DNA from: an uncultured Anaerolineales bacterium
GTDB lineage: Bacteria > Chloroflexota > Anaerolineae > Anaerolineales > UBA11858
Direction of reading: 5' to 3'
DNA length: 64,000 nt
NCBI GenBank assembly: GCA_964622645.1
Contig: CAZUSV010000005.1
Span: 1,122-65,121, forward strand
The stretch's first letter is position 1. Every line of letters begins with the position of its first letter. Both the position numbers and the translations under genes were made by a program. Shown in pieces: positions 1-64,000 of the stretch. A model generated the notes under the pieces. The model saw only the letters and a program-made list of their open reading frames with translations. It did not search any database and was not told the origin of the DNA.

Positions 1-789
1 GGCAATAGTCTGAAAGCGACGATCCGGATCAAGATGCATTGCTTTCAATAGCGCCTTCTCAATATATCCAGGTATAGTTGGGTTGATCTGGCCTGGAGTC
101 AAAAGAATAAGTCCAGCTCGCCTGTTTATGCTGTCAGTGGGTTCTTGTCCTGTTAATAAAGCATATAATGTCGCACCCAGTGAATACACGTCGCTACGGG
201 TATCTGTACCCCGAAATGTATATTGCTCCGGGGGTGAATACGATGGCGTACCAAAACCGCGCGCTCCAGATCCAGTCATCCGCCCGGTGGCTTGCAGCTT
301 AGCAATACCGAAATCCACCAACACAGCCTGCCCATACGGATGAGTTTGTGTGGGCGGCAGGATGATGATATTTTCAGGCTTGATATCACGATGGACAACG
401 GGTGCAGATTGGGTGTGTAAATAAATCAGGGCATCACTAATTTGCCTTATCCAAGTTAGCGCTTGATTGACTGGCAAGGCACCCAGGCGTTCCAGGGCAT
501 GTTGCAAATTCTCCCCTTCGATAAAATCCATCACCAAGTATTGTCTACCTCCATCATCGAAGAAATCAGTGACGCGCGGCAGGCTAGGGTGACGCAGGTT
601 AGACAGAATCGAAGCCTCTTGGAAAAACTGGCGCTGACCTTCGGGAGTCAGGTGATGATTTTCTTTCAACGCACAGGGCTTGTTCAGGTTAATATCCCAG
701 GCGCGATATACGGCACCAAAACCACCCTGACCGAGTAATTTTACAATGCGATAACGATTATGGAGAACTTTTCCTGTAGGGAGAGGCAT
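1..789 (-). CDS. Ser/Thr protein kinase (Hanks type), 3' end runs off the window
   Basis: Absent from the ORF track because it has no stop in the window. Manual translation from ATG at 789 gives MPLPTGKVLHNRYRIVKLLGQGGFGAVYRAWD...ALKEN...HRDIKPENI...VDFGIAK...GTPSYSPPEQY. Confidence 0.93.
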   Translation of the reverse strand, partial: MPLPTGKVLHNRYRIVKLLGQGGFGAVYRAWDINLNKPCALKENHHLTPEGQRQFFQEASILSNLRHPSLPRVTDFFDDGGRQYLVMDFIEGENLQHALERLGALPVNQALTWIRQISDALIYLHTQSAPVVHRDIKPENIIILPPTQTHPYGQAVLVDFGIAKLQATGRMTGSGARGFGTPSYSPPEQYTFRGTDTRSDVYSLGATLYALLTGQEPTDSINRRAGLILLTPGQINPTIPGYIEKALLKAMHLDPDRRFQTIA

Positions 790-875
790 TTTCCAAAAGG
801 GCCAACAATGAATCGACTCAAAAATGAAAAACTCATAAAATGCGTATTTCCCCCTATAGTTTTGATTCAAAAAAA

Positions 876-2351
876 TCAAGGGATTGTCAGCATAATATCC
901 ATCACATAATCACCAGCCTCATAATCTGACGAACCATCATTAATCAGTTGATAGATAGTATGAGTCCAAATAACATGATACTCCCCCCTACTCCAGCCTG
1001 TCGTCAATCCAGCATACCCATAACAAGGTCCAATATCAGGAGCAGTCCATGAGCGGAAGCCCATTTCCTCTTCTAGGTCGATACTAATACCGTCTATCGT
1101 AAGCTCATAACCCATCATTGGCCAGTTTTTATCGAGGATGCTTTGCGTTGTGGCACACCACCCCATGCTAACAATAATAGGAATGTCTGGATCGCCATTA
1201 GCGTGGTAAATATAATAACCTGGAGAATAAGGCTCTCCATCTTCCCAATCCGTGGCTAGCTCTCCCAAATATTCAAAATGATCAGAAGGATCAGGTGTTC
1301 CTTCCGCTGCTGGTATCAGTGTTATCGAAAGCGTGGGAATAGATGTTTTTGCGATAGTGGGCTCTATAGTCGATGTTCGGGTGGGGGACGATCGAGGCGT
1401 CCACGTTGAAGACGAAATAGGTAATATAGATGGTGCCATCAATTGATTTACAAGATATGTCATTCCGCTCAAAAAACCGACAACGCCAAATAAAACTAAA
1501 CCTATAAGGGAAAACCTCCGTAGAAGAGGTTTTTCAGGTTGCTGAGAAGATGATGAGATAAATGTTGCTCTGAACTCAGCAATCGTTTGAAAGCGATCTT
1601 CCTGGCGAATCTCTAGAGCCTTCAAAATAGCCGTTTCCAAATTACCCGAAATTGTGGGATTACGCTGACACACAGCTGTCAACACCGCCCCTCTCGCCCG
1701 GTCAACGCTATCAGGTGGCACTTGCTTGGTCAACAAGGTATACATTGTCGCCCCTAATGCGTACACATCAGAACGAGCATCTGTTCTCCCATGACCATAC
1801 TGTTCTAAAGGTGAAAACCCTGGCATGACAGCACGCGCCCCTTTTGTGGTTTTCGAGGAAATACTATATGCCTTGGCAATACCAAAATCTACCAGCATAG
1901 CATTGCCATCTGGCGTTATCCTAATATTGGCGGGTTTGACATCGCGGTGGACAATGGGCGGGTTCTGGTTATGCAGATATGAGAGAGCATCACATATCTG
2001 GTTTATCCAATCAACCACCTGACTTTCCAATAATGGCCCACCTATACGATCCAGTAGATCCTGTAAATCTTCGCCCACAATGAAATCCATTACTAGATAT
2101 TGTCCCATCCCAGAGATACTGAAGTGATCGGTGACACGCGGTAGATTAGGATGACTCAAATTAGCGAGAATCTGTGCCTCACGGACGAATTGGCGTTGAG
2201 CATCAGGAGAAGTATCCAGGTTCTCTTTTACAGCGCAAGGCCGATTTAGGGAAACATCCCAGGCACGATAAACAGCGCCAAAGCCGCCTTGCCCGAGTAA
2301 TTTAACGATTCGGTAGCGGTTGTGAAGAACCTGTCCGGTGGAGAGGGGCAT
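876..2351 (-). CDS. Receptor-type Ser/Thr kinase: kinase, single TM, T/P linker, extracellular domain of unknown function
   Basis: Motifs GQGGFG, AVKEN, HRDVKPAN and DFGIAK. TM segment FSLIGLVLFGVVGFLSGMTYLV. C-terminal acidic/aromatic domain with a Cys pair (GWCA...PCYG). Confidence 0.95.
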   Translation of the reverse strand: MPLSTGQVLHNRYRIVKLLGQGGFGAVYRAWDVSLNRPCAVKENLDTSPDAQRQFVREAQILANLSHPNLPRVTDHFSISGMGQYLVMDFIVGEDLQDLLDRIGGPLLESQVVDWINQICDALSYLHNQNPPIVHRDVKPANIRITPDGNAMLVDFGIAKAYSISSKTTKGARAVMPGFSPLEQYGHGRTDARSDVYALGATMYTLLTKQVPPDSVDRARGAVLTAVCQRNPTISGNLETAILKALEIRQEDRFQTIAEFRATFISSSSQQPEKPLLRRFSLIGLVLFGVVGFLSGMTYLVNQLMAPSILPISSSTWTPRSSPTRTSTIEPTIAKTSIPTLSITLIPAAEGTPDPSDHFEYLGELATDWEDGEPYSPGYYIYHANGDPDIPIIVSMGWCATTQSILDKNWPMMGYELTIDGISIDLEEEMGFRSWTAPDIGPCYGYAGLTTGWSRGEYHVIWTHTIYQLINDGSSDYEAGDYVMDIMLTIP

Positions 2352-2376
2352 AAGGTATTGGAGTAGTCATTGAAGA

Positions 2377-2862
2377 TTAGATGATTTTGGCGGGCACTGT
2401 TTTCAACCCCGCTTCCCGGCATACATAAATCCGGTGGCGGCCATTAATCACATCATAGGTGTCGTCACTTTTTGGCTCTAAGGCAATCAGTTCGTTCCCA
2501 TCATAGTAAGTATGGTATACATCAGCGTAGCCGCGCACATATTCGTAGGGGCTGTAATGACCGATCTGGTTGGTTTTATCCCAATCATGAAATGTTTCTA
2601 CATCTGCGCCTTGATCCACAGCGAGTTGCATTTGACTGAGCATATCGGCCTCACGACGCATCCCTGCATATTGCTCTGGGTTGCTGAAATCCGCGGAGGA
2701 ATTGATTTCGGTGAGAACAATTTTATCGAGGGGCACATCCACCGTTTCGCCTGGGTTGTCGGTGGCTGGCACGGCGTCCTTGATGCGCGCATCAAGGTCA
2801 GCAGTGTCGAAATCATCTAGAGCGTAATCGGGTTGATCAGTATTTTCAAGTGGGCTTCTCAT
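2377..2862 (-). CDS. ParB/Sulfiredoxin-like domain protein with acidic N-terminus (candidate toxin/effector)
   Basis: C-terminal YDVINGRHRIYVCREAGLKTVPAKII matches the ParB/Srx GxHR core. No HTH region and no parA nearby. ATG at 2862 preferred over the track GTG at 2871. Confidence 0.75.
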   Translation of the reverse strand: MRSPLENTDQPDYALDDFDTADLDARIKDAVPATDNPGETVDVPLDKIVLTEINSSADFSNPEQYAGMRREADMLSQMQLAVDQGADVETFHDWDKTNQIGHYSPYEYVRGYADVYHTYYDGNELIALEPKSDDTYDVINGRHRIYVCREAGLKTVPAKII

Positions 2863-2884
2863 AACTAACACTCGCTTTTGAGAA

Positions 2885-3334
2885 TCAATCCCCTCTGAAC
2901 AATATTCGAGCGATTTCTCGAGCTGATGTATCTTCTGCTAAAACTACTTTCTTATCACTGTCATCAGCCCATCCGCCATCTAAGATTTTTCCAGTTTCAG
3001 GGTCGGTTTCTAGCGTACGGGGGTATTTAGGAACAATTGCAAGAGAGTGATCATCGTACCAATATATTGACCAAAATTTTTTCGAATTTACCCAGACACT
3101 ACCATTCTCTCCATTCCACGGTTGAAATTGATTTAGACCTTTGATGCTGTGTTCTTTCATTTGTTGAATAGCAGCTCCTAACTCATTCTCATCCCTTCCA
3201 CATCTGGTTACTGGCAAAATTTCAATCCATAATCCACTGGATTCCTTGACAAGTGTACATAAATAAAATTGATCACCAACAAGGTAAACATGTATGTTAT
3301 GAATAATTTTGGGCATTTTGACCTCCAACGTCAC
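2885..3334 (-). CDS. Probable immunity protein for the upstream nuclease toxin
   Basis: 149 aa, AT-rich, Trp-rich. Its GTG start overlaps the toxin stop by 4 bp (GTGA). Function is inferred from position only. Confidence 0.6.
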   Translation of the reverse strand: MTLEVKMPKIIHNIHVYLVGDQFYLCTLVKESSGLWIEILPVTRCGRDENELGAAIQQMKEHSIKGLNQFQPWNGENGSVWVNSKKFWSIYWYDDHSLAIVPKYPRTLETDPETGKILDGGWADDSDKKVVLAEDTSAREIARILFRGD

Positions 3335-4020
3335 GCAATCGCTTCAAATACTAATTTGACCCCTTTTTTTGCGGCGTAATCTTTGCTTTGCAATAGGGTT
3401 TCTTGTTGTTCTATCGTCATAGAATTCATCGGAATGCCAACACACATTACCTTCTCTTGTATATCTTCACCAGCTATTTCTATTGCTTTTCCATCCTGAT
3501 GCCAAGTTCGCCCTTGAAACTCGCTTAATTTATCCGTATATGCAGTCAGCGTACTTTCAAGACGATTCGTATCATGGTAACTTTCCGAGTTTAAATCAAT
3601 CGTTTTGTAACTTGTGGCAACCCCGGTTTCCGGGCTAAAATCGTCGATTACAGGGTAGTTTCCTGCAATATTAGCATCTTTGAGCACTTCATATTTTCGA
3701 CCTCTTTCAACTGCTCCTTCACTCCAAATCGTTGACTCTCCAGTTTTTCCTTTGACTTCATCACCACCAATTGCGTTATCAACAACTTTCGATGCCTCGC
3801 TAGCGTCTCCGATACGACTATCGGCCTCGATAGAATCCCCATATTGCCGTTCACCGACCTGGTTCTTCAGTTCAGCCTGATCTCCAAATACCAGCTGCTC
3901 TGATGCGCTCCCTTTCTCAGCCGCCTCCGCCTCCGCCAGCTTCGCATCCATTTCTCCAATTTCAGCAGGCGGTGTCTCCGGTTCGATCTGGTCTTTCTCT
4001 GGTTTATGAATATCTACCAT
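3331..4020 (-). CDS. Polymorphic toxin with CdiA-CT EC869-like PD-(D/E)xK nuclease C-terminal domain
   Basis: RGRKYE...NYPVIDDFSPETGVATSYKTIDLNSESY...LESTLTAYTDKLSEF...IQEKVMCVGIP...DYAAKKGVKLVF follows, from memory, the CdiA-CT(EC869 o11) DNase pattern (NFxxxD...ATSxKxxD...I...LAIP...YG...GVKV). The first ~95 aa are acidic, with no signal peptide. Confidence 0.8.
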   Translation of the reverse strand: MVDIHKPEKDQIEPETPPAEIGEMDAKLAEAEAAEKGSASEQLVFGDQAELKNQVGERQYGDSIEADSRIGDASEASKVVDNAIGGDEVKGKTGESTIWSEGAVERGRKYEVLKDANIAGNYPVIDDFSPETGVATSYKTIDLNSESYHDTNRLESTLTAYTDKLSEFQGRTWHQDGKAIEIAGEDIQEKVMCVGIPMNSMTIEQQETLLQSKDYAAKKGVKLVFEAIA

Positions 4021-4048
4021 AACTCACTCCACCATACTATAACCTGCA

Positions 4049-7000
4049 TTACTCCATCAACTTTTTTACATTCTGCACTGCTTTTCGCTGGCTAAGGGCT
4101 GAAAAACCTAATCCAGCCGTCAACTGTGTCACGAAGCAAATCGCGGGGGCGCTTTTCAACACCTCATCACTTACAGCCAGCACCCGACCGGAAGCTACCC
4201 TGGAAACGTTTGCCAGACCTTGCCACATAGCCTGGTCGTCTTGAGTGTTCTGAATGGCGCGGACAAAGTCGCGTTCCAGGGTTTTATCACGCAGCAAGGG
4301 GGCAATATCCCAACGATACAGGCAGCGCTCCCCACATTGGATGCAACCAGCATAGGGGCCAGGACGGTGCTTGAAGCCAGTTTGATCTTTATAAGCCGCA
4401 ACGAATGAATCCAGCGCAGGACGCGTCTGGGCCACCAATTGACCGAGAACCTGGCGCTTATTTTGGTATCTTTGGGCAATCTGGATTAATGGGACTGCCA
4501 ATTGGTCCCGCAAGGTCACGCTGACATTGTAAAACCAGCGATAGTGACGACCGCGCTCTCCGAACAACCCATCCAAAGCCTGAAGGAGGACTGCCACAGT
4601 CACTTCCTTTTCCAGCTTTATCTTACCTACTATGCGCTCAATATAATCTTGGAGCTGGTGAAAAGCATATACAGCCTGTTCTGGCTGCATCACCAACGAG
4701 AGAAAATAACGCGAAAACTGTTCAGTAAATTCTTGATGCTCCAGCACATCTTGGGCCAAATCATGCACCATTGTCAGTTGTTCGGCACTCAACTTCAAGT
4801 TCTTGCTGTACCCAGGTACAGGCTCGTATCCTGGGCCGCTACACACCGTCGCCATTACCTTCTTGGTTTCAGCGTCTGAGACACGCTTCTTAGGTCGTCC
4901 TTCGTCTTTTTCAGGTTGTTTGACCACCTGGATCAAAGTCGGGCCATCTGCGCCTTCGGCAAAAACAGCTGCCTGGCCAACCCTCAAGGCTGCCACAATG
5001 CGCAACTGAGCCTGATCCAGATTCATCGTACCGCCCATCACCTCTCTGTCATCTGCGGCCACCATGCGATGCATAATTTTCAAGTTGGTATTTTTAATCG
5101 CATCTACAGCCAGCTTGGTAGGAATCTGCTCGGCAATCAACACGCCTTGGCCATAAGCGCGGATCTCCGAGAGCATGTTGGCAAATGCCTCCACCGCCTG
5201 GGCTTTCGTATTGGCTTCTTCGGTACCTACCTCGGTCTGAGTATTCTTCAACAGTCGATGCGCCTCCTCGAAAACGGTGACATGCTGCAAAGAAGGCAGG
5301 TTAGCCCCGCTTTTGGCCTGGATAATGCGATATTCATACAAGCGAGTCAAAATCAGCCCAATCACGAAAGCCTTTTCATCATCGTTACCGATGCGCTCCA
5401 GTTCCAGCACAGTTGGCCGGGAGAGCAGTTCGGTCATACTAATGCCTTGGCGCGTATCCAGCATCAATCCCTTTCCACCCAGGCGTAAGCTGCCAACTCG
5501 CGCTTTTAACCCGGCCTTGACATCGCGAGTAATGCGCTCATCATAACCAAGCCGATCCACCACCTCATCAATTTTGTTATACAGGTCTGTCAGCGTGGGA
5601 AAGACTGGCCAGTTGTGCTCCTTTCCCCTTTCCTTGGGCGGCAGCCGGCGGTTCTGGCTCGAGGTTAAATCCCAGCCCTTATCTTCGTAGATTTCGTGCA
5701 GGCAAGTTTCCAGCACGTAGGCCATGGGAGCATACAGAATAAAGGCAGCATTGAAGACTGATTTGAGAAAGTCGATATGGGTTTGAACGTGGACGCGGTT
5801 CTCAGCGGTGGCGATCTCGAAAGCAAAGGGATTAATGCGGAAAGGAGCAAATCGTTCATCCCCCAAGGTAAAGATGCGCAATTTAGACTGAAACTCCTTT
5901 CTGCGAAGGAGATCACGATATTCCGTTTTGGCGGGTTCCAAAACGAGAAAGGGGATTTTGGCACCCCAGAGCTTATCCAGCAAATGAAACATGGTATTGG
6001 TCTTGCCGCTGCCGGTGACGCCGACCACAAGCCCGTGCTTGGCGATATCGGCGCGCGGGATGGTGAACCATCCACCCGTGGGGCTGCCCCCATCTAGCAC
6101 TTTCCCAACAGCAATGGCGTCTTTCTCCGGGATGGGGATATCGACATCGAAACGGGCGTAATCACTGACCTGATACCCGGGGAATTCTTCGCGCGGTAGT
6201 TGGCACAGGGTAGCCACTTCTCCCGACGTCAGGGGGGTCACGAAATCAGCCGCGCTCCCCTCCCCCCCGCGCTCTCCAACGAAAGTGCGCAGAGGCTCAG
6301 GGCTGGAATCTTCCCCGGCAAAGATAGCCCGCAGCAAGGTTTTAGCCTTCGCCAGGGTCTCTTGCTTGGCAGCGAAGAAATAAACTTCCGTTTGCCACAT
6401 CCCCTGGGCCTGGCCCAGTTGATAACGACCCAAATCGCGCTCCAACAATTCGGTGGCATACGACGCCCAGCGGTTGGTAGCATCGGCACTGCGCGCATTT
6501 GACATCGCCGTGGACTCATCGGTCGTCTCTGTTTTCCTCTGGCTATGAGTAACCGTCACCTGTGCATTCTCGGCAAATTGCACCCGCGTGGACACTTTAG
6601 TCAACTCAGAGAGCCGCTGTTGCGCCTTCTGTACCGTTGCGGCATCAGGCACAGGCGACCCCCAAACCAAGTAGCCCCAATCCTCGCCATACAGGGCACG
6701 CAGCAGCCGTTCGATCTGCTGTACTCTCCCGCCCCGCGATGTACGACTCCCTCCTCGTTTCTCAGCATCGAAATATCCCACCTGCTCACCTGATTTGCGC
6801 GTCGGGATGCCGGTCAGCCGCCCCATCAGCTTGAAAACCCCCGAATCCTTGCGGGTGCTACCCAGGTGGGTGTCCGGCTGCGAAGTCAGTTGGATGCCGG
6901 GGAAAGTGCCCTGCAATGCTGCAGGCAACAAATCTGCCCCACCGCTTCCCTGGAGCCCAAGGTAGATTTCCAGAGACTGCTTGCCCCCCAAGACCAGGAA

Positions 7001-7273
7001 AGCGAAATTCAAACCTAGTCCGTGAAAGCCGGTTACCAGATCTTCCATGTGGCTTTCATAATTCAAGACTTCCCCCCACTCATCTTCCCAAAAGCTCGCT
7101 TGCCCCAGCACACGCAGGTAAGGCACATTCTCGATCTTTGCCCCCCAGATTGGCTGCGCAGGAGGCGCGGCGTTATCCAGGTGACGGCGTTCTAATTTCT
7201 GGATGAGCTGTTGGATGTCAGGAGGAGCGACGGGGAGAGGGGGAAGGGCGGGGAGTTGTGGGTTGGGGTGCAT
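4049..7273 (-). CDS. HerA/FtsK/VirB4-superfamily (DUF87-like) P-loop ATPase, 1074 aa
   Basis: Walker A HGLVVGVTGSGKTNT, Walker B VTVFEEAHRLL, and LSEIRAYGQGVLIAEQIP (Arg finger and Gln). The C-terminus carries a Cys cluster (CIQCGERC). Confidence 0.9.
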   Translation of the reverse strand: MHPNPQLPALPPLPVAPPDIQQLIQKLERRHLDNAAPPAQPIWGAKIENVPYLRVLGQASFWEDEWGEVLNYESHMEDLVTGFHGLGLNFAFLVLGGKQSLEIYLGLQGSGGADLLPAALQGTFPGIQLTSQPDTHLGSTRKDSGVFKLMGRLTGIPTRKSGEQVGYFDAEKRGGSRTSRGGRVQQIERLLRALYGEDWGYLVWGSPVPDAATVQKAQQRLSELTKVSTRVQFAENAQVTVTHSQRKTETTDESTAMSNARSADATNRWASYATELLERDLGRYQLGQAQGMWQTEVYFFAAKQETLAKAKTLLRAIFAGEDSSPEPLRTFVGERGGEGSAADFVTPLTSGEVATLCQLPREEFPGYQVSDYARFDVDIPIPEKDAIAVGKVLDGGSPTGGWFTIPRADIAKHGLVVGVTGSGKTNTMFHLLDKLWGAKIPFLVLEPAKTEYRDLLRRKEFQSKLRIFTLGDERFAPFRINPFAFEIATAENRVHVQTHIDFLKSVFNAAFILYAPMAYVLETCLHEIYEDKGWDLTSSQNRRLPPKERGKEHNWPVFPTLTDLYNKIDEVVDRLGYDERITRDVKAGLKARVGSLRLGGKGLMLDTRQGISMTELLSRPTVLELERIGNDDEKAFVIGLILTRLYEYRIIQAKSGANLPSLQHVTVFEEAHRLLKNTQTEVGTEEANTKAQAVEAFANMLSEIRAYGQGVLIAEQIPTKLAVDAIKNTNLKIMHRMVAADDREVMGGTMNLDQAQLRIVAALRVGQAAVFAEGADGPTLIQVVKQPEKDEGRPKKRVSDAETKKVMATVCSGPGYEPVPGYSKNLKLSAEQLTMVHDLAQDVLEHQEFTEQFSRYFLSLVMQPEQAVYAFHQLQDYIERIVGKIKLEKEVTVAVLLQALDGLFGERGRHYRWFYNVSVTLRDQLAVPLIQIAQRYQNKRQVLGQLVAQTRPALDSFVAAYKDQTGFKHRPGPYAGCIQCGERCLYRWDIAPLLRDKTLERDFVRAIQNTQDDQAMWQGLANVSRVASGRVLAVSDEVLKSAPAICFVTQLTAGLGFSALSQRKAVQNVKKLME

Positions 7274-7352
7274 AAAAATACTCCTGAGTCGGGGTAAATA
7301 CGATATCTTCGTAGGGAACCGCTTTTATTTTTGCTGCTTAGGAGAACCAAAA

Positions 7353-10340
7353 CTAAGGCGAGCGGGCGCACCTGAAGCCGAGGTAGTCCCTGGAAAAGGC
7401 TGGAGTAAGCCTGAGGCGGTCCACCGAGCTGACGAGCCTATCATTACTGCCCCAAGAGCCGCCCCGCAAGACACGGTATTCGCCTGACACCGGACCGGTT
7501 GGATTGCTATACTGCGAACTCGCATAATAACCGCTATCGTGCCAATCCGCTACCCACTCCCATACATTGCCCGCCATGTCCAATGCTCCATACGGACTCA
7601 TCCCCACCGGATAGCTGCCCACTTCTATCGTACCACCCACACAACTCCCATAGTTCGCTCGTTCACAGTCTATCCCTTCTCCCCACGGATACGTGCGCCC
7701 ATCCGTACCCCGCGCCGCTTTCTCCCACTCCGCTTCCGTCGGCAAGCGCCGCCCAGCCCAGACGCAATAGGCTTCGGCGTTATACCAACTCACATAGATC
7801 ACCGGGTAATTGGCATAAGCATCATTGCCGTAGTAGTTGTCGCGAGTATAGGATTCTGTATGCGCTGGCGTAACACAATAGCCCGCCGCCACGCATTGGG
7901 CGTACATAGCGTTTGTCACTTCGGTCTGGTCCATCCAGAAGGCATCCAGGTATACCGTATGAACAGGTTTTCCGCTACTATTGCGGTCGTTGCTTCCCAT
8001 CTCAAACTCGCCCGCCGGAACCAAGACCATCTCCTCGCCTAACGGCCATCCAACTTTGTCATAAATTTGCGCCAAGCGAACCCACAAATCCGGGTAGTCG
8101 GGGTCTAATCGCAGCCCGGCTTCAAGTTCTGTACGAGCGGTTTCCCAATCTTCTGCATCTATTGCTGACAGGCCATACTGATAGTGACTTTCAACGACTA
8201 GTGCAGGCGCGTCCCTATAATTCCCGCACTGCTCAAATTGGTGAGCCGCACCTTCCCATTGCCCGGCTACTTGCAGTTCTTCGCCGTACCGGTAATGGCT
8301 TTCCAAAACCAGCGTAGGCGCATCCCTGAAATTCCCGCATTGTACGAATTGGGCTGCAGCCTGCTCCCATTGTCCGGTCTCCAGAAGTTTTTGTCCATCG
8401 GAATAGCAAATGGCTTTCAGGATCTGCACACTACTAATAATCAGCGAGACCAGTAAGATCACCACAGCAAGCGATGTCTGCAACCAATACCGCGCCCAAA
8501 AGGTTTTCAGCCAGGGTAGATCCAGGGACACAGGCAGATTAACGGCCTGTTGCCACCTAGCCGCCTTTGCCTGAATGTTTATTTGGGCGTGATGCTTGCC
8601 TAATTTCATCTTTCCAGTATTGACCTGGGCTTCCACATCCCGGCTGGCGCCCGGCTCCAGGCGAAACGAGGCTGGTTTAGCGCTGAACCACTGTTCGGCG
8701 CAATTCACCTGGCACTCACAGGCGCTGCCCCCGGTGTTGCGCACGTTGAATGTGCGGCGCAAGGTTTCACCCTGGAAGGCGGAACCCAGGTCGAGGGGGG
8801 ACGTACTGAGAGTCAGTTGTGGTAGCGGTACGCTGACTGCGACTGGAAGATCAGCCCGCCCAACACTCCCGGCATCCACCCACAGGGAGGCGCTGTGGGG
8901 CTGCGCCGCAGGGGAGAGTTTCGCCGTGTTCACCGTGAGCTGAAGCGTCTGACGCTCACGTGCTGCGAATTCGACTTTATCCACCGAAATCCAGGCCGGG
9001 ATTTGGGTCAACTTCCCATGAAGGCAGCCGCTGCCGGTGTTGCGAATTTCCAGGGTAAGGGTTTTCACCTGCTCCCAAGGAACCGCCATGAAGTTCAAGG
9101 CCTTGGGATAGATTTCCAAAATCGACGGAGGGAATTGCGGATCGAGGACGCGCAGGAAGGCATCCAGGGCGATATCGGAGTTCTTATACGTCGCTTTGGC
9201 ATTAGAAAGCTGGGCCATAGCCTGATTATGGTGAAGGCTCTGGAACCAGCGTTCCCAATCCCTGCCGGTGAAGTAATCACGGGCTTCATCCCAACAACGA
9301 TCAGCGACAGGTGGTAGTTGCTCTGGCCGGATACAAATAGTGCCATCTTTCCAGGTAAAGGTCGTCACAGCAGCCTGCGGTTGGATAAGTTGCTCTAACT
9401 GCGCTTTCCATTGCGTTGCCGCAGGCCGGTCAGTCGGTTTGGCACGCAGAGCAGCGGCGACCGTGGTTTCCAAATCGACAGGCAAGGCGCCGTTCAAGCT
9501 GCGCAGCGCAGGGAAATTGCCATGCTGCCGTTGGGCTTCAGGGAGGTCGAATGTAGTAAAAGCGTCCCGGGGATCACACCCGGTCAGTAGATGGTGCAGC
9601 GTGGCTCCCAAAGAATACATATCCGAAGCTGGAACTGCCTGCTGCAGCCATTGCTCCAAAGGCGCATAGCCAGGCGTTCCGGCAGCGGTGGTCTTGCCCA
9701 ATCCCCCGCCTCCTACCGTTGGCTGGGCTTTTGACAACCCAAAATCCACCAGCCAGACCCTGTCGGCCTGATCAACCAGGATGTTGGCTGGTTTGATGTC
9801 CCGGTGCAACACAGGATCTGGTATCCGGCTGTGCATATAATCCAGCGCGCTGACAACCTGCAAAGCGATCCCTACGGCCTCCCGCCAGGGTAATGGCTGT
9901 CTGGTGCGGGCGAGGCGTTGTTCCAGGTTCTCGCCCTCGATATACTTCATCACCAAGTAGTTGCCGCTCGGTTCGGCGAAGAAATCATAGATCTCGGGGA
10001 TGTTGGGGTGGCCGGGTTTGTTGAGCGATACCAGCGATTTGGCCTCGCGCTCGAAGCCTTGCTGCAATTGAGTAATCTCCGAGGGGCTTGATCCAGACTC
10101 GATGAGCATTTGTTTGACAACGCACTCTCGATCCAATCGAATATCCCGGGCCAGATAAACCGCTCCAAAACCGCCCTCGCCAAGAATCTTTTCAATACGA
10201 TAGCGACCTTGTAACATAAACCCAGGGCTGAGATACTGGGATGATGAAGAAGTCAACTGCGCGCCGCAATTCGAGCAAAACTTCACATTTGGGCTGACGG
10301 GCGAGTTGCATCGAGAACACTGTTGAAACATCGAAACCAA
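7353..10340 (-). CDS. Multidomain Ser/Thr kinase: zinc ribbon, kinase, two Ig/BACON-like domains, TM, TPR-like repeats, FGE-sulfatase (SUMF1/CLec-fold) domain
   Basis: CSRC...[20 protein letters not shown], and two IRNTG/VRNTG Ig-like modules. [21 protein letters not shown] motifs [29 protein letters not shown] and GFRC. Alternative ATG at 10331. Confidence 0.93.
8154..8375 (-). repeat. Tandem 111 bp (37 aa) TPR-like duplication inside the kinase extracellular region
   Basis: [31 protein letters not shown] versus [31 protein letters not shown]. Units start at 8375 and 8264. Confidence 0.8.
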
Positions 10341-10344
10341 ACTC

Positions 10345-11484
10345 CTACGAAATTCCCACTTGTGCCGCTAATATTTCGGCGATTTGGTAAGCAGCATCGG
10401 GACGCGCCAAACGACGACAAGAAGCTGCCGCCTGGTGATATCTCTCAGGATGCTGAATCCAATCTCTAATGGCAGCTACTACATCTTCAGGCTGAGGAGC
10501 CCAAACCCCAGCACCTGCTGAAACCACGTAAGGAATATTGCCATCCTCTTGACCCGGTAACCGATCGTAAAGCACCATCGGTAATCCAACATTGAGTGCC
10601 TCGCAAATCGTGCCCGGACCAGCTTTCGTTACCAATATATCAGCTGCTTGCATGAATTCTGCCATTTCGTTAACAAAACCATAAATGAATGTCGGACTGG
10701 ACCACTTTTTGCTCTGTAAACGTGCTTTCAAGTCTCGATTGCGCCCAGTTACAACGACCAGAGTCGCCGGAAGCTTTGCACCAACGATAGACTGAGCTAT
10801 TTTCTCCAGCGAACCCATTCCGTCCCCACCACCAACTAGGAGTACAACCGGCAATTCTATGGGCCATCCTAAACGAGATTTCAAGGTCGAAGACGTCTTT
10901 CGAGAAGATACACTAAACCCCGCAGACACGGGCAATCCCGTCACAAGCACGCGCCGGGCTTCTAGCCCATTCTGTAGAGCAATCTGATGAGCCGCCTCGG
11001 TGGGAACCAAACAAAGATCTGGGGTCGGTTGGTGATGATACCAGATCGAGTGAGTAGTAACTAAATCGGTGACGATTGTGACAAAGGGGGGGCGATGGTT
11101 TTCAAGTTCGAGCGCGTGCAGGAATGTGGCATTCGCCAGGGGATGCAGGGAGACAATCAAATCACTGGGATGTTGGCGAAGTAAAGTCCGGGCAGCTTTG
11201 CGTACATAAGGCCAGGCAGTAGATGTAACCCACTGAGAACGGCGAGGGCCGTCACTCAAACGATACATCAGTTTCCATACACCCGGAACACGCGTCAGGT
11301 ACGGATAAATATTTGGCAGCAGATTCAAAGGCCATGGAGCATAATCCTCAAGAAAATCCACCATTTCAGTGGATACAAATTCTCCATATTCATTCTCTAA
11401 GGCTCCGATAATCGCTTTGGCTGCGCTGCAATGTCCACCACCCGTATTAGAGAATAAAAAGAGTATCCTTGCACGGCGATCCAT
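10345..11484 (-). CDS. MGDG-synthase/UgtP-like diacylglycerol glycosyltransferase (GT28 family)
   Basis: Motifs [43 protein letters not shown] and LPGQEDGN. Confidence 0.9.
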
Positions 11485-11508
11485 GAAAAATGAAACCAGG
11501 CTGTTCCT

Positions 11509-12951
11509 TCACTCTTGCGAAATCAAACTGAAGTATGTATCCAATAAATTAATGGCGATTTCCAATTCCCCCGAGTTGATTGCTAAGCGCGCATCATCCA
11601 GGATCAGGTAAGCTTGAAAATTAGCGTGCCGACCTCCTGATACCCGATCAAAATAATCTTCGTATCCAGTGGCGACACGGTCAACGGTAGCTACGAAAAG
11701 CAATGGATCAAAGGAAATCGATCTTTCAGACAGGCTGGCCTGCCATTCAGCATCCAGCTCTGCCAGGCCTTTGCCATACACACCCAGGTAATTCCCCGAA
11801 GAGAAAACTTGTGCAAAAAGCTCCAGTCCATATTCTTCGATCAGGTATTTCACAAAACAGCCGCTCTGGTTATAGTAAAGGAAGCTGCGGATATGACCCT
11901 CGAAGTACGGTGGACCATACTTCGTTTGAGATGCCAATGTCGTCATTGGCACTAGCCGTCCAGCCTCCCTAGCAGCTACACAAATATCATCCAATGGAAG
12001 ATAGCCGGTGCGCTCTTGCAGAAATTCCTGAGGCAGATAAGTCGCTAAACCTTCATGGATCATAGGCGAGTGATAACGACCCCATTGATGGTAGGCCAAG
12101 ATATGCGTGAACTCATGGGCGAAGAGATAGGTCTGCTCCCCCAGGCTGCCAGTACCATCTACCAGCATGAACGAACGATACAAACCGGACTGAGTGAACC
12201 CACGCAGGTTTTCATCGTCCCGAAAAAGAGACCCTGCCAGATAGAGGTCCAAAGAGCTATCGAACGATGAGCCAATCTGTTCTTCGACAAACTGGTACGC
12301 CTCAGTTAACGCATCCAGAATTTGCCCCCAATTTCGGTCAACATAAGCCCCCCTCTGATAATGCAAGATCAAATTGCCATCATCTGCCGAAGCCTGTAAC
12401 GGATAAACCGATAGCAATTCATCAGAATTCGATGTCAAATAGGAGATTCCTGTGTACGGTTGGGGATTATCCGGGTCTGGAGTAGCAGATAACTCGACAA
12501 TCAGTTCAGGGGATGAAATAGGGATTAATATTGTATCTCCAACTTGAATAAGATCGGCGTCTTTGATGGGCTCATTCACTGCTAAGATTTCTTTCACGCT
12601 GACATCATAAAATTCCGCAATTAAAGATAAAGTATCTCCTTCGCGCACAACATGGCGAACAATGGATTCCTGCGTTGGGGGTGTATCAGTAGAAATAGGA
12701 GAGATAGTGAAAGAAGGGAATGGTGTTAGCGTTGGTTTAACATCCAAATGAACAGTCGGTTCAATAGTCGCAGTGATTGCCTTTTCAGATAGCTGAACTT
12801 TCGTTGCATTAGGTTGTTGTGTCGCTACAACAAGATCATCTCTCCAAAAAAAGAAATAAAGAGCTGGAATAAGCGTTGCTACAATAACAACTACTTCGAT
12901 GACTATGACGATGACAAGCGTGCGACGTGATAATTTCATCAGGGGGTCCAA
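11509..12951 (-). CDS. Membrane-anchored LysM plus gluzincin (peptidase MA-like) protein
   Basis: N-terminal TM, LysM (HVVREGDTLSLIAEFYDVSVKEILAVN...IQVGDTILIP), and HEFTH followed by HEGLATYL. The start overlaps the upstream kinase stop. Confidence 0.88.
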   Translation of the reverse strand: MDPLMKLSRRTLVIVIVIEVVVIVATLIPALYFFFWRDDLVVATQQPNATKVQLSEKAITATIEPTVHLDVKPTLTPFPSFTISPISTDTPPTQESIVRHVVREGDTLSLIAEFYDVSVKEILAVNEPIKDADLIQVGDTILIPISSPELIVELSATPDPDNPQPYTGISYLTSNSDELLSVYPLQASADDGNLILHYQRGAYVDRNWGQILDALTEAYQFVEEQIGSSFDSSLDLYLAGSLFRDDENLRGFTQSGLYRSFMLVDGTGSLGEQTYLFAHEFTHILAYHQWGRYHSPMIHEGLATYLPQEFLQERTGYLPLDDICVAAREAGRLVPMTTLASQTKYGPPYFEGHIRSFLYYNQSGCFVKYLIEEYGLELFAQVFSSGNYLGVYGKGLAELDAEWQASLSERSISFDPLLFVATVDRVATGYEDYFDRVSGGRHANFQAYLILDDARLAINSGELEIAINLLDTYFSLISQE

Positions 12952-14930
12952 TCGGGTTGGTTATCACCACCTCCCTTGGATATTATCTGATAATCAGATC
13001 CACCAATAGCAATACGTGCAATCTTCCACTCATTACCGATTTCCGCATTATAAACTATATATCTACCATCCGGCGACCAGCAGGGACGGCCGTTCGATCC
13101 GCTAACAGTTAATTGAATTTCGTTGCCTCCATCCGTCTCAACAATCCAGATTTGATCTGGGTTACCGCTCCGCAGTGTGTTATAGGCAATCCATTGGCCA
13201 TCAGGCGACCAAACAGGAAAACGCTTATCGGTACTGCTGGAAGTGATTTGGGTCTGTTGAAATGTTCCCAATTCGATGATCACAATTTGCCAATGGCTAC
13301 CGATCTTGGACATCATCACCAAATTCCGACCATCCGGGGACCAATTAGGCGCCCGGTTGGCATGACTATCCCAGGTCAATTGCTCACGATTTCCCCCTTC
13401 GGCAGTCATCAGCCAAATCTGATAATGGCCATGCATATCAGGCCATTCAAAGGCAATCCATTCCCCGTTTGGTGACCAAGCCGGTTGACGTCCATCACCC
13501 AATGAACGCTCGCCATCACCATAGATTCCTATAATATGAATCTCCCAGTCATCACTTTTACCGAATTTGCGCTCGAAGGCAATCCGCTGACCATCCGGAG
13601 AAAAGTCAGGCTCATCACTTAGATTCTTATGATTTGTCAACTGACGAAATCCTGTACCATCCGCATTCATAACAGCAATTTCTGGGTATCCACTACGGGT
13701 AGAATTGATGGCAATTAAACCACTGTTGGGATCCATCGATGGCAGCGATCCATCGCTCTCCGGCGTTGGAGTAAAACTTGGCGCGCTGGTCGACGTAATC
13801 ATGGGAGTTTTTGGTGTAGAAAGGTCGCTGCTTGTTGTTAGAGAGGGAGTTGGCGAGAGATCATCAGCACTAGGTGATGGGCTTGCTGAAGCAACATCCT
13901 CTGTTGCCGTAACCACAAGTATCGAAGTCACTGGCGCAGGCGAAGATAATATCTTCGGTAAGATAACAAATAAACCTGCCACCAATAGCACCGCCATGAT
14001 CCCCGCGCCGATGGCTACGCCAGACAACAACGGCATGGTTTTGGGAACTGTTGCTGTTCGCCTGGGTTTTGGCTGAACAGGAGGAGAGATCACTTTGGTA
14101 CTCGGTAAAACCGGGGAGGTGAGAGCTGTCTTCAACGCTTGTTTGAATTCGTTTACGTTTTGGTAGCGTTGACCAGGATGCACTGCCATCGCCTTTGCAA
14201 TTACTGCGCCAACACTTCTTGGGACGTTAGGGTTAGCAAGATGAGCCGGGATGAGTGGATCCCGGGTTGCACTTGCGCGCTGAACACTTTCTTGAGGAAC
14301 CTGGCCTACGATCAAGGTGTACAGCGTTGCTCCCAAAGCATAAATGTCACTGCGAATCGTTGTTGTTCCTTGACCATACTGTTCAATCGGAGAAAATCCA
14401 GGCGTCATTGCTCGTGCGCCCACTGTAGTTTTCAATTGGGGGTTGTAGATTTTGGCAATACCAAAATCCACCAGCACAGCCTGCCCATCAGACTTGATTT
14501 TGATATTGGCAGGTTTGATATCGCGATGAATAACAGGGGGTTGTTGATTATGCAAATAGGTCAACGCATCACATACTTGTTCTACCCACGGCAACACCTG
14601 GCTTATCGAGAGAGGTTTACCCATACGATCGAGCAGTTCCTGCAAATCCTCTCCATCAACAAAATCCATAACCAGATATTGCCCCTTACCTGGGATAGTG
14701 AAGTGATCGGTTACGCGCGGCAGATTGGGATGATGCAAGCTAGCCAGCAAGACCGCCTCTCGCTCGAATTGGCGCTGGGCGTGCAGATCGGTTACAAGGT
14801 TTTCTTTGACCGCACAAGCAAGGTTGAGGTTCATATCCCAGGCGCGGTAGATTATCCCAAAGCCGCCCTGGCTAAGCTGGCCTGCGATGCGATAGCGTTT
14901 GTTTAAGATTTGGGAGGTTTGGAGAGGCAT
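12939..14930 (-). CDS. Receptor-type Ser/Thr kinase with extracellular TolB/PD40 beta-propeller
   Basis: [14 protein letters not shown], a TM, an S/T/P linker, and repeated P-x-W/F-S-P-D/N-G motifs. Confidence 0.95.
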   Translation of the reverse strand: MPLQTSQILNKRYRIAGQLSQGGFGIIYRAWDMNLNLACAVKENLVTDLHAQRQFEREAVLLASLHHPNLPRVTDHFTIPGKGQYLVMDFVDGEDLQELLDRMGKPLSISQVLPWVEQVCDALTYLHNQQPPVIHRDIKPANIKIKSDGQAVLVDFGIAKIYNPQLKTTVGARAMTPGFSPIEQYGQGTTTIRSDIYALGATLYTLIVGQVPQESVQRASATRDPLIPAHLANPNVPRSVGAVIAKAMAVHPGQRYQNVNEFKQALKTALTSPVLPSTKVISPPVQPKPRRTATVPKTMPLLSGVAIGAGIMAVLLVAGLFVILPKILSSPAPVTSILVVTATEDVASASPSPSADDLSPTPSLTTSSDLSTPKTPMITSTSAPSFTPTPESDGSLPSMDPNSGLIAINSTRSGYPEIAVMNADGTGFRQLTNHKNLSDEPDFSPDGQRIAFERKFGKSDDWEIHIIGIYGDGERSLGDGRQPAWSPNGEWIAFEWPDMHGHYQIWLMTAEGGNREQLTWDSHANRAPNWSPDGRNLVMMSKIGSHWQIVIIELGTFQQTQITSSSTDKRFPVWSPDGQWIAYNTLRSGNPDQIWIVETDGGNEIQLTVSGSNGRPCWSPDGRYIVYNAEIGNEWKIARIAIGGSDYQIISKGGGDNQPDWTP

Positions 14931-15116
14931 GATTGTTCTACTCTAAATATGTTGAAATAAAAGGGATATGCAGCAATGCAACATGAGTCGCGCCCCTTAA
15001 TTATCGTATGCTTACACTTAACACACTCAAAATAAAGTTGAAGTTGCCATACGAGCCCCTAGTACAAACTTTAGGATTACTTTTTCGAAAAACCGTTTTC
15101 AAGTTCTTGTCCCCCC

Positions 15117-15151
15117 AAAAAAGCTGCCTATCCTATCCCGGGGAGCAGGCA
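15117..15151 (-). terminator. Possible intrinsic terminator
   Basis: Minus-strand RNA UGCCUGCUCC-CCGGGAUA-GGAUAGGCA-GC-UUUUUU forms a bulged ~9 bp stem plus U-tract. It starts about 25 nt past the stop at 15175, in one of the few long intergenic gaps. Confidence 0.4.
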
Positions 15152-15174
15152 ATTGAAACCTAGTCACAAAAAAA

Positions 15175-15771
15175 TTATTCTTCCTTTACAACCTTTGTCC
15201 GAAAACTCCACCATTCTTTGCTAAGCCAGGTAGTCAACATGCCAAGAATACTGCCCACCACCTTAGAAGTTGTCAACACTTTTTCAAATGGCATCACATT
15301 GGATGTCAAAGTCCTCGTTGAGTATTTGGGCGCATCATCGATTATGATCTGGGTTTGAGAGTCCAGATTGCTATTGCGCTTAACAACGCCTTCACGGGAG
15401 GGTCGGAGGATAAACTCAACCTGTTGGGATTTTCTTTCACCACCTGTCAAGGTATCAAAGGATAACATAGTGGATTTTCCCCCCATCAGCACCATGGGGA
15501 CATCTGTTTCGAATACCACTAAAACATCAACAGGGCCAAGCGGTTCTGCCTGTGAGTTTTGTACCGAAACATCGTAGGTAAACATCTCATTATAAGATAA
15601 GCTTTCAGGATAAAAGATATCCAAAACCAGCTCAGGGTAAGAAATTTTATAGCGAGCGTTTTTCTTTAATACCAACAAATACAAACCGGAATACCAGATG
15701 ATAAAGAGAAAAAGTATAGTTGTTAATACAATCAGGGAATTCTTTTTTTGAGTAGCAAGATCATCAGACAT
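15175..15771 (-). CDS. Membrane protein with Ig-like (CARDB-like) domain
   Basis: N-terminal TM, a beta-rich YDVSVQNSQ...FDTLTGGERKSQQVEF segment, and a hydrophobic C-terminal helix. Confidence 0.65.
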   Translation of the reverse strand: MSDDLATQKKNSLIVLTTILFLFIIWYSGLYLLVLKKNARYKISYPELVLDIFYPESLSYNEMFTYDVSVQNSQAEPLGPVDVLVVFETDVPMVLMGGKSTMLSFDTLTGGERKSQQVEFILRPSREGVVKRNSNLDSQTQIIIDDAPKYSTRTLTSNVMPFEKVLTTSKVVGSILGMLTTWLSKEWWSFRTKVVKEE

Positions 15772-15795
15772 AGTGAAACCTCACGCTGAGATTAA

Positions 15796-17295
15796 CTATC
15801 TCAAAAACAACAAATATATAACCAACACAATAAGACCAAATGTAGCTAGAGAGGCAGAAATAAAGAACCCCACTGTGTTTCCAATAAAGACCGAAAAAAG
15901 CGCAAAACCGACCGCCGCTATCCCAATTAGCGAAAAAAATATGGATACCCGCCCGTTTCGGATTCGTATGATTCTAGATTTGATTTTCTTGCCGATCTCT
16001 TTTACCTCAGGGTCATCTCGATATTTTGGATATTGGCTGAGCGTATTCAACGCGGATTTCAACTCGCTAATTCTATTGCTTGTATCAGATACCAAATTTT
16101 GTTCGTCCAAGGTTTCTTGCGCCGCATCAATTTCCATCTGTACATCGCGTAATTCATCTCGCAAAGATTGCATTTGGCTGGAGAGCTCTTCCCCACCAGG
16201 CCAGGCGTTTTCCAGAGTGGACAAGGTGCTTTCAGCATCCTCGATATAAGTGCGTGCGTCTTCAATGCGCGGGGTACTTTTTGCGTCGGCAATTCTACGA
16301 TCCACGCTGTAAAGACCTCGCTCAACAGCCAATTCTAAGGCCTGTAGCTCCAGAATACTCATTTGCTCTAAGAGAGGATTAGCGCCATATTTGGCACGTA
16401 ACTGGTCCAACTCGGTCTGGGCTCCTTCCACCAGTTGCAGATCAATAGGGCGAGTAGATAGCTTTTGACTAATTTGCTCAAGTTTAGTTTGCACATCCCG
16501 GTACTCAGCCAATTTATCCTGGTAAAGGGGAAAACTTACCGTGTCATACGCCACCTGCATCTTTTGGATGGCCATTTCGAGGTCGCCTGCCTGAAATGCC
16601 TGAATAGCCTGATTGTAGATATCTTGAGCATCCATCATTACTTTGACATTGTTTTCGAATTCTTGACCTTCCTGGAAACGGGTGATACCGGCAGCTCTAA
16701 GGCTCTTTTTTGCCTCTTCGTAGTAAGCCAGTGCGCGCTCATAATCCATCACTCTGGATGCCGATTGGGCTTTGCCGTACAGGACGGCTGCCTCTGCTGG
16801 AAGGGCGATCTCGGGGATATTCCCGGTTTGCAAATATTCCTTAGCCTTCTGATAGTGTTCTTCGGCACGCGACCAGTTGGGTTCAATCATCAGCACCTTC
16901 TCATACAGCTGAATTGCCTCTTGATGGTGACCGTTGTAAAAGGCTGCTTCCGCTTGATTCATCAGGGCTTCCGCTTGAGGATCTCGGGTTGGAGGAGTAC
17001 TTTTCTTATCCGATGAAGAAATATCTACTCTTTCTCTTTCTACTGAATCGCTAGAGGGGAGAGGTTCTACAAGAGATAGGGTGCTATTAAGATCATTAAT
17101 TTTTGCGTGCAGTTGTTTCCGCAGTATACGCAGGTGATCCTGGTCTTCAAGATCCCACTGGGCAAATATGCTCCTCATAATATCTTCTACTTCTTGTTCC
17201 AGGTCTTTCAGATTATCCAATACTGGGTCTTGAGCTTGTATTTCCTGTGAAATCCTGGTTTCTAGGTCATCGAGGATGGGGTTATTCGTACTCAT
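15796..17295 (-). CDS. TPR/coiled-coil protein with C-terminal TM hairpin (paralog A)
   Basis: Begins MSTNNPILDDLETRI. TPR AEAAFYNGHHQEAIQLYEKVLMIEPNW. Two C-terminal TM helices. Confidence 0.88.
   Translation of the reverse strand: MSTNNPILDDLETRISQEIQAQDPVLDNLKDLEQEVEDIMRSIFAQWDLEDQDHLRILRKQLHAKINDLNSTLSLVEPLPSSDSVERERVDISSSDKKSTPPTRDPQAEALMNQAEAAFYNGHHQEAIQLYEKVLMIEPNWSRAEEHYQKAKEYLQTGNIPEIALPAEAAVLYGKAQSASRVMDYERALAYYEEAKKSLRAAGITRFQEGQEFENNVKVMMDAQDIYNQAIQAFQAGDLEMAIQKMQVAYDTVSFPLYQDKLAEYRDVQTKLEQISQKLSTRPIDLQLVEGAQTELDQLRAKYGANPLLEQMSILELQALELAVERGLYSVDRRIADAKSTPRIEDARTYIEDAESTLSTLENAWPGGEELSSQMQSLRDELRDVQMEIDAAQETLDEQNLVSDTSNRISELKSALNTLSQYPKYRDDPEVKEIGKKIKSRIIRIRNGRVSIFFSLIGIAAVGFALFSVFIGNTVGFFISASLATFGLIVLVIYLLFLR
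16767..16845. repeat. 79 bp near-identical repeat shared with 18282..18360 (TPR paralogs A and B)
   Basis: gggctttgccgtacag...gatattcccggtttg...aaatattccttagc, with 2 mismatches by eye. Confidence 0.8.
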
Positions 17296-17319
17296 AGAAT
17301 ACTCCGGGCTGGGGGCAAA

Positions 17320-18717
17320 TTATTTCAAATATACATGATAGACAACAAACGCCATGAGACCAAGGGCAGCCAATACAACGGATGCAACGAAGGCTATAGT
17401 GTTGCCAATCACTACCGAAAAAACCGCAACAACAGCGGCTATGATCCCAACTATTATGAAGAATTGCAGCAACCGCTGATTTTGGATTGTTTTGATTCTC
17501 GATTGGATTTGAATACTGACCGCTTTCAAACGATGATTATCATGGGATTCCTGGTATTGGTTGAATATGTTCAATACAGTTTGCAGCTCACTAATTTTGC
17601 TGCTAGTGTTGATCACAATTTCGTGTTCTTTTATTAGCTTCAATACGGTATCATTTTTCCCCTCTAAGCTGCTAAGCTCATCCCTGAAAGATTGTAGCGT
17701 GTGAGAGATATCTCCCCCATCCTGCCATCCGCTTTCTAAAGAAAAAAGAATTTCAGAAGCTTCATTAATATTTATCCGAGCTTCTTTTGTGCCCAGGATC
17801 CCTTTTATATCGTTGATTCTTCCCCGCAAGACATACATGATGTTGTCTATTGCTCTCTGTATTGGGAGCTGCATCTGTTCAAGGGTTGGATGTGATGAAC
17901 CATATTTGACCAATAGGGCATCCAACTCGGCCCCGGCTTCATTAACCAACTGCGAGTTGATTGGGCGTTGAAATAATTTCTCTTGGATTTGTTCAAGTTT
18001 TGTTTGAAAATCGCGGTACTCAACCAGCTTATCCTGGTGAAGGGCCAACCCCGACGCTGAAAACGCCACTTGAATCTTTTGGAGGGCTTCGTCAAGATTT
18101 CCGGCTTGAAAAGCCTTGAAGCCCTGATTGTAGATCTCATGCGCATCTATCAAGGCCTGGACTTCGTTCTCGAATTCGTGGCCTTCCTGGAATTTGCTGA
18201 TGCCAGCAGCTTGTAGGATCTTTTTAACCTCTTCGTAATAAGCCAAAGCCCGTTCGAACTCCATCACGCCGGCAGCCGAACGGGCTTTGCCGTACAGTAC
18301 GGCTGCCTCTGCTGGAAGGGCGATCTCGGGGATATTCCCGGTTTGTAAATATTCCTTAGCTAGCTGGTAGTGTTCTTCGGCACGTAGCCAGTTAGGTTTA
18401 ACCATCAACACCTGTTCGTACAGCTGAATCGCGTCCTTATATTTCCCATCATAAAAGGCCGCCTCCGCCTGATTCATCAAAGCATCTGCCTGGGGATCTC
18501 GGGTTGCTTTGATATCATCGATTTTGGCGCGTAGTTGTTTACGGAGTACCCGCAAGCGATTTTGATCCTCCAAATCCCACTGGCTATAGATGTTCATCAT
18601 AATAGCTTCTACTTCTTGTTCCAGGCTTTCCAGTTCAGTCAAAACAGGATTTGCAGCTTGTAATCCTTGTGAAACCCTGTTTTCCAGATCGTCAAGGATG
18701 AGGTTATTCGCACTCAA
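17320..18717 (-). CDS. TPR/coiled-coil protein with C-terminal TM hairpin (paralog B)
   Basis: TTG start with a GAGGAG RBS. Begins MSANNLILDDLENRV and has the same TPR core and TM hairpin as paralog A. Confidence 0.88.
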   Translation of the reverse strand: MSANNLILDDLENRVSQGLQAANPVLTELESLEQEVEAIMMNIYSQWDLEDQNRLRVLRKQLRAKIDDIKATRDPQADALMNQAEAAFYDGKYKDAIQLYEQVLMVKPNWLRAEEHYQLAKEYLQTGNIPEIALPAEAAVLYGKARSAAGVMEFERALAYYEEVKKILQAAGISKFQEGHEFENEVQALIDAHEIYNQGFKAFQAGNLDEALQKIQVAFSASGLALHQDKLVEYRDFQTKLEQIQEKLFQRPINSQLVNEAGAELDALLVKYGSSHPTLEQMQLPIQRAIDNIMYVLRGRINDIKGILGTKEARININEASEILFSLESGWQDGGDISHTLQSFRDELSSLEGKNDTVLKLIKEHEIVINTSSKISELQTVLNIFNQYQESHDNHRLKAVSIQIQSRIKTIQNQRLLQFFIIVGIIAAVVAVFSVVIGNTIAFVASVVLAALGLMAFVVYHVYLK

Positions 18718-18732
18718 AGATGACTCCTCATA

Positions 18733-20400
18733 CTACACAGCAAGCACACAACGGAAGCCCCAATATATGCGTTTGTGCCAAGGATTGATGCGGATGCGAG
18801 CCGTGCAGCGCAGCCATTTTTCTGGCTCATTATCAAACCACGACCCGCCCCGTACCACCCGTCCCAGATCATCGCCGGCCAAGTCATCACGACCGTCCGT
18901 TGTGCTATAGGGGTATTCGAAATCCCATTTCGTACTACATATCTCCCATACATTGCCAGCCATGTCAGCACAACCATATGGGCTATCCCCGCCCAATGTG
19001 GAGAATGTTCCAACAGAGGTCGTCAGGATTTCACGTCCTTCAGATGGCCGTGCTAATGCAGGGCTATTTTTCGAATTACAACAAGCAGGATCGAAGGTAT
19101 TCCCCCAAGGGTATCGAAAGCCTTTGTCACCGCGGGCAGCTTTCTCCCATTCGGCCTCCGTAGGCAAACGGTAGCGCTTATTACTCTTTTTCGCCAACCA
19201 TTGGCAGTAATCACGCGCATCATACCAGGAAATCTCCACAACAGGATGATTGTTTGTGTTTTGCGGGTATTTCCCATTTCGCCATCCAGCCGGAGAGGGC
19301 TTGCCTGTATCTTTCCTAAAATATTGGTATTCTGCATTCGTCACTGGATATTTGCCGATGTAATATTCAGGCAAGGAAATGGTATGCTGGGGTTTTTCAT
19401 GGGCATCCGCCAGGTTGTCATATGCCTCTGCTCCCATAAGGAACGTACCAGCCGGGATATGAACCAATTCAGGCTCATAATGCGCCTGTTGAATCTTCAA
19501 AGGGCTGGGTTCAGGCTGAATGTATTGCGTTGGGATTTTAATCGTCAGCTTAGGGCTGGGTTTGTTGGACAGAATAACAGTTTGGGCAGTACCCGCTGCA
19601 GGGCTTCCCAGAGCATCCCAGAAATCAACGACACTCTGAAATCGTCTATCCGGGTCGATATCCAATGCCTTTATAATGGCATTTGCAACTTGTAGGGAAA
19701 TTTGACCGTTCAGATCAAGTGGATTTGGTAAAGGTGTGCCTGCAAACCTGTCGGGGCTATCTGGGGGAACCGTATTGGTGAGTAGAGTAAAAGCCGTGGC
19801 TCCCAGGGCGTAAACGTCTGTGCGGATATCAGTGCGCCCCCGTCCATATTGTTCGATTGGCGCGTAGCCAGGTGTAGCGGCCATTGCTCCTAGCGTGGTC
19901 AACTGGCTTTTTTTATAAACTTTCGAGATTCCAAAATCAACTAGCACAGCCTGCCCTTCAGGAGTAATCTTGATATTTGCAGGTTTTATATCCCGATGAA
20001 CAATTGGAAGGGGCTGGTTATGCATATAGGTTAGTGCATTACATATTTGTTGTAACCACTCCAATACTTTTTTCTCTGGTAATGGCTTTTTTTCATCTTC
20101 CAACAAGGTTTCTAAATTGTCCCCTTCGATAAAATCCATCGCCAGATAACTGCCCTTTCCAGAAAGGGAAAAGAAATCAAAAACACGCGGCAAGCCAGGA
20201 TGTTTAAGATTGAAAAGAATTGAGGCTTCTTGCTCGAATTGCCGCTCTGCTTCTGGTGATGTGTCTAGGTTTTCTTTGATTGCACACGGCCCATGTAATT
20301 TTAAATCCATGGCAAGATATACAGCGCCAAATCCCCCTTGACTGAGCAATTCTTCTATGCGATAACGACCGTTTACTACTTGTCCCTGTTGAAGTGGCAT
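18733..20400 (-). CDS. Ser/Thr kinase fused to FGE-sulfatase (SUMF1) domain, no TM
   Basis: [37 protein letters not shown] and RGGSW...GFRC. Confidence 0.94.
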   Translation of the reverse strand: MPLQQGQVVNGRYRIEELLSQGGFGAVYLAMDLKLHGPCAIKENLDTSPEAERQFEQEASILFNLKHPGLPRVFDFFSLSGKGSYLAMDFIEGDNLETLLEDEKKPLPEKKVLEWLQQICNALTYMHNQPLPIVHRDIKPANIKITPEGQAVLVDFGISKVYKKSQLTTLGAMAATPGYAPIEQYGRGRTDIRTDVYALGATAFTLLTNTVPPDSPDRFAGTPLPNPLDLNGQISLQVANAIIKALDIDPDRRFQSVVDFWDALGSPAAGTAQTVILSNKPSPKLTIKIPTQYIQPEPSPLKIQQAHYEPELVHIPAGTFLMGAEAYDNLADAHEKPQHTISLPEYYIGKYPVTNAEYQYFRKDTGKPSPAGWRNGKYPQNTNNHPVVEISWYDARDYCQWLAKKSNKRYRLPTEAEWEKAARGDKGFRYPWGNTFDPACCNSKNSPALARPSEGREILTTSVGTFSTLGGDSPYGCADMAGNVWEICSTKWDFEYPYSTTDGRDDLAGDDLGRVVRGGSWFDNEPEKWLRCTARIRINPWHKRIYWGFRCVLAV

Positions 20401-20451
20401 TTTTGTATTATACGTTATTCAATACCAGGCGAGCATGAAGCGTCGAAACTG

Positions 20452-20853
20452 TCAAATGCTTTGCCCCAGCTTGAATAGACTGTGGCTGATAATCCATGTA
20501 ATCACCATAATAATCGAATAAACCAAAACAAATTCCTGAGCCAAATATCCATCATAAATAATATGATGATAAATCAATACGATTAAACCCACATGCACCC
20601 CATTTATTATAAAGAACAACCAAAGTCCTTCCCCAGGTGTGTTGGCGCGCTTATAAACCATCGGCCAAAAATAAACCGCACCAATGGCAGACAAACCATA
20701 TGCAAGAATCCCCAAGGTAAGTACAGGATAATCGAGAATTACAGGGACCAGAGAACCTGTCGATGTTCTCTTACTCACCCAAAAAAAAATTGTAACAATA
20801 TCAACGCTGAAACCTGTTACACCGAATACGATGTTGACAAACTTGTTTTCCAT
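20452..20853 (-). CDS. Small integral membrane protein (about 4 TM), unknown function
   Basis: 133 aa, strongly hydrophobic, co-oriented, with an AAGGA RBS. Confidence 0.7.
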   Translation of the reverse strand: MENKFVNIVFGVTGFSVDIVTIFFWVSKRTSTGSLVPVILDYPVLTLGILAYGLSAIGAVYFWPMVYKRANTPGEGLWLFFIINGVHVGLIVLIYHHIIYDGYLAQEFVLVYSIIMVITWIISHSLFKLGQSI

Positions 20854-20866
20854 TTCCTTATCCCAA

Positions 20867-22576
20867 TTATTCTATAAGTTTCTTCGTGATCGTCTCATAC
20901 AACTCCGAGAAATCAGATGCTTTATGTACCTGCGGAGTCAAAGTATTTATGTCTCTAATAACATCCACCAATCGATCAAAATTAGCACGGATTTCTGTAA
21001 GCAAATCAATATCCTTGTGGATGCCGGGTAAATTTGTAGGAGATACGCCTTGTAATTCTTTCTTTAGATTCTCGGTCCTTTTTTCCCAATATGTAATATA
21101 TTGCAATCGCTCTTCAGGTTTGAAAATTCGGGCATCTTCAAGTACGATAGGAAATATCCGATCTGCAAACTCACCATATCTGGCAACCAGTAACAGTTCA
21201 TACATACAATATTCTGATTTCAGGAATTCTTCGCTGATTACCAAGATTACACATTTTCCCTGACCGATAGTTTTCATGAAGGATTCTATCCGCCCCCTGT
21301 AACCCAGATCGCGCTTATCCCTTACAATAGTCACACCCCGGGACTGAAAAGCCTGATCCAATTCATTCACAATTTTTTCGCTCTCGCCACCCCAGGCATA
21401 AGAGATAAAAATTTCTTTTCCCAGTTTATGTTGATGGTCTTGGGCAATTGAGGATCGTTCTTCTGAGAACGAGGGTTCAAGTGGAATTGCAACAGACTGC
21501 TTCATTTCATATAAATCGGTTTGAGTAATCTCAAGGGAATCTGAAAATGCAAATCGATGTACTCGGCCCACTGACGAGGTAAAAAGAACAGTAATTCTTA
21601 CATCGTATCTACCCCGATCGTGAAATGCACCTAGCTTCTCAACCCGAGTCTGGCTCTTAGTTGACAACACATCCCCAAATTCCAGCTTTCGGTATATCTT
21701 TAGCGCTGGACAATACCAGATGACTTGTGTATCCAGGTAGGAAGCATGAGAAGATGGATTTCGAACAGTTATCTTCAGCGATAAAGATTTGCCAGCTACT
21801 ATGGTTTTGTTTGGGATATAGATCTCTGGTTTGGATAACCCCATTAGCCGATAGGCTCTCATCCGAAGTTGATTACTCTGTCCTTTTGGTATGGCTGGCT
21901 GTTGTTCTTGAGCATCTGCCATCCCCAGCAAGATGCTTGCTTGAATTTGTTCAAGGCCAGGCATATCGGCTACTTGATCTAAGGCGCGCCGGAAATTCTT
22001 ACTGGCTCTCTCCGGCTCACCTTCGATGAGAAAGGCCTGTCCGGCGCTGGCCCACAATCCCACATCTTCCAGAAAATCTAGATTTCTAACAAATTCTACA
22101 CGGAAGCCTTTCTTGATTGGTGGAATAAAGATGCCATACAAAATTGGAGCACCTGTAAAGCGAATCAATTCAAATCCCCGCAAGGGAATGCGTTTATTGC
22201 CAATAGTTCGAAAATCTGCGGGCAAAGACTGACCAAACCTGAATCTGGCGATCTCCATAAGTTCCTCATCCACGGTAGGCCACTTACGGATCGTGGAGCC
22301 GACTGGCAACACATCGATTCGACCGGTTCTGGTAATGGCTTGTGACGTATTATCCGCTTTTGGCAACCAAATATCCCCCGCATGAGTAGTAGTAGTAAAA
22401 CACTTTACGAAGGTGGGGCGATCAATGGCTCTCCCAATATAATATTCCCCCACATTGTAGAGTGAAACCATCTCAAGAACTTCTATGATGCCATCTTCGC
22501 TGACTTGGGAAATCAGCAAATAGCTAATATCTGAGTTTTGAATACCGAATAGGATCCGCCTATCTGTAATTTCCAC
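20867..22576 (-). CDS. TIR-domain protein (unknown N-terminal domain, TPR-like helices, Ig-like domain, C-terminal TIR)
   Basis: EIFISYAWGG...VRDKRDLGY...CVILVISEEFLKSEYCMYEL...IFPIVL is a TIR signature with the candidate catalytic Glu in CMYEL. Confidence 0.88.
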   Translation of the reverse strand: MEITDRRILFGIQNSDISYLLISQVSEDGIIEVLEMVSLYNVGEYYIGRAIDRPTFVKCFTTTTHAGDIWLPKADNTSQAITRTGRIDVLPVGSTIRKWPTVDEELMEIARFRFGQSLPADFRTIGNKRIPLRGFELIRFTGAPILYGIFIPPIKKGFRVEFVRNLDFLEDVGLWASAGQAFLIEGEPERASKNFRRALDQVADMPGLEQIQASILLGMADAQEQQPAIPKGQSNQLRMRAYRLMGLSKPEIYIPNKTIVAGKSLSLKITVRNPSSHASYLDTQVIWYCPALKIYRKLEFGDVLSTKSQTRVEKLGAFHDRGRYDVRITVLFTSSVGRVHRFAFSDSLEITQTDLYEMKQSVAIPLEPSFSEERSSIAQDHQHKLGKEIFISYAWGGESEKIVNELDQAFQSRGVTIVRDKRDLGYRGRIESFMKTIGQGKCVILVISEEFLKSEYCMYELLLVARYGEFADRIFPIVLEDARIFKPEERLQYITYWEKRTENLKKELQGVSPTNLPGIHKDIDLLTEIRANFDRLVDVIRDINTLTPQVHKASDFSELYETITKKLIE

Positions 22577-22605
22577 GATTTTCCCTGACTAAGGAAGCAT
22601 CCAAA

Positions 22606-24540
22606 CTAATTACAATGATCCTTTAATGTCTCCTGGGTGCCTAATTCGCCACCCAGCCAGGCAATGCCTACACTGATGATCCCTGCTATCCAGAATGTCG
22701 TAGAACCTGCAAATTCGATTCTAAATAATGCCTCAAAGATTATGGGCAGCCCCCAACCTAACAGAGCAGCAATAGGCAACAGGGATTTGTAAATCTTGAA
22801 ACGTTCGAAGGCGATAAATTGATTTGCCCAGGAATCACGAGATAACAAAATAACGAGTGAAATAAACCAGCTGCTTAATAACAACAACAATCCAGATGGG
22901 CCATGAACAAATTCAGTCGGGCCAGGAATGATGACATCTGGTGCCCCGAACACTTTGTTTGCCCATTCCTGTCCCAACCACCGGGATATTTGAATTAAAA
23001 TCCACTCCTGTCCAGGAAAGTTTAAAGGGGTTTTTGGTTTGAACCATGAGGAATACCAGGTCAAAAAGCCAGCGATGAATGCAAATAACCCTATGGTAAA
23101 CCATTTTTTAAACAAGAAATTTTGGTGTTGATTTTTTTCCGACCGAACCGTCAACAGGCTCAGCCAGATTGGGAAGGACGCATGAAATACAGTAGGTAAC
23201 GTTACCGGGGCAATACATGAAAGAATTCCAGCTCCATACCATTCAACTTTTTGTGCCCTGGATTGCTGGTAGAAAGCCATTAAAGATATTAGAAAATATA
23301 ATATGGCAGAAACGAATATCCTGCTGTCAGTAGGATCGCCGCGATAAAAAAACATCAAAAATCCTGCCACCAAACCAATTAAACCTAAACCCAAGAAGAG
23401 GAGAAAATCTCGAGAAAAATGGGTTTGTAACAAAAAAGGATCACCGTTTTTTCTATCCAACTGCTTTAGAAATACAGGCAGTATCAATAAGAATAACAAT
23501 GGCCAGAGTGATTGTACCAATTGAATCATCAAACCAACCCCAAACAGTCCTGCTGAAAAACGCCAAGTGTGCGCTGGGGATAGTTCGTACGAGTGATCGT
23601 AATCTTTTACACCGGGGATATCAATCTGGGCAGGTTTAGATAATCGCTTGATGAGGTAACAAATCAACGGATGTAGTTCTGGGCTTTCAATTCGCAGCAA
23701 GCGTTGCCGGAGGGTGTATCGAAGCCTCTCTTGAAACTCAATTTGCTTTCTCGCGGAACCGGTGACTTTGCGGTAAGCTGGCGAAGTAATTGGGAAACAT
23801 TCACCCGTGATGGCATAATACAGCAACGCATCAGCGCCGTACCAATCCAACATGCGTAGTTCCGACCAGGTAAGAGCACTGCGATTCTCTTCGTGCCAGT
23901 AATGCGGGCTGCTGAACCCTAAACTAGCACCTCGCCAGTCCTGATTACTATCCATATAAGATAATCCAAAGTCAATCAAACGGATGTCTCGAAAATCGAA
24001 ACTTCCATTGGATTTACGACGCACAAGAACATGGTCATCTTTTATATCCCCGTGAACCACTCCCATAAAGTGGAGCAGCCTGATTGCGTTATACAGAGAT
24101 TGATGTAAATTCAGGATTGTATCTGGTTCTAGCTGGAAGCCCTGGTCCAACAACTCGCCAAGATTTTTCCATTTTTCTCCTGGTAACCATTCGTATGCAA
24201 TAAATGAATGTCGATCTTCGTACCTGATGTGGCTGTCTAACCTAGGAACAATCTGAAGACCTGGCACAGGAATCCAAGTAATCCGGTTCAACCGAGCTAA
24301 AGCATCGGCTTCATTCTTCAGCAACACATTACCATCATTTTCGTGAGATCTTTTAACAATGACCAACTTATCCCGCCCAGCAGTCCTGACCGCCAACCAA
24401 ACCTCTGGCTTGGTTTGTTTCACGCGAGCATAACTTACAGTAGGTGTGTGCGGGGTGCTCTGACCAGATGGCAAAATCTGACGGCGAAAAGCATATTTCT
24501 TTCCCAATCCTGCTTGATATATAGGGAGTTCTGTAATCAT
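22606..24540 (-). CDS. Divergent Ser/Thr kinase with multi-pass membrane C-terminus
   Basis: VIVKR, VHGDIKDDHVL and LIDFGLS. No canonical Gly-rich loop. The C-terminal half has many TM helices. Start moved to ATG 24540, which gives an ATGA overlap with the upstream stop. Confidence 0.85.
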   Translation of the reverse strand: MITELPIYQAGLGKKYAFRRQILPSGQSTPHTPTVSYARVKQTKPEVWLAVRTAGRDKLVIVKRSHENDGNVLLKNEADALARLNRITWIPVPGLQIVPRLDSHIRYEDRHSFIAYEWLPGEKWKNLGELLDQGFQLEPDTILNLHQSLYNAIRLLHFMGVVHGDIKDDHVLVRRKSNGSFDFRDIRLIDFGLSYMDSNQDWRGASLGFSSPHYWHEENRSALTWSELRMLDWYGADALLYYAITGECFPITSPAYRKVTGSARKQIEFQERLRYTLRQRLLRIESPELHPLICYLIKRLSKPAQIDIPGVKDYDHSYELSPAHTWRFSAGLFGVGLMIQLVQSLWPLLFLLILPVFLKQLDRKNGDPFLLQTHFSRDFLLFLGLGLIGLVAGFLMFFYRGDPTDSRIFVSAILYFLISLMAFYQQSRAQKVEWYGAGILSCIAPVTLPTVFHASFPIWLSLLTVRSEKNQHQNFLFKKWFTIGLFAFIAGFLTWYSSWFKPKTPLNFPGQEWILIQISRWLGQEWANKVFGAPDVIIPGPTEFVHGPSGLLLLLSSWFISLVILLSRDSWANQFIAFERFKIYKSLLPIAALLGWGLPIIFEALFRIEFAGSTTFWIAGIISVGIAWLGGELGTQETLKDHCN

Positions 24541-25535
24541 GAGGCTTTCGTCACTTTTGCAATCAAGCTGCCAGGGACAACCCACTGTTGGTCTTCCTGG
24601 GTCCCAAACTTGGTTGGTACAATTCGTCCGAAAACCACTCTATTCTCAGGAAATACTGGCACCCAGCCATTCCTGGGAACCATTTCCCAGCGCGGGTCTT
24701 GGTACACCCAAGTTTCATGCCGGCCAACATTGCGAATATAAAGCAATGTAGCCTGATCTGTAGGATAATGAAGCAACACCAGCGATGCGTGTGGATAATC
24801 CACTAGTGGAAACATTTCCGGTTTGAGCAATCTATCAGGAAAAATTTGCGCTCTTCCGGGCTTGATATTCATTATGGCCCCAGGATTGGGATAGGTATCC
24901 GATTCGGGATGAATGAAAAAGTGGAGATCACGAGTGCCTATTGGTATGTGGTGATCAGGGAATCGAATCCAGAAAGGTTTTTTTTCTACAACCTGATCCA
25001 TCAGGTTCCACTTCTCCATTCGCTTTCTAAAGAACCCCCTCATCCGAAAACTTGGAAAATACAGATTTGCAAACAACCCTTGCGGAGCTTCACTTCCACC
25101 CAGAATGCAGCGCACAGCGATATCGATCTGGGGAAATTCCTCATTTAACACTCGTTGGCTGTGACGAAACTCGACAACACGTTCGTTGAGCCATATCCCC
25201 AATTGGCGGAGCAATTCATGGATGTTTGCTTGGCGGTATACATCTCGCATCCTATCACACGTAGACTGAAGAAAACACACATCTACCGGGAGTAGTTGAT
25301 CGTATAGCGTGGTCGAGGGAGTTTCTTCCCAATCCTTCAGAGCATCCAACAGCGTTTTCAATACCCACTGGTGAAATATCCATTCTCGGTCCACAGTTTT
25401 TGATCTGATCCTAAATGCGCGCAGGATGGTATCTACTATTGTGGAAGGACGTTTTTCTAAGCGACGAGGCCGGCTCCAGACCGTATAAGTTGGAAGGGAA
25501 CCAGTCCTCTGAGGAGTTTTTTCATGAACGATCAT
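24537..25535 (-). CDS. Protein with divergent C-terminal FHA-like domain
   Basis: KPGRAQIFPD...VDYPHASL...LYIRNVGRHETWV...VFPENRVVFG resembles an FHA fold. It is coupled to both neighbours. Confidence 0.6.
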   Translation of the reverse strand: MIVHEKTPQRTGSLPTYTVWSRPRRLEKRPSTIVDTILRAFRIRSKTVDREWIFHQWVLKTLLDALKDWEETPSTTLYDQLLPVDVCFLQSTCDRMRDVYRQANIHELLRQLGIWLNERVVEFRHSQRVLNEEFPQIDIAVRCILGGSEAPQGLFANLYFPSFRMRGFFRKRMEKWNLMDQVVEKKPFWIRFPDHHIPIGTRDLHFFIHPESDTYPNPGAIMNIKPGRAQIFPDRLLKPEMFPLVDYPHASLVLLHYPTDQATLLYIRNVGRHETWVYQDPRWEMVPRNGWVPVFPENRVVFGRIVPTKFGTQEDQQWVVPGSLIAKVTKAS

Positions 25536-26404
25536 GCTTGATACACAACTTTTCTAACTCCTTTGGAGCCACCAACGAAGATATCACCAGGTTGCAGTAA
25601 GAAAGTGTCCTCAGGTGACATTACCTCATCGCGCAAAGCAGCCTGGCAGAACATCCCCTGGGGGAGTTTCACAACTGGTGGTTTTCGATTGTTCAAAATA
25701 TCTCTCAGCTCATCGTACAAATCGGCGTACGGGCTCTGATGGGAAGACTCATCCCATAGGGCCAGTTCTGGTAGATGAATGAACTCGAATTCTGAAAGCC
25801 CAAGTGGAAAGCGATCCCCAGATTGCAGTGGAAAAGGCTGGTTGATATCCAAATAGTCAACCATCTCATGTTCTATACCATTGCGGCGAAACAGTGGAAT
25901 GGGTTGGCGGTTGGACATATTGGTGAGTTCGAATGTGGTGTCATCATAGGGCTTTGGAGACAACATGGCCCATTCAATATAGCGATGCGGCTGGCGCGCT
26001 ATTGATACAGAGATACCGGCAATATTCGGACCAGACTCAAAGCGTATACTGCGGTTTTTGTCCAACACATGAATTTTGACACCTTTTCCCTCACCGGTCG
26101 CGCGCTCAAACTGTTCCTCGATCAAGATGAAATCTCCAGAAGACATCTGCACCGAATGATTGAACACATGCACGATCTTGTCAAATATCGGAATTGTCAC
26201 AGGAGACTTTAACAGCTTTACTAACTTTTCGCCTCCCCAAAATGGGATAAAAGGTAAAAACAACCACGCGGGAGGGCATAATTTCGCAGCATCGTAAGCC
26301 TGGAAAAGCCGGTTGAAATATTTAGGTAAACCAAGGTAATACCGAAGCAGCATTACCCAAAGAAAAACAGAAATAGCAATAGCCAGCCAGAGATAGATCA
26401 TCAT
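25532..26404 (-). CDS. Membrane-anchored protein with possible degenerate FHA-like domain
   Basis: N-terminal TM. FELTNMS...PLQSGDRFPLGLSEFEF and LQPGDIFVGG resemble FHA C-terminal strands. Confidence 0.55.
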   Translation of the reverse strand: MMIYLWLAIAISVFLWVMLLRYYLGLPKYFNRLFQAYDAAKLCPPAWLFLPFIPFWGGEKLVKLLKSPVTIPIFDKIVHVFNHSVQMSSGDFILIEEQFERATGEGKGVKIHVLDKNRSIRFESGPNIAGISVSIARQPHRYIEWAMLSPKPYDDTTFELTNMSNRQPIPLFRRNGIEHEMVDYLDINQPFPLQSGDRFPLGLSEFEFIHLPELALWDESSHQSPYADLYDELRDILNNRKPPVVKLPQGMFCQAALRDEVMSPEDTFLLQPGDIFVGGSKGVRKVVYQA

Positions 26405-26410
26405 TACACC

Positions 26411-28294
26411 TCAAGGTAGGGTCAAATCCGCTAACAGCACCCAGCCGGTATACGAGCTGTCGATACCCTTGTATTCCACCAACACACATTCTCTATTGAG
26501 ATTATCCAATCTACGCTCAGCAGGCAATAATTGAACAACACCCGCCGCGGGAATGCTGCCAATAGCAGTATAACTCTCGTAACAATCGTTTCTAACCCAG
26601 ATCCGGCGTATTGCACGCATAGTCATAGGCGTAGGAGTAAGAGTAGGAGTGAAAGTAGGGGTAACAGTAAAGGTAGGAGTAGGTGTTAGGGTAAAAGTAG
26701 GAGTGGGTGTAAAAGTGGAGGTAGATGTAGGGGTCAAAGTTGGAGTAGGTGTCAAAGTAGTGGTTGACGTAGGAGTAAAGGTAAATGTGGGTGTTGGCGT
26801 GAGGCTCAACTGATAATTCTGAAACCGCCCCCAGCCCCAGATACCGATTATGATTATAATCAACGCGCCGATAACGCCCCCAATGGTCAAGAGACGGCTA
26901 CGGTTTGCTTCATACGGAGCCAATTTAGCTGACAGTGTATCTACTTCCGGATCCAGTGGATACAATGACTGGACAGTCCTCAATAATTCTCGCGCACGCG
27001 TTTTGTCGTTGGTAGCAAAGGCGGTATTGGCACGATCGAGCAACTCTTGTGCTTCTTCATTCTTTGTTTGTTCTTTATTCAACCTAGTTCTCACATGTGA
27101 CAACTGGCGGGAAATTTCTTCCCCACCCGGCCAAGCATTTTCCAGGGTGGATAATGTGCGAGCAGCGTCCTCGATAAAAGTAGACGCATCTTCTATGCGT
27201 GGGGTCCTTTGCGCATCACCAACTTTCCGTTCAACGCCGTACAGCCCATGCTCCACAGCCTGCCCTAAGGCCTGCCGCTCTGGAATGCTCATCTGCTCTA
27301 ATAAGGGGTGAGCACCATATTTAGCTCGTAAGCGATCCAACTCAGCCTTGGCTTCTTCCACAAGTTGCAGGGTAATAGGCCTGGTAAATAGTTTTTGGCC
27401 GATCTGTTCAAGCTTGGATTGCACATCCCGATACTCCGTCAATTTATCCTGGTAAAGGGGAACAGGGGCCGCACTGACCGCCACCTGCATTTTTTGAATG
27501 GCTTCATCAAGATTGCCTGTTTGAAAAGCCTGGATGCCTTCGTTATATTTGTTTTGCGCATCCATTAGCGCCTGGGTATTTTTCTCGAACTCCTGACCCT
27601 CTTGGAAGCGAGTGATCCCTTCAGCTCTCAAAACCTTTTTTGCTTCTTCGTACAGGGTCATTGCGCGCTCGTAGTCCATCACATTGACAGCCGATTGGGC
27701 TTTACCATACCATATGGCAGCTTCTGCTGGAAGAACGTGGGCAGGGATATTTCCAGTCTGCAAATATTCCTGAGCCTGCTGGAAGTGTTCTTCGGCACGT
27801 GGCCAATTGTGTTCAATCATGAGGACTTGCTCATACAAGCGGATCGCATCCGAATATTTTCCGGCGTAAAAGGCAGCCTCCGCTTGATTCATCAAGTTTT
27901 CCGCCTGGGGATCTCGGGCTGGGGGTGTGCTCCCGACACCCTGGGCTCCAGGAATGCCACCTGGCGCTGCCCCTTGTCCGGCACTGCCTGACCCACCAGG
28001 CGTTCCGGCTGGTGAGGCGGCTGCACTACCAACGCTGCCCGCCTGTCTAGATGGAGGTATAGATCCTGAAGGAGGTGTAGCGTTTACAAGATCGTTGATT
28101 TTTGTGCGTAGTTGTTTACGTAGTGTACGCAGACGATCTTGGTCTTCAAGATCCCACTGAGCAAAGATGCTCCTCATGATATTTTCTACTTCTTGCTCCA
28201 GATCTTCCAGTTTATCCAATACTGGAGCTGGAGACTGCATTTCCTGTGCTATCCTGGTTTCCAGGTCATCGAGGATGGGATTATTGGCACTCAT
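26411..28294 (-). CDS. TPR protein (paralog C) with single TM, T/P linker and extracellular SH3-like domain
   Basis: Begins MSANNPILDDLETRI and shares the TPR core. TM LLTIGGVIGALIIIIIGIWGWG. Ends VLVEY...YTGWVLLADL, an SH3b-like ending. Confidence 0.88.
   Translation of the reverse strand: MSANNPILDDLETRIAQEMQSPAPVLDKLEDLEQEVENIMRSIFAQWDLEDQDRLRTLRKQLRTKINDLVNATPPSGSIPPSRQAGSVGSAAASPAGTPGGSGSAGQGAAPGGIPGAQGVGSTPPARDPQAENLMNQAEAAFYAGKYSDAIRLYEQVLMIEHNWPRAEEHFQQAQEYLQTGNIPAHVLPAEAAIWYGKAQSAVNVMDYERAMTLYEEAKKVLRAEGITRFQEGQEFEKNTQALMDAQNKYNEGIQAFQTGNLDEAIQKMQVAVSAAPVPLYQDKLTEYRDVQSKLEQIGQKLFTRPITLQLVEEAKAELDRLRAKYGAHPLLEQMSIPERQALGQAVEHGLYGVERKVGDAQRTPRIEDASTFIEDAARTLSTLENAWPGGEEISRQLSHVRTRLNKEQTKNEEAQELLDRANTAFATNDKTRARELLRTVQSLYPLDPEVDTLSAKLAPYEANRSRLLTIGGVIGALIIIIIGIWGWGRFQNYQLSLTPTPTFTFTPTSTTTLTPTPTLTPTSTSTFTPTPTFTLTPTPTFTVTPTFTPTLTPTPMTMRAIRRIWVRNDCYESYTAIGSIPAAGVVQLLPAERRLDNLNRECVLVEYKGIDSSYTGWVLLADLTLP
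26624..26800 (-). repeat. Thr/Pro-rich low-complexity linker (TPTPTFT repeats)
   Basis: TPTPTFTFTPTSTTTLTPTPTLTPTSTSTFTPTPTFTLTPTPTFTVTPTFTPTLTPTP. Similar linkers occur at about 30420-30570 and 34740-34850. Confidence 0.85.
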
Positions 28295-28348
28295 AATTGA
28301 CTCCTTTATCGAGTTTCAAAAAGGCTCTCTAATAATATCATTACCCAT

Positions 28349-29287
28349 TTATTCATGTGCAGAAAGGTCTTCCCACAGTTCTGACGCGCTGGCATATCTT
28401 CCATAAAGTGCTCCTGCCAAGGTATCCCGTATAGTGTCACTCAGGCGCTCGCGGTCCTCCGCTCGCCATTCTGCGGAGAGTTTAGCGCTGGCACGGTCAA
28501 TATCCTCCGGTTTCGTGGGACCTAAAGGCAGCGCGCCAGGCGCAGGGCGACCAACAAATATATAATGCAGAGTACGGGCTGCAAACTGCACCAGATCATT
28601 CTTTATATGATGTTCCGTCAATCCCTGGGGATGGTATTGAGCAACGTTCCAGTCGATCATCGATACATGCGCGATCTCATCATCCCAATAATAATGAATG
28701 ATCTTATGATCCCGGTATACAATACCCCGCTCGTGAGCGGTTTGCAAGATTTCACAAATCTGAGATACACACTTTAGCGCTTTATCAAGGGGGAAAAACC
28801 GACCTAATGTCCAATTTTCATCACATTTTCTGTAAAGATTATCGCTGCGGTCCTTATACTCCAATGCCAAGTAAGGCAACCAGCCTGCTGCAACCCTTGC
28901 ATCCAGGTCTTCTAGGAAATCAGGGGTTTCATCAATCGTAAAGCGCCGCACCTGTCCTGTTAAGTGGTGGGCCTGACCAGCGCGAATGTCGGAGGGGATT
29001 TCATCTGGATTTTCAAATAAAATGAAACCCAACTCAGAGAGTTTCATCACACCCCGGAGATCGTCCATCTTCTGCAAAACAATAGCCTCCTCCCGGAACA
29101 ATGGTGGGGCGTATTCAGGTTTATCTGAGCGCATAAATTTCACCGCAAAAGCACGACGATGGTTATTTGTCTGTTCGATGGTCCCGAAAAACACCCGCGC
29201 AGACGAACCGCGCACGGTCGGATCCCAGGTATCCAACGAATCTGTCAGGTAGATAGCTTGCCCTTGACCTAGATTTCCGTTTTGCAT
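28349..29287 (-). CDS. Divergent stand-alone kinase-fold protein (DWN in place of DFG)
   Basis: GSSARVF, FAVKFM, FREEA, VYRDHKIIHYYWD and MIDWNVA. Confidence 0.85.
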   Translation of the reverse strand: MQNGNLGQGQAIYLTDSLDTWDPTVRGSSARVFFGTIEQTNNHRRAFAVKFMRSDKPEYAPPLFREEAIVLQKMDDLRGVMKLSELGFILFENPDEIPSDIRAGQAHHLTGQVRRFTIDETPDFLEDLDARVAAGWLPYLALEYKDRSDNLYRKCDENWTLGRFFPLDKALKCVSQICEILQTAHERGIVYRDHKIIHYYWDDEIAHVSMIDWNVAQYHPQGLTEHHIKNDLVQFAARTLHYIFVGRPAPGALPLGPTKPEDIDRASAKLSAEWRAEDRERLSDTIRDTLAGALYGRYASASELWEDLSAHE

Positions 29288-29290
29288 CTT

Positions 29291-32200
29291 CTACTCCAAT
29301 ATTATTTCTAAACGACGATTGTATAAATGTGCTGAGCCATCCATCTCTATCCAAAAATCAACTTTCTTGGCTTCATCCATCACACTCTCCGGCCAGATAG
29401 AAGCAAAAACAGGAATTTGCTCCGCCCGATTTTCCCAATTGATCTTCTGCCAAATAATCATCCTGCCAACCCAGATAGGCATTAACGTAATATATTTGAC
29501 AGCATCACAGGTCGGAGCTGTTTCTGTAATATCCGATACAGAGTTTATCGTATCAATTCCAGGAATGATGGATCGCGTTTGCCATTGAGTAATCTCATCT
29601 TGTGTCAGAGCAAACTGCAGTCCCAGCTCCGCATTTCCCCGATTTGTCCACAAATTTACCATCAGATCAGGCTCGCGTTCTAGCACACAAAACTCCATCA
29701 TCAACCCACTGCTGTTATTCCATTTTGGAAGATGCCGTGCAACATCTATGGCAAGATGACATGATTCGATGCCTGATAAATAGGTATTCCAATGGGCATT
29801 GTAATCCTTATCAACATAGGGACATTCTTTCAAATAATCATCTGTCCAAGTAATATTTCGTGAAAGTAGATCAACGGAGATTATCTTAGATGTTAGAAAT
29901 GTTGCATCAAGTCGTCTCCACAAATCACTTGTAGCGTCTATAGATTTTCCGCAAATCGTGCTAAATAGTTGTCTTCCACCCTCGTATTGTTCGAAATGCC
30001 AATTCAAATAATTTCGTAGCGCACGGACTTGCGACTTAGTTATATCATTTTCGGGCGACAGATTACATAAAGCCAATGTGGCCCGCGTCCAAGAGAGATA
30101 TTTGACCAGATCCCTTTTTACTGTCTCGTTGTCGGATCCAAGATCTGGTAGTTGGAGAAAAGGATAATTCTCTTTAGATAATAGGGCTTCTATTCTTATC
30201 TTTGCCTCATCGACTTCGCCAATGCTTAATTGACTTAGGATAGCCAGCAGTTGCACATCCATCAAATGGGTTACTTTTGAAGAGCGCCAACCGCAGTTCT
30301 CTTGTAAAACTGCATAGTCTGTATCGTCAAGTTCACTGAAAGTATCCCTATATTCATCCCAATCTCCATCGTTAGCAAAACCTATATAGGTATTACAGTC
30401 TCTTAAAGAGGCTTGTGTGGGAGGTAAAGTGAGGGTGAGGGTTGGTGTGAACGTCGAAGTGGGGGAAAAGGTTGAAGTGGGAGTTGATGTAAGCGTGTGA
30501 GTAGCAGTGGGAGATGGCGTCAGCGTTGGAGTGGGGGATAGCGTCAGCGTGGAAGTTGGAGTATCTGTAGCAACAAACGAGAATTGATAAAATGGTTCAC
30601 CAGTTGTTGAACGAAATAGCACGATGCCAAATAATGCTATAATGAGTACACCCATGATCCACAATAAGATAGAAAATGATTTCTGTTTGGGATATTCACG
30701 AAGGGGATGATCTTCAGGGAGGTGCCCCAAAATCTTCAACTGATCCTTTGATTCCCCCCATTCTAATGACCGCTTCTCTGCATCGGTCAACCGGATTTCT
30801 AGTCGCCCTATATGGCGAACTAAATCTATAACTTTCTTTTTACCTGCAGGAATGATATATCGCCACCAAGCAAAGTAACTCCGGTAATCATGGTCAACAC
30901 GCCTTGCCATATCCGCCACACCGCTAACTTGATCCCAAAGTGTCTTAGCGTGTGGAGTCTCCCAGGCCAGCACCAGTGGCAGATCCTTGTTAACGGCAGA
31001 ATCTGGCTGGACACTCTCAATTTGCTCTCGAGCCTCCTGTGTCATCGACGCAAGCGATGAAAATGTACTCTTCCATCGCTTTGTCTTTGTAATATGTTTG
31101 ATATCCTGCCACAACCTTGCTGCTTTCCTCAATGGCTGGATGATGGGGCTGATTTCATCTGGGAGTGGTTGAGCATCTGACAACCAATTCGCCAATGGGT
31201 TACGCTCCAGTGCCGCGGCAAGACCACTTCCTCTCCAACGTCTGTCTAAGGTCTGGTGCAATCCCCCCAGAATAGCCCATTTGGCATGGGTTTCATTAAT
31301 CTTCTTGAGCCTTCCCAAGGTGTCAGACAGGCCATCCCGTGCAGGCCAGGTCTTCCAATCCTCCAGCACGCCTAACACGGTCAAAACTCGTAGATACTGC
31401 ATATCTCCTGGTGCAACGATAAAAGAAAGCAGCCTTTTTGTAGGCCCAAGTGGTTCCATCTCAGGATCTCTCATTGGTGGAATTTCTAACAAGGTAGCAT
31501 CTTTTTCTATGAAGGCCATCAAGATGTCTTGATAGGCTGGCCAACTGCTCAATACACCAGTGTTCAGATACTCTCTAGCGGCATCATAATCTCTGGCTTG
31601 CAGGTGTTCGTAAAACGCTTCCCAAGGTTTCTTATCAATTGGAAGTGGAGTGGGACCAGGTTTTGCCCCCAGCATGTACTCACTCAGCCAGGGGAACCAT
31701 TCGATAGCGTCAGGATGAGCATCAACAATATCACGGATGCCATTAAAATTACCTCTATCCAATACAGCAGATAGCTTGTTCAGAACCTCGATGCGTCCAT
31801 CCAACCACTGCGCAGTAGCAACATTCCAGCGAATATCTTCCCCTGTTCTTGACAAATCACCCACAAAATCTTTTATACCTCTTCCCCCCGGTCCTTTGAT
31901 ACAATTGTTCCACCATTGCGCTGCACGTTGGACCGCATGATAAAACAGAGTAGTCAGAAGCCACCGATCTGGATCATGCAGTGACCAGGTCTTCAAGGCA
32001 ACGCCCAAGCGCTTAAATTCAGCCTGCGACCAAGTCCCTGCGGCATTGCTAGCAGCAGTTTCAGCCGGTTCCAAAGCAGCCCTGAACCTTTCCCAATCTC
32101 CTGGGTATTCCTTCTCCAAGGTTCTTGAAATCAATACCTTCTCGGGATATTCAAATGAGAAACTTCGAGTGGGGACAGTTTTTTCATCAGCATCAAGAGA

Positions 32201-33595
32201 TACTTGCCTGGTTGGTGTCATTGACCAACCCGTTATCACCTGATCAAGCATAGCCATGACATGATCCGGTGCAGAAGTCAGATCTTCACGAATGCTGCGC
32301 AGCACACTCAATGGAGTGGGAGCTTCTGGATCACAGGCTGGAATTTGTGTCAGCAGACGCGCCCGAACCGGGGTCCACCAGGTGGGTCTTGGGTCATGAA
32401 AGGTGTTTATCCACAACTCCCAATATGCAGTCATCCAGTCATTTGCCAACCCTCTCTGGATTGCAGCGGTAAGGGGATCTCCACTTATTTTGGTGATATG
32501 GGCACCAGCTTCCTGGATAATGCCCGCCAGGGTTTCATAGGAGTTATCAGCAAGATCAGGCGAGATTTCCATTATACGCGCAAATGTACCCAGGTCACGA
32601 TTAAGCACCGCAGCTCGCAATACCCTCGTGAGGACTCCTTGAGCTAGATCAACCTGTAACACTTCCCCATAATCCATCAATTCGCTTTGCAATCGAAGTA
32701 GTTCTTTCAAGACATCTCGGTAAGGCCGATCGCTTTTGCAGAGATTCTTCACTCGGTCAAGTTTTTCTTTTAGCTTTCTACTCTCTACAACAACCAAGTT
32801 CTGGGCTCTGTCTTGAATGGTTTCTATTTGGCTTCGGTTGAACTGATTGCAGTCGCCAAAATGCAGGGACTGAAGCATCTCTGGGGCGACTTGCTGGATA
32901 AATGGACCAAACTTTTCGCAATATTTCCGGTAATCGTATTGGGTGGAAAAACGCCGGTCTGTGCTGATGCCATCTGGTCCCAGTGCTTTGGCATTGCCCC
33001 AATCGATGATCGTCAAGCGGCGATAGAATGGATCCCAGTAGATATGGTTGAGTTTGATGTCGTTCCAAAGCACACCATGAGATTTTCCCCATCGAAAACC
33101 GTGAATATAGTTGAGAAAACTGGCAATCCCATCCAACACCCCCAATGGCAACAAAAGCGGCAACTGCCCCTGCCGGCCAATTATGTTGAGATAGTCACGC
33201 TCTTGCTGCGATGAATAGTTCTCCAGATTCAGCCGCTCTTGCCGGGCGTTGAGCAGAGTTTCCAGATCAAAGCCCGCAGCGCGCTCGATGACAATGAAGG
33301 TATTGAGGCTATTTTCAGTTCCCGGTTGGCTGCGGTCAAGAAGCCTTACAGGGCTTATCTTGCAGTCCAACACATGCACATCCACCTGGATATGATCCAT
33401 TGCTTCTAGCACATCCCCCTCGAAATGAATCTGAGTAGCTTGCCGGGGCACAAACACGCGCTGCACCGGTCGCTTAACAACGGCTATCTCCCCAGCACCA
33501 TTTTTCGCCTCCCAGACCTCTCCATTATCTCCCTCGCCTAATTTGCTAAGGAGCTCCCATCTATATATATTTCCGTGTAACTCGCCCGATGTCAT
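29291..33595 (-). CDS. Giant divergent receptor-like kinase (1434 aa): kinase, long helical region, TM, T/P linker, Cys-containing ectodomain
   Basis: LGEGDNGEVW, AVVKRP, LWNDIKLNHIYWD and IIDWGNA. TM SILLWIMGVLIIALFGIVLF. Confidence 0.88.
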   Translation of the reverse strand: MTSGELHGNIYRWELLSKLGEGDNGEVWEAKNGAGEIAVVKRPVQRVFVPRQATQIHFEGDVLEAMDHIQVDVHVLDCKISPVRLLDRSQPGTENSLNTFIVIERAAGFDLETLLNARQERLNLENYSSQQERDYLNIIGRQGQLPLLLPLGVLDGIASFLNYIHGFRWGKSHGVLWNDIKLNHIYWDPFYRRLTIIDWGNAKALGPDGISTDRRFSTQYDYRKYCEKFGPFIQQVAPEMLQSLHFGDCNQFNRSQIETIQDRAQNLVVVESRKLKEKLDRVKNLCKSDRPYRDVLKELLRLQSELMDYGEVLQVDLAQGVLTRVLRAAVLNRDLGTFARIMEISPDLADNSYETLAGIIQEAGAHITKISGDPLTAAIQRGLANDWMTAYWELWINTFHDPRPTWWTPVRARLLTQIPACDPEAPTPLSVLRSIREDLTSAPDHVMAMLDQVITGWSMTPTRQVSLDADEKTVPTRSFSFEYPEKVLISRTLEKEYPGDWERFRAALEPAETAASNAAGTWSQAEFKRLGVALKTWSLHDPDRWLLTTLFYHAVQRAAQWWNNCIKGPGGRGIKDFVGDLSRTGEDIRWNVATAQWLDGRIEVLNKLSAVLDRGNFNGIRDIVDAHPDAIEWFPWLSEYMLGAKPGPTPLPIDKKPWEAFYEHLQARDYDAAREYLNTGVLSSWPAYQDILMAFIEKDATLLEIPPMRDPEMEPLGPTKRLLSFIVAPGDMQYLRVLTVLGVLEDWKTWPARDGLSDTLGRLKKINETHAKWAILGGLHQTLDRRWRGSGLAAALERNPLANWLSDAQPLPDEISPIIQPLRKAARLWQDIKHITKTKRWKSTFSSLASMTQEAREQIESVQPDSAVNKDLPLVLAWETPHAKTLWDQVSGVADMARRVDHDYRSYFAWWRYIIPAGKKKVIDLVRHIGRLEIRLTDAEKRSLEWGESKDQLKILGHLPEDHPLREYPKQKSFSILLWIMGVLIIALFGIVLFRSTTGEPFYQFSFVATDTPTSTLTLSPTPTLTPSPTATHTLTSTPTSTFSPTSTFTPTLTLTLPPTQASLRDCNTYIGFANDGDWDEYRDTFSELDDTDYAVLQENCGWRSSKVTHLMDVQLLAILSQLSIGEVDEAKIRIEALLSKENYPFLQLPDLGSDNETVKRDLVKYLSWTRATLALCNLSPENDITKSQVRALRNYLNWHFEQYEGGRQLFSTICGKSIDATSDLWRRLDATFLTSKIISVDLLSRNITWTDDYLKECPYVDKDYNAHWNTYLSGIESCHLAIDVARHLPKWNNSSGLMMEFCVLEREPDLMVNLWTNRGNAELGLQFALTQDEITQWQTRSIIPGIDTINSVSDITETAPTCDAVKYITLMPIWVGRMIIWQKINWENRAEQIPVFASIWPESVMDEAKKVDFWIEMDGSAHLYNRRLEIILE

Positions 33596-33628
33596 TTGTA
33601 GTTACCTTTTGAATACTAAACACAATGG

Positions 33629-36600
33629 TTATTCGGATGTGATACCCCTAAGAATGCTCAATCTAGAATTGAGCAAGTGAACATCATCATCTAATTCCAG
33701 CCAAAACTCCACACTGACTGAAGCGGATACTGAATGCTCTGGCCAGACAGATGCCCCAATCAAAGCATATTCCGTCGAATATAAATCACTGATTTGCCAG
33801 ATAAGCAATCGACCGACCCAAACCGGTTGCATAACCAGGTAATTTTCACAAGCAACGGAAAAGGAATTGAGATCAGTTAAGCTAGATTCTATACTTATCG
33901 GGGGAATACCTGGCATGCTAACGAACATCTGGGTACCGGCAATCCGCCCAGATTGCATTAAAAACTCAAGACCAAGTTCGGTGTTCTGACGGCTGGTCCA
34001 AAAAGCAAAAGAAGATATTTGAGATTTGTCTAGCAATTGGCACAATCTCATCTCCAAGGCACTGGTAGCATTCCAGGTAGGTAGCTGCAAAACAATCGCG
34101 TTGGGCACAGTGCAGGGCTGGGCTGTCCCAGTACCTCTCCAGCGAACGAAATCACTGCCATCTCGATAAGTGCAGACCTGTGTATTGGTAGACCATTCGT
34201 CTCGATATGCTAACAAGTCAAAGGCGGTACCAGTCACAACACCTGCATTGGTGCTAAGCTGTGATTGCAAGGTTGTCAGATCAGCGTTACACATCTGCCT
34301 ATATAGCATATCGCTCTCCAAGAATTGTGCTTCATGCCAATCGAGGTATTGGGTCAGCGTCTGATTTTGTAACCTGGTCATTTCAGTCGGCATACTGCAC
34401 AAAGCCAGTGTAGCCCGCATCCAGTTTATATATTGGATAACCTGAACGCTATTCTCTAAATCAGGTAGAGAAATTGTAGGGTAATTGACGGTCATCAAGT
34501 TCCGCAATTCAGTCGCGATCTCAAGAGACTGGTTTGATATGCCAGCTTGTTCGCTAAAGAGTGCCAGTAGATGAGCATCTATTAAAGTATGCAACTGTGT
34601 TGTCGTCCAGCGACAAGAAGCTCGCAAGGCATCATAGTGTACGCCTCGAAGTTTATCATGCAATTCTTGATAAGCATTCGAACTACCGATGCTAGCCAAG
34701 TTTACCAATTCGGTGCAATGTTCTAATGAATAGCTAGGTGTTGCAGTTAATCGAATTGATGTTGGTGAGGGAGTGGGAGATGGTGTAAACGTTTGTGTAG
34801 GCGCGGAAGTGGGAGAGTACGTCAGCGTTGAAGTAGCTGTTTCTGTAGCAGTAACTGGGTATATAAAAGGCAGTTCAGATACTGTTGTGCGAAAAAGCAC
34901 AAGGCCAAGCACTGCGATAATGAGTATATCCATGATCCAAAAGAAGATAGACCTCGACTTCTGTTTAGGGTACCCTTGAAGGGGATGGCCTACAGGGATA
35001 CGTCCTGAAGTCTGCAATTGATCTACATATTTCATCCATTCCGATGATCTCTTCTTCGCACCAGTCAGGCAAAGTTCTAGCCGACCAAGTAGTTGCAAGA
35101 ATGCTTTAACTTTCTTTTTACTTACTGGTAAGACATATCGCCACCAGACAAAGTAGTTCCAATAATCACTGTCAATGCGCGCTGCCATTTCCGCCAAACT
35201 ACTCACCTGCTCCCACAATCTCTTAGCATGTGGGGTCTCCCAGGCTAGCAACAGTGCTAAGTCATTTTTGTCAACGGCGTCTCGCCGGATCTTCTCAATT
35301 TGCTTTCTGGCTTCCTGTACATATGACCTAAGCGAGGAAAATGTACTCTTCCATCGCTTTGTCTTTGTAATATATTCAATTTCCTGCCACAACCTTGCTG
35401 CATTCCTTAATGGCTGGATGACAGGGCTGACTTCATCAGAGAGTGGTACAACATCTGATAACCAATTCTCTTTTGGTTCACGCTCTAGTGCATCAGCAAG
35501 ATCACTCTTCTTCCAGCGTTTGTTCAGTGTCTGGTATAGTCCCCCCAGAATAGCCCATTTGGGATGGGTTTCACTAACCATCTTGAGCTTTTCTAATGCT
35601 TTTGATAAACCATCCCGGGCAGGCCAGGTTTTCCAATTCTCCAACACGCCTAATACTTCTATGACTTGCAAGTACTGCGTATCCCCTGGCGTAACATCAA
35701 AAGCGTGTAGCCTTTTTGTGGGCCCAAGAGGTTCCACCTCAGCGTCACTCTTTGGTGGAACCTCTAGCAAGGTAGCATCTTTTTCTATGAATGTTTTCAA
35801 GATATCTTGATAGGCAGGCCAACCACTCAATGCGCCGATGTTCAGATACTCTCTTGCGGCATCGTAATCTCTGGCTTGCAGGTAATCGTAAAACGCTTCC
35901 CAGGGTTTCTTATCAATTGGAGGTGGAGTAGCACTAGGCCTTACGCCCGGCAGGTACTCACTCAACCATGGGAACCATTCGATAGCGTCAGGATGAGCAT
36001 CAACAATATCATGGATGCCATCAAAGTTACCTCTATCCAATACATCAGATAGCTTGTTCAGAACCTCCAAGCGTCCATCCAACCATTGCGCAGGCGCGAC
36101 ATTCCAGCGAATATCTATTCCTGTTTCCAATATATCACCCACAAAATCTTTTATACCCCTTCCCCCTGGTCCTTTGATACTATTATTCCACCATTGCGCT
36201 GCACGTTGGACTGCATAATAGAACAAGGTAGTCAGAAGCCGCCGATCCGGATCATGCAGTGACCATGTTTTCAAGGCCATACCCAAGCGTTCAAATTCCG
36301 CCAGTGACCAGGCTAAAGCTGCATTGCTAGCAGCAGTTTCAGCGGGTACCAGAGTGGCACGAAATCTCTCCCAATCATCCGGATATTCCTTCTCTAAGAT
36401 TCCCGAAATCAACGCCTTTTCTGGATATTCAAATGAAGACTTAGGAGTGGGAATAGTGTTTTCATCATGCTCAAGAGTAACTTGCCTGGTTGGTATAATC
36501 TTCCAACCCATTATCACCTGATCCAGCATTGCCGTGACACGATCCGGTTCAGAATCCAGGTTCTTACAAATGCTGCGCAGCACGCCCAATGGAGTGGGAG

Positions 36601-37876
36601 CTTCTGAAACATAGTCTAGAATTTGGGTCAGGAGGCGAGCCCGCACTGGGGACCACCAGGATGGGGTTGGGACATGAAAGCTGTTTTTCCACAACTCCCA
36701 ATATGCACTGATCCAGTCATTCGCCAACCCTCTCTGAATAGCGGTTGTCAGAGGATCACCGCTCATCTTGGGGATAATGGCATTGGCTTCCTGGATAATG
36801 CCTGCCAGGGTTTTATAAGATTCGTGAGCCAAATCAGGGGAGATCTCAAGTATCCGTATATAAGTATCCAGATCTCGATTGAGCAGCGCAGCTCGAAATA
36901 CCTTCAAGAGAATGTCTTGCTCGAGATCGACTTGCAGCACTTCCCCATAATCCATCAATTCGCTTTGTAATCGCAGCAGCTCTTTCAAGACATCCCGGTA
37001 TGGACGGTCGCTTATTTGCAGGTTTCTTACCCGGTCAAGTTTATTTCGTAGCCTAGTGCTCTCTACAGCAGATAGGTTCTGAGTTCTGCTTTGAATGATT
37101 GCCATCTGTCGTTGGTTGAACTGATCGCAGTCGCCAAATTGCAGGGACTGAACCATCTCCGGAGCTGCTTGCTGGATAAATAGGCCCAAGATGTCACAAT
37201 ACTGCTGGTGATCATTTTGAGTGGAAAAACGCTGGTCATTGCTGATACCATTTGGGTCCAGAGCTTTGGCGTTACCCCAATTGATGATCGTAAGGCGGCG
37301 ATGGAATGGATCCCAAAATATATTACCAATGTTGATGTTGTTCCAGAGCACACCATAGGATTTCCCCCATCGAAAACGATGAATGTAGTTGAGCAAGCTA
37401 GCGATCCCATCCAGCACCCCCAGTGGCAGCAAAAGCGGCAATCTCCCCTGCTGGGAAATCATGTTGAGATAGTCACGCTCTTGCGATGAATAGTTCTCCA
37501 GCTTCAGCCGTCCTTGCTGGGCGTTGAGCATTGCTTCCAGATCGAAGCCTGCAGCGCGCTCGATAACAATGAAGGTGTTGAGGCTATTTTCGGTTCCCGG
37601 TTGGCTGCGGTCGAGAAGTCTTACAGGCCTTATCTTGCAGTCCAAGACCTGCACATCCACCTGGACATGTGCCATTGCTTCCAGCACGTCCCCCTCGAAT
37701 TGAATTTGGACAAACTGCCTGGGAACATATATACGCTGTCTCGGGCGCTTGACCACCCCTATCTCACCAGTATCTCTTTTTACCAACCAGACTTCTCCAG
37801 CATCGCCCTCACTGACTTGTTTTTGCAGCTGCCAGCGGTGCTTTTGGCCAATGAGTTCTGAATGATAGGGACGCAT
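33629..37876 (-). CDS. Giant receptor-like pseudokinase (1415 aa), tandem paralog of 29291..33595
   Basis: Same architecture and long near-identical blocks, but the catalytic motifs read LWNNINIGNIFWD and IINWGNA. Confidence 0.88.
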   Translation of the reverse strand: MRPYHSELIGQKHRWQLQKQVSEGDAGEVWLVKRDTGEIGVVKRPRQRIYVPRQFVQIQFEGDVLEAMAHVQVDVQVLDCKIRPVRLLDRSQPGTENSLNTFIVIERAAGFDLEAMLNAQQGRLKLENYSSQERDYLNMISQQGRLPLLLPLGVLDGIASLLNYIHRFRWGKSYGVLWNNINIGNIFWDPFHRRLTIINWGNAKALDPNGISNDQRFSTQNDHQQYCDILGLFIQQAAPEMVQSLQFGDCDQFNQRQMAIIQSRTQNLSAVESTRLRNKLDRVRNLQISDRPYRDVLKELLRLQSELMDYGEVLQVDLEQDILLKVFRAALLNRDLDTYIRILEISPDLAHESYKTLAGIIQEANAIIPKMSGDPLTTAIQRGLANDWISAYWELWKNSFHVPTPSWWSPVRARLLTQILDYVSEAPTPLGVLRSICKNLDSEPDRVTAMLDQVIMGWKIIPTRQVTLEHDENTIPTPKSSFEYPEKALISGILEKEYPDDWERFRATLVPAETAASNAALAWSLAEFERLGMALKTWSLHDPDRRLLTTLFYYAVQRAAQWWNNSIKGPGGRGIKDFVGDILETGIDIRWNVAPAQWLDGRLEVLNKLSDVLDRGNFDGIHDIVDAHPDAIEWFPWLSEYLPGVRPSATPPPIDKKPWEAFYDYLQARDYDAAREYLNIGALSGWPAYQDILKTFIEKDATLLEVPPKSDAEVEPLGPTKRLHAFDVTPGDTQYLQVIEVLGVLENWKTWPARDGLSKALEKLKMVSETHPKWAILGGLYQTLNKRWKKSDLADALEREPKENWLSDVVPLSDEVSPVIQPLRNAARLWQEIEYITKTKRWKSTFSSLRSYVQEARKQIEKIRRDAVDKNDLALLLAWETPHAKRLWEQVSSLAEMAARIDSDYWNYFVWWRYVLPVSKKKVKAFLQLLGRLELCLTGAKKRSSEWMKYVDQLQTSGRIPVGHPLQGYPKQKSRSIFFWIMDILIIAVLGLVLFRTTVSELPFIYPVTATETATSTLTYSPTSAPTQTFTPSPTPSPTSIRLTATPSYSLEHCTELVNLASIGSSNAYQELHDKLRGVHYDALRASCRWTTTQLHTLIDAHLLALFSEQAGISNQSLEIATELRNLMTVNYPTISLPDLENSVQVIQYINWMRATLALCSMPTEMTRLQNQTLTQYLDWHEAQFLESDMLYRQMCNADLTTLQSQLSTNAGVVTGTAFDLLAYRDEWSTNTQVCTYRDGSDFVRWRGTGTAQPCTVPNAIVLQLPTWNATSALEMRLCQLLDKSQISSFAFWTSRQNTELGLEFLMQSGRIAGTQMFVSMPGIPPISIESSLTDLNSFSVACENYLVMQPVWVGRLLIWQISDLYSTEYALIGASVWPEHSVSASVSVEFWLELDDDVHLLNSRLSILRGITSE

Positions 37877-38048
37877 GGTAGATTTATCGTTTGGTTATTT
37901 GATCTCTACAGAATATTTGAATCCCATGCGGGTTACCATCAATTGAAACGATACCAATAATTCCGCGTCCCCAATTGGAAGATATAGCCCAAAAGTACTA
38001 CCATTATACATCATAATCTACTTTATTATCGAAATTGCAATGTTCTTC

Positions 38049-38879
38049 TTACGGAATATAAAAATCTCCGTAATACATATACACTCCTGCCAAAACAACC
38101 GCCCCCAACGCAGCCACTCCCAACCACCACGGCCAAGGGCGGATGCCTGGGATATCGTATTTGGTGGGATGTCCACCAGTTTCCAACACCCGGATGCGGT
38201 ATGCCCGGATGGCCCTGCTACCCCACTGGCGACGACCGAAAACCTGCACCCGGTTTCCAAGGCGTACACTGGTGGCACCTTCCTTTTGATATAAAACCAC
38301 GCTGACCGGAGTACCACTGAGTTCATCTTCTACCTGGAGATCTATCATTGGGGCCGTCTTTCTTCCGCGTAAGACGTACAGAATAGGCCCGAATATTCCG
38401 CCTAATAGAGGCACCAGCATTGGCAATAAGCAGAGTGAAAAACCAAAGAATAGCAAAACGATGAACAAAGTCAAAGCAGCCATGAAAGCAGCAGCCAATA
38501 TTCCGATGAAAATCAATACGATCGAGGTGACCACCATTGCCCGCGCTGGATCGAAGGGCAGGCGCGTCTCGCGCGGTGGGTCGGCGATACTCACTCGCCC
38601 CTCAGCCAAAACACGCCCGTGTAAAGACCAGCTTCTATTAGGCTTCTTACCGGTAGGAGGGGAAATGATTTGCCCTCCTACTGGGGGTTGATGTGGAAGA
38701 GCAGGTGGAGAGGCCTCCGGTTGGGTTGGAAATACAACCGGTGATTGCATTTCAGTTGGCGATGGCGCAGGAGAAATGGCCGTGGGAGGCGTCGCAGGGG
38801 TGGGTAGATCTGCCCCACAAACGGCGCAAAAATTAGCCACATCTCGATTCTCGGCACCACACTGAAGGCAATTTTTCAT
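38049..38879 (-). CDS. Zinc-ribbon membrane protein with an unannotated beta-domain interrupted by a TM segment
   Basis: CLQCGAENRDVANFCAVCG, a Pro-rich linker, a long hydrophobic segment and a C-terminal TM. Confidence 0.8.
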   Translation of the reverse strand: MKNCLQCGAENRDVANFCAVCGADLPTPATPPTAISPAPSPTEMQSPVVFPTQPEASPPALPHQPPVGGQIISPPTGKKPNRSWSLHGRVLAEGRVSIADPPRETRLPFDPARAMVVTSIVLIFIGILAAAFMAALTLFIVLLFFGFSLCLLPMLVPLLGGIFGPILYVLRGRKTAPMIDLQVEDELSGTPVSVVLYQKEGATSVRLGNRVQVFGRRQWGSRAIRAYRIRVLETGGHPTKYDIPGIRPWPWWLGVAALGAVVLAGVYMYYGDFYIP

Positions 38880-38903
38880 GGTAATTTCTCCATACGCAAA
38901 ACT

Positions 38904-40508
38904 CTACGGCATTCGTCGGAATCCCGTCTGTCGCAAATTGAGATATTGGTGATACATATCCCCAAAAAACCAGCCAATTGCTGCCACAAATGATGCCCCC
39001 ACCCATAGCCAGAATTGTAAACCAAAACCAAACGATAATTCATATAGCAGCCCTGTAGCAACCACAGCCATCCCACAATACCAAGTTAGTTCCGTTTTCC
39101 ATTCTTCCCATCCCGTCAGGCTTTTTATTCTTTCAAGCATCATCAACCAGATTTCAATGAATCCTCCGCTAAGCATTGCCCCCAGGAATAAGCCACTAAA
39201 ATGAGAAAAATCTCCTCCAGTTCTCAGGTTGATTGTAAGATTTCCAACCAATGCTAATACCACGTGAGTCACAGAGGCTACCCAGCGACGGGGGATTGCA
39301 GCATGTGCTAGAGGCGCCACCAAGGAAATCAGAGGCACATAGGTCCATATCAATGGGTACCTTTTGAGAGTTGGCGTCAGCCACCATAACCCCACAACGG
39401 TAATAATCACTATGACGCCTAAAGCCAGAGCCAATTGCTTGGACGAAAGCCCTGCCGCAGCTTGAATCAGCCGTGTCGTTGGCCGCGAAGTTTTGGGCGG
39501 TGACTGACCTCTTGCTACCATTGGAGAATGCGAAACCCCCATTTGTTGGGACTGAGAGGTGGCCATATGCGTTTTGGTAAGTTCATTCTTGAAAGTAGCC
39601 ACATCCGGCCAGCGTTTGGCGCGCTCATTTTCGAGGCCGCGCATCAAAATTCGCTCCCACTCAGGAGATACTGCTGGATTTAACGTTCGAATATTGGGGA
39701 AATGCCAAGGTGTGGAAGTCGGGTCGTGACCGGTGAGTAATTCGTAAATGACTACTGAAAGCGAATAGAGATCACTGCGAGGGTCGGTTTGTCCACTTTG
39801 AGCTTCTGGTGCTGCATATCCTTTTGTCCCAATGGCCTGGGTATCTTTCTTTTTGCCAGGCTTAAAAAAGCGTACAATCCCAAAGTCAATCAGTTTGATA
39901 TTCCCATTGGGGAGCAGCATAATATTTGCGGGTTTCAAATCACGGAAGATAACTGGCGGTGATTGGCGATGTATGAAACTAAGTGCATCACATAGCTGTT
40001 CCACCCAGGGGAGAATCTCTCCTTCGGTGAAGGGATGTCCACGTTGAGCCAGGGCTGTTTCTAACGTCTGGCCATGGATATACTCCATCACCAGGTATTG
40101 CCGGCCTCCTTCAGCAAACCAATCGAAAACTCTAGGCAGAGTCTTATGGTTGAATCCTGCTAATAAAGTAGCTTCTTGATGGAATGCCTGCACCGCCTGT
40201 AAGCGCTCCTGAGGATCGGTAATCATGCTCTCACTCATCTCTTTGACAGCACGCAACTGGCCAGGTAGACGCGTATCCGCTACCTGGTATATTGCCGACA
40301 TACCGCCCTCACCCACCTTTTTTATGATGGCATAGCGATTGTTGAGCACTGTATGGGGCAGCAAACGCCCTGTCAAACCTGGCGTTGGCGTGGAGGATTG
40401 GCCGAACGGCGGATTCGCAATCCCAGGCAATGTCTTCCCTGTCACCGGGCAGAATTTAGCCGTTCCCCGGTGTAGCTGGCTGCAATATGGGCAGGTGAAG
40501 GTGGTCAT
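38904..40508 (-). CDS. Ser/Thr kinase with N-terminal zinc-ribbon-like motif and multi-TM C-terminus
   Basis: CPYC...FCPVTG, GEGGMS, AVKEM, FRDLKPAN, DFGIVR and GTKGYAAPE, then about 6-7 TM helices. Confidence 0.93.
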   Translation of the reverse strand: MTTFTCPYCSQLHRGTAKFCPVTGKTLPGIANPPFGQSSTPTPGLTGRLLPHTVLNNRYAIIKKVGEGGMSAIYQVADTRLPGQLRAVKEMSESMITDPQERLQAVQAFHQEATLLAGFNHKTLPRVFDWFAEGGRQYLVMEYIHGQTLETALAQRGHPFTEGEILPWVEQLCDALSFIHRQSPPVIFRDLKPANIMLLPNGNIKLIDFGIVRFFKPGKKKDTQAIGTKGYAAPEAQSGQTDPRSDLYSLSVVIYELLTGHDPTSTPWHFPNIRTLNPAVSPEWERILMRGLENERAKRWPDVATFKNELTKTHMATSQSQQMGVSHSPMVARGQSPPKTSRPTTRLIQAAAGLSSKQLALALGVIVIITVVGLWWLTPTLKRYPLIWTYVPLISLVAPLAHAAIPRRWVASVTHVVLALVGNLTINLRTGGDFSHFSGLFLGAMLSGGFIEIWLMMLERIKSLTGWEEWKTELTWYCGMAVVATGLLYELSFGFGLQFWLWVGASFVAAIGWFFGDMYHQYLNLRQTGFRRMP

Positions 40509-40516
40509 ATTGGACT

Positions 40517-41416
40517 CTATTTCTTCTTGATTTGGAAAGATGTATCTGTCTCGTAGTTATAAGCAGTTTCCACCAATACCACGCCACCTTTGGCAGGCCC
40601 CCACACAGCAACTGCATCACCCAAGTTGATATTCCCCGTGATCTCTCCCAAGGCCTTCGCATCCACCAGTCGCCCGCTGCGATGATCTTCGATACGCAGA
40701 TCGCGTGCGGGCATATCGCTGCCCTGGATAAAGGGTAAAAATGCCAATCCTGGAGAAACAAGCAGTCCCAAAGCCGCGGCAGCAAACCCCTTTTTGAGTA
40801 AATCATCTTTCTTGACCATATAACGCTCGGAGATGTGCTGCACATACCCCTCTGCGGTGGGTTGCCGTTTCCACACCCGCCATCCTCCCCGAGGAGATTG
40901 GGAAGCCGGTCCCGCCGGTATGATGGGGGCTGGCTGTACGGGACCGGGAGCTGGAAGGTTGGAAATAGGTGCCACTCCCGGTAGATCAATCGTGAAAGTT
41001 GTCTGCCCAACAATAATTTGATCGCCTGGCGATACCAGGGTGGGAGCCTGAACACGCACCCCGTTGACAAATGTACCATTCGAACTACCCAGATCGGTAA
41101 GCAACCAATTCCCCCCGCTCTCTTCTAGGCGGGCATGCAGGCGGGAAACTTGCGTATCATTGGGCAGCACTACCTGGCATTGATCTTCATCGCGTCCGAT
41201 GATCGTAGAAGAAGCCAGGGATATCCTCTGCCCACCGGCCAGCACGATTTCACCAACAGCGGAGGAGGAGGGCATCAACATAGTCGGGTCAAGACGCTTT
41301 GGGCTAGAGCCCGCTAGTGCCGGGGGTGGGCTAACCGGCAGGCTGCTTCCGCACACCTTACAAAACTTGGAATTTGGCCTGCATTGAGCGCCACAATTAA
41401 TACAATTAATGGTCAT
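40517..41416 (-). CDS. Zinc ribbon, FHA and unannotated C-terminal domain protein
   Basis: CINCG...FCKVCG, then a canonical FHA (IIGRD...VSRLHA...DLGSSNGTFVNG). Confidence 0.9.
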   Translation of the reverse strand: MTINCINCGAQCRPNSKFCKVCGSSLPVSPPPALAGSSPKRLDPTMLMPSSSAVGEIVLAGGQRISLASSTIIGRDEDQCQVVLPNDTQVSRLHARLEESGGNWLLTDLGSSNGTFVNGVRVQAPTLVSPGDQIIVGQTTFTIDLPGVAPISNLPAPGPVQPAPIIPAGPASQSPRGGWRVWKRQPTAEGYVQHISERYMVKKDDLLKKGFAAAALGLLVSPGLAFLPFIQGSDMPARDLRIEDHRSGRLVDAKALGEITGNINLGDAVAVWGPAKGGVVLVETAYNYETDTSFQIKKK

Positions 41417-41419
41417 ATT

Positions 41420-42715
41420 TCATGGCATCGTAATTGTCAACCAATCCACCCAGCCATAGCCGCTCAGGGTGATGCGGCCAACCGAATCAGGAGGCAAAGA
41501 GAAAGAAATGCCAGAACAATCATCTTGTCTCATTCCATCCACAAAAAAATCAACGGCTATCCCTTCATCAGCTTCTACGACCTCAAGTTGGTAAGTAAGA
41601 AAATTGGTATCATGGATTGGTAAATCGCAACCGCGATTGCGATGATAAAGGCTGATCTTTCCATCACCAACATTTAGATGTAGAGGACCCAATTCATGAG
41701 GAGGGCGCATCTCTAAACCAGGAAACCAATCGAGATACAAGATATGGTTGGAATCCATTCCAGTCACCTTGGCGTGAAACTCAATCAGAACTCCCGTGTA
41801 TAGACGGATTGGTTCTTTGGCGGTGAGCAGAGCCTGCTCGAAACCCTGCCCACTCAATTCCAAAAATCCCAGTTCGGCATTGACTTCGGGGAACGGTGGC
41901 TCTCCCCATACATCCCACTGCCTCTCGAGGTCACCTTCAAAATTATCTTCGAAGGAAACAGGAGCAGGTGCTGCATCATCGGATGCTTGGTCAGCAGTCG
42001 ACTCAGATGTCGGCGGAGCAGTTTCATCTGTCGCAGTTGGCAAGGGTGCTTCTGTTGGTTGTTCTGTTGCTGTGGGTAGCTGCGGAGGCGAAGTAGGCGA
42101 CTCAGCTTGCAGCCTTGGGCCGGGTTTGGGCGTTTCAGCTTCTCCTGACACCTCCCCAATAGCAGATTCTTCCATCGCACTGATAGTGGGGCTAGGCGTA
42201 GCTCTAGACTCAAAGCCAACATTCCAAACAATCAGCCCTAATGTGACACAAAGCACCACCGATCCAATTAGAACCAGTAATTTCATCCACAGCGGCACCT
42301 GGGCTAACTGCTGTCGTAACTGGGGGAAAAACTTGTCCCGCTGGGGAGGAGGTTGTTGAGGATCCTGGTCTATCGGTGGAATAGGTGATGGCGGCTTTGG
42401 TAGTACGGGAGGTTGAACAGACGGCGTGACGTGGGCCGCAATCTCCTTGCCGCAAGAGGCGCAGAATTTCACGCCGGTGCGCACTGTCCGACCGCAATGG
42501 GGGCATGCATTACCTGCTCCTCCGGCAGGCACCTCAGGAGGTTTGGAAGGCGGTGCAGGTGCCACAGGGGGAGGAGAATCGCCTGCTGTTGGTATAGGTG
42601 GTTTCTCTTTACTCATGTCCTGCCCGCAGAATCCACAGAACTGCGCACCGGGACGATTTGTCTTTCCACAATGTGGACATTGAGCGTTCATAGAATTGCT
42701 CCTCTCCTCACTCAT
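41420..42715 (-). CDS. Double zinc ribbon, TM, extracellular ConA/LamG-like beta-sandwich protein
   Basis: Two CPHCG...FCxxCG motifs, Pro-rich linkers, a TM, then FEDNFEG...DFFVDG...GRITLSG...VDWLTI. Confidence 0.8.
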   Translation of the reverse strand: MSEERSNSMNAQCPHCGKTNRPGAQFCGFCGQDMSKEKPPIPTAGDSPPPVAPAPPSKPPEVPAGGAGNACPHCGRTVRTGVKFCASCGKEIAAHVTPSVQPPVLPKPPSPIPPIDQDPQQPPPQRDKFFPQLRQQLAQVPLWMKLLVLIGSVVLCVTLGLIVWNVGFESRATPSPTISAMEESAIGEVSGEAETPKPGPRLQAESPTSPPQLPTATEQPTEAPLPTATDETAPPTSESTADQASDDAAPAPVSFEDNFEGDLERQWDVWGEPPFPEVNAELGFLELSGQGFEQALLTAKEPIRLYTGVLIEFHAKVTGMDSNHILYLDWFPGLEMRPPHELGPLHLNVGDGKISLYHRNRGCDLPIHDTNFLTYQLEVVEADEGIAVDFFVDGMRQDDCSGISFSLPPDSVGRITLSGYGWVDWLTITMP

Positions 42716-43667
42716 CGAGGATTACTGTATAGCTGATCTCACCAAAACGGACGATTGAGCCGTTTCGTATGGCGTTGGTCCCTTCTACCTGTCGCTCTGT
42801 ATCGAGATCACCGTTGAAACTGACAAATGTGCCATTCAGGCTCTCTAAGTCCTTGATTGCCCAATAGTTATCCACCCGGCTGATCTCGGCATGTTTGCGG
42901 GAAATCGATGGATGATTAATGGTAAGATCACACTGCGGATCGCGTCCTATAGAGACCAATCCGCGCTCAATATGAAAAACTTTCAATATTGGGTCTGCCA
43001 CTCTAGGGGCCAACATCCGGGATAACGGCGGCTGGATATCTCCCTCAAGCTTCATCGTATCACGACCACCTGGCGGTGGTTCAATATGCCATTGGGTTAA
43101 TTTCAGCAGCCTAGGGATCGTCTGCAATTCTTTCTTGGTAAAATTCAAACCAGTCACTGTGCGGATCGGTAATGCGGTGCGGAATTTTTCTAGGCCCACT
43201 GCTTGTACTGGATGATCGCCAATATCAATTTCGCTATCAGGATGAAGGGTAGGATAAAATACTGCATACAAAAGTGGGCGATACCGATTCCAATTACGCT
43301 TTCTGCCCGAGATGCTGTCAAGGTCTTCTTGCTTTTGCTCACACCATCCCGTCCAATCATAGCTGCATTGGATTACTTGTTTGTAAGGATTGGTAAAGGT
43401 TAACTCTTCACCATCGCTCAGAACAGATTTCCACTCCTTTTCATTCTTGCCACCCACAACCTTTTCCCAATACTTTTTCACTTCAACGAGAAATATACCT
43501 TCTCGTTTTATGATAACTAAATCCGTTTCGTGTCCCTCTCCAGCGCAGAAATTACACATCATTACGTAGTGTTCTTTTTTTGATTTTAGAAAATCATAAA
43601 GTTCAACAAGCACATCTTGCTCGCCAGAATTTTTCGGTTTATTGCCATACCAGAGTTCAACAGTCAT
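42708..43667 (-). CDS. NERD (PD-(D/E)xK) nuclease-FHA fusion
   Basis: GEQDV...ETDLVIIKREGIFLVEVKKY...NPYKQV is the NERD signature. IGRDPQCD...ISRKHA...DLESLNGTFV is an intact FHA. Confidence 0.9.
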   Translation of the reverse strand: MTVELWYGNKPKNSGEQDVLVELYDFLKSKKEHYVMMCNFCAGEGHETDLVIIKREGIFLVEVKKYWEKVVGGKNEKEWKSVLSDGEELTFTNPYKQVIQCSYDWTGWCEQKQEDLDSISGRKRNWNRYRPLLYAVFYPTLHPDSEIDIGDHPVQAVGLEKFRTALPIRTVTGLNFTKKELQTIPRLLKLTQWHIEPPPGGRDTMKLEGDIQPPLSRMLAPRVADPILKVFHIERGLVSIGRDPQCDLTINHPSISRKHAEISRVDNYWAIKDLESLNGTFVSFNGDLDTERQVEGTNAIRNGSIVRFGEISYTVILDE

Positions 43668-43722
43668 AATTACCTCCTCATAAGCCGATCACTTTTCAAG
43701 ATTTAGATTCCAAGGGCAAAGT

Positions 43723-43992
43723 TTATCGCTTGCTCAGGGCAGCTCGTAAGGCCAGCAGCAGGGTAATGACCACACCAATCAGTAATCCCACCAGACGAGC
43801 TGAAGTTTCCTCCAGCAAAGTTGGGTCTTTCCACAGCGACCAGGTCACCAACATTCCTCCTGCCGCGGCAAAGATAGCTTTGGTTTTGCGAACGCTATAG
43901 TCGCCGCTGGAAAAAACAACATCTAACGCCAGGTAGACGGCTCCAAAGGCGAGCAGGCCAATTGCTAGGGCAGGGAGTAAGTCTGTCGTCAT
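43723..43992 (-). CDS. Small 3-TM membrane protein
   Basis: 89 aa, hydrophobic, co-oriented within the cluster. Confidence 0.65.
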   Translation of the reverse strand: MTTDLLPALAIGLLAFGAVYLALDVVFSSGDYSVRKTKAIFAAAGGMLVTWSLWKDPTLLEETSARLVGLLIGVVITLLLALRAALSKR

Positions 43993-44054
43993 TCTTTTTC
44001 TAAGTTTGGTAAAGTTTTAGACTCATCGTTTGCCAAGTAATGGAGTTGTTCTTT

Positions 44055-45362
44055 TCAGAATCGATATCCACACTTCGAGCAGAACTTAGCCCCGGGCCGG
44101 GTAGTCTGCCCACAGTTTGGACAATGCATTTCATCCCCCAACTGAACATCATTTACCGATTGACCACAACCTTGGCAGAACTTCGCGCTAGGTCGCATAG
44201 ACTCACCACAACGGGCGCATCGAATTATTATTCCATCTTGGACGTATGGAGGTCGTCGTAATCCACCAAATAGAGCCGGTATGACCACTGCCAAGAGCAA
44301 CGGTGTCAGCAGGATTGCACCCACAAGCAAGTCAGATTCGATGTGAAGCAAGTGCTCTTCTACATAGGTACCTGTAGCGGTAATGCCTGTAGCATTTTCA
44401 CCGCCTTCATCCACATCACCAGCTGTGCTAGCCTCGACGACTGTCACCTGGATATCCCGCCGGGTGCCATCGTAGGTCGGACGCGGGCTTTCATAGGTCA
44501 ACACGTATTCTCCCTGCGTCTGGCGGGCTAAGGTTTGGTAGAGTTCTGCCAGTTGGTCGGCGGTGGGACGGTGATAATACTCACCACCTGTTTGGGTGGC
44601 AATTCGTGTCAGGCGGCCTTCGTCATAGCCCTCGGCACCTAAATTGGCTGCTGGCTCTAATCCCAGGGCAATCGAATAAACTGGCGTTTCAGTTCTTTGG
44701 ATTTTCGACAGCGCTTCTTCGAAAGAGTGATAGCTGCCATATCCCATCATATTGTGCAACCACCAATCTTCACGGCAATCCATGCCGTCGGATAGCAGAA
44801 TCAGACTTTTGCGCCCGGAGAGAGTGACCGTCAGATCAGCAGCTATGTAGACAGCTTCGTACCAGGATGTGCAATCCCCTGGGGTTAATGGGTCAATCTT
44901 CCCTTTTAAAACTGTCTTGTCGTTAGTGTAATCCTGGATCAGGTTTACACCATTATCAAAGGCCATAATTGCAGCCTGATCTTGCTCGCGCATTTGCTCA
45001 ATGAAGGTATAAGCAGCAGTTTTAGCACCCTCCATTTTGCCTTCAGCACCCATACTGCCGCTTTTGTCAATCAGAAGCAGGGTACGGATGGGTTCGTAAT
45101 TGACTCCGCTGAAGGCAATGATACCCACGGATTTACCATCCTCGGTAATTCTGAAATTCTCCTGGGTCAAGCTCTCGACACGCGCGCCAGAGGCATCCAA
45201 CACACGCACATAAACTGTCACCTGGGGATAAGCCGAATTATCCACCTGGGCAATTTCGACGCTAGCGATTTCGTCCACGGGAGATTGAGCGCGGACTGTT
45301 TCTCCTCTCGCGACGAAGATTATTAGAAATAGAATAAGGAATAAATATAGGTAAGATTTCAT
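44055..45362 (-). CDS. Signal peptide-vWA-TM-double zinc ribbon protein (copy 4)
   Basis: Signal ending RAQSPVDE, MIDAS DKSGS, LLSDG, SPRPTYDGTRRDI, TM, and two CxxCG...FCxxCG motifs. Confidence 0.92.
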   Translation of the reverse strand: MKSYLYLFLILFLIIFVARGETVRAQSPVDEIASVEIAQVDNSAYPQVTVYVRVLDASGARVESLTQENFRITEDGKSVGIIAFSGVNYEPIRTLLLIDKSGSMGAEGKMEGAKTAAYTFIEQMREQDQAAIMAFDNGVNLIQDYTNDKTVLKGKIDPLTPGDCTSWYEAVYIAADLTVTLSGRKSLILLSDGMDCREDWWLHNMMGYGSYHSFEEALSKIQRTETPVYSIALGLEPAANLGAEGYDEGRLTRIATQTGGEYYHRPTADQLAELYQTLARQTQGEYVLTYESPRPTYDGTRRDIQVTVVEASTAGDVDEGGENATGITATGTYVEEHLLHIESDLLVGAILLTPLLLAVVIPALFGGLRRPPYVQDGIIIRCARCGESMRPSAKFCQGCGQSVNDVQLGDEMHCPNCGQTTRPGAKFCSKCGYRF

Positions 45363-46723
45363 ATTTGCCTACCGCATTTGGCACAGAACTTCCCCCCAAA
45401 GCGCAATGCACTGCCACAATGCCGGCAGAATGATGCTGATGGCGTATCAACAACTACCGTCGAATCCTGGGATCCCCCGCAACTGGCACAGAATCGCGCC
45501 CCAGAACGCAGGGGTTGCCCACAATGCACACACTGAACTGTCTGAGACGGCTGGACAACCGCAGGAGGGGAGATCACTGGTTGAGGTGGAGTGGGCACGG
45601 CGGGTTTCAATTGGGACTTCCAGCGCATCCATGTTTGTGTAGAAGCAGGCACAATCCATGCCAACAACAGGGGTAACAAGAGAAGTAACCCCACTAGCGT
45701 GTCAGACACTATATTCAATAAATGAACTTCGAGATATTCCCCACCCCCACTCAGCCCACCCACGGTAACGACGATATCGCGCCGGGTGCCGTCGTAGGTA
45801 GGGCGCGGACTATGATATGTAATCACGTACTCGTTCTGGGTAGCCTGAGAAAGCGACTCGTAAAGATCGGCCAATTGATCACCTGTAGGACTGTGAAAAA
45901 AATCACCCCCAGTTTTCGATGCGACATACAGCAACCTCTCTTTGTCATATCCATCAGAACCAAACTTTTGCGCTGGTTGGCGACCAAGTGCAATAGCATA
46001 GACCGGAGTTTCAACAGACTGCATCCTAAAAAGCGCATCATCGAAAGAATGCGCGCTTCCTCTTCCTTCGCTGCGAAGTTCTGCACTTTCGCGGCAATCG
46101 ATGCCATCGGAGAGTAATATCACACTCTTACGACCTGCGATTGGAGCCACAATTTCTGCCGTGTAATGAATTCCATCATACCAAGCAGTACACTCCCCAG
46201 GGATAAGCGAACGAATTTGAGTTTTGAGTTTTTCCCGATCACTCGTAAAATCCTGAATCAGGTAAACTTCATCATCGAAGGCAATAACGGCGGCTTGATC
46301 TTGACCACGCATCAATTCAATGAACGTTTGCGCAGCGGATTGAGCACTTTCTAATTTCCCTTCGACTTCCATACTACTACTCTTATCCATCAACAAGACA
46401 GTGTAGATAGTTTCATAGTTTACTCCACTGAAGGCGACGATTTCTACACCCTTGCTATCCTCATTGACGCGAAAATATTCCCTTGCCAAGCCTTCCACGC
46501 GCACTCCGGTGGCATCCAGTACACGCACGTAAACCACCACCTGAGGATAGGCGGAGTTATCCACCTGAGTAATCTCGATGCTGGCAACTTCATCCACAGG
46601 GGATTGGGCGAGAACTATTTCTCCTCCAAATGTGGATAGCAACAGAAGTAGAATCAGGAATAAATATCGGTTAGATTTCATGGTTTTCATTACCATCTTC
46701 AAATTGATAACCAATGCCGACAT
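45359..46723 (-). CDS. Signal peptide-vWA-TM-double zinc ribbon protein (copy 3)
   Basis: MIDAS DKSSS and the same architecture. The true start is probably 46681-46696. The stop overlaps the next ATG (ATGA). Confidence 0.9.
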   Translation of the reverse strand: MSALVINLKMVMKTMKSNRYLFLILLLLLSTFGGEIVLAQSPVDEVASIEITQVDNSAYPQVVVYVRVLDATGVRVEGLAREYFRVNEDSKGVEIVAFSGVNYETIYTVLLMDKSSSMEVEGKLESAQSAAQTFIELMRGQDQAAVIAFDDEVYLIQDFTSDREKLKTQIRSLIPGECTAWYDGIHYTAEIVAPIAGRKSVILLSDGIDCRESAELRSEGRGSAHSFDDALFRMQSVETPVYAIALGRQPAQKFGSDGYDKERLLYVASKTGGDFFHSPTGDQLADLYESLSQATQNEYVITYHSPRPTYDGTRRDIVVTVGGLSGGGEYLEVHLLNIVSDTLVGLLLLLPLLLAWIVPASTQTWMRWKSQLKPAVPTPPQPVISPPAVVQPSQTVQCVHCGQPLRSGARFCASCGGSQDSTVVVDTPSASFCRHCGSALRFGGKFCAKCGRQI

Positions 46724-46751
46724 CCAAACCCCATTACTGTGAGCTAAAACC

Positions 46752-48017
46752 TCATCCTATCTGCCTGCCGCATTTAGCACAGAATTTGGCTCCAGCGCGC
46801 AAAGTATTACCACAGTGCCGGCAGAATTGTGCCGACGGCGTTCCAGTAACTACTGGCAAATCTTGGGATTTCCCGCAACTGGCACAGAAGCGCGCGCCAG
46901 AGCGCAGGGGTTGCCCACAATGCACACACTGAACTACCTGGGGGCTGTCACTCACTGGAGGAGAACCCACAGGTTGAATTGGTAGGGATACAGCGGGTTG
47001 TAATCGGGATTTACGGCGCATCCAAATCTGTACAGAAGCAGGGACAAGCCATGCTAACAACAAAGGTAATAAGAGTAGAAACCCCGCCAGCGGATCAGAG
47101 GCGATATTCAACAAATGAACTTCGAGATATTCCCCACCCCCGCTCTGCCCGCCGACACTGACGACGATATCGCGCCGGGTGCCGTCGTAGGTCGGCCGCG
47201 GGCTGCGATAAGTGATGACATACTCATCTTGGGTGGTACGGGACAGATTTGTATACAATTCCTCTAACTCGCTAGACGAAGGGCTGGCATAAAATTCGCC
47301 ACCGGTTTCCTGGGCCATACGGTTGAGTTCATAGGCATCATAATCCCCCGCCTCGCCCAGCCCAATGGTATAGACTGGTATCTCGGCATCCACCGCTATA
47401 CCCAGCACCTGCCTGAAGGAGTGACGACTCTCATTATCTAAACCATCAGAAAGCAATATTGCACTTTTGCGGCCAGCGATGGATGTAAGCTGATCGATAG
47501 CTTCTACAATAGCATCGTACCAGGCTGTGCCACCTCCGGTGTATAACTCCTGAATAGTATTTTTTAGCAAATTTTTATTCGTGGTCAAGGAGCGGCGCAA
47601 AGAGACAATATCATCGAAAACAATCAAGCCAGCCTGATCCTGCTCGCGCATCAGATCCACAAAGGTTAGAGCAGCATCTTTGGCCCCTGCGAGCTTATCC
47701 CCCGACATGCTGCCGCTGATATCTATCACCAGCATGGTCACAATAGAGCCTTCGTTATAAGCTTCGAAAGCGATGATTTCTACGGGTGTGCCGTCTTCAC
47801 TTAATTCAAAGTTTTCCTGAATTAGACCGGAGACTCGCTGACCGTCAGCATCCAGGGCACGCACATACAATGTTACTTCTGGATAGTTAGAGTTATCAAC
47901 CTGGGCAATTTCGATCCTGGTGACTTCATCCACGGGAGATTGGGCAAGAACAGGATCCTCACCTACACTAAAACTCAACAAAAACAGGAAAACAAATAAG
48001 AATTGACGAGTTTTCAT
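46752..48017 (-). CDS. Signal peptide-vWA-TM-double zinc ribbon protein (copy 2)
   Basis: MIDAS DISGS, GGGTAWYDA and LLSDG. Start moved to ATG 48017 (AGGTGA RBS; MKTRQF signal peptide). It shares a 33 bp identical stretch, 46903..46935 with 45507..45539. Confidence 0.9.
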   Translation of the reverse strand: MKTRQFLFVFLFLLSFSVGEDPVLAQSPVDEVTRIEIAQVDNSNYPEVTLYVRALDADGQRVSGLIQENFELSEDGTPVEIIAFEAYNEGSIVTMLVIDISGSMSGDKLAGAKDAALTFVDLMREQDQAGLIVFDDIVSLRRSLTTNKNLLKNTIQELYTGGGTAWYDAIVEAIDQLTSIAGRKSAILLSDGLDNESRHSFRQVLGIAVDAEIPVYTIGLGEAGDYDAYELNRMAQETGGEFYASPSSSELEELYTNLSRTTQDEYVITYRSPRPTYDGTRRDIVVSVGGQSGGGEYLEVHLLNIASDPLAGFLLLLPLLLAWLVPASVQIWMRRKSRLQPAVSLPIQPVGSPPVSDSPQVVQCVHCGQPLRSGARFCASCGKSQDLPVVTGTPSAQFCRHCGNTLRAGAKFCAKCGRQIG

Positions 48018-48085
48018 GCTTGAATCACCTACTTCCAAAATATACTTGAGGTTGATATTCACGCCTTTCCACCAGGAAGGTTGCA

Positions 48086-49381
48086 TCATCCAACTGGCTT
48101 ACCACATTTCGCACAGAATCTGACTCCAGGCCGCAAGGTTCCTCCACAATGACGGCAGTAAGAGGCCGAAGGAGGACTGGGTGTTGAAGTAGCTGTCAAT
48201 TGATCAATAAGTTGCCCGCATCCCGAGCAGAAGCGCGCTTCTGCTCGAAGAGGTTGGTTGCAGTTACTACAACGTAGTTCATCGATTCGAGGATGTACAA
48301 CATCACGACGATTTAGAACCTTCACGGATACTGGCACAATCAGAGCCAACAACAATGGCAATATAAACAGCACCCCCACCAGCGGATCGGAGACGATATT
48401 CAACAAATGTTTTTCGACGTATTCCCCGCTGCCGCTCTGTCCGCTAACAGTGACGATAATTGCACGTCGAGTACCATCATAGGTAGGGCGCGGGCTGGTA
48501 TAAGTAATCCGATATTGACTGGCAATGGCTTCCCCAATATCTTCGATAATGCCTGTGAAATCGGGATTACGGTCTATATCATAAAATGTCCCGCCTGTTT
48601 CGGTGGATAAGTTTATAAATTCGCGGTAATTAGGTGTAACAGCATAAAGAGAAACATTCTCTTGAGATAACATCGTCAACATGCGAGCTTCTGTCAGATC
48701 GGGATCATCGAAGCTTTGTCCACCGTCGGGGTAATCGCCATAGTGATGGGGAAGGGCATCGGTTATTAGAATAAAGATTTTCTGGGAATCAGCCCGAAAC
48801 TCCATTTGTAAAGCACGTTTGATCGCGCCATAGTCATTCTCTGGATCGGCGTCACCCCCTTCCGCATCCAACTGACTGACCCAATCCTTGAATTCTTCTG
48901 GATCCCCTGTCAGGGAGCCATCCGATTTCTTGACTTGCAAGACACGATCTGCAAAGGTCACCAATCCTAAATGAGAATCACGCCCCTTACTGGCAAGTTC
49001 GTCGGCAAAAGCAATACAGGTTCTGATCACTCCATCGATTTCTTGTCTCATGCTGCCGGTAGTATCAAACACATAGACAATATCTACCGGACGAGGATCG
49101 CCAATTCCTGCAAAATCAACCATCTCCACAGCTTCGCTATCTTCGGTGATATGGAAATCTTCTTCCATCAACCCGGTAACGTAATCACCTCTATCATCAG
49201 TCACAGATACGTAGACCGTGATGTTGGGATAACCAGAGGCATCCAGCTGACCAACTGTGACGGTCAGATTATCTGGTATCTCTTCCTGGGCGTAACTGGA
49301 AGTGGGAACGAAATTTACAAGCACAACGAATATAAAGGTAACGAGCAGGATCACGGGTGGGAAGTGTTTCTGTACAATCAT
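48086..49381 (-). CDS. Signal peptide-vWA-TM-double zinc ribbon protein (copy 1, different vWA subfamily)
   Basis: DIVYVFDTTGSM, GGDADPEN and ILITDALPH, with the shared SPRPTYDGTRR and C-terminal zinc ribbons. Confidence 0.9.
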   Translation of the reverse strand: MIVQKHFPPVILLVTFIFVVLVNFVPTSSYAQEEIPDNLTVTVGQLDASGYPNITVYVSVTDDRGDYVTGLMEEDFHITEDSEAVEMVDFAGIGDPRPVDIVYVFDTTGSMRQEIDGVIRTCIAFADELASKGRDSHLGLVTFADRVLQVKKSDGSLTGDPEEFKDWVSQLDAEGGDADPENDYGAIKRALQMEFRADSQKIFILITDALPHHYGDYPDGGQSFDDPDLTEARMLTMLSQENVSLYAVTPNYREFINLSTETGGTFYDIDRNPDFTGIIEDIGEAIASQYRITYTSPRPTYDGTRRAIIVTVSGQSGSGEYVEKHLLNIVSDPLVGVLFILPLLLALIVPVSVKVLNRRDVVHPRIDELRCSNCNQPLRAEARFCSGCGQLIDQLTATSTPSPPSASYCRHCGGTLRPGVRFCAKCGKPVG

Positions 49382-49384
49382 GTC

Positions 49385-50245
49385 TTACTTAGCCCGAAAA
49401 CTCAGTAACGTTTCTCCCATTTGGATTTGAGCTTTCTGCCCAAGGGGAGCCTGCTCCCCCGATGACACCAGCGCCTGATTGACGGTAAAAGGCAGGTCGC
49501 CGTGGTTGTAAATAAAAAAACCTTGTTGAGTTTTGCTAACGAGGGCCTGCCTTTTATCCACACTTTTGTCGGGCACATAAACCTCGCAGGCATCAGATGA
49601 TCCAATCTGGGTGTCACCAATGACTGAGATTTCGGTGTTCGCTCGGTGACCGGTGAGGACCACGATCAAGCCTTCGCGGGCGATCTCGATGGTCAGGGGG
49701 ATGATACTCCCCAGACTCATACCGATCAGGATCAATCCCACGGCGCTGAGATACACCTGGGCCTCGGCGCTCTGCTCCAGAAAGGCCTGGGTGAAAACTT
49801 CATACAAGGCACCTCCTACTAACCCGGCTAATGTTCCACCGATCAAACCGTAGAAGGCTCGTTTGAACTTGAAGCTGAGAACACCCTGTCCTAACCCAAG
49901 AAAGAGGCCCAAGGCCATCCATCCCAACATCCGGGCGATCAAGCCACCCTGGATAAGTAAGAAGGTGATCCCGCCAAAGAGAAGTCCGAAGCCACCACCG
50001 ATTACGCCGGCGATTACCCCCCGGAATCCACCTGTGATGGTGCGCAATACTGAGCGTTTGATAAACAACCCTTCAACCATACCCAACGCGCCGCCGATAA
50101 ACAGACCGATACCCGCACCCACGAAAGCATTCGCCAGATGCACTTCCCACTCACCAGTAGAGATCATACCCACAACCAGCCAGGCCAGCAGCCCGCCAAT
50201 CGCGCCGAAGACGGCGTTGTAATAAATCTGCCAAGATTTTGTCAT
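49385..50245 (-). CDS. Gly-rich multi-TM protein with degenerate C-terminal FHA domain
   Basis: About 6 GxxxG-rich TM helices, then TQIGSSDACEVYVPDKSVDKRQALV...QIQMGETLLSF. Confidence 0.8.
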   Translation of the reverse strand: MTKSWQIYYNAVFGAIGGLLAWLVVGMISTGEWEVHLANAFVGAGIGLFIGGALGMVEGLFIKRSVLRTITGGFRGVIAGVIGGGFGLLFGGITFLLIQGGLIARMLGWMALGLFLGLGQGVLSFKFKRAFYGLIGGTLAGLVGGALYEVFTQAFLEQSAEAQVYLSAVGLILIGMSLGSIIPLTIEIAREGLIVVLTGHRANTEISVIGDTQIGSSDACEVYVPDKSVDKRQALVSKTQQGFFIYNHGDLPFTVNQALVSSGEQAPLGQKAQIQMGETLLSFRAK

Positions 50246-50260
50246 CTCGTCACTCTCCTC

Positions 50261-51970
50261 TTAAGGACCAATTGTGACTCCAGATAAATCAGGATTTGAA
50301 TCATCGACACGTACAGGCTGCTCCGAGCCATATAATACAAGTACGTTTCTCAGTAATGATCCGCTGCTAACATCGTCGCGAAACACCAAGCCGTCCCAAT
50401 CACCACTTAAAGGCATGGTACTTGAACCGTCATTGTTCGTATCTCCTCCAAGGCTATCATCGTTAATCGATGTAAAAGTAATCGGTGCATCAGGCAGCCC
50501 ATCCGCCTGGAGAACTCCATAAATATAGAATTGAATCCAACTACCTTTTACCTTGATTACCACTCCAGGGTCAATGGTCATAGTAGCGCGAGCATCCAGG
50601 GTAATATCATCAAGGAAAATATAGGGAACACCAGCCACCTGCAAGTGAGCGCTACTCCAGGTTTTTGAAGCTACCTGAATTCCGTTAGCATTATTTTTCT
50701 CCATGGCCAAATTAGATAGTGTAGGCGAGGCATTATCCAGATAAACCGGACCACCATCACCACCCCCGCCATAATAGAAGGCTACCTGGTCTAATATATT
50801 TTCAGCATCTCTACTCTGATCTCGAAAATAAATCACATCCCAATCACCGGGTAGGGGAACTTGGGCATCAGCGTCATTGTTTGTATCCCCCAAGACAGAA
50901 TCATCGTAAAGAGAAGTGAATATTATTTCAGAGGTTATATCTCCCTGCGCCACTATTGCCCCTTCAACATAAATCTGCAGTGCTCTTCCGTGTAACTTGA
51001 TAACCACACCGGGACCAATTGTGATAGTGGCGCGTTCATCGATTGTCAAATCATCTAAAAGAATATACGGGGTTCCTACTGTTTTCCAATAGTTACTACC
51101 CCAGGTCGTAGCTGCCAGGTGTATACCGTTAGCATTGTTTTTATCCATGGCTAAGGCATGTAATGTAGGAGAAGCATTTTCAAGATAAACCGGCCCACCC
51201 TCTCCACCACCACCGTAGCGGAATTCGACAAAAACCATGGAAGATTGACCATCCTGGCTCTGATCACGAAAATATACTGCATCCCAATCACCAGGCAAAG
51301 GCGCTTCTGCACCACCATCCTGATCTGTATCCCCGCCCACTGTATCGTCGTGCAAGGAAGTAAAAACGATTGCGTTATCCGCAGTTCCCTCAGCTTGCAA
51401 TATCCCATTGACATAAAGTTGAGTACTGCGCCCGATCAGTTTGACAATAACTCCAGGTTCAATGAATAGTGTGGCATCATCTTGAATCGTCAAGTCCTCT
51501 GTCACTACATAAAGATTCCCAAAGGTCCATCTCTCGACACCCTCCACTTTTCCTCTGCGCTCAATAATATTATAGCCGTCCGAGGGAGAAACAATTGGAA
51601 GATGTGAATTGAATGCTGCCGCAGATGAAGCATCAATAGAAGAAGTGGATGTAGATGTAGGGGGAGCATCCGTAACTACAGGCGAAGAAGCAGTATCCAA
51701 AGCCGTTGGCGATACGGAAGTTAATTCAATTGTGGATGTAGCAGACTCAGCTAAAGGTGGTGAGATAGTCGATGTACTTGAATGAGCCGCGTGAGTTGAA
51801 GCATTTGTCTCAGATGGCAACACTAGGGTGTCGGACGCAGCAGGTGTTCTGGTAGGTTCGTTTAAAAGATACAACCCCGTCAAACCAACAACATAACATA
51901 TTGCCAACAACAGTACACTGCCTACCAGGGTAAATATTTTGGTTCTTTTGGACAGTTTTGCGAATCTCAT
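50261..51970 (-). CDS. Membrane-anchored extracellular parallel beta-helix repeat protein
   Basis: Start moved to ATG 51970 (AAGGA RBS). N-terminal TM and S/T linker, then about 3 copies of a ~143 aa unit containing TIEPGVIVK...IVFTSLHDD.VGGDT..DG...PGDWD. Confidence 0.85.
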   Translation of the reverse strand: MRFAKLSKRTKIFTLVGSVLLLAICYVVGLTGLYLLNEPTRTPAASDTLVLPSETNASTHAAHSSTSTISPPLAESATSTIELTSVSPTALDTASSPVVTDAPPTSTSTSSIDASSAAAFNSHLPIVSPSDGYNIIERRGKVEGVERWTFGNLYVVTEDLTIQDDATLFIEPGVIVKLIGRSTQLYVNGILQAEGTADNAIVFTSLHDDTVGGDTDQDGGAEAPLPGDWDAVYFRDQSQDGQSSMVFVEFRYGGGGEGGPVYLENASPTLHALAMDKNNANGIHLAATTWGSNYWKTVGTPYILLDDLTIDERATITIGPGVVIKLHGRALQIYVEGAIVAQGDITSEIIFTSLYDDSVLGDTNNDADAQVPLPGDWDVIYFRDQSRDAENILDQVAFYYGGGGDGGPVYLDNASPTLSNLAMEKNNANGIQVASKTWSSAHLQVAGVPYIFLDDITLDARATMTIDPGVVIKVKGSWIQFYIYGVLQADGLPDAPITFTSINDDSLGGDTNNDGSSTMPLSGDWDGLVFRDDVSSGSLLRNVLVLYGSEQPVRVDDSNPDLSGVTIGP

Positions 51971-52010
51971 AAGAAATCCTTTCGAAATAAGAACAAAGAG
52001 TGGCAAATAT

Positions 52011-53357
52011 TTATCCGCTGGTAATCGTTCGGAACCAGTCAGCCCCTGTAAGCAAGGTACCCAGCATAGCCCCAATGAGCGATCCAATAAAAACTGCAAT
52101 TCCGCCAATGAGCGTTGGCCCTTCCGAAAAAGATTCTAAGCTCACTAATAGATTCAAAGCCAATCCTGATGCTAAGGTCAAGCCAGCAGTCACCAACAAG
52201 CGAGGCAAGAAGATTGAATCATCCAGGCTCACTCGCTGCCCAACAAATGCTCCAAACGTGGTACCAATTCCTCCAAATAGAATTATTCCTAAAACAATTA
52301 CTGTACCTAACAAGCCATCACTCTCTAGAAAGAAAACCGGAGAAGCCGCCCCAACGATTCCCAACAATCCTATCACTGAGGCACCTCCAAATACCGCTCC
52401 CCAACGGAAAGGGGATTTCAACTGCAATCGATGACCAGCTCTGGAAGTAGAAAGTACCGGTTGTGGCTGACCAGGCGAAGAAGAAACAACGGCCCCGGGA
52501 TGTTTTTGTGGTGAGGCCGTTTGTTGAGGACCAGTTCTTTGTAATAACGTATTTTGGAGAGCAGAGATTGATGGAAATCTATTGGCAGGATCAGGTTCTA
52601 TGGCTTTCATAATAGACTGGCTGGTCGGTATACTGATTGCCGGATTGATCGATCGCGGCGGTATAACCATAGCAGACACTTTGCTCCCCGATGGTGACGA
52701 AACAATCCGGCTGATGCTTTCCGGCAGTATTTTTCCCGTCAGCACAGTATACAATGTAGCGCCCAGGGAATAGATGTCCGAGCGAGGTGTTGTGCCGCCT
52801 CCGATATACTGTTCAGGCGGAGAAAATCCCGGGGTTACAGCTCGAGCTCCAGTTGTTGTGGGTTGACCGGCGGCATATACTTTGGCAATCCCAAAATCTA
52901 CTAACACAGCTTTTCCATGAGGAGTGATGCGTATATTGGTCGGCTTGATATCTCGGTGAACGATTGGGGGAGTCTGGCTATGCAAAAATCCCAACGCATC
53001 ACAAATATCCTTGATCCACTCCAAAACTTGTCGCTCAGGTAATGGTCCCTGCAGATCTAACATCGTTTGCAGATCTTCTCCCTCGACGAAATCCATCACC
53101 AGATACTGCCCTTGGCCCGGGATTTCAAAGTGATCAATCACACGCGGCAGATTGGCATGTGTCAGACCGGACAAAAGTTGAGCCTCGCGGAAAAACTGGC
53201 GTTTCGCCTCCTCGGTGGTCTCGATATTCTCTTTCAGCGCATAAGGTCTCTGCAAGTTGATATCCCACACCCGATAGACCGCGCCAAAACCTCCCTGGCC
53301 GAGGGATTTTACGATTCGGTAACGGTTGTTTAAGACACTTCCAGTCTGAAGAGGCAT
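52011..53357 (-). CDS. Ser/Thr kinase with C-terminal 4-TM domain
   Basis: MPLQTGSVLNNRYRIVKSLGQGGFG, HRDIKPTN and DFGIAK, then Gly-rich TM helices. Confidence 0.94.
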   Translation of the reverse strand: MPLQTGSVLNNRYRIVKSLGQGGFGAVYRVWDINLQRPYALKENIETTEEAKRQFFREAQLLSGLTHANLPRVIDHFEIPGQGQYLVMDFVEGEDLQTMLDLQGPLPERQVLEWIKDICDALGFLHSQTPPIVHRDIKPTNIRITPHGKAVLVDFGIAKVYAAGQPTTTGARAVTPGFSPPEQYIGGGTTPRSDIYSLGATLYTVLTGKILPESISRIVSSPSGSKVSAMVIPPRSINPAISIPTSQSIMKAIEPDPANRFPSISALQNTLLQRTGPQQTASPQKHPGAVVSSSPGQPQPVLSTSRAGHRLQLKSPFRWGAVFGGASVIGLLGIVGAASPVFFLESDGLLGTVIVLGIILFGGIGTTFGAFVGQRVSLDDSIFLPRLLVTAGLTLASGLALNLLVSLESFSEGPTLIGGIAVFIGSLIGAMLGTLLTGADWFRTITSG

Positions 53358-53506
53358 GAATTTAACTCCTAGTGTTATGTTCTATCAACTGGTTCTATTT
53401 CCATGACTACCCCCTAACCGCAGATTTGGAAAACATCTGTTTATACCTATCCAGGAAAATCAACTCACGCCATCACACACAAGCACTAAGAGTAGTGAGG
53501 ATACAA

Positions 53507-56500
53507 TCATTGGCTATAATTCCACCTTCCTTTGGAAAGAATTACAGATTTTACCCCTATCACATCATTGGTAACCTCAGCTAGAAAAGCAAGACGTTGT
53601 TCAGCATCTTCCTGGGTGATGGAAAGCTCAGACAGCGAATCTGCTAACTTCGTGATCATGGGTACACGGGTCCAACGTTTATATACCATATGATCAAATA
53701 TCGTCTTCAGAGCATTTTTCGTTTGCTCATTACTCTTTGGTGTACCTAAGCCCCTGTGAACAATATCCATGAATATTGCATTCCTAATATTGAGTATTTT
53801 GATATAAGGTAACGGCAGGGGAAAACGGTTACGATGTAACACGGACATATAAACCGCGACCAGGAGTTCATCAATTTTTGGGCGCTCCTGCGCGGATTGC
53901 AACAAGTTCGGCAGATCAGAACTCAGTTGTGGATTCATAATAGCCTCGGCAAGAAGATCAACCAACTTATGCCGGTGACCATTGGGGCTAGGAGGAAATT
54001 CTGCCAATTCTTCCAACGAATTCATCACTAGCTTCCGATTTACTTTATTGAGTTGTTTTTCAAGATTATCAATAAATTGAATAGGTTCATTCTCACGAAG
54101 CAAGTTCCATAAATTTCGATATAGATCATTCTGACGTTGTTCTTGTAGCCTGTTGATGTTAGACAATAAGCGATCAATACTGGTATTCTGATGATCCTTT
54201 GCATTTGAAATTAAAGCATCAACCAAGCCTTCAGCTCTCAAATCCGCTCCTAGAAAAATATTAGCCAGTTTGCTAAGATCTTCATCAGTAGAAGCATCGA
54301 TCAATTGTCCCAATGCTAACCAGATTATCAACGTTTGGTTTGGATCTGCAATTTTCTCTTGAAGAGTTATCGAAATATCCTCTAAAGAAGGCACTGTTTT
54401 TGTCGGTGTTTCTAGAATCTGACTCAATTCACCCAAGCTAGTTTCAATACGCCATTCAACATGCTGTTCGAGTTTTGATATTACTACATCTGGGATCGTT
54501 GGATCTATTTCACTCCAAAGAGGAACTAGGTCTTTTAATTCTTGTGATAGGAATTGGTCACTATCAAATTCACGGCGGCCAGCTCTCAGTTCCAAACCCA
54601 GCAAGGCGGATAGGAGTGGCGCGTTGACCTCCTCTGGTTTGCCCAAAAGAACAAGCAGCGAACGTTGAAGCGCTTTTTGTAAACTTCTATCTGTTTTATT
54701 GATTGCATCTCTAAGTGCCCTGACCAGTACTCTAATGAACTCATTTGGGTCATTGAAAATAGCATCTTTTAGGATTGCTTTTTCCTTTGGTCGATCACTC
54801 TTAACCCTTCCCTGAGTTACAAGCAAGATATAAAGAGCAGTTCTTTTCGTTTTTATGCTTGGTGATTTAGACCAGGCTTCAAGGAGCCGAAGCGCTTTCT
54901 CCCGAGTGATCTTCTTCCTTCGAATGGTATCAGACAATAAGCGAATTAACTGTTTGCGCGTCCAGTAATCATCATCTTTGGTCAAAGCTAATAGAAGTTG
55001 GTTTATTTCATCAAATGCAGTGTTCTCACTAATTGCATAAACTGCATTTGCCGCAGCCGAAACTATATAGCTGTCGTAATCTTTCGCCAGGCCTAGCAGG
55101 AATCTATACAGGTTTGGAAACTCTTCTTTGGGTTTTGGTCTTGTTTTTATGATTTCCCCAATCGAATAGGCTGCAACCCACCGACGCTGTTTAGCAGATC
55201 TGTCACTTGACCACCTCCCAAGGATACTTACAATCTGAGGGTAAGCTAAAGGGTCAGCAGAAGCCTGTTTGATGATAAGCGCCACCGTTCTGGCTATGTT
55301 TCCATATTCCAAATCTACCCATTCATCCAAAAGAGCTGAGAAACTTTCCAACCGGTAGCGTCCCAAGGATCCAATTGCACGGAAAATTGGATCGCGAATA
55401 CTGGCTGTCGCTTTCAGCATCTGTTCCCTGGACTCTTTGTCTTTCTCTTTTTTGAGTTCTTCCGGCATAGCCCATTTTTGTAATAAGGGGAGAATTTCAA
55501 TGAAATACTCTTGGTAATAGCGTGCGATCTCACTTTCTACAGCGGATTGGATAGCCGGGTTAGAAAATTTTAGAGGTCCATGCTCTGAAACATAAGGGGC
55601 TACGCGTTGCCTAGCAATACCGATGGGCAAACATGCTAGCCTTTGATCGAATTCACGCAGTGAGCTTACAATTAGCTTATATTTTTCCCAAATATCCTCC
55701 TCAGGTAACTCATTCAAGAGTGTAAACACCAACAAAAAAACCTGTTCTGAGGAATCCAGGTCCGCAAACCAGCGGTGAACTCGGTTTTCAACATCAATTT
55801 CTAAATTTATCGATATAGAAATATCTTCAGGATTATTCGCTTTTGGCAATTCCTGAGATACAAAATTACTTATATCAACGGGTAGCCACTTCTCTTCTAA
55901 AAGTTTTCGAAAACGCTTGCTCTCTTCTAACGGTATACCCGGCGATCTATCATCCGCCCTAACCGATACAGGGTGTTCAGAAAGCTCATATGCCCATCTT
56001 CTTTGCTCATCGCTAATCGTCTCTTTTACACCATGAGCAAACTCAACCAGGTTGAGAAAGAACTGGAATTTATCGTTCAGATCATAAGTGGATTGTGATA
56101 GGGTAAATAATTTTTCCGGATCATACCAATCTTGTTCAGACAAGCGCGTTTCTCGAATGGCCTGTTCAAAAATACTGTCCGGTGAAGTCAAGATCAAAAA
56201 ATTTCCGTTTCTATATATCGTATCAAGGAAATCCAAATCATCATTGAGATTATCACGATCAAACACCGATCTCCCGAGCGCTTCTGGCACAATCAAGATA
56301 GTATTTGAAATCGGTTCCATCTTTCGTGCGGCCTTTCGAGCAACAAAATCCCAAAAATCATTGTGAGGGATTCTTAAGATTCTAGATATACTCTTATTTT
56401 TTCGAAAATAGGCTTGAGCAAGGTGTAGCGCCCAGGTTTTTTTCCCAACACCAGTTTGCCCCAATATCCACAATATCCTCTTTTCATCAAGGACAGCAAG

Positions 56501-57217
56501 GGACTGCTTAAATTCCCCATCAGGAAACACAAATGTTGTATCAAGTGCGATTTCGGATGGGTGTATCTCATAAGGCGCGAATTCTGAGCCAATTCCTAAT
56601 ACTCTCTTTTTTTCGTCTTCTATTGCTTTAAGGTCCTCTTCATCTGGTATTCCAATTGCGTTGCTTTCTCCCATTCGAATGTAGGCAGTCCCTGCATTTT
56701 CTTTACTTTTTCTTTTTGTTTTTTTCCACTCTTGAAAGTTTCTTACTTCTGGACAATAGAGTGTTTGGCTTAGTCTGTATATATAAGGCGTTGGTGGTAT
56801 TTCGATTACCGTGATTGTTTTATTATCAAGCTCGATCCTATTCAAACCAATATCACGTATTGGAGGAGTAAGTCTTTTCTCAATCATTTCCAATAAACTT
56901 TTCTCGGTGATTTCATCAAGATAACTTGTATCAAAAAGCTCTCGTGTTCCATCAGATGAAGGTTCATCAGCAACACCGATAATCAGATATGCAGTTTGAT
57001 CAACAGTCCAATATGAGCCGTTAGCTAGAGCCATAAGATCTATGGCTAGCTCATTCCATTTAACCTCCCTGTATTGCCTCCATTCATTTTTATCTGCTTC
57101 AGATGGAGGCGTCTTTTGAAGATTATATTCTCTTTTAAAATCTAGCTTGGGCCCCTCATCTAATTGAATTATCTCTCGTAATTCATCAGGCGTCATATCA
57201 GCCACCATCTCCATCAC
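53507..57217 (-). CDS. Schlafen/AlbA_2, degenerate STAND-like P-loop and HEAT/ARM repeat protein
   Basis: EGPKLDFKRE...LMALAN...YLIIGVAD...VIEIP...YIR is the AlbA_2 signature. Walker A variant ILGQTGVGKKT. Long helical repeat C-terminus. Confidence 0.85.
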   Translation of the reverse strand: MMEMVADMTPDELREIIQLDEGPKLDFKREYNLQKTPPSEADKNEWRQYREVKWNELAIDLMALANGSYWTVDQTAYLIIGVADEPSSDGTRELFDTSYLDEITEKSLLEMIEKRLTPPIRDIGLNRIELDNKTITVIEIPPTPYIYRLSQTLYCPEVRNFQEWKKTKRKSKENAGTAYIRMGESNAIGIPDEEDLKAIEDEKKRVLGIGSEFAPYEIHPSEIALDTTFVFPDGEFKQSLAVLDEKRILWILGQTGVGKKTWALHLAQAYFRKNKSISRILRIPHNDFWDFVARKAARKMEPISNTILIVPEALGRSVFDRDNLNDDLDFLDTIYRNGNFLILTSPDSIFEQAIRETRLSEQDWYDPEKLFTLSQSTYDLNDKFQFFLNLVEFAHGVKETISDEQRRWAYELSEHPVSVRADDRSPGIPLEESKRFRKLLEEKWLPVDISNFVSQELPKANNPEDISISINLEIDVENRVHRWFADLDSSEQVFLLVFTLLNELPEEDIWEKYKLIVSSLREFDQRLACLPIGIARQRVAPYVSEHGPLKFSNPAIQSAVESEIARYYQEYFIEILPLLQKWAMPEELKKEKDKESREQMLKATASIRDPIFRAIGSLGRYRLESFSALLDEWVDLEYGNIARTVALIIKQASADPLAYPQIVSILGRWSSDRSAKQRRWVAAYSIGEIIKTRPKPKEEFPNLYRFLLGLAKDYDSYIVSAAANAVYAISENTAFDEINQLLLALTKDDDYWTRKQLIRLLSDTIRRKKITREKALRLLEAWSKSPSIKTKRTALYILLVTQGRVKSDRPKEKAILKDAIFNDPNEFIRVLVRALRDAINKTDRSLQKALQRSLLVLLGKPEEVNAPLLSALLGLELRAGRREFDSDQFLSQELKDLVPLWSEIDPTIPDVVISKLEQHVEWRIETSLGELSQILETPTKTVPSLEDISITLQEKIADPNQTLIIWLALGQLIDASTDEDLSKLANIFLGADLRAEGLVDALISNAKDHQNTSIDRLLSNINRLQEQRQNDLYRNLWNLLRENEPIQFIDNLEKQLNKVNRKLVMNSLEELAEFPPSPNGHRHKLVDLLAEAIMNPQLSSDLPNLLQSAQERPKIDELLVAVYMSVLHRNRFPLPLPYIKILNIRNAIFMDIVHRGLGTPKSNEQTKNALKTIFDHMVYKRWTRVPMITKLADSLSELSITQEDAEQRLAFLAEVTNDVIGVKSVILSKGRWNYSQ

Positions 57218-57356
57218 TCACTTAACGTGACCTATTGGTGTTCTCACCCTCAAACTTGGTAAGTACAATATAGAACATGCACAATTCTATTGCCATTGTG
57301 AACCATTATCGATACTGTTTTACTTTCATCTCTTTCTCCCCTATCTCTCAGTACTA

Positions 57357-58616
57357 CTAATCTGTCAACCTGACCGTCTTGCGGCTGGTCAATTTTATGG
57401 TTTTCTTACCCTCACTGGAAATCTCGCCGGATTGCTCTAGATGATCGGCTTCCTGCTGCATCTGGTTGGCTAATTCTTCCTCGCCCTGGGAGAGTAAAAT
57501 CGTCACCGCTTGGCGCAGTTTACGGGTTGCCGAGCCGACCTGACCGATTTCGGCTTCGCTCAAGGCCTGAGTCTGCAACTTAAAGGCCTGCACCCGCTCT
57601 ACGATGTTCATCACCCGCCCGTTCATCTGGTTGAACTGCATGGGATCGGGTGTGAAATTGACCACCAAATCCACTGCTTCACGTGCCTGGCCCTGGTTAG
57701 GGATGTTATAGGCCACATCAGTTTGGGCAATCCGCACCGACCCGGCAGCACGCGGCGGCAGCATAACCTCCACAAGATAGGAAGCCCCGTTTTGTTCCAA
57801 TTCCCCCACCGGTATGACAATGGCACGACCCTGGATGGCTCGTATACCTATATCACTGATCATCGGGGTTACCTGCCACACCCGCCGGGCTTCCAATCCC
57901 TGCACCATGCGAATATTTACAGTAACATCCTGAGCAACGACTTGCATACGATCATATACCTCTTGGAATATACCGACGGCATCATCCGGATGTTTGATGT
58001 GATCGGCATAACCAGTTCCCGTCCCTTCCGCCAGGATGCTGCGATCAGCCAAATCCATCACAAAATCTTCATTCCAATCGTCACCAAAACCCAAACCAAT
58101 GATCTGAACACCCATCGCTCCGGCATTATCAGCTTCGCGGCGAGAATCATCTTCTTTATCAGTGGCCTCTCCATCGGTGAGCAATACAATGCGGCTAACC
58201 CGGTCATGAGCCATCCACTGTTGCACCTGACGGGTTCCTTCCCTCAACCCCGGGGCCATATTGGTACCGCCGCCATCGTCTATGCGATCAACCTGACGCT
58301 TCAAATCGTTCTTGTCTGTGGCTGGTTGCGCCGGGACAAGAACCTTGGTCTTTGTCTCAAAGGTGACGATAGAGATGACGTCCGCCGGATCGAGCTGGTC
58401 GATGATACGCTTAACGGCAGCTTTCAAATTACGTAACTTTTCTCCTGCCATCGAACCGCTGCGATCCAGCACCAGGGTCAGGTTCAAGGCCATGCGCACA
58501 TTGGACATTCCCGGTCCTGGGAATAACTCGGTAAGCACATAGATCAGTTGCGGGGTTTGCAGCACGGGTACGGCGTTACGGTTACATAAACTGGTCAACT
58601 GAATTACATCAGACAT
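57357..58616 (-). CDS. Cytoplasmic vWA domain protein (YfbK-like)
   Basis: LVLDRSGSM, GGGTNM, LLTDG and GLGFGDDWNE. GGAGG RBS. No signal peptide. Confidence 0.93.
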   Translation of the reverse strand: MSDVIQLTSLCNRNAVPVLQTPQLIYVLTELFPGPGMSNVRMALNLTLVLDRSGSMAGEKLRNLKAAVKRIIDQLDPADVISIVTFETKTKVLVPAQPATDKNDLKRQVDRIDDGGGTNMAPGLREGTRQVQQWMAHDRVSRIVLLTDGEATDKEDDSRREADNAGAMGVQIIGLGFGDDWNEDFVMDLADRSILAEGTGTGYADHIKHPDDAVGIFQEVYDRMQVVAQDVTVNIRMVQGLEARRVWQVTPMISDIGIRAIQGRAIVIPVGELEQNGASYLVEVMLPPRAAGSVRIAQTDVAYNIPNQGQAREAVDLVVNFTPDPMQFNQMNGRVMNIVERVQAFKLQTQALSEAEIGQVGSATRKLRQAVTILLSQGEEELANQMQQEADHLEQSGEISSEGKKTIKLTSRKTVRLTD

Positions 58617-58655
58617 GATTACCTCCTAGATTTTGGGTAAGAGACTGAAATGATT

Positions 58656-60545
58656 TTACTCTATCGAAACTACAATCACACTGATATTATCTTCACCCCC
58701 AGCCTGATTAGCAGCATCGATCAGGTGGTCACAGGCAACCTGGGGCGAGGATGATCCTTGGATAATTTGAGCTATGGTTTCATCCAGAACCATTTCCCAC
58801 AGACCATCTGAACACAATAACAACTTATCACCGGGAACCAAAGATCTCTGGAAAACATCCACTTCAATCTCAGGCTTATCCCCTAAGGTGCGGTAAATCT
58901 GATTGCGCTGTGGGTGAGAGCGCACTTCCTCGGGTTTGATCATACCGGCGGCTACCAGACTGGCAACCAAAGAGTGATCGGTGGTGATCTGCTCCAGTTT
59001 GCCGTTGCGCATCAAATACGTACGGCTATCTCCAACATTGGCAGCAATGCATGTATCGCCTACAACTAAGGCAGCGGTGATGGTAGTGCCGCGGTCGCTG
59101 GCGACCTTGCTACGCGCTTCAAGCAATACCTGATTAGCCTGCTCGATGGCTACCTGTAATATTTCGCCTGGGGTTAGCATTTCATCTAATTTGATGGTGG
59201 CACGCTTCAATCTGGGTACAGATTGAAGTTTGTCCATCTGGGTTTGGATATGGCTAATCACATCTTTGATCACCATCTCGCTGGCTTTCTCCCCGGCCTG
59301 GTGCCCGCCCATGCCATCGGCCACAATATACAAACCGACTTCCGGAGCGCCCGGAATCTGCTCCAGACCCAACGAATACTTGCTAACGAAATCTTCGTTA
59401 TGATCGCGCTGACGCCCAACATCGGTGCCATAGCCGACCAGTTGTCGCAAGCTTCGAGACAACTCAGGAGTTTTGGGCATTTCATTTAGATCATGCAAAA
59501 ATTCATCTATCGTTGCATATCTTCCTCCACGCGCCTGGCTAATAATGTTGGAAATAAAAACAGGCACACCAAGGAGCGGGCCACTGATGCGCAGCACATT
59601 TTGAGGATCACCGGTGATTAGCGTATACAGCACCTTGGTCAGGTAAAATATATCTTTTTGTGCTGGGTTGGGAGTGTTAGTGGAAATTCTAGTGCAGGAA
59701 GTCAGATCAGCCAGATATGCCTGTTGGTTGTTGATGACCAGGACCGGCTCTATCCAATCCGTCAGATGGTTTTCATCATAAAAAGCATATCCCTGGGCGT
59801 GAATTTGCTTCAGAGCGGAGCCGATTTGCGAGACCCATTGAATCACCAGGTTCACATCAGTTTCAGGTATTCGTTCAGCCAAACTTTCCCAGGCATCTGA
59901 AAGACCACTCAAAACAACATATTGTTTTGGTTCCTGGCTAAAGACTTTATCATGATGCAGTGCACCTGAAATATTTTGACTCAATTCAATGATACTCTCT
60001 CGGTAGGTTTCTTCAAGAATTTTTCCTGGCGCCGATTCTCGCAAGATATATTCTTCTAAAGGTTTATTACACTTAGGGCACACATCGCTTGTAAGTGTTT
60101 CCATTCCACATTCGCAGCGGACAAAGCGAACCGTGTAATAATTCGAGCGCATTAACTCCCGAACTTCCAATATACGGTAATAACCAACACGATCATTTAC
60201 TCGCTTTGGGGTGATTGCGTAAGAAATTCGCTCGGCTGTAGTTATCGGAGTAGTTTCCTGAGTACCCCCACGGCTTATTCCATGTGACCTTTCGGACATA
60301 CTCTTCACAGCATCGGCTAGAGTTTCGTCTAGGCCTTCCATCATTTGCGCGCTCACCTTGCCCGCTTGTTTACCAATCGACAGAACCCTAGCGAAGAATT
60401 TGCGCTTTCCTCTTTTGTCTGCAGAACTGGCAGATCTGTCTGGCACACCTTTTTCAACAGGAAAAGGAGAACCACATTCTTTACAAAACCTTGCTTCTGG
60501 CCGGTTTAGATGACCACACTTTGGGCATTGATGGTTGGATACCAT
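58656..60545 (-). CDS. Zinc ribbon, degenerate kinase-fold and PP2C (Stp1/PrpC-type) phosphatase fusion
   Basis: PP2C motifs TDVGRQRDHNED, VADGMGGH, GTT, NVGDSR, DHS, LCSDGL and GGEDN. The kinase-like middle lacks HRD and DFG (IHAQGYAF...LADLT). Confidence 0.92.
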   Translation of the reverse strand: MVSNHQCPKCGHLNRPEARFCKECGSPFPVEKGVPDRSASSADKRGKRKFFARVLSIGKQAGKVSAQMMEGLDETLADAVKSMSERSHGISRGGTQETTPITTAERISYAITPKRVNDRVGYYRILEVRELMRSNYYTVRFVRCECGMETLTSDVCPKCNKPLEEYILRESAPGKILEETYRESIIELSQNISGALHHDKVFSQEPKQYVVLSGLSDAWESLAERIPETDVNLVIQWVSQIGSALKQIHAQGYAFYDENHLTDWIEPVLVINNQQAYLADLTSCTRISTNTPNPAQKDIFYLTKVLYTLITGDPQNVLRISGPLLGVPVFISNIISQARGGRYATIDEFLHDLNEMPKTPELSRSLRQLVGYGTDVGRQRDHNEDFVSKYSLGLEQIPGAPEVGLYIVADGMGGHQAGEKASEMVIKDVISHIQTQMDKLQSVPRLKRATIKLDEMLTPGEILQVAIEQANQVLLEARSKVASDRGTTITAALVVGDTCIAANVGDSRTYLMRNGKLEQITTDHSLVASLVAAGMIKPEEVRSHPQRNQIYRTLGDKPEIEVDVFQRSLVPGDKLLLCSDGLWEMVLDETIAQIIQGSSSPQVACDHLIDAANQAGGEDNISVIVVSIE

Positions 60546-60557
60546 GATCTGCCTCCA

Positions 60558-62276
60558 CTACAAATTACTCAAAATGAATAGGATTGGGCTAAACACCAGC
60601 CCTAACTCTAAAATCAACAATACATTTACCACTCCCCACCCCAATTTCACCCTCCAAGTTGGGGGGCATATATCAATTTCAGCATCGATTTCCTGAACTG
60701 GCGCGCCCACTGGGACTATACGTACCTTACCAATGTGTTTCTTCGAGCCAGGAACAAGAGCCTGAGTATGCATCAACACCCACATCTGCAAAAATGCAGG
60801 CAAACGATCATACCAATCAACATCTCCAGGGGGCGACCAGAGTCCATACGACAATCCTTGTGTATTTACAATAACCTCTACCTCTCGCTCTTGAGGGGAA
60901 AAGCGGTCAGGTTCAGCAGCCAACCACGAGGTCGAAGTAATCACCTGTCCCGACAAATTGGATGATACATAAACCTGGAATCTCAAAGGCCGGGGAACCG
61001 ATCCAACTTTCACCGATCCAAACTGCAATCGTTTTGTGGAAAGGGATAAGGCAGATGGGCTGGGAGAAGGAGATTTCCGGGGTTGGGAAATTGATCTGGA
61101 GGACAATGGAACTGGCGGTCGGACAGGCGGATGGCTGATTGGAAACGAAGCAGGTGCCGGTTCTTCAGGCCATTCAATCTGACTATTAGCACCAAATATA
61201 GCTTTCAACATCGCCTCAGCGGATGCCGGACGCTTATCGATTTGCATTTCCACCGCAGCATGAATCGCCTGAGCAACATCCCTGGAAACCTGCGGATTGA
61301 TCGAATGAATCGACTCGAAATCAAATGGAGTCAGCGTGGGATCGTGATTCGTGAAAAGTTGGTGTAATAAAGCCCCTAAGGCATAAATATCTGCTTCAGG
61401 ACCGGATTGCATACTGCTGGCAGATTCTGGCGCTGCATAACCTGGAGTGCCGAAACGCACCGTATCCCCTCCCTGCTTTTTAGGCTTGAAAAAACGGGCT
61501 ATGCCGAAATCGAAGAGTTTGATCTTTTCCCTAATAGATACTAACATGATATTGCTAGGTTTTAAATCACGGTAGATTATAGGAGGTTTCTGTGTATGCA
61601 AATAAGCCAGCACATTACAAAGTTGGCGCGCCCAAGCCAATACCTGCTTTGTCGGCAAAAAAGTATCTACCGGGAGATTATCAAGTGTCTGTTCCATTGT
61701 CTGCCCCTCGATGAATTCCATGACAAAGTAGTGTCGGCCTCTCTCCTCGAAATAATTATAAGCTTTCACTAAATTGGGATGGTGCAACGTGCTCAAAAGC
61801 TGAAATTCGCGCTGGAAACTTTCGATAATCTCGTCCCGCAGTTCGGATTCCTGTTGTTGCAGGAGTTGCAAACTCATCTCTTTAAGAGCCAGTTTCACTC
61901 CAGGATTTACATTCTCTTCAGCTTCATAAACTGCAGCCATTCCCCCTTGAGCAACCTTGCGGATAATGGTATAGCGTTCCCCAATAAGATTTCCCGGTGG
62001 AATTTTGCCGGTGCCGTAAGGATGTCGGGCTGGTCTACTACTAAACAAAGTACCACAATGGACACAATGACGAGCGCTGCTTCGATTCACACGCATACAC
62101 AAAGGACAGCGTAATTCCACATAGTGTTTTCCACAATGGCGGCAGAATTTTGATCCAGTGCGGATAAGGCGTTTACAATTCGGGCAAATCGTTTTCTGTT
62201 GCGCAGTTGCCCATCCGCAATGGACACAGTATCTTGAAGATGTGGTAAGAGATCGTCCACAACGAGTACAAAACAT
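60558..62276 (-). CDS. Ser/Thr kinase with three N-terminal zinc ribbons, Ig/BACON-like domain and C-terminal TM
   Basis: Three CxxC...CxxCG motifs, AQGGMA, ALKEM, YRDLKPSN, DFGIAR and GTPGYAAPE. Confidence 0.94.
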   Translation of the reverse strand: MFCTRCGRSLTTSSRYCVHCGWATAQQKTICPNCKRLIRTGSKFCRHCGKHYVELRCPLCMRVNRSSARHCVHCGTLFSSRPARHPYGTGKIPPGNLIGERYTIIRKVAQGGMAAVYEAEENVNPGVKLALKEMSLQLLQQQESELRDEIIESFQREFQLLSTLHHPNLVKAYNYFEERGRHYFVMEFIEGQTMEQTLDNLPVDTFLPTKQVLAWARQLCNVLAYLHTQKPPIIYRDLKPSNIMLVSIREKIKLFDFGIARFFKPKKQGGDTVRFGTPGYAAPESASSMQSGPEADIYALGALLHQLFTNHDPTLTPFDFESIHSINPQVSRDVAQAIHAAVEMQIDKRPASAEAMLKAIFGANSQIEWPEEPAPASFPISHPPVRPPVPLSSRSISQPRKSPSPSPSALSLSTKRLQFGSVKVGSVPRPLRFQVYVSSNLSGQVITSTSWLAAEPDRFSPQEREVEVIVNTQGLSYGLWSPPGDVDWYDRLPAFLQMWVLMHTQALVPGSKKHIGKVRIVPVGAPVQEIDAEIDICPPTWRVKLGWGVVNVLLILELGLVFSPILFILSNL

Positions 62277-62284
62277 TTGACGAA

Positions 62285-64000: not shown

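What the first reader, a model, noticed from the sequence alone, without database searches (positions are those of the whole stretch)
29291..37876. Tandem giant receptor kinase and pseudokinase pair with targeted loss of catalytic residues
Seen in sequence: two ~1420 aa paralogs have long near-identical cytoplasmic blocks but strongly diverged ectodomains that keep a similar Cys pattern. In the upstream copy the catalytic Asp (GAC to AAC), catalytic-loop Lys (AAA to AAC) and DFG-equivalent Asp (GAT to AAT) are each changed to Asn. The VVK lysine and the full ORF are intact. Inference: a selected pseudokinase acting as allosteric partner, decoy or inhibitor, analogous to eukaryotic kinase/pseudokinase receptor pairs.
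Basis: partly seen in the sequence, partly recalled or inferred. Interest (0 to 1): 0.75.

Follow-up and report, generated by a model that had tools for sequence, protein, structure and literature searches.

The report
Dead-kinase twin of bacterial receptor kinase
Two neighbouring giant membrane receptor genes of a marine Anaerolineae bacterium are paralogues, and one has lost all four catalytic residues of its kinase domain while otherwise staying intact, which makes it a likely bacterial pseudokinase receptor seen so far in this one genome only.

Summary
P0001 (33629-37876, minus strand) and P0002 (29291-33595, minus strand) are 59% identical. P0001 carries Asn at four, not three, catalytic positions: HRD-type Asp, catalytic-loop Lys, a family-specific His that replaces the usual Asn, and the DWG Asp. 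In 196 aligned relatives these positions are 98-100% conserved, and only P0001 has lost all four.

The domain is a true but atypical protein-kinase fold, with a DWG motif as in CK2. It belongs to an uncharacterised Anaerolineae family. That family usually occurs as a soluble fusion of two kinase domains. Here it is split into a receptor plus a 312-aa second kinase (28349-29287).

P0001 is not decaying. Its ORF is whole, dN/dS is about 0.27 in the kinase domain as in the middle region, and all eight ectodomain Cys are kept.

The pair has a mosaic history. Cytoplasmic parts share recent ancestry (dS about 0.64). Ectodomains are saturated at synonymous sites and are not resolved as sisters.

No other genome or contig examined has a dead/active pair, so conservation of the Asn residues cannot be tested. 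A non-catalytic partner role is plausible, and the heterodimer remains untested. Interest is moderate.

The parts
33629..37876 (-). P0001: 1415-aa receptor paralogue with a dead kinase-like domain (pseudokinase receptor)
   Evidence: ORF and translation; 59% identical to P0002
37091..37876 (-). P0001 N-terminal kinase-like domain (aa 1-262), cytoplasmic
   Evidence: N-kinase HMM match at 11-263 of the stop-to-stop frame; aligned with the family
37280..37339 (-). P0001 catalytic loop and DWG-equivalent. Asn180 (37337-37339), Asn182 (37331-37333), Asn185 (37322-37324) and Asn199 (37280-37282) replace Asp, Lys, His and Asp.
   Evidence: Codon alignment; family states D 194/196, K 192/196, H 195/196, D 195/196
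34892..34948 (-). P0001 single transmembrane helix (aa 977-995)
   Evidence: Only Kyte-Doolittle 19-residue peak above 1.6 (2.81)
33632..34741 (-). P0001 ectodomain (aa about 1046-1415) with 8 Cys, after a Pro/Thr-rich linker
   Evidence: Ectodomain HMM match; Cys positions; alignments
29291..33595 (-). P0002: 1434-aa receptor with the family's full catalytic motif set (presumed active kinase)
   Evidence: ORF and translation; WNDIKLNH...IIDWGN
32816..33595 (-). P0002 kinase-like domain (aa 1-260). Asp179 (33059-33061), Lys181 (33053-33055), His184 (33044-33046), Asp198 (33002-33004).
   Evidence: Pfam Pkinase E 1.6e-4, below cut-off; profile match to CK2alpha; AF2 model pLDDT 91.6; kinase fold Z 15-17.5
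30614..30670 (-). P0002 single transmembrane helix (aa 976-994)
   Evidence: Only Kyte-Doolittle peak above 1.6 (3.03)
29294..30400 (-). P0002 ectodomain (aa 1066-1434) with 8 Cys; fold unknown
   Evidence: Ectodomain HMM match; no PDB sequence relative; relatives only among about 1270-1480-aa receptor forms
28349..29287 (-). K3: 312-aa second kinase-like protein (YRDHKIIHYYW...IDWNVAQ). It is homologous to the C-terminal kinase domain of the fused relatives. Its ATG lies 3 nt after the P0002 stop, with GGAG 9 nt upstream.
   Evidence: Translation; junction sequence; phmmer matches to the C-terminal domains of 1000-aa relatives
38003..38032 (-). Best sigma-70-like promoter match in the region, upstream of P0001 (consensus match only)
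   Evidence: TCGATA-18-TATAAT, 10 of 12. 21 sites were found against 14.5 expected, so this is weak.

Best explanation
P0001 is a catalytically dead paralogue (pseudokinase) of the receptor kinase P0002. It is kept as a working membrane receptor and is not a decaying gene.

Both proteins share one layout: an N-terminal cytoplasmic kinase-fold domain, about 700 aa of helical cytoplasmic region, one TM helix, a Pro/Thr linker, and an 8-Cys ectodomain of unknown fold. They belong to an Anaerolineae family whose usual form is a soluble fusion of kinase 1, a helical region and kinase 2. In this genome kinase 2 is a separate 312-aa gene (K3) immediately after P0002.

I propose that P0002 and K3 form the catalytic signalling unit. 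P0001 has an anciently diverged ectodomain, which suggests a different ligand, and a cytoplasmic part still 72% identical to P0002. I propose that it engages the same cytoplasmic partners (K3, P0002 or both) without phosphorylating anything. It would thereby add, gate or damp a second extracellular input.

Shown: loss of the four catalytic residues, retention of fold and ORF, purifying selection, mosaic ancestry, and the fused or split relation with K3. Inferred: catalytic death, non-catalytic function, and the identity of the partners.
For: Asp, Lys, His and Asp are all Asn in P0001. The same positions are D 194/196, K 192/196, H 195/196 and D 195/196 in the family, and the beta3 Lys (191/196) and alphaC Glu (194/196) are kept by P0001.

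The residues are identified by a profile alignment to CK2alpha: WNDVKPEH with HRDVKPHN, and IDWGN with IDWGL (E 1.4e-6). A kinase fold is confirmed (pLDDT 91.6; Foldseek probability 1.00; Z 15-17.5 over about 200-225 residues).

Selection: dN/dS is 0.27 in the kinase domain and 0.26 in the middle region. P0001 alone departs at only 5 of 52 conserved kinase columns (G20S plus the four) and at 0 of 20 middle columns. All 8 ectodomain Cys are kept although synonymous sites there are saturated.

K3 link: all 80 loci kept from 190 genome-collection matches carry the family as a single copy, 73 as one fused frame of about 1000 aa with both kinases, the rest cut by contig ends or broken into adjacent frames. 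The receptor forms L090 and L103 have a K3-like gene directly downstream. In the window K3 starts 3 nt after the P0002 stop. In the fused model the two halves are joined by an unstructured stretch of lower confidence, about residues 643-675.

Cytoplasmic parts share a strongly supported stem of length 1.62 with short tips (0.20 and 0.14).
Against: No orthologue of P0001 exists in any collection searched, so long-term conservation of the Asn residues is not shown. The loss could be recent.

The P0001 kinase domain is somewhat faster than that of P0002: a median of 17 against 10 unique changes, and P0002 is nearer to 178 of 192 outgroups. This is in the direction of relaxation, though it is not significant and the outgroups are not independent.

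Pairwise dN/dS cannot assign constraint to one lineage. The roughly 0.34 estimate for P0001 assumes an equal split of dS.

No expression data exist. No binding evidence of any kind was obtained. The domain arrangement in the fused relative is not confidently predicted (pTM 0.58).

Everything rests on one metagenome-assembled genome of 88% completeness.
Confidence: 0.6

Rival explanations
1. Early non-functionalisation. After duplication or conversion, P0001 lost catalysis by chance because P0002 covers the function. The remaining signs of constraint only reflect too little time for decay.
For: The dead/active pair is found in this genome only. The P0001 kinase domain shows more unique changes than that of P0002 (17 against 10). 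Its tip branch is longer (0.20 against 0.14). Once one catalytic residue is lost, the others are free to drift, which would also give a cluster of losses.
Against: There is no stop or frameshift in 1415 codons, at a cytoplasmic dS of about 0.64. Kinase-domain dN/dS of 0.27 equals that of the middle region. A neutral P0001 lineage would push the pairwise value to roughly 0.5-0.6 (inference). The middle region of P0001 is, if anything, more conservative than that of P0002 (6 against 9 unique changes). The ectodomain has kept all 8 Cys and the family motifs through synonymous saturation. Losses outside the active site at conserved columns are limited to one (G20S).
Confidence: 0.17
2. P0001 is still an enzyme or a nucleotide-driven switch. 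It would bind ATP through the retained beta3 Lys and alphaC Glu and either transfer phosphate by a non-canonical route or use nucleotide binding as a conformational switch.
For: The Lys (VVK) and Glu are kept, and the Gly-rich loop is only changed at its first Gly (SEGDAGEV). Retention of nucleotide binding or weak activity by some eukaryotic pseudokinases is stated in the passages I read of bioRxiv 10.1101/2025.01.12.632604. HER3 autophosphorylation is in the reference list of PMC12599244.
Against: The catalytic base, the catalytic-loop Lys, the residue at the metal-ligand position and the metal-binding Asp are all gone together. No compensating acidic residue was noticed nearby in the alignment. 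This was judged by eye and not tested structurally, because no model of P0001 was made.
Confidence: 0.1
3. The dead copy is an artefact of assembly, binning or sequencing error, not a real gene of one organism.
For: The genome is a fragmented metagenome assembly (365 contigs, 87.85% complete, 3.56% contamination). Read depth in the runs examined is low, about 1-7.
Against: Both genes and K3 lie on one contig. Contigs of three runs cover the P0001 catalytic codons with zero differing letters, and a fourth run covers parts of the locus. P0003 is a stored protein identical to P0001 over about 1137 residues. Four independent single-base errors that all give Asn at the four catalytic codons are not credible. 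The runs belong to one study and may include the source sample, so this is not independent replication.
Confidence: 0.03

Closest known systems
Eukaryotic receptor kinase / pseudokinase pairs such as EGFR or HER2 with HER3 (recalled; HER3 papers seen only in a reference list; abstract of PMC13259870 in the listing)
   Same: Paralogous single-pass receptors with different ectodomains. One has a kinase domain that lacks the catalytic Asp (replaced by Asn in HER3, from recall) but keeps the fold and the beta3 Lys.
   Different: This case is bacterial, with the kinase at the N-terminus and the ectodomain at the C-terminus. Four catalytic residues are lost. Heterodimerisation and allosteric activation are not shown here. 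A third, separate kinase (K3) is part of the unit.
Two-kinase-domain proteins (JAK JH2-JH1; RSK/MSK N- and C-terminal kinases) (recalled; JAK, TYK2 and MSK1 chains appear among the fold matches)
   Same: The family's common form carries two kinase-fold domains in one chain. With P0001, the unit P0001 plus K3 would be a dead domain beside a live one, as in JAK.
   Different: In the family both domains keep their catalytic motifs, so the dead state is the exception. The domains are separated by about 400 aa of helices, and here they lie on separate polypeptides.
Bacterial Ser/Thr pseudokinase families ActPs1-3, GLW, CP1, DYD and DLHK (PMC12599244: outline, sections 10 and 14, term passages; bioRxiv 10.1101/2025.01.12.632604: term passages)
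   Same: Bacterial Hanks-type fold with lost HRD-Asp and DFG-Asp; function unknown.
   Different: Those are conserved families. According to the passage read, ActPs1-3, DLHK and GLW all lack the beta3 Lys, which P0001 keeps. P0001 is a lone dead member of an otherwise motif-complete family. That family scores below Pfam's Pkinase cut-off, so it may lie outside that atlas, which was built on PF00069 homologues. Neither paper mentions Anaerolineae or tandem pairs in the text searched, and the supplements could not be opened.
Casein kinase 2 alpha
   Same: Best sequence-profile match in the PDB. It shares the DWG variant of DFG and the D-x-K catalytic loop.
   Different: The match covers only about 37 plus 60 residues at E about 1e-6. 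The family has His where CK2 has the catalytic-loop Asn. Structure searches do not single out CK2 (rank 42, Z 15.1).
PknB-type bacterial receptor Ser/Thr kinases (PknB 1mru, YabT 6g4j among fold matches)
   Same: Cytoplasmic N-terminal Hanks-type kinase, single TM, extracellular sensor domain.
   Different: There are no PASTA or other known sensor domains. The ectodomain is an unassigned 8-Cys domain. There is a very long helical cytoplasmic region. The catalytic-loop Asn is replaced by His, and the unit is accompanied by a second kinase.

Membership tests
Eukaryotic-like (Hanks-type) protein kinase fold | Bilobal kinase fold | tested here: met
   P0002 aa 1-340 model has pLDDT 91.6. Foldseek hits to kinases have probability 1.00. 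VIA Z is 15-17.5, rmsd about 3-3.7 A, over 200-225 residues. P0001 itself was not modelled; it is 72% identical over this part.
Eukaryotic-like (Hanks-type) protein kinase fold | Pfam PF00069 at the gathering score | tested here: not met
   P0002 scores 21.6 bits against a cut-off of 31.7. P0001 has no hit at E up to 1.
Catalytically competent protein kinase | beta3 Lys and alphaC Glu | tested here: met
   Both copies keep them. In the family K is 191/196 and E is 194/196.
Catalytically competent protein kinase | HRD-type catalytic Asp, catalytic-loop Lys and DFG-type Asp | tested here: not met
   This row is for P0001, where all three are Asn. P0002 and K3 keep them.
Catalytically competent protein kinase | Catalytic-loop Asn (metal ligand, D+5) | tested here: not met
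   The whole family has His at D+5 (195/196). P0001 has Asn there, but in a loop that lacks the Asp and Lys. Activity of the His-type loop is untested in any member.
Pseudokinase (sequence definition: at least one of beta3 Lys, HRD Asp, DFG Asp missing; definition as in the passage of bioRxiv 10.1101/2025.01.12.632604) | Loss of at least one catalytic-triad residue in a kinase fold | tested here: met
   P0001 lacks 2 of 3.
Pseudokinase (functional sense) | No phosphotransfer but a retained biological role | not testable with these tools
   This needs enzyme assays and genetics. Only indirect support exists, from dN/dS of 0.27.
ActPs1, ActPs2, ActPs3, DLHK and GLW bacterial pseudokinase families | Family-wide loss of the beta3 Lys | tested here: not met
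   P0001 keeps the Lys (GVVKRP). The feature is taken from the passage read. No models of these families were available to score.
Anaerolineae two-kinase family (unnamed; JGI label 'serine/threonine protein kinase') | N-terminal kinase with WND[VI]KxxH...IDWGN, a homologous helical middle region, and a second kinase (YRDHKxLHYYW...DWNVAK) in cis or encoded next door | tested here: met
   P0002 and K3 meet it fully. P0001 matches the N-kinase, middle and ectodomain HMMs (304, 645 and 332 bits) but has the motif changed to WNNINIGN...INWGN.
HER3/EGFR-like allosteric receptor pair | Physical heterodimer in which the dead kinase activates the live one | not testable with these tools
   This needs binding and activity assays. 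No computational evidence either way was obtained.

The most novel reading that the evidence does not exclude
P0001, P0002 and K3 form a three-part bacterial receptor. Two sensors with anciently different ectodomains share a cytoplasmic module that stays alike through gene conversion. One sensor is a dedicated pseudokinase that allosterically controls the live kinases. This would be a prokaryotic, independently evolved counterpart of HER3/EGFR- or JAK-type regulation, and it would be the first kinase/pseudokinase receptor pair described in bacteria.
Probability: 0.2. Interest if true: 0.7.

Novelty: new variant of a known kind. Interest (0 to 1): 0.45.

Why it matters
Bacterial pseudokinases are catalogued but almost none has a known role. 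This locus offers a clean natural experiment, with a live receptor, a dead twin and the family's second kinase all in one probable operon. A few assays could show whether bacteria use dead kinases as allosteric or scaffolding partners in the way animals do. The work also defines an uncharacterised Anaerolineae kinase family with three unusual traits: a His in place of the catalytic-loop Asn, a DWG motif, and fused, split and receptor forms. Finally, it gives an example of domain-wise mosaic evolution in paralogous receptors, where the cytoplasmic parts evolve in concert and the ectodomains do not.

Tried and rejected
1. Complex prediction of the P0002 kinase domain (1-340) with the P0001 kinase domain (1-341), each with a 50-row alignment, gave no verdict (score 0.01, mark 0.32). 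It is not evidence either way.

2. The protein Atlas look-up of the ectodomain failed twice because the service did not hold the sequence.

3. A word-based search for ectodomain relatives among proteins of 788-2510 aa found only P0002 itself. Relatives were later found among the receptor-type hits of the representative search.

4. An ectodomain profile of 4 sequences against PDB sequences gave nothing (best E 0.54).

5. The fused-relative model gave confident domains but pTM 0.58. No coordinates or PAE were available to me, so I draw no inter-domain geometry from it.

6. Sequencing runs: no RNA holder is listed. The four DNA holders come from one study, so there is nothing on expression.

7. 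NCBIfam and PADLOC gave no specific family for P0001 or P0002. I therefore dropped a defence-system reading, despite a TIR-domain protein nearby.

8. Earlier findings of this scan: nothing by place or by sequence.

9. Same-genus synteny test: the 290-aa neighbour has no match in 13 same-genus genomes (80-97% complete). P0002 has no orthologue there either; 1 of the 13 gave only a Pro/Thr-linker match. No empty-site comparison was therefore possible.

10. I considered rapid diversifying selection of the ectodomain after a recent duplication. I rejected it because synonymous sites at identical residues are also randomised there (40/99 same codon against 0.36 expected).

11. The relative-rate contrast between kinase and middle region goes the expected way but is not significant on the counts available.


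Full report
**Observation**

The region holds two long minus-strand ORFs. P0001 lies at 33629-37876 (1415 aa, first in transcription) and P0002 at 29291-33595 (1434 aa). They align end to end with 850/1434 identical residues. Identity by part is 0.72 in the N-terminal kinase-like part, 0.72 in the long middle region, 0.50 in the TM segment, 0.42 in the Pro/Thr linker and 0.30 in the C-terminal domain.

There is a fourth in the same loop, CAT>AAT.
- The motif is WNDIKLNH...IIDWGN in P0002 and WNNINIGN...IINWGN in P0001.
- The beta3 Lys and alphaC Glu are kept in both copies.
- Each protein has one hydrophobic TM peak near residue 976. Each has exactly eight Cys after it, and all eight align.
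- 'Near-identical' is too strong at DNA level: the longest identical run is 42 nt.
- Contigs from three runs of one study carry the P0001 catalytic codons without any difference. A stored truncated copy (P0003) agrees. An assembly slip is therefore unlikely, although this is not independent replication.

**What the domain is**

Pfam sees P0002 only below threshold (Pkinase 21.6 bits against 31.7) and does not see P0001 at all.

A 50-sequence profile finds CK2alpha as the best PDB sequence match (E 1.4e-6). It aligns GEGDAGEV with GRGKYSEV, AILK with VVVK, WNDVKPEH with HRDVKPHN and IDWGN with IDWGL. The changed residues are therefore:
- the catalytic Asp;
- the catalytic-loop Lys;
- the position of the metal-binding Asn, which is His in this family;
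- the metal-binding Asp of a DWG motif.

An AlphaFold2 model of P0002 aa 1-340 is confident (pLDDT 91.6). It matches protein kinases with Foldseek probability 1.00. VIA gives Z 15-17.5, including bacterial YabT and PknB.

**The family**

An exhaustive HMMER search of 1.84 billion representatives gave 139 hits at E up to 1e-3. A scan of species-representative genomes gave 190 relatives. All 80 that were kept bear Chloroflexota, Chloroflexia or Anaerolineae names.

In 196 aligned members the four positions are D 194, K 192, H 195 and D 195. Only P0001 (with its copy P0003) has lost all four. One distant member, P0146, has Asn at the catalytic Asp only. Three members (P0068, P0126, P0135) have Gln for the Lys.

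Three architectures occur.
- Fused soluble form. All 80 kept genome loci hold the family as a single copy with no ectodomain. 73 of them are one fused frame of about 980-1076 aa: kinase 1, helical region, kinase 2. The other seven are cut by a contig end, broken into overlapping frames, or are the split form below (L086).
- Split soluble form. Kinase 1 plus a long helical region (about 930-946 aa) is followed by a separate kinase-2 gene (L086, L120-L122; L008 partly).
- Receptor form. Proteins of about 1270-1480 aa carry a TM helix and the Cys-containing ectodomain. A kinase-2 gene lies directly downstream in L090 and L103.

The window has the receptor form. The 312-aa ORF at 28349-29287 (K3) is homologous to kinase 2 and keeps its motifs (YRDHKIIHYYW, IDWNVAQ). 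It starts 3 nt after the P0002 stop, with GGAG 9 nt upstream.

In a model of a fused relative (pLDDT 90.2, pTM 0.58) the two halves are joined by an unstructured stretch of lower confidence, about residues 643-675. The split forms are cut at the corresponding point. By the fusion (Rosetta-stone) argument, which is an inference, kinase 1 and kinase 2 work together.

**Is the dead/active pair found elsewhere?**

It was not found in anything I could search.
- Among 13 same-genus genomes (80-97% complete), 12 gave no match to P0002 and one gave only a Pro/Thr-linker match.
- L091 has 1068 bp and L103 has 9.9 kb upstream of their receptor genes. Neither stretch holds a second receptor.
- L090 has only 83 bp upstream, so it is uninformative.
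- The genome scan used a pattern that requires the Asp, so a lone dead copy would have escaped it.

**Selection**

Pairwise Nei-Gojobori values are dS 0.64, dN 0.17 and ratio 0.27 for the kinase domain. For the middle region they are dS 0.65, dN 0.17 and ratio 0.26.

At kinase columns at least 80% conserved in 194 relatives (52 columns), both copies keep 38. P0001 alone departs at 5 (G20S and the four catalytic residues). P0002 alone departs at 3 (A24N, V30A, Q224K). Neither copy departs alone at any of the 20 conserved middle-region columns.

The chance that 5 departures among 52 columns include the four catalytic ones is 1.8e-5. The loss is thus confined to the active site and is not general decay.

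The kinase domain of P0001 is somewhat faster than that of P0002. The median is 17 against 10 unique changes, and P0002 is nearer to 178 of 192 outgroups. In the middle region the order reverses: 6 against 9 unique changes, and P0001 is nearer to 143 of 186 outgroups. The outgroups are related to one another and the counts are small, so I treat this as a tendency only.

Splitting dN by these counts, and dS equally, gives roughly 0.34 for P0001 and 0.20 for P0002 in the kinase domain. This is an inference.

**History**

The two parts of the genes have different ages.
- At residues identical in both copies, the same codon is used in 420/577 cases in codons 51-850. In the ectodomain it is used in 40/99 cases, against a random expectation of 0.36 (Fisher 9e-10).
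- Four-fold sites agree in 122/194 cases in the cytoplasmic part and in 4/20 in the ectodomain.
- In trees with 12 other receptor-type proteins, the cytoplasmic parts are sisters (100/100) on a stem of 1.62 with tips of 0.20 and 0.14. The ectodomains have tips of 1.14 and 1.13, and their sisterhood is unresolved (quick tree, because the careful one did not finish).
- The first 50 codons are also old-looking (dS 2.2).
- dS varies from 0.20 to 1.15 between 50-codon windows of the cytoplasmic part.

Two readings fit. Old paralogues may have had their cytoplasmic parts homogenised by patchy gene conversion. Alternatively, a recombination may have joined a duplicated cytoplasmic module to an older ectodomain. 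Rapid ectodomain divergence after a recent whole-gene duplication does not fit.

**Mechanism proposed**

P0002 with K3 is the catalytic unit. P0001 is a second sensor with a different ectodomain and a cytoplasmic part that still resembles P0002 closely. It can therefore meet the same partners but cannot phosphorylate. Whether it activates, scaffolds, titrates or inhibits cannot be told from sequence.

The best promoter-like site lies upstream of P0001. The gaps between the genes are 33 nt and 3 nt, with no convincing terminator between them. This fits one operon, but it rests on consensus matching only.

**Comparison with what is known**

By the sequence definition P0001 is a pseudokinase. It resembles the HER3 type in keeping the Lys and replacing the catalytic Asp by Asn (recalled).

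It is not one of the bacterial pseudokinase families that lack the beta3 Lys throughout (ActPs1-3, DLHK, GLW). This rests on passages of bioRxiv 10.1101/2025.01.12.632604 and on sections 10 and 14 of PMC12599244.

Three literature searches and term look-ups in these two papers found no mention of Anaerolineae or of tandem kinase/pseudokinase receptors in bacteria (67, 72). Supplementary tables were closed, so the family may be classified there.

**Verdict**

The feature is real and richer than first described. The pseudokinase call is sound, and maintenance by selection is likely. The partner mechanism is open. The case is a singleton in one metagenome-assembled genome, which limits both the evidence and the interest.

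Noticed in passing
window 17320-18717 (-) and 26411-28294 (-): Two paralogous proteins share the N-terminus MSANN.ILDDLE... and TPR repeats (Pfam TPR_2 E 5e-12 for the longer one). The longer one adds a TM helix, a Pro/Thr linker like that of P0001 and P0002, and a small C-terminal domain. The linker explains the weak low-complexity hits L003-L006 and L009.
   Followed up: partly
window 20867-22576 (-): A 569-aa protein with a C-terminal TIR domain (PF13676, E 1.5e-14) sits inside the kinase-rich cluster. Only weak PADLOC hits were found (PDC-S66, bSEFIR).
   Followed up: partly
window 22606-24585 (-): A 659-aa protein has an N-terminal kinase domain (Pkinase E 1.4e-9; weak LanL and MkoA kinase similarity) followed by many hydrophobic segments. 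It is a polytopic membrane kinase of unknown role.
   Followed up: partly
window 38049-48089 (-): A run of signalling genes lies here: a zinc-ribbon membrane protein, a canonical Ser/Thr kinase (Pkinase E 2e-42), a zinc-ribbon plus FHA protein, and a NERD plus FHA protein. Three tandem paralogues at 44055-48089 look by eye like secreted VWA-type domains with C-terminal double zinc ribbons; this was not tested. Tandem duplication is common in this region.
   Followed up: partly
window 25532-26404 (-) and 24537-25535 (-): Two ORFs (290 and 332 aa) downstream of the TPR gene have no Pfam, NCBIfam or PADLOC family. The 290-aa one has no match in 13 same-genus genomes. The whole neighbourhood looks like accessory DNA of this species.
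   Followed up: partly
proteins P0146, P0068, P0126, P0135 (family members): Sporadic single losses occur elsewhere in the family. P0146 has Asn for the catalytic Asp (YNNIKLEH). P0068, P0126 and P0135 have Gln for the catalytic-loop Lys. Their genomic context is unknown.
   Followed up: no
loci L044, L053, L070, L087, L088: Some fused-type genes appear as two or more overlapping frames. These may be frameshifts, assembly errors or genuine fissions near the inter-kinase linker.
   Followed up: no
window 6001-10000: GC content rises to 0.56-0.58 against about 0.45-0.50 elsewhere in the window.
   Followed up: no
window 18733-20400 (-): A 555-aa protein has a canonical-looking kinase N-terminus. 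Its C-terminal half resembles, from recall and by eye only, a formylglycine-generating-enzyme-type domain.
   Followed up: no
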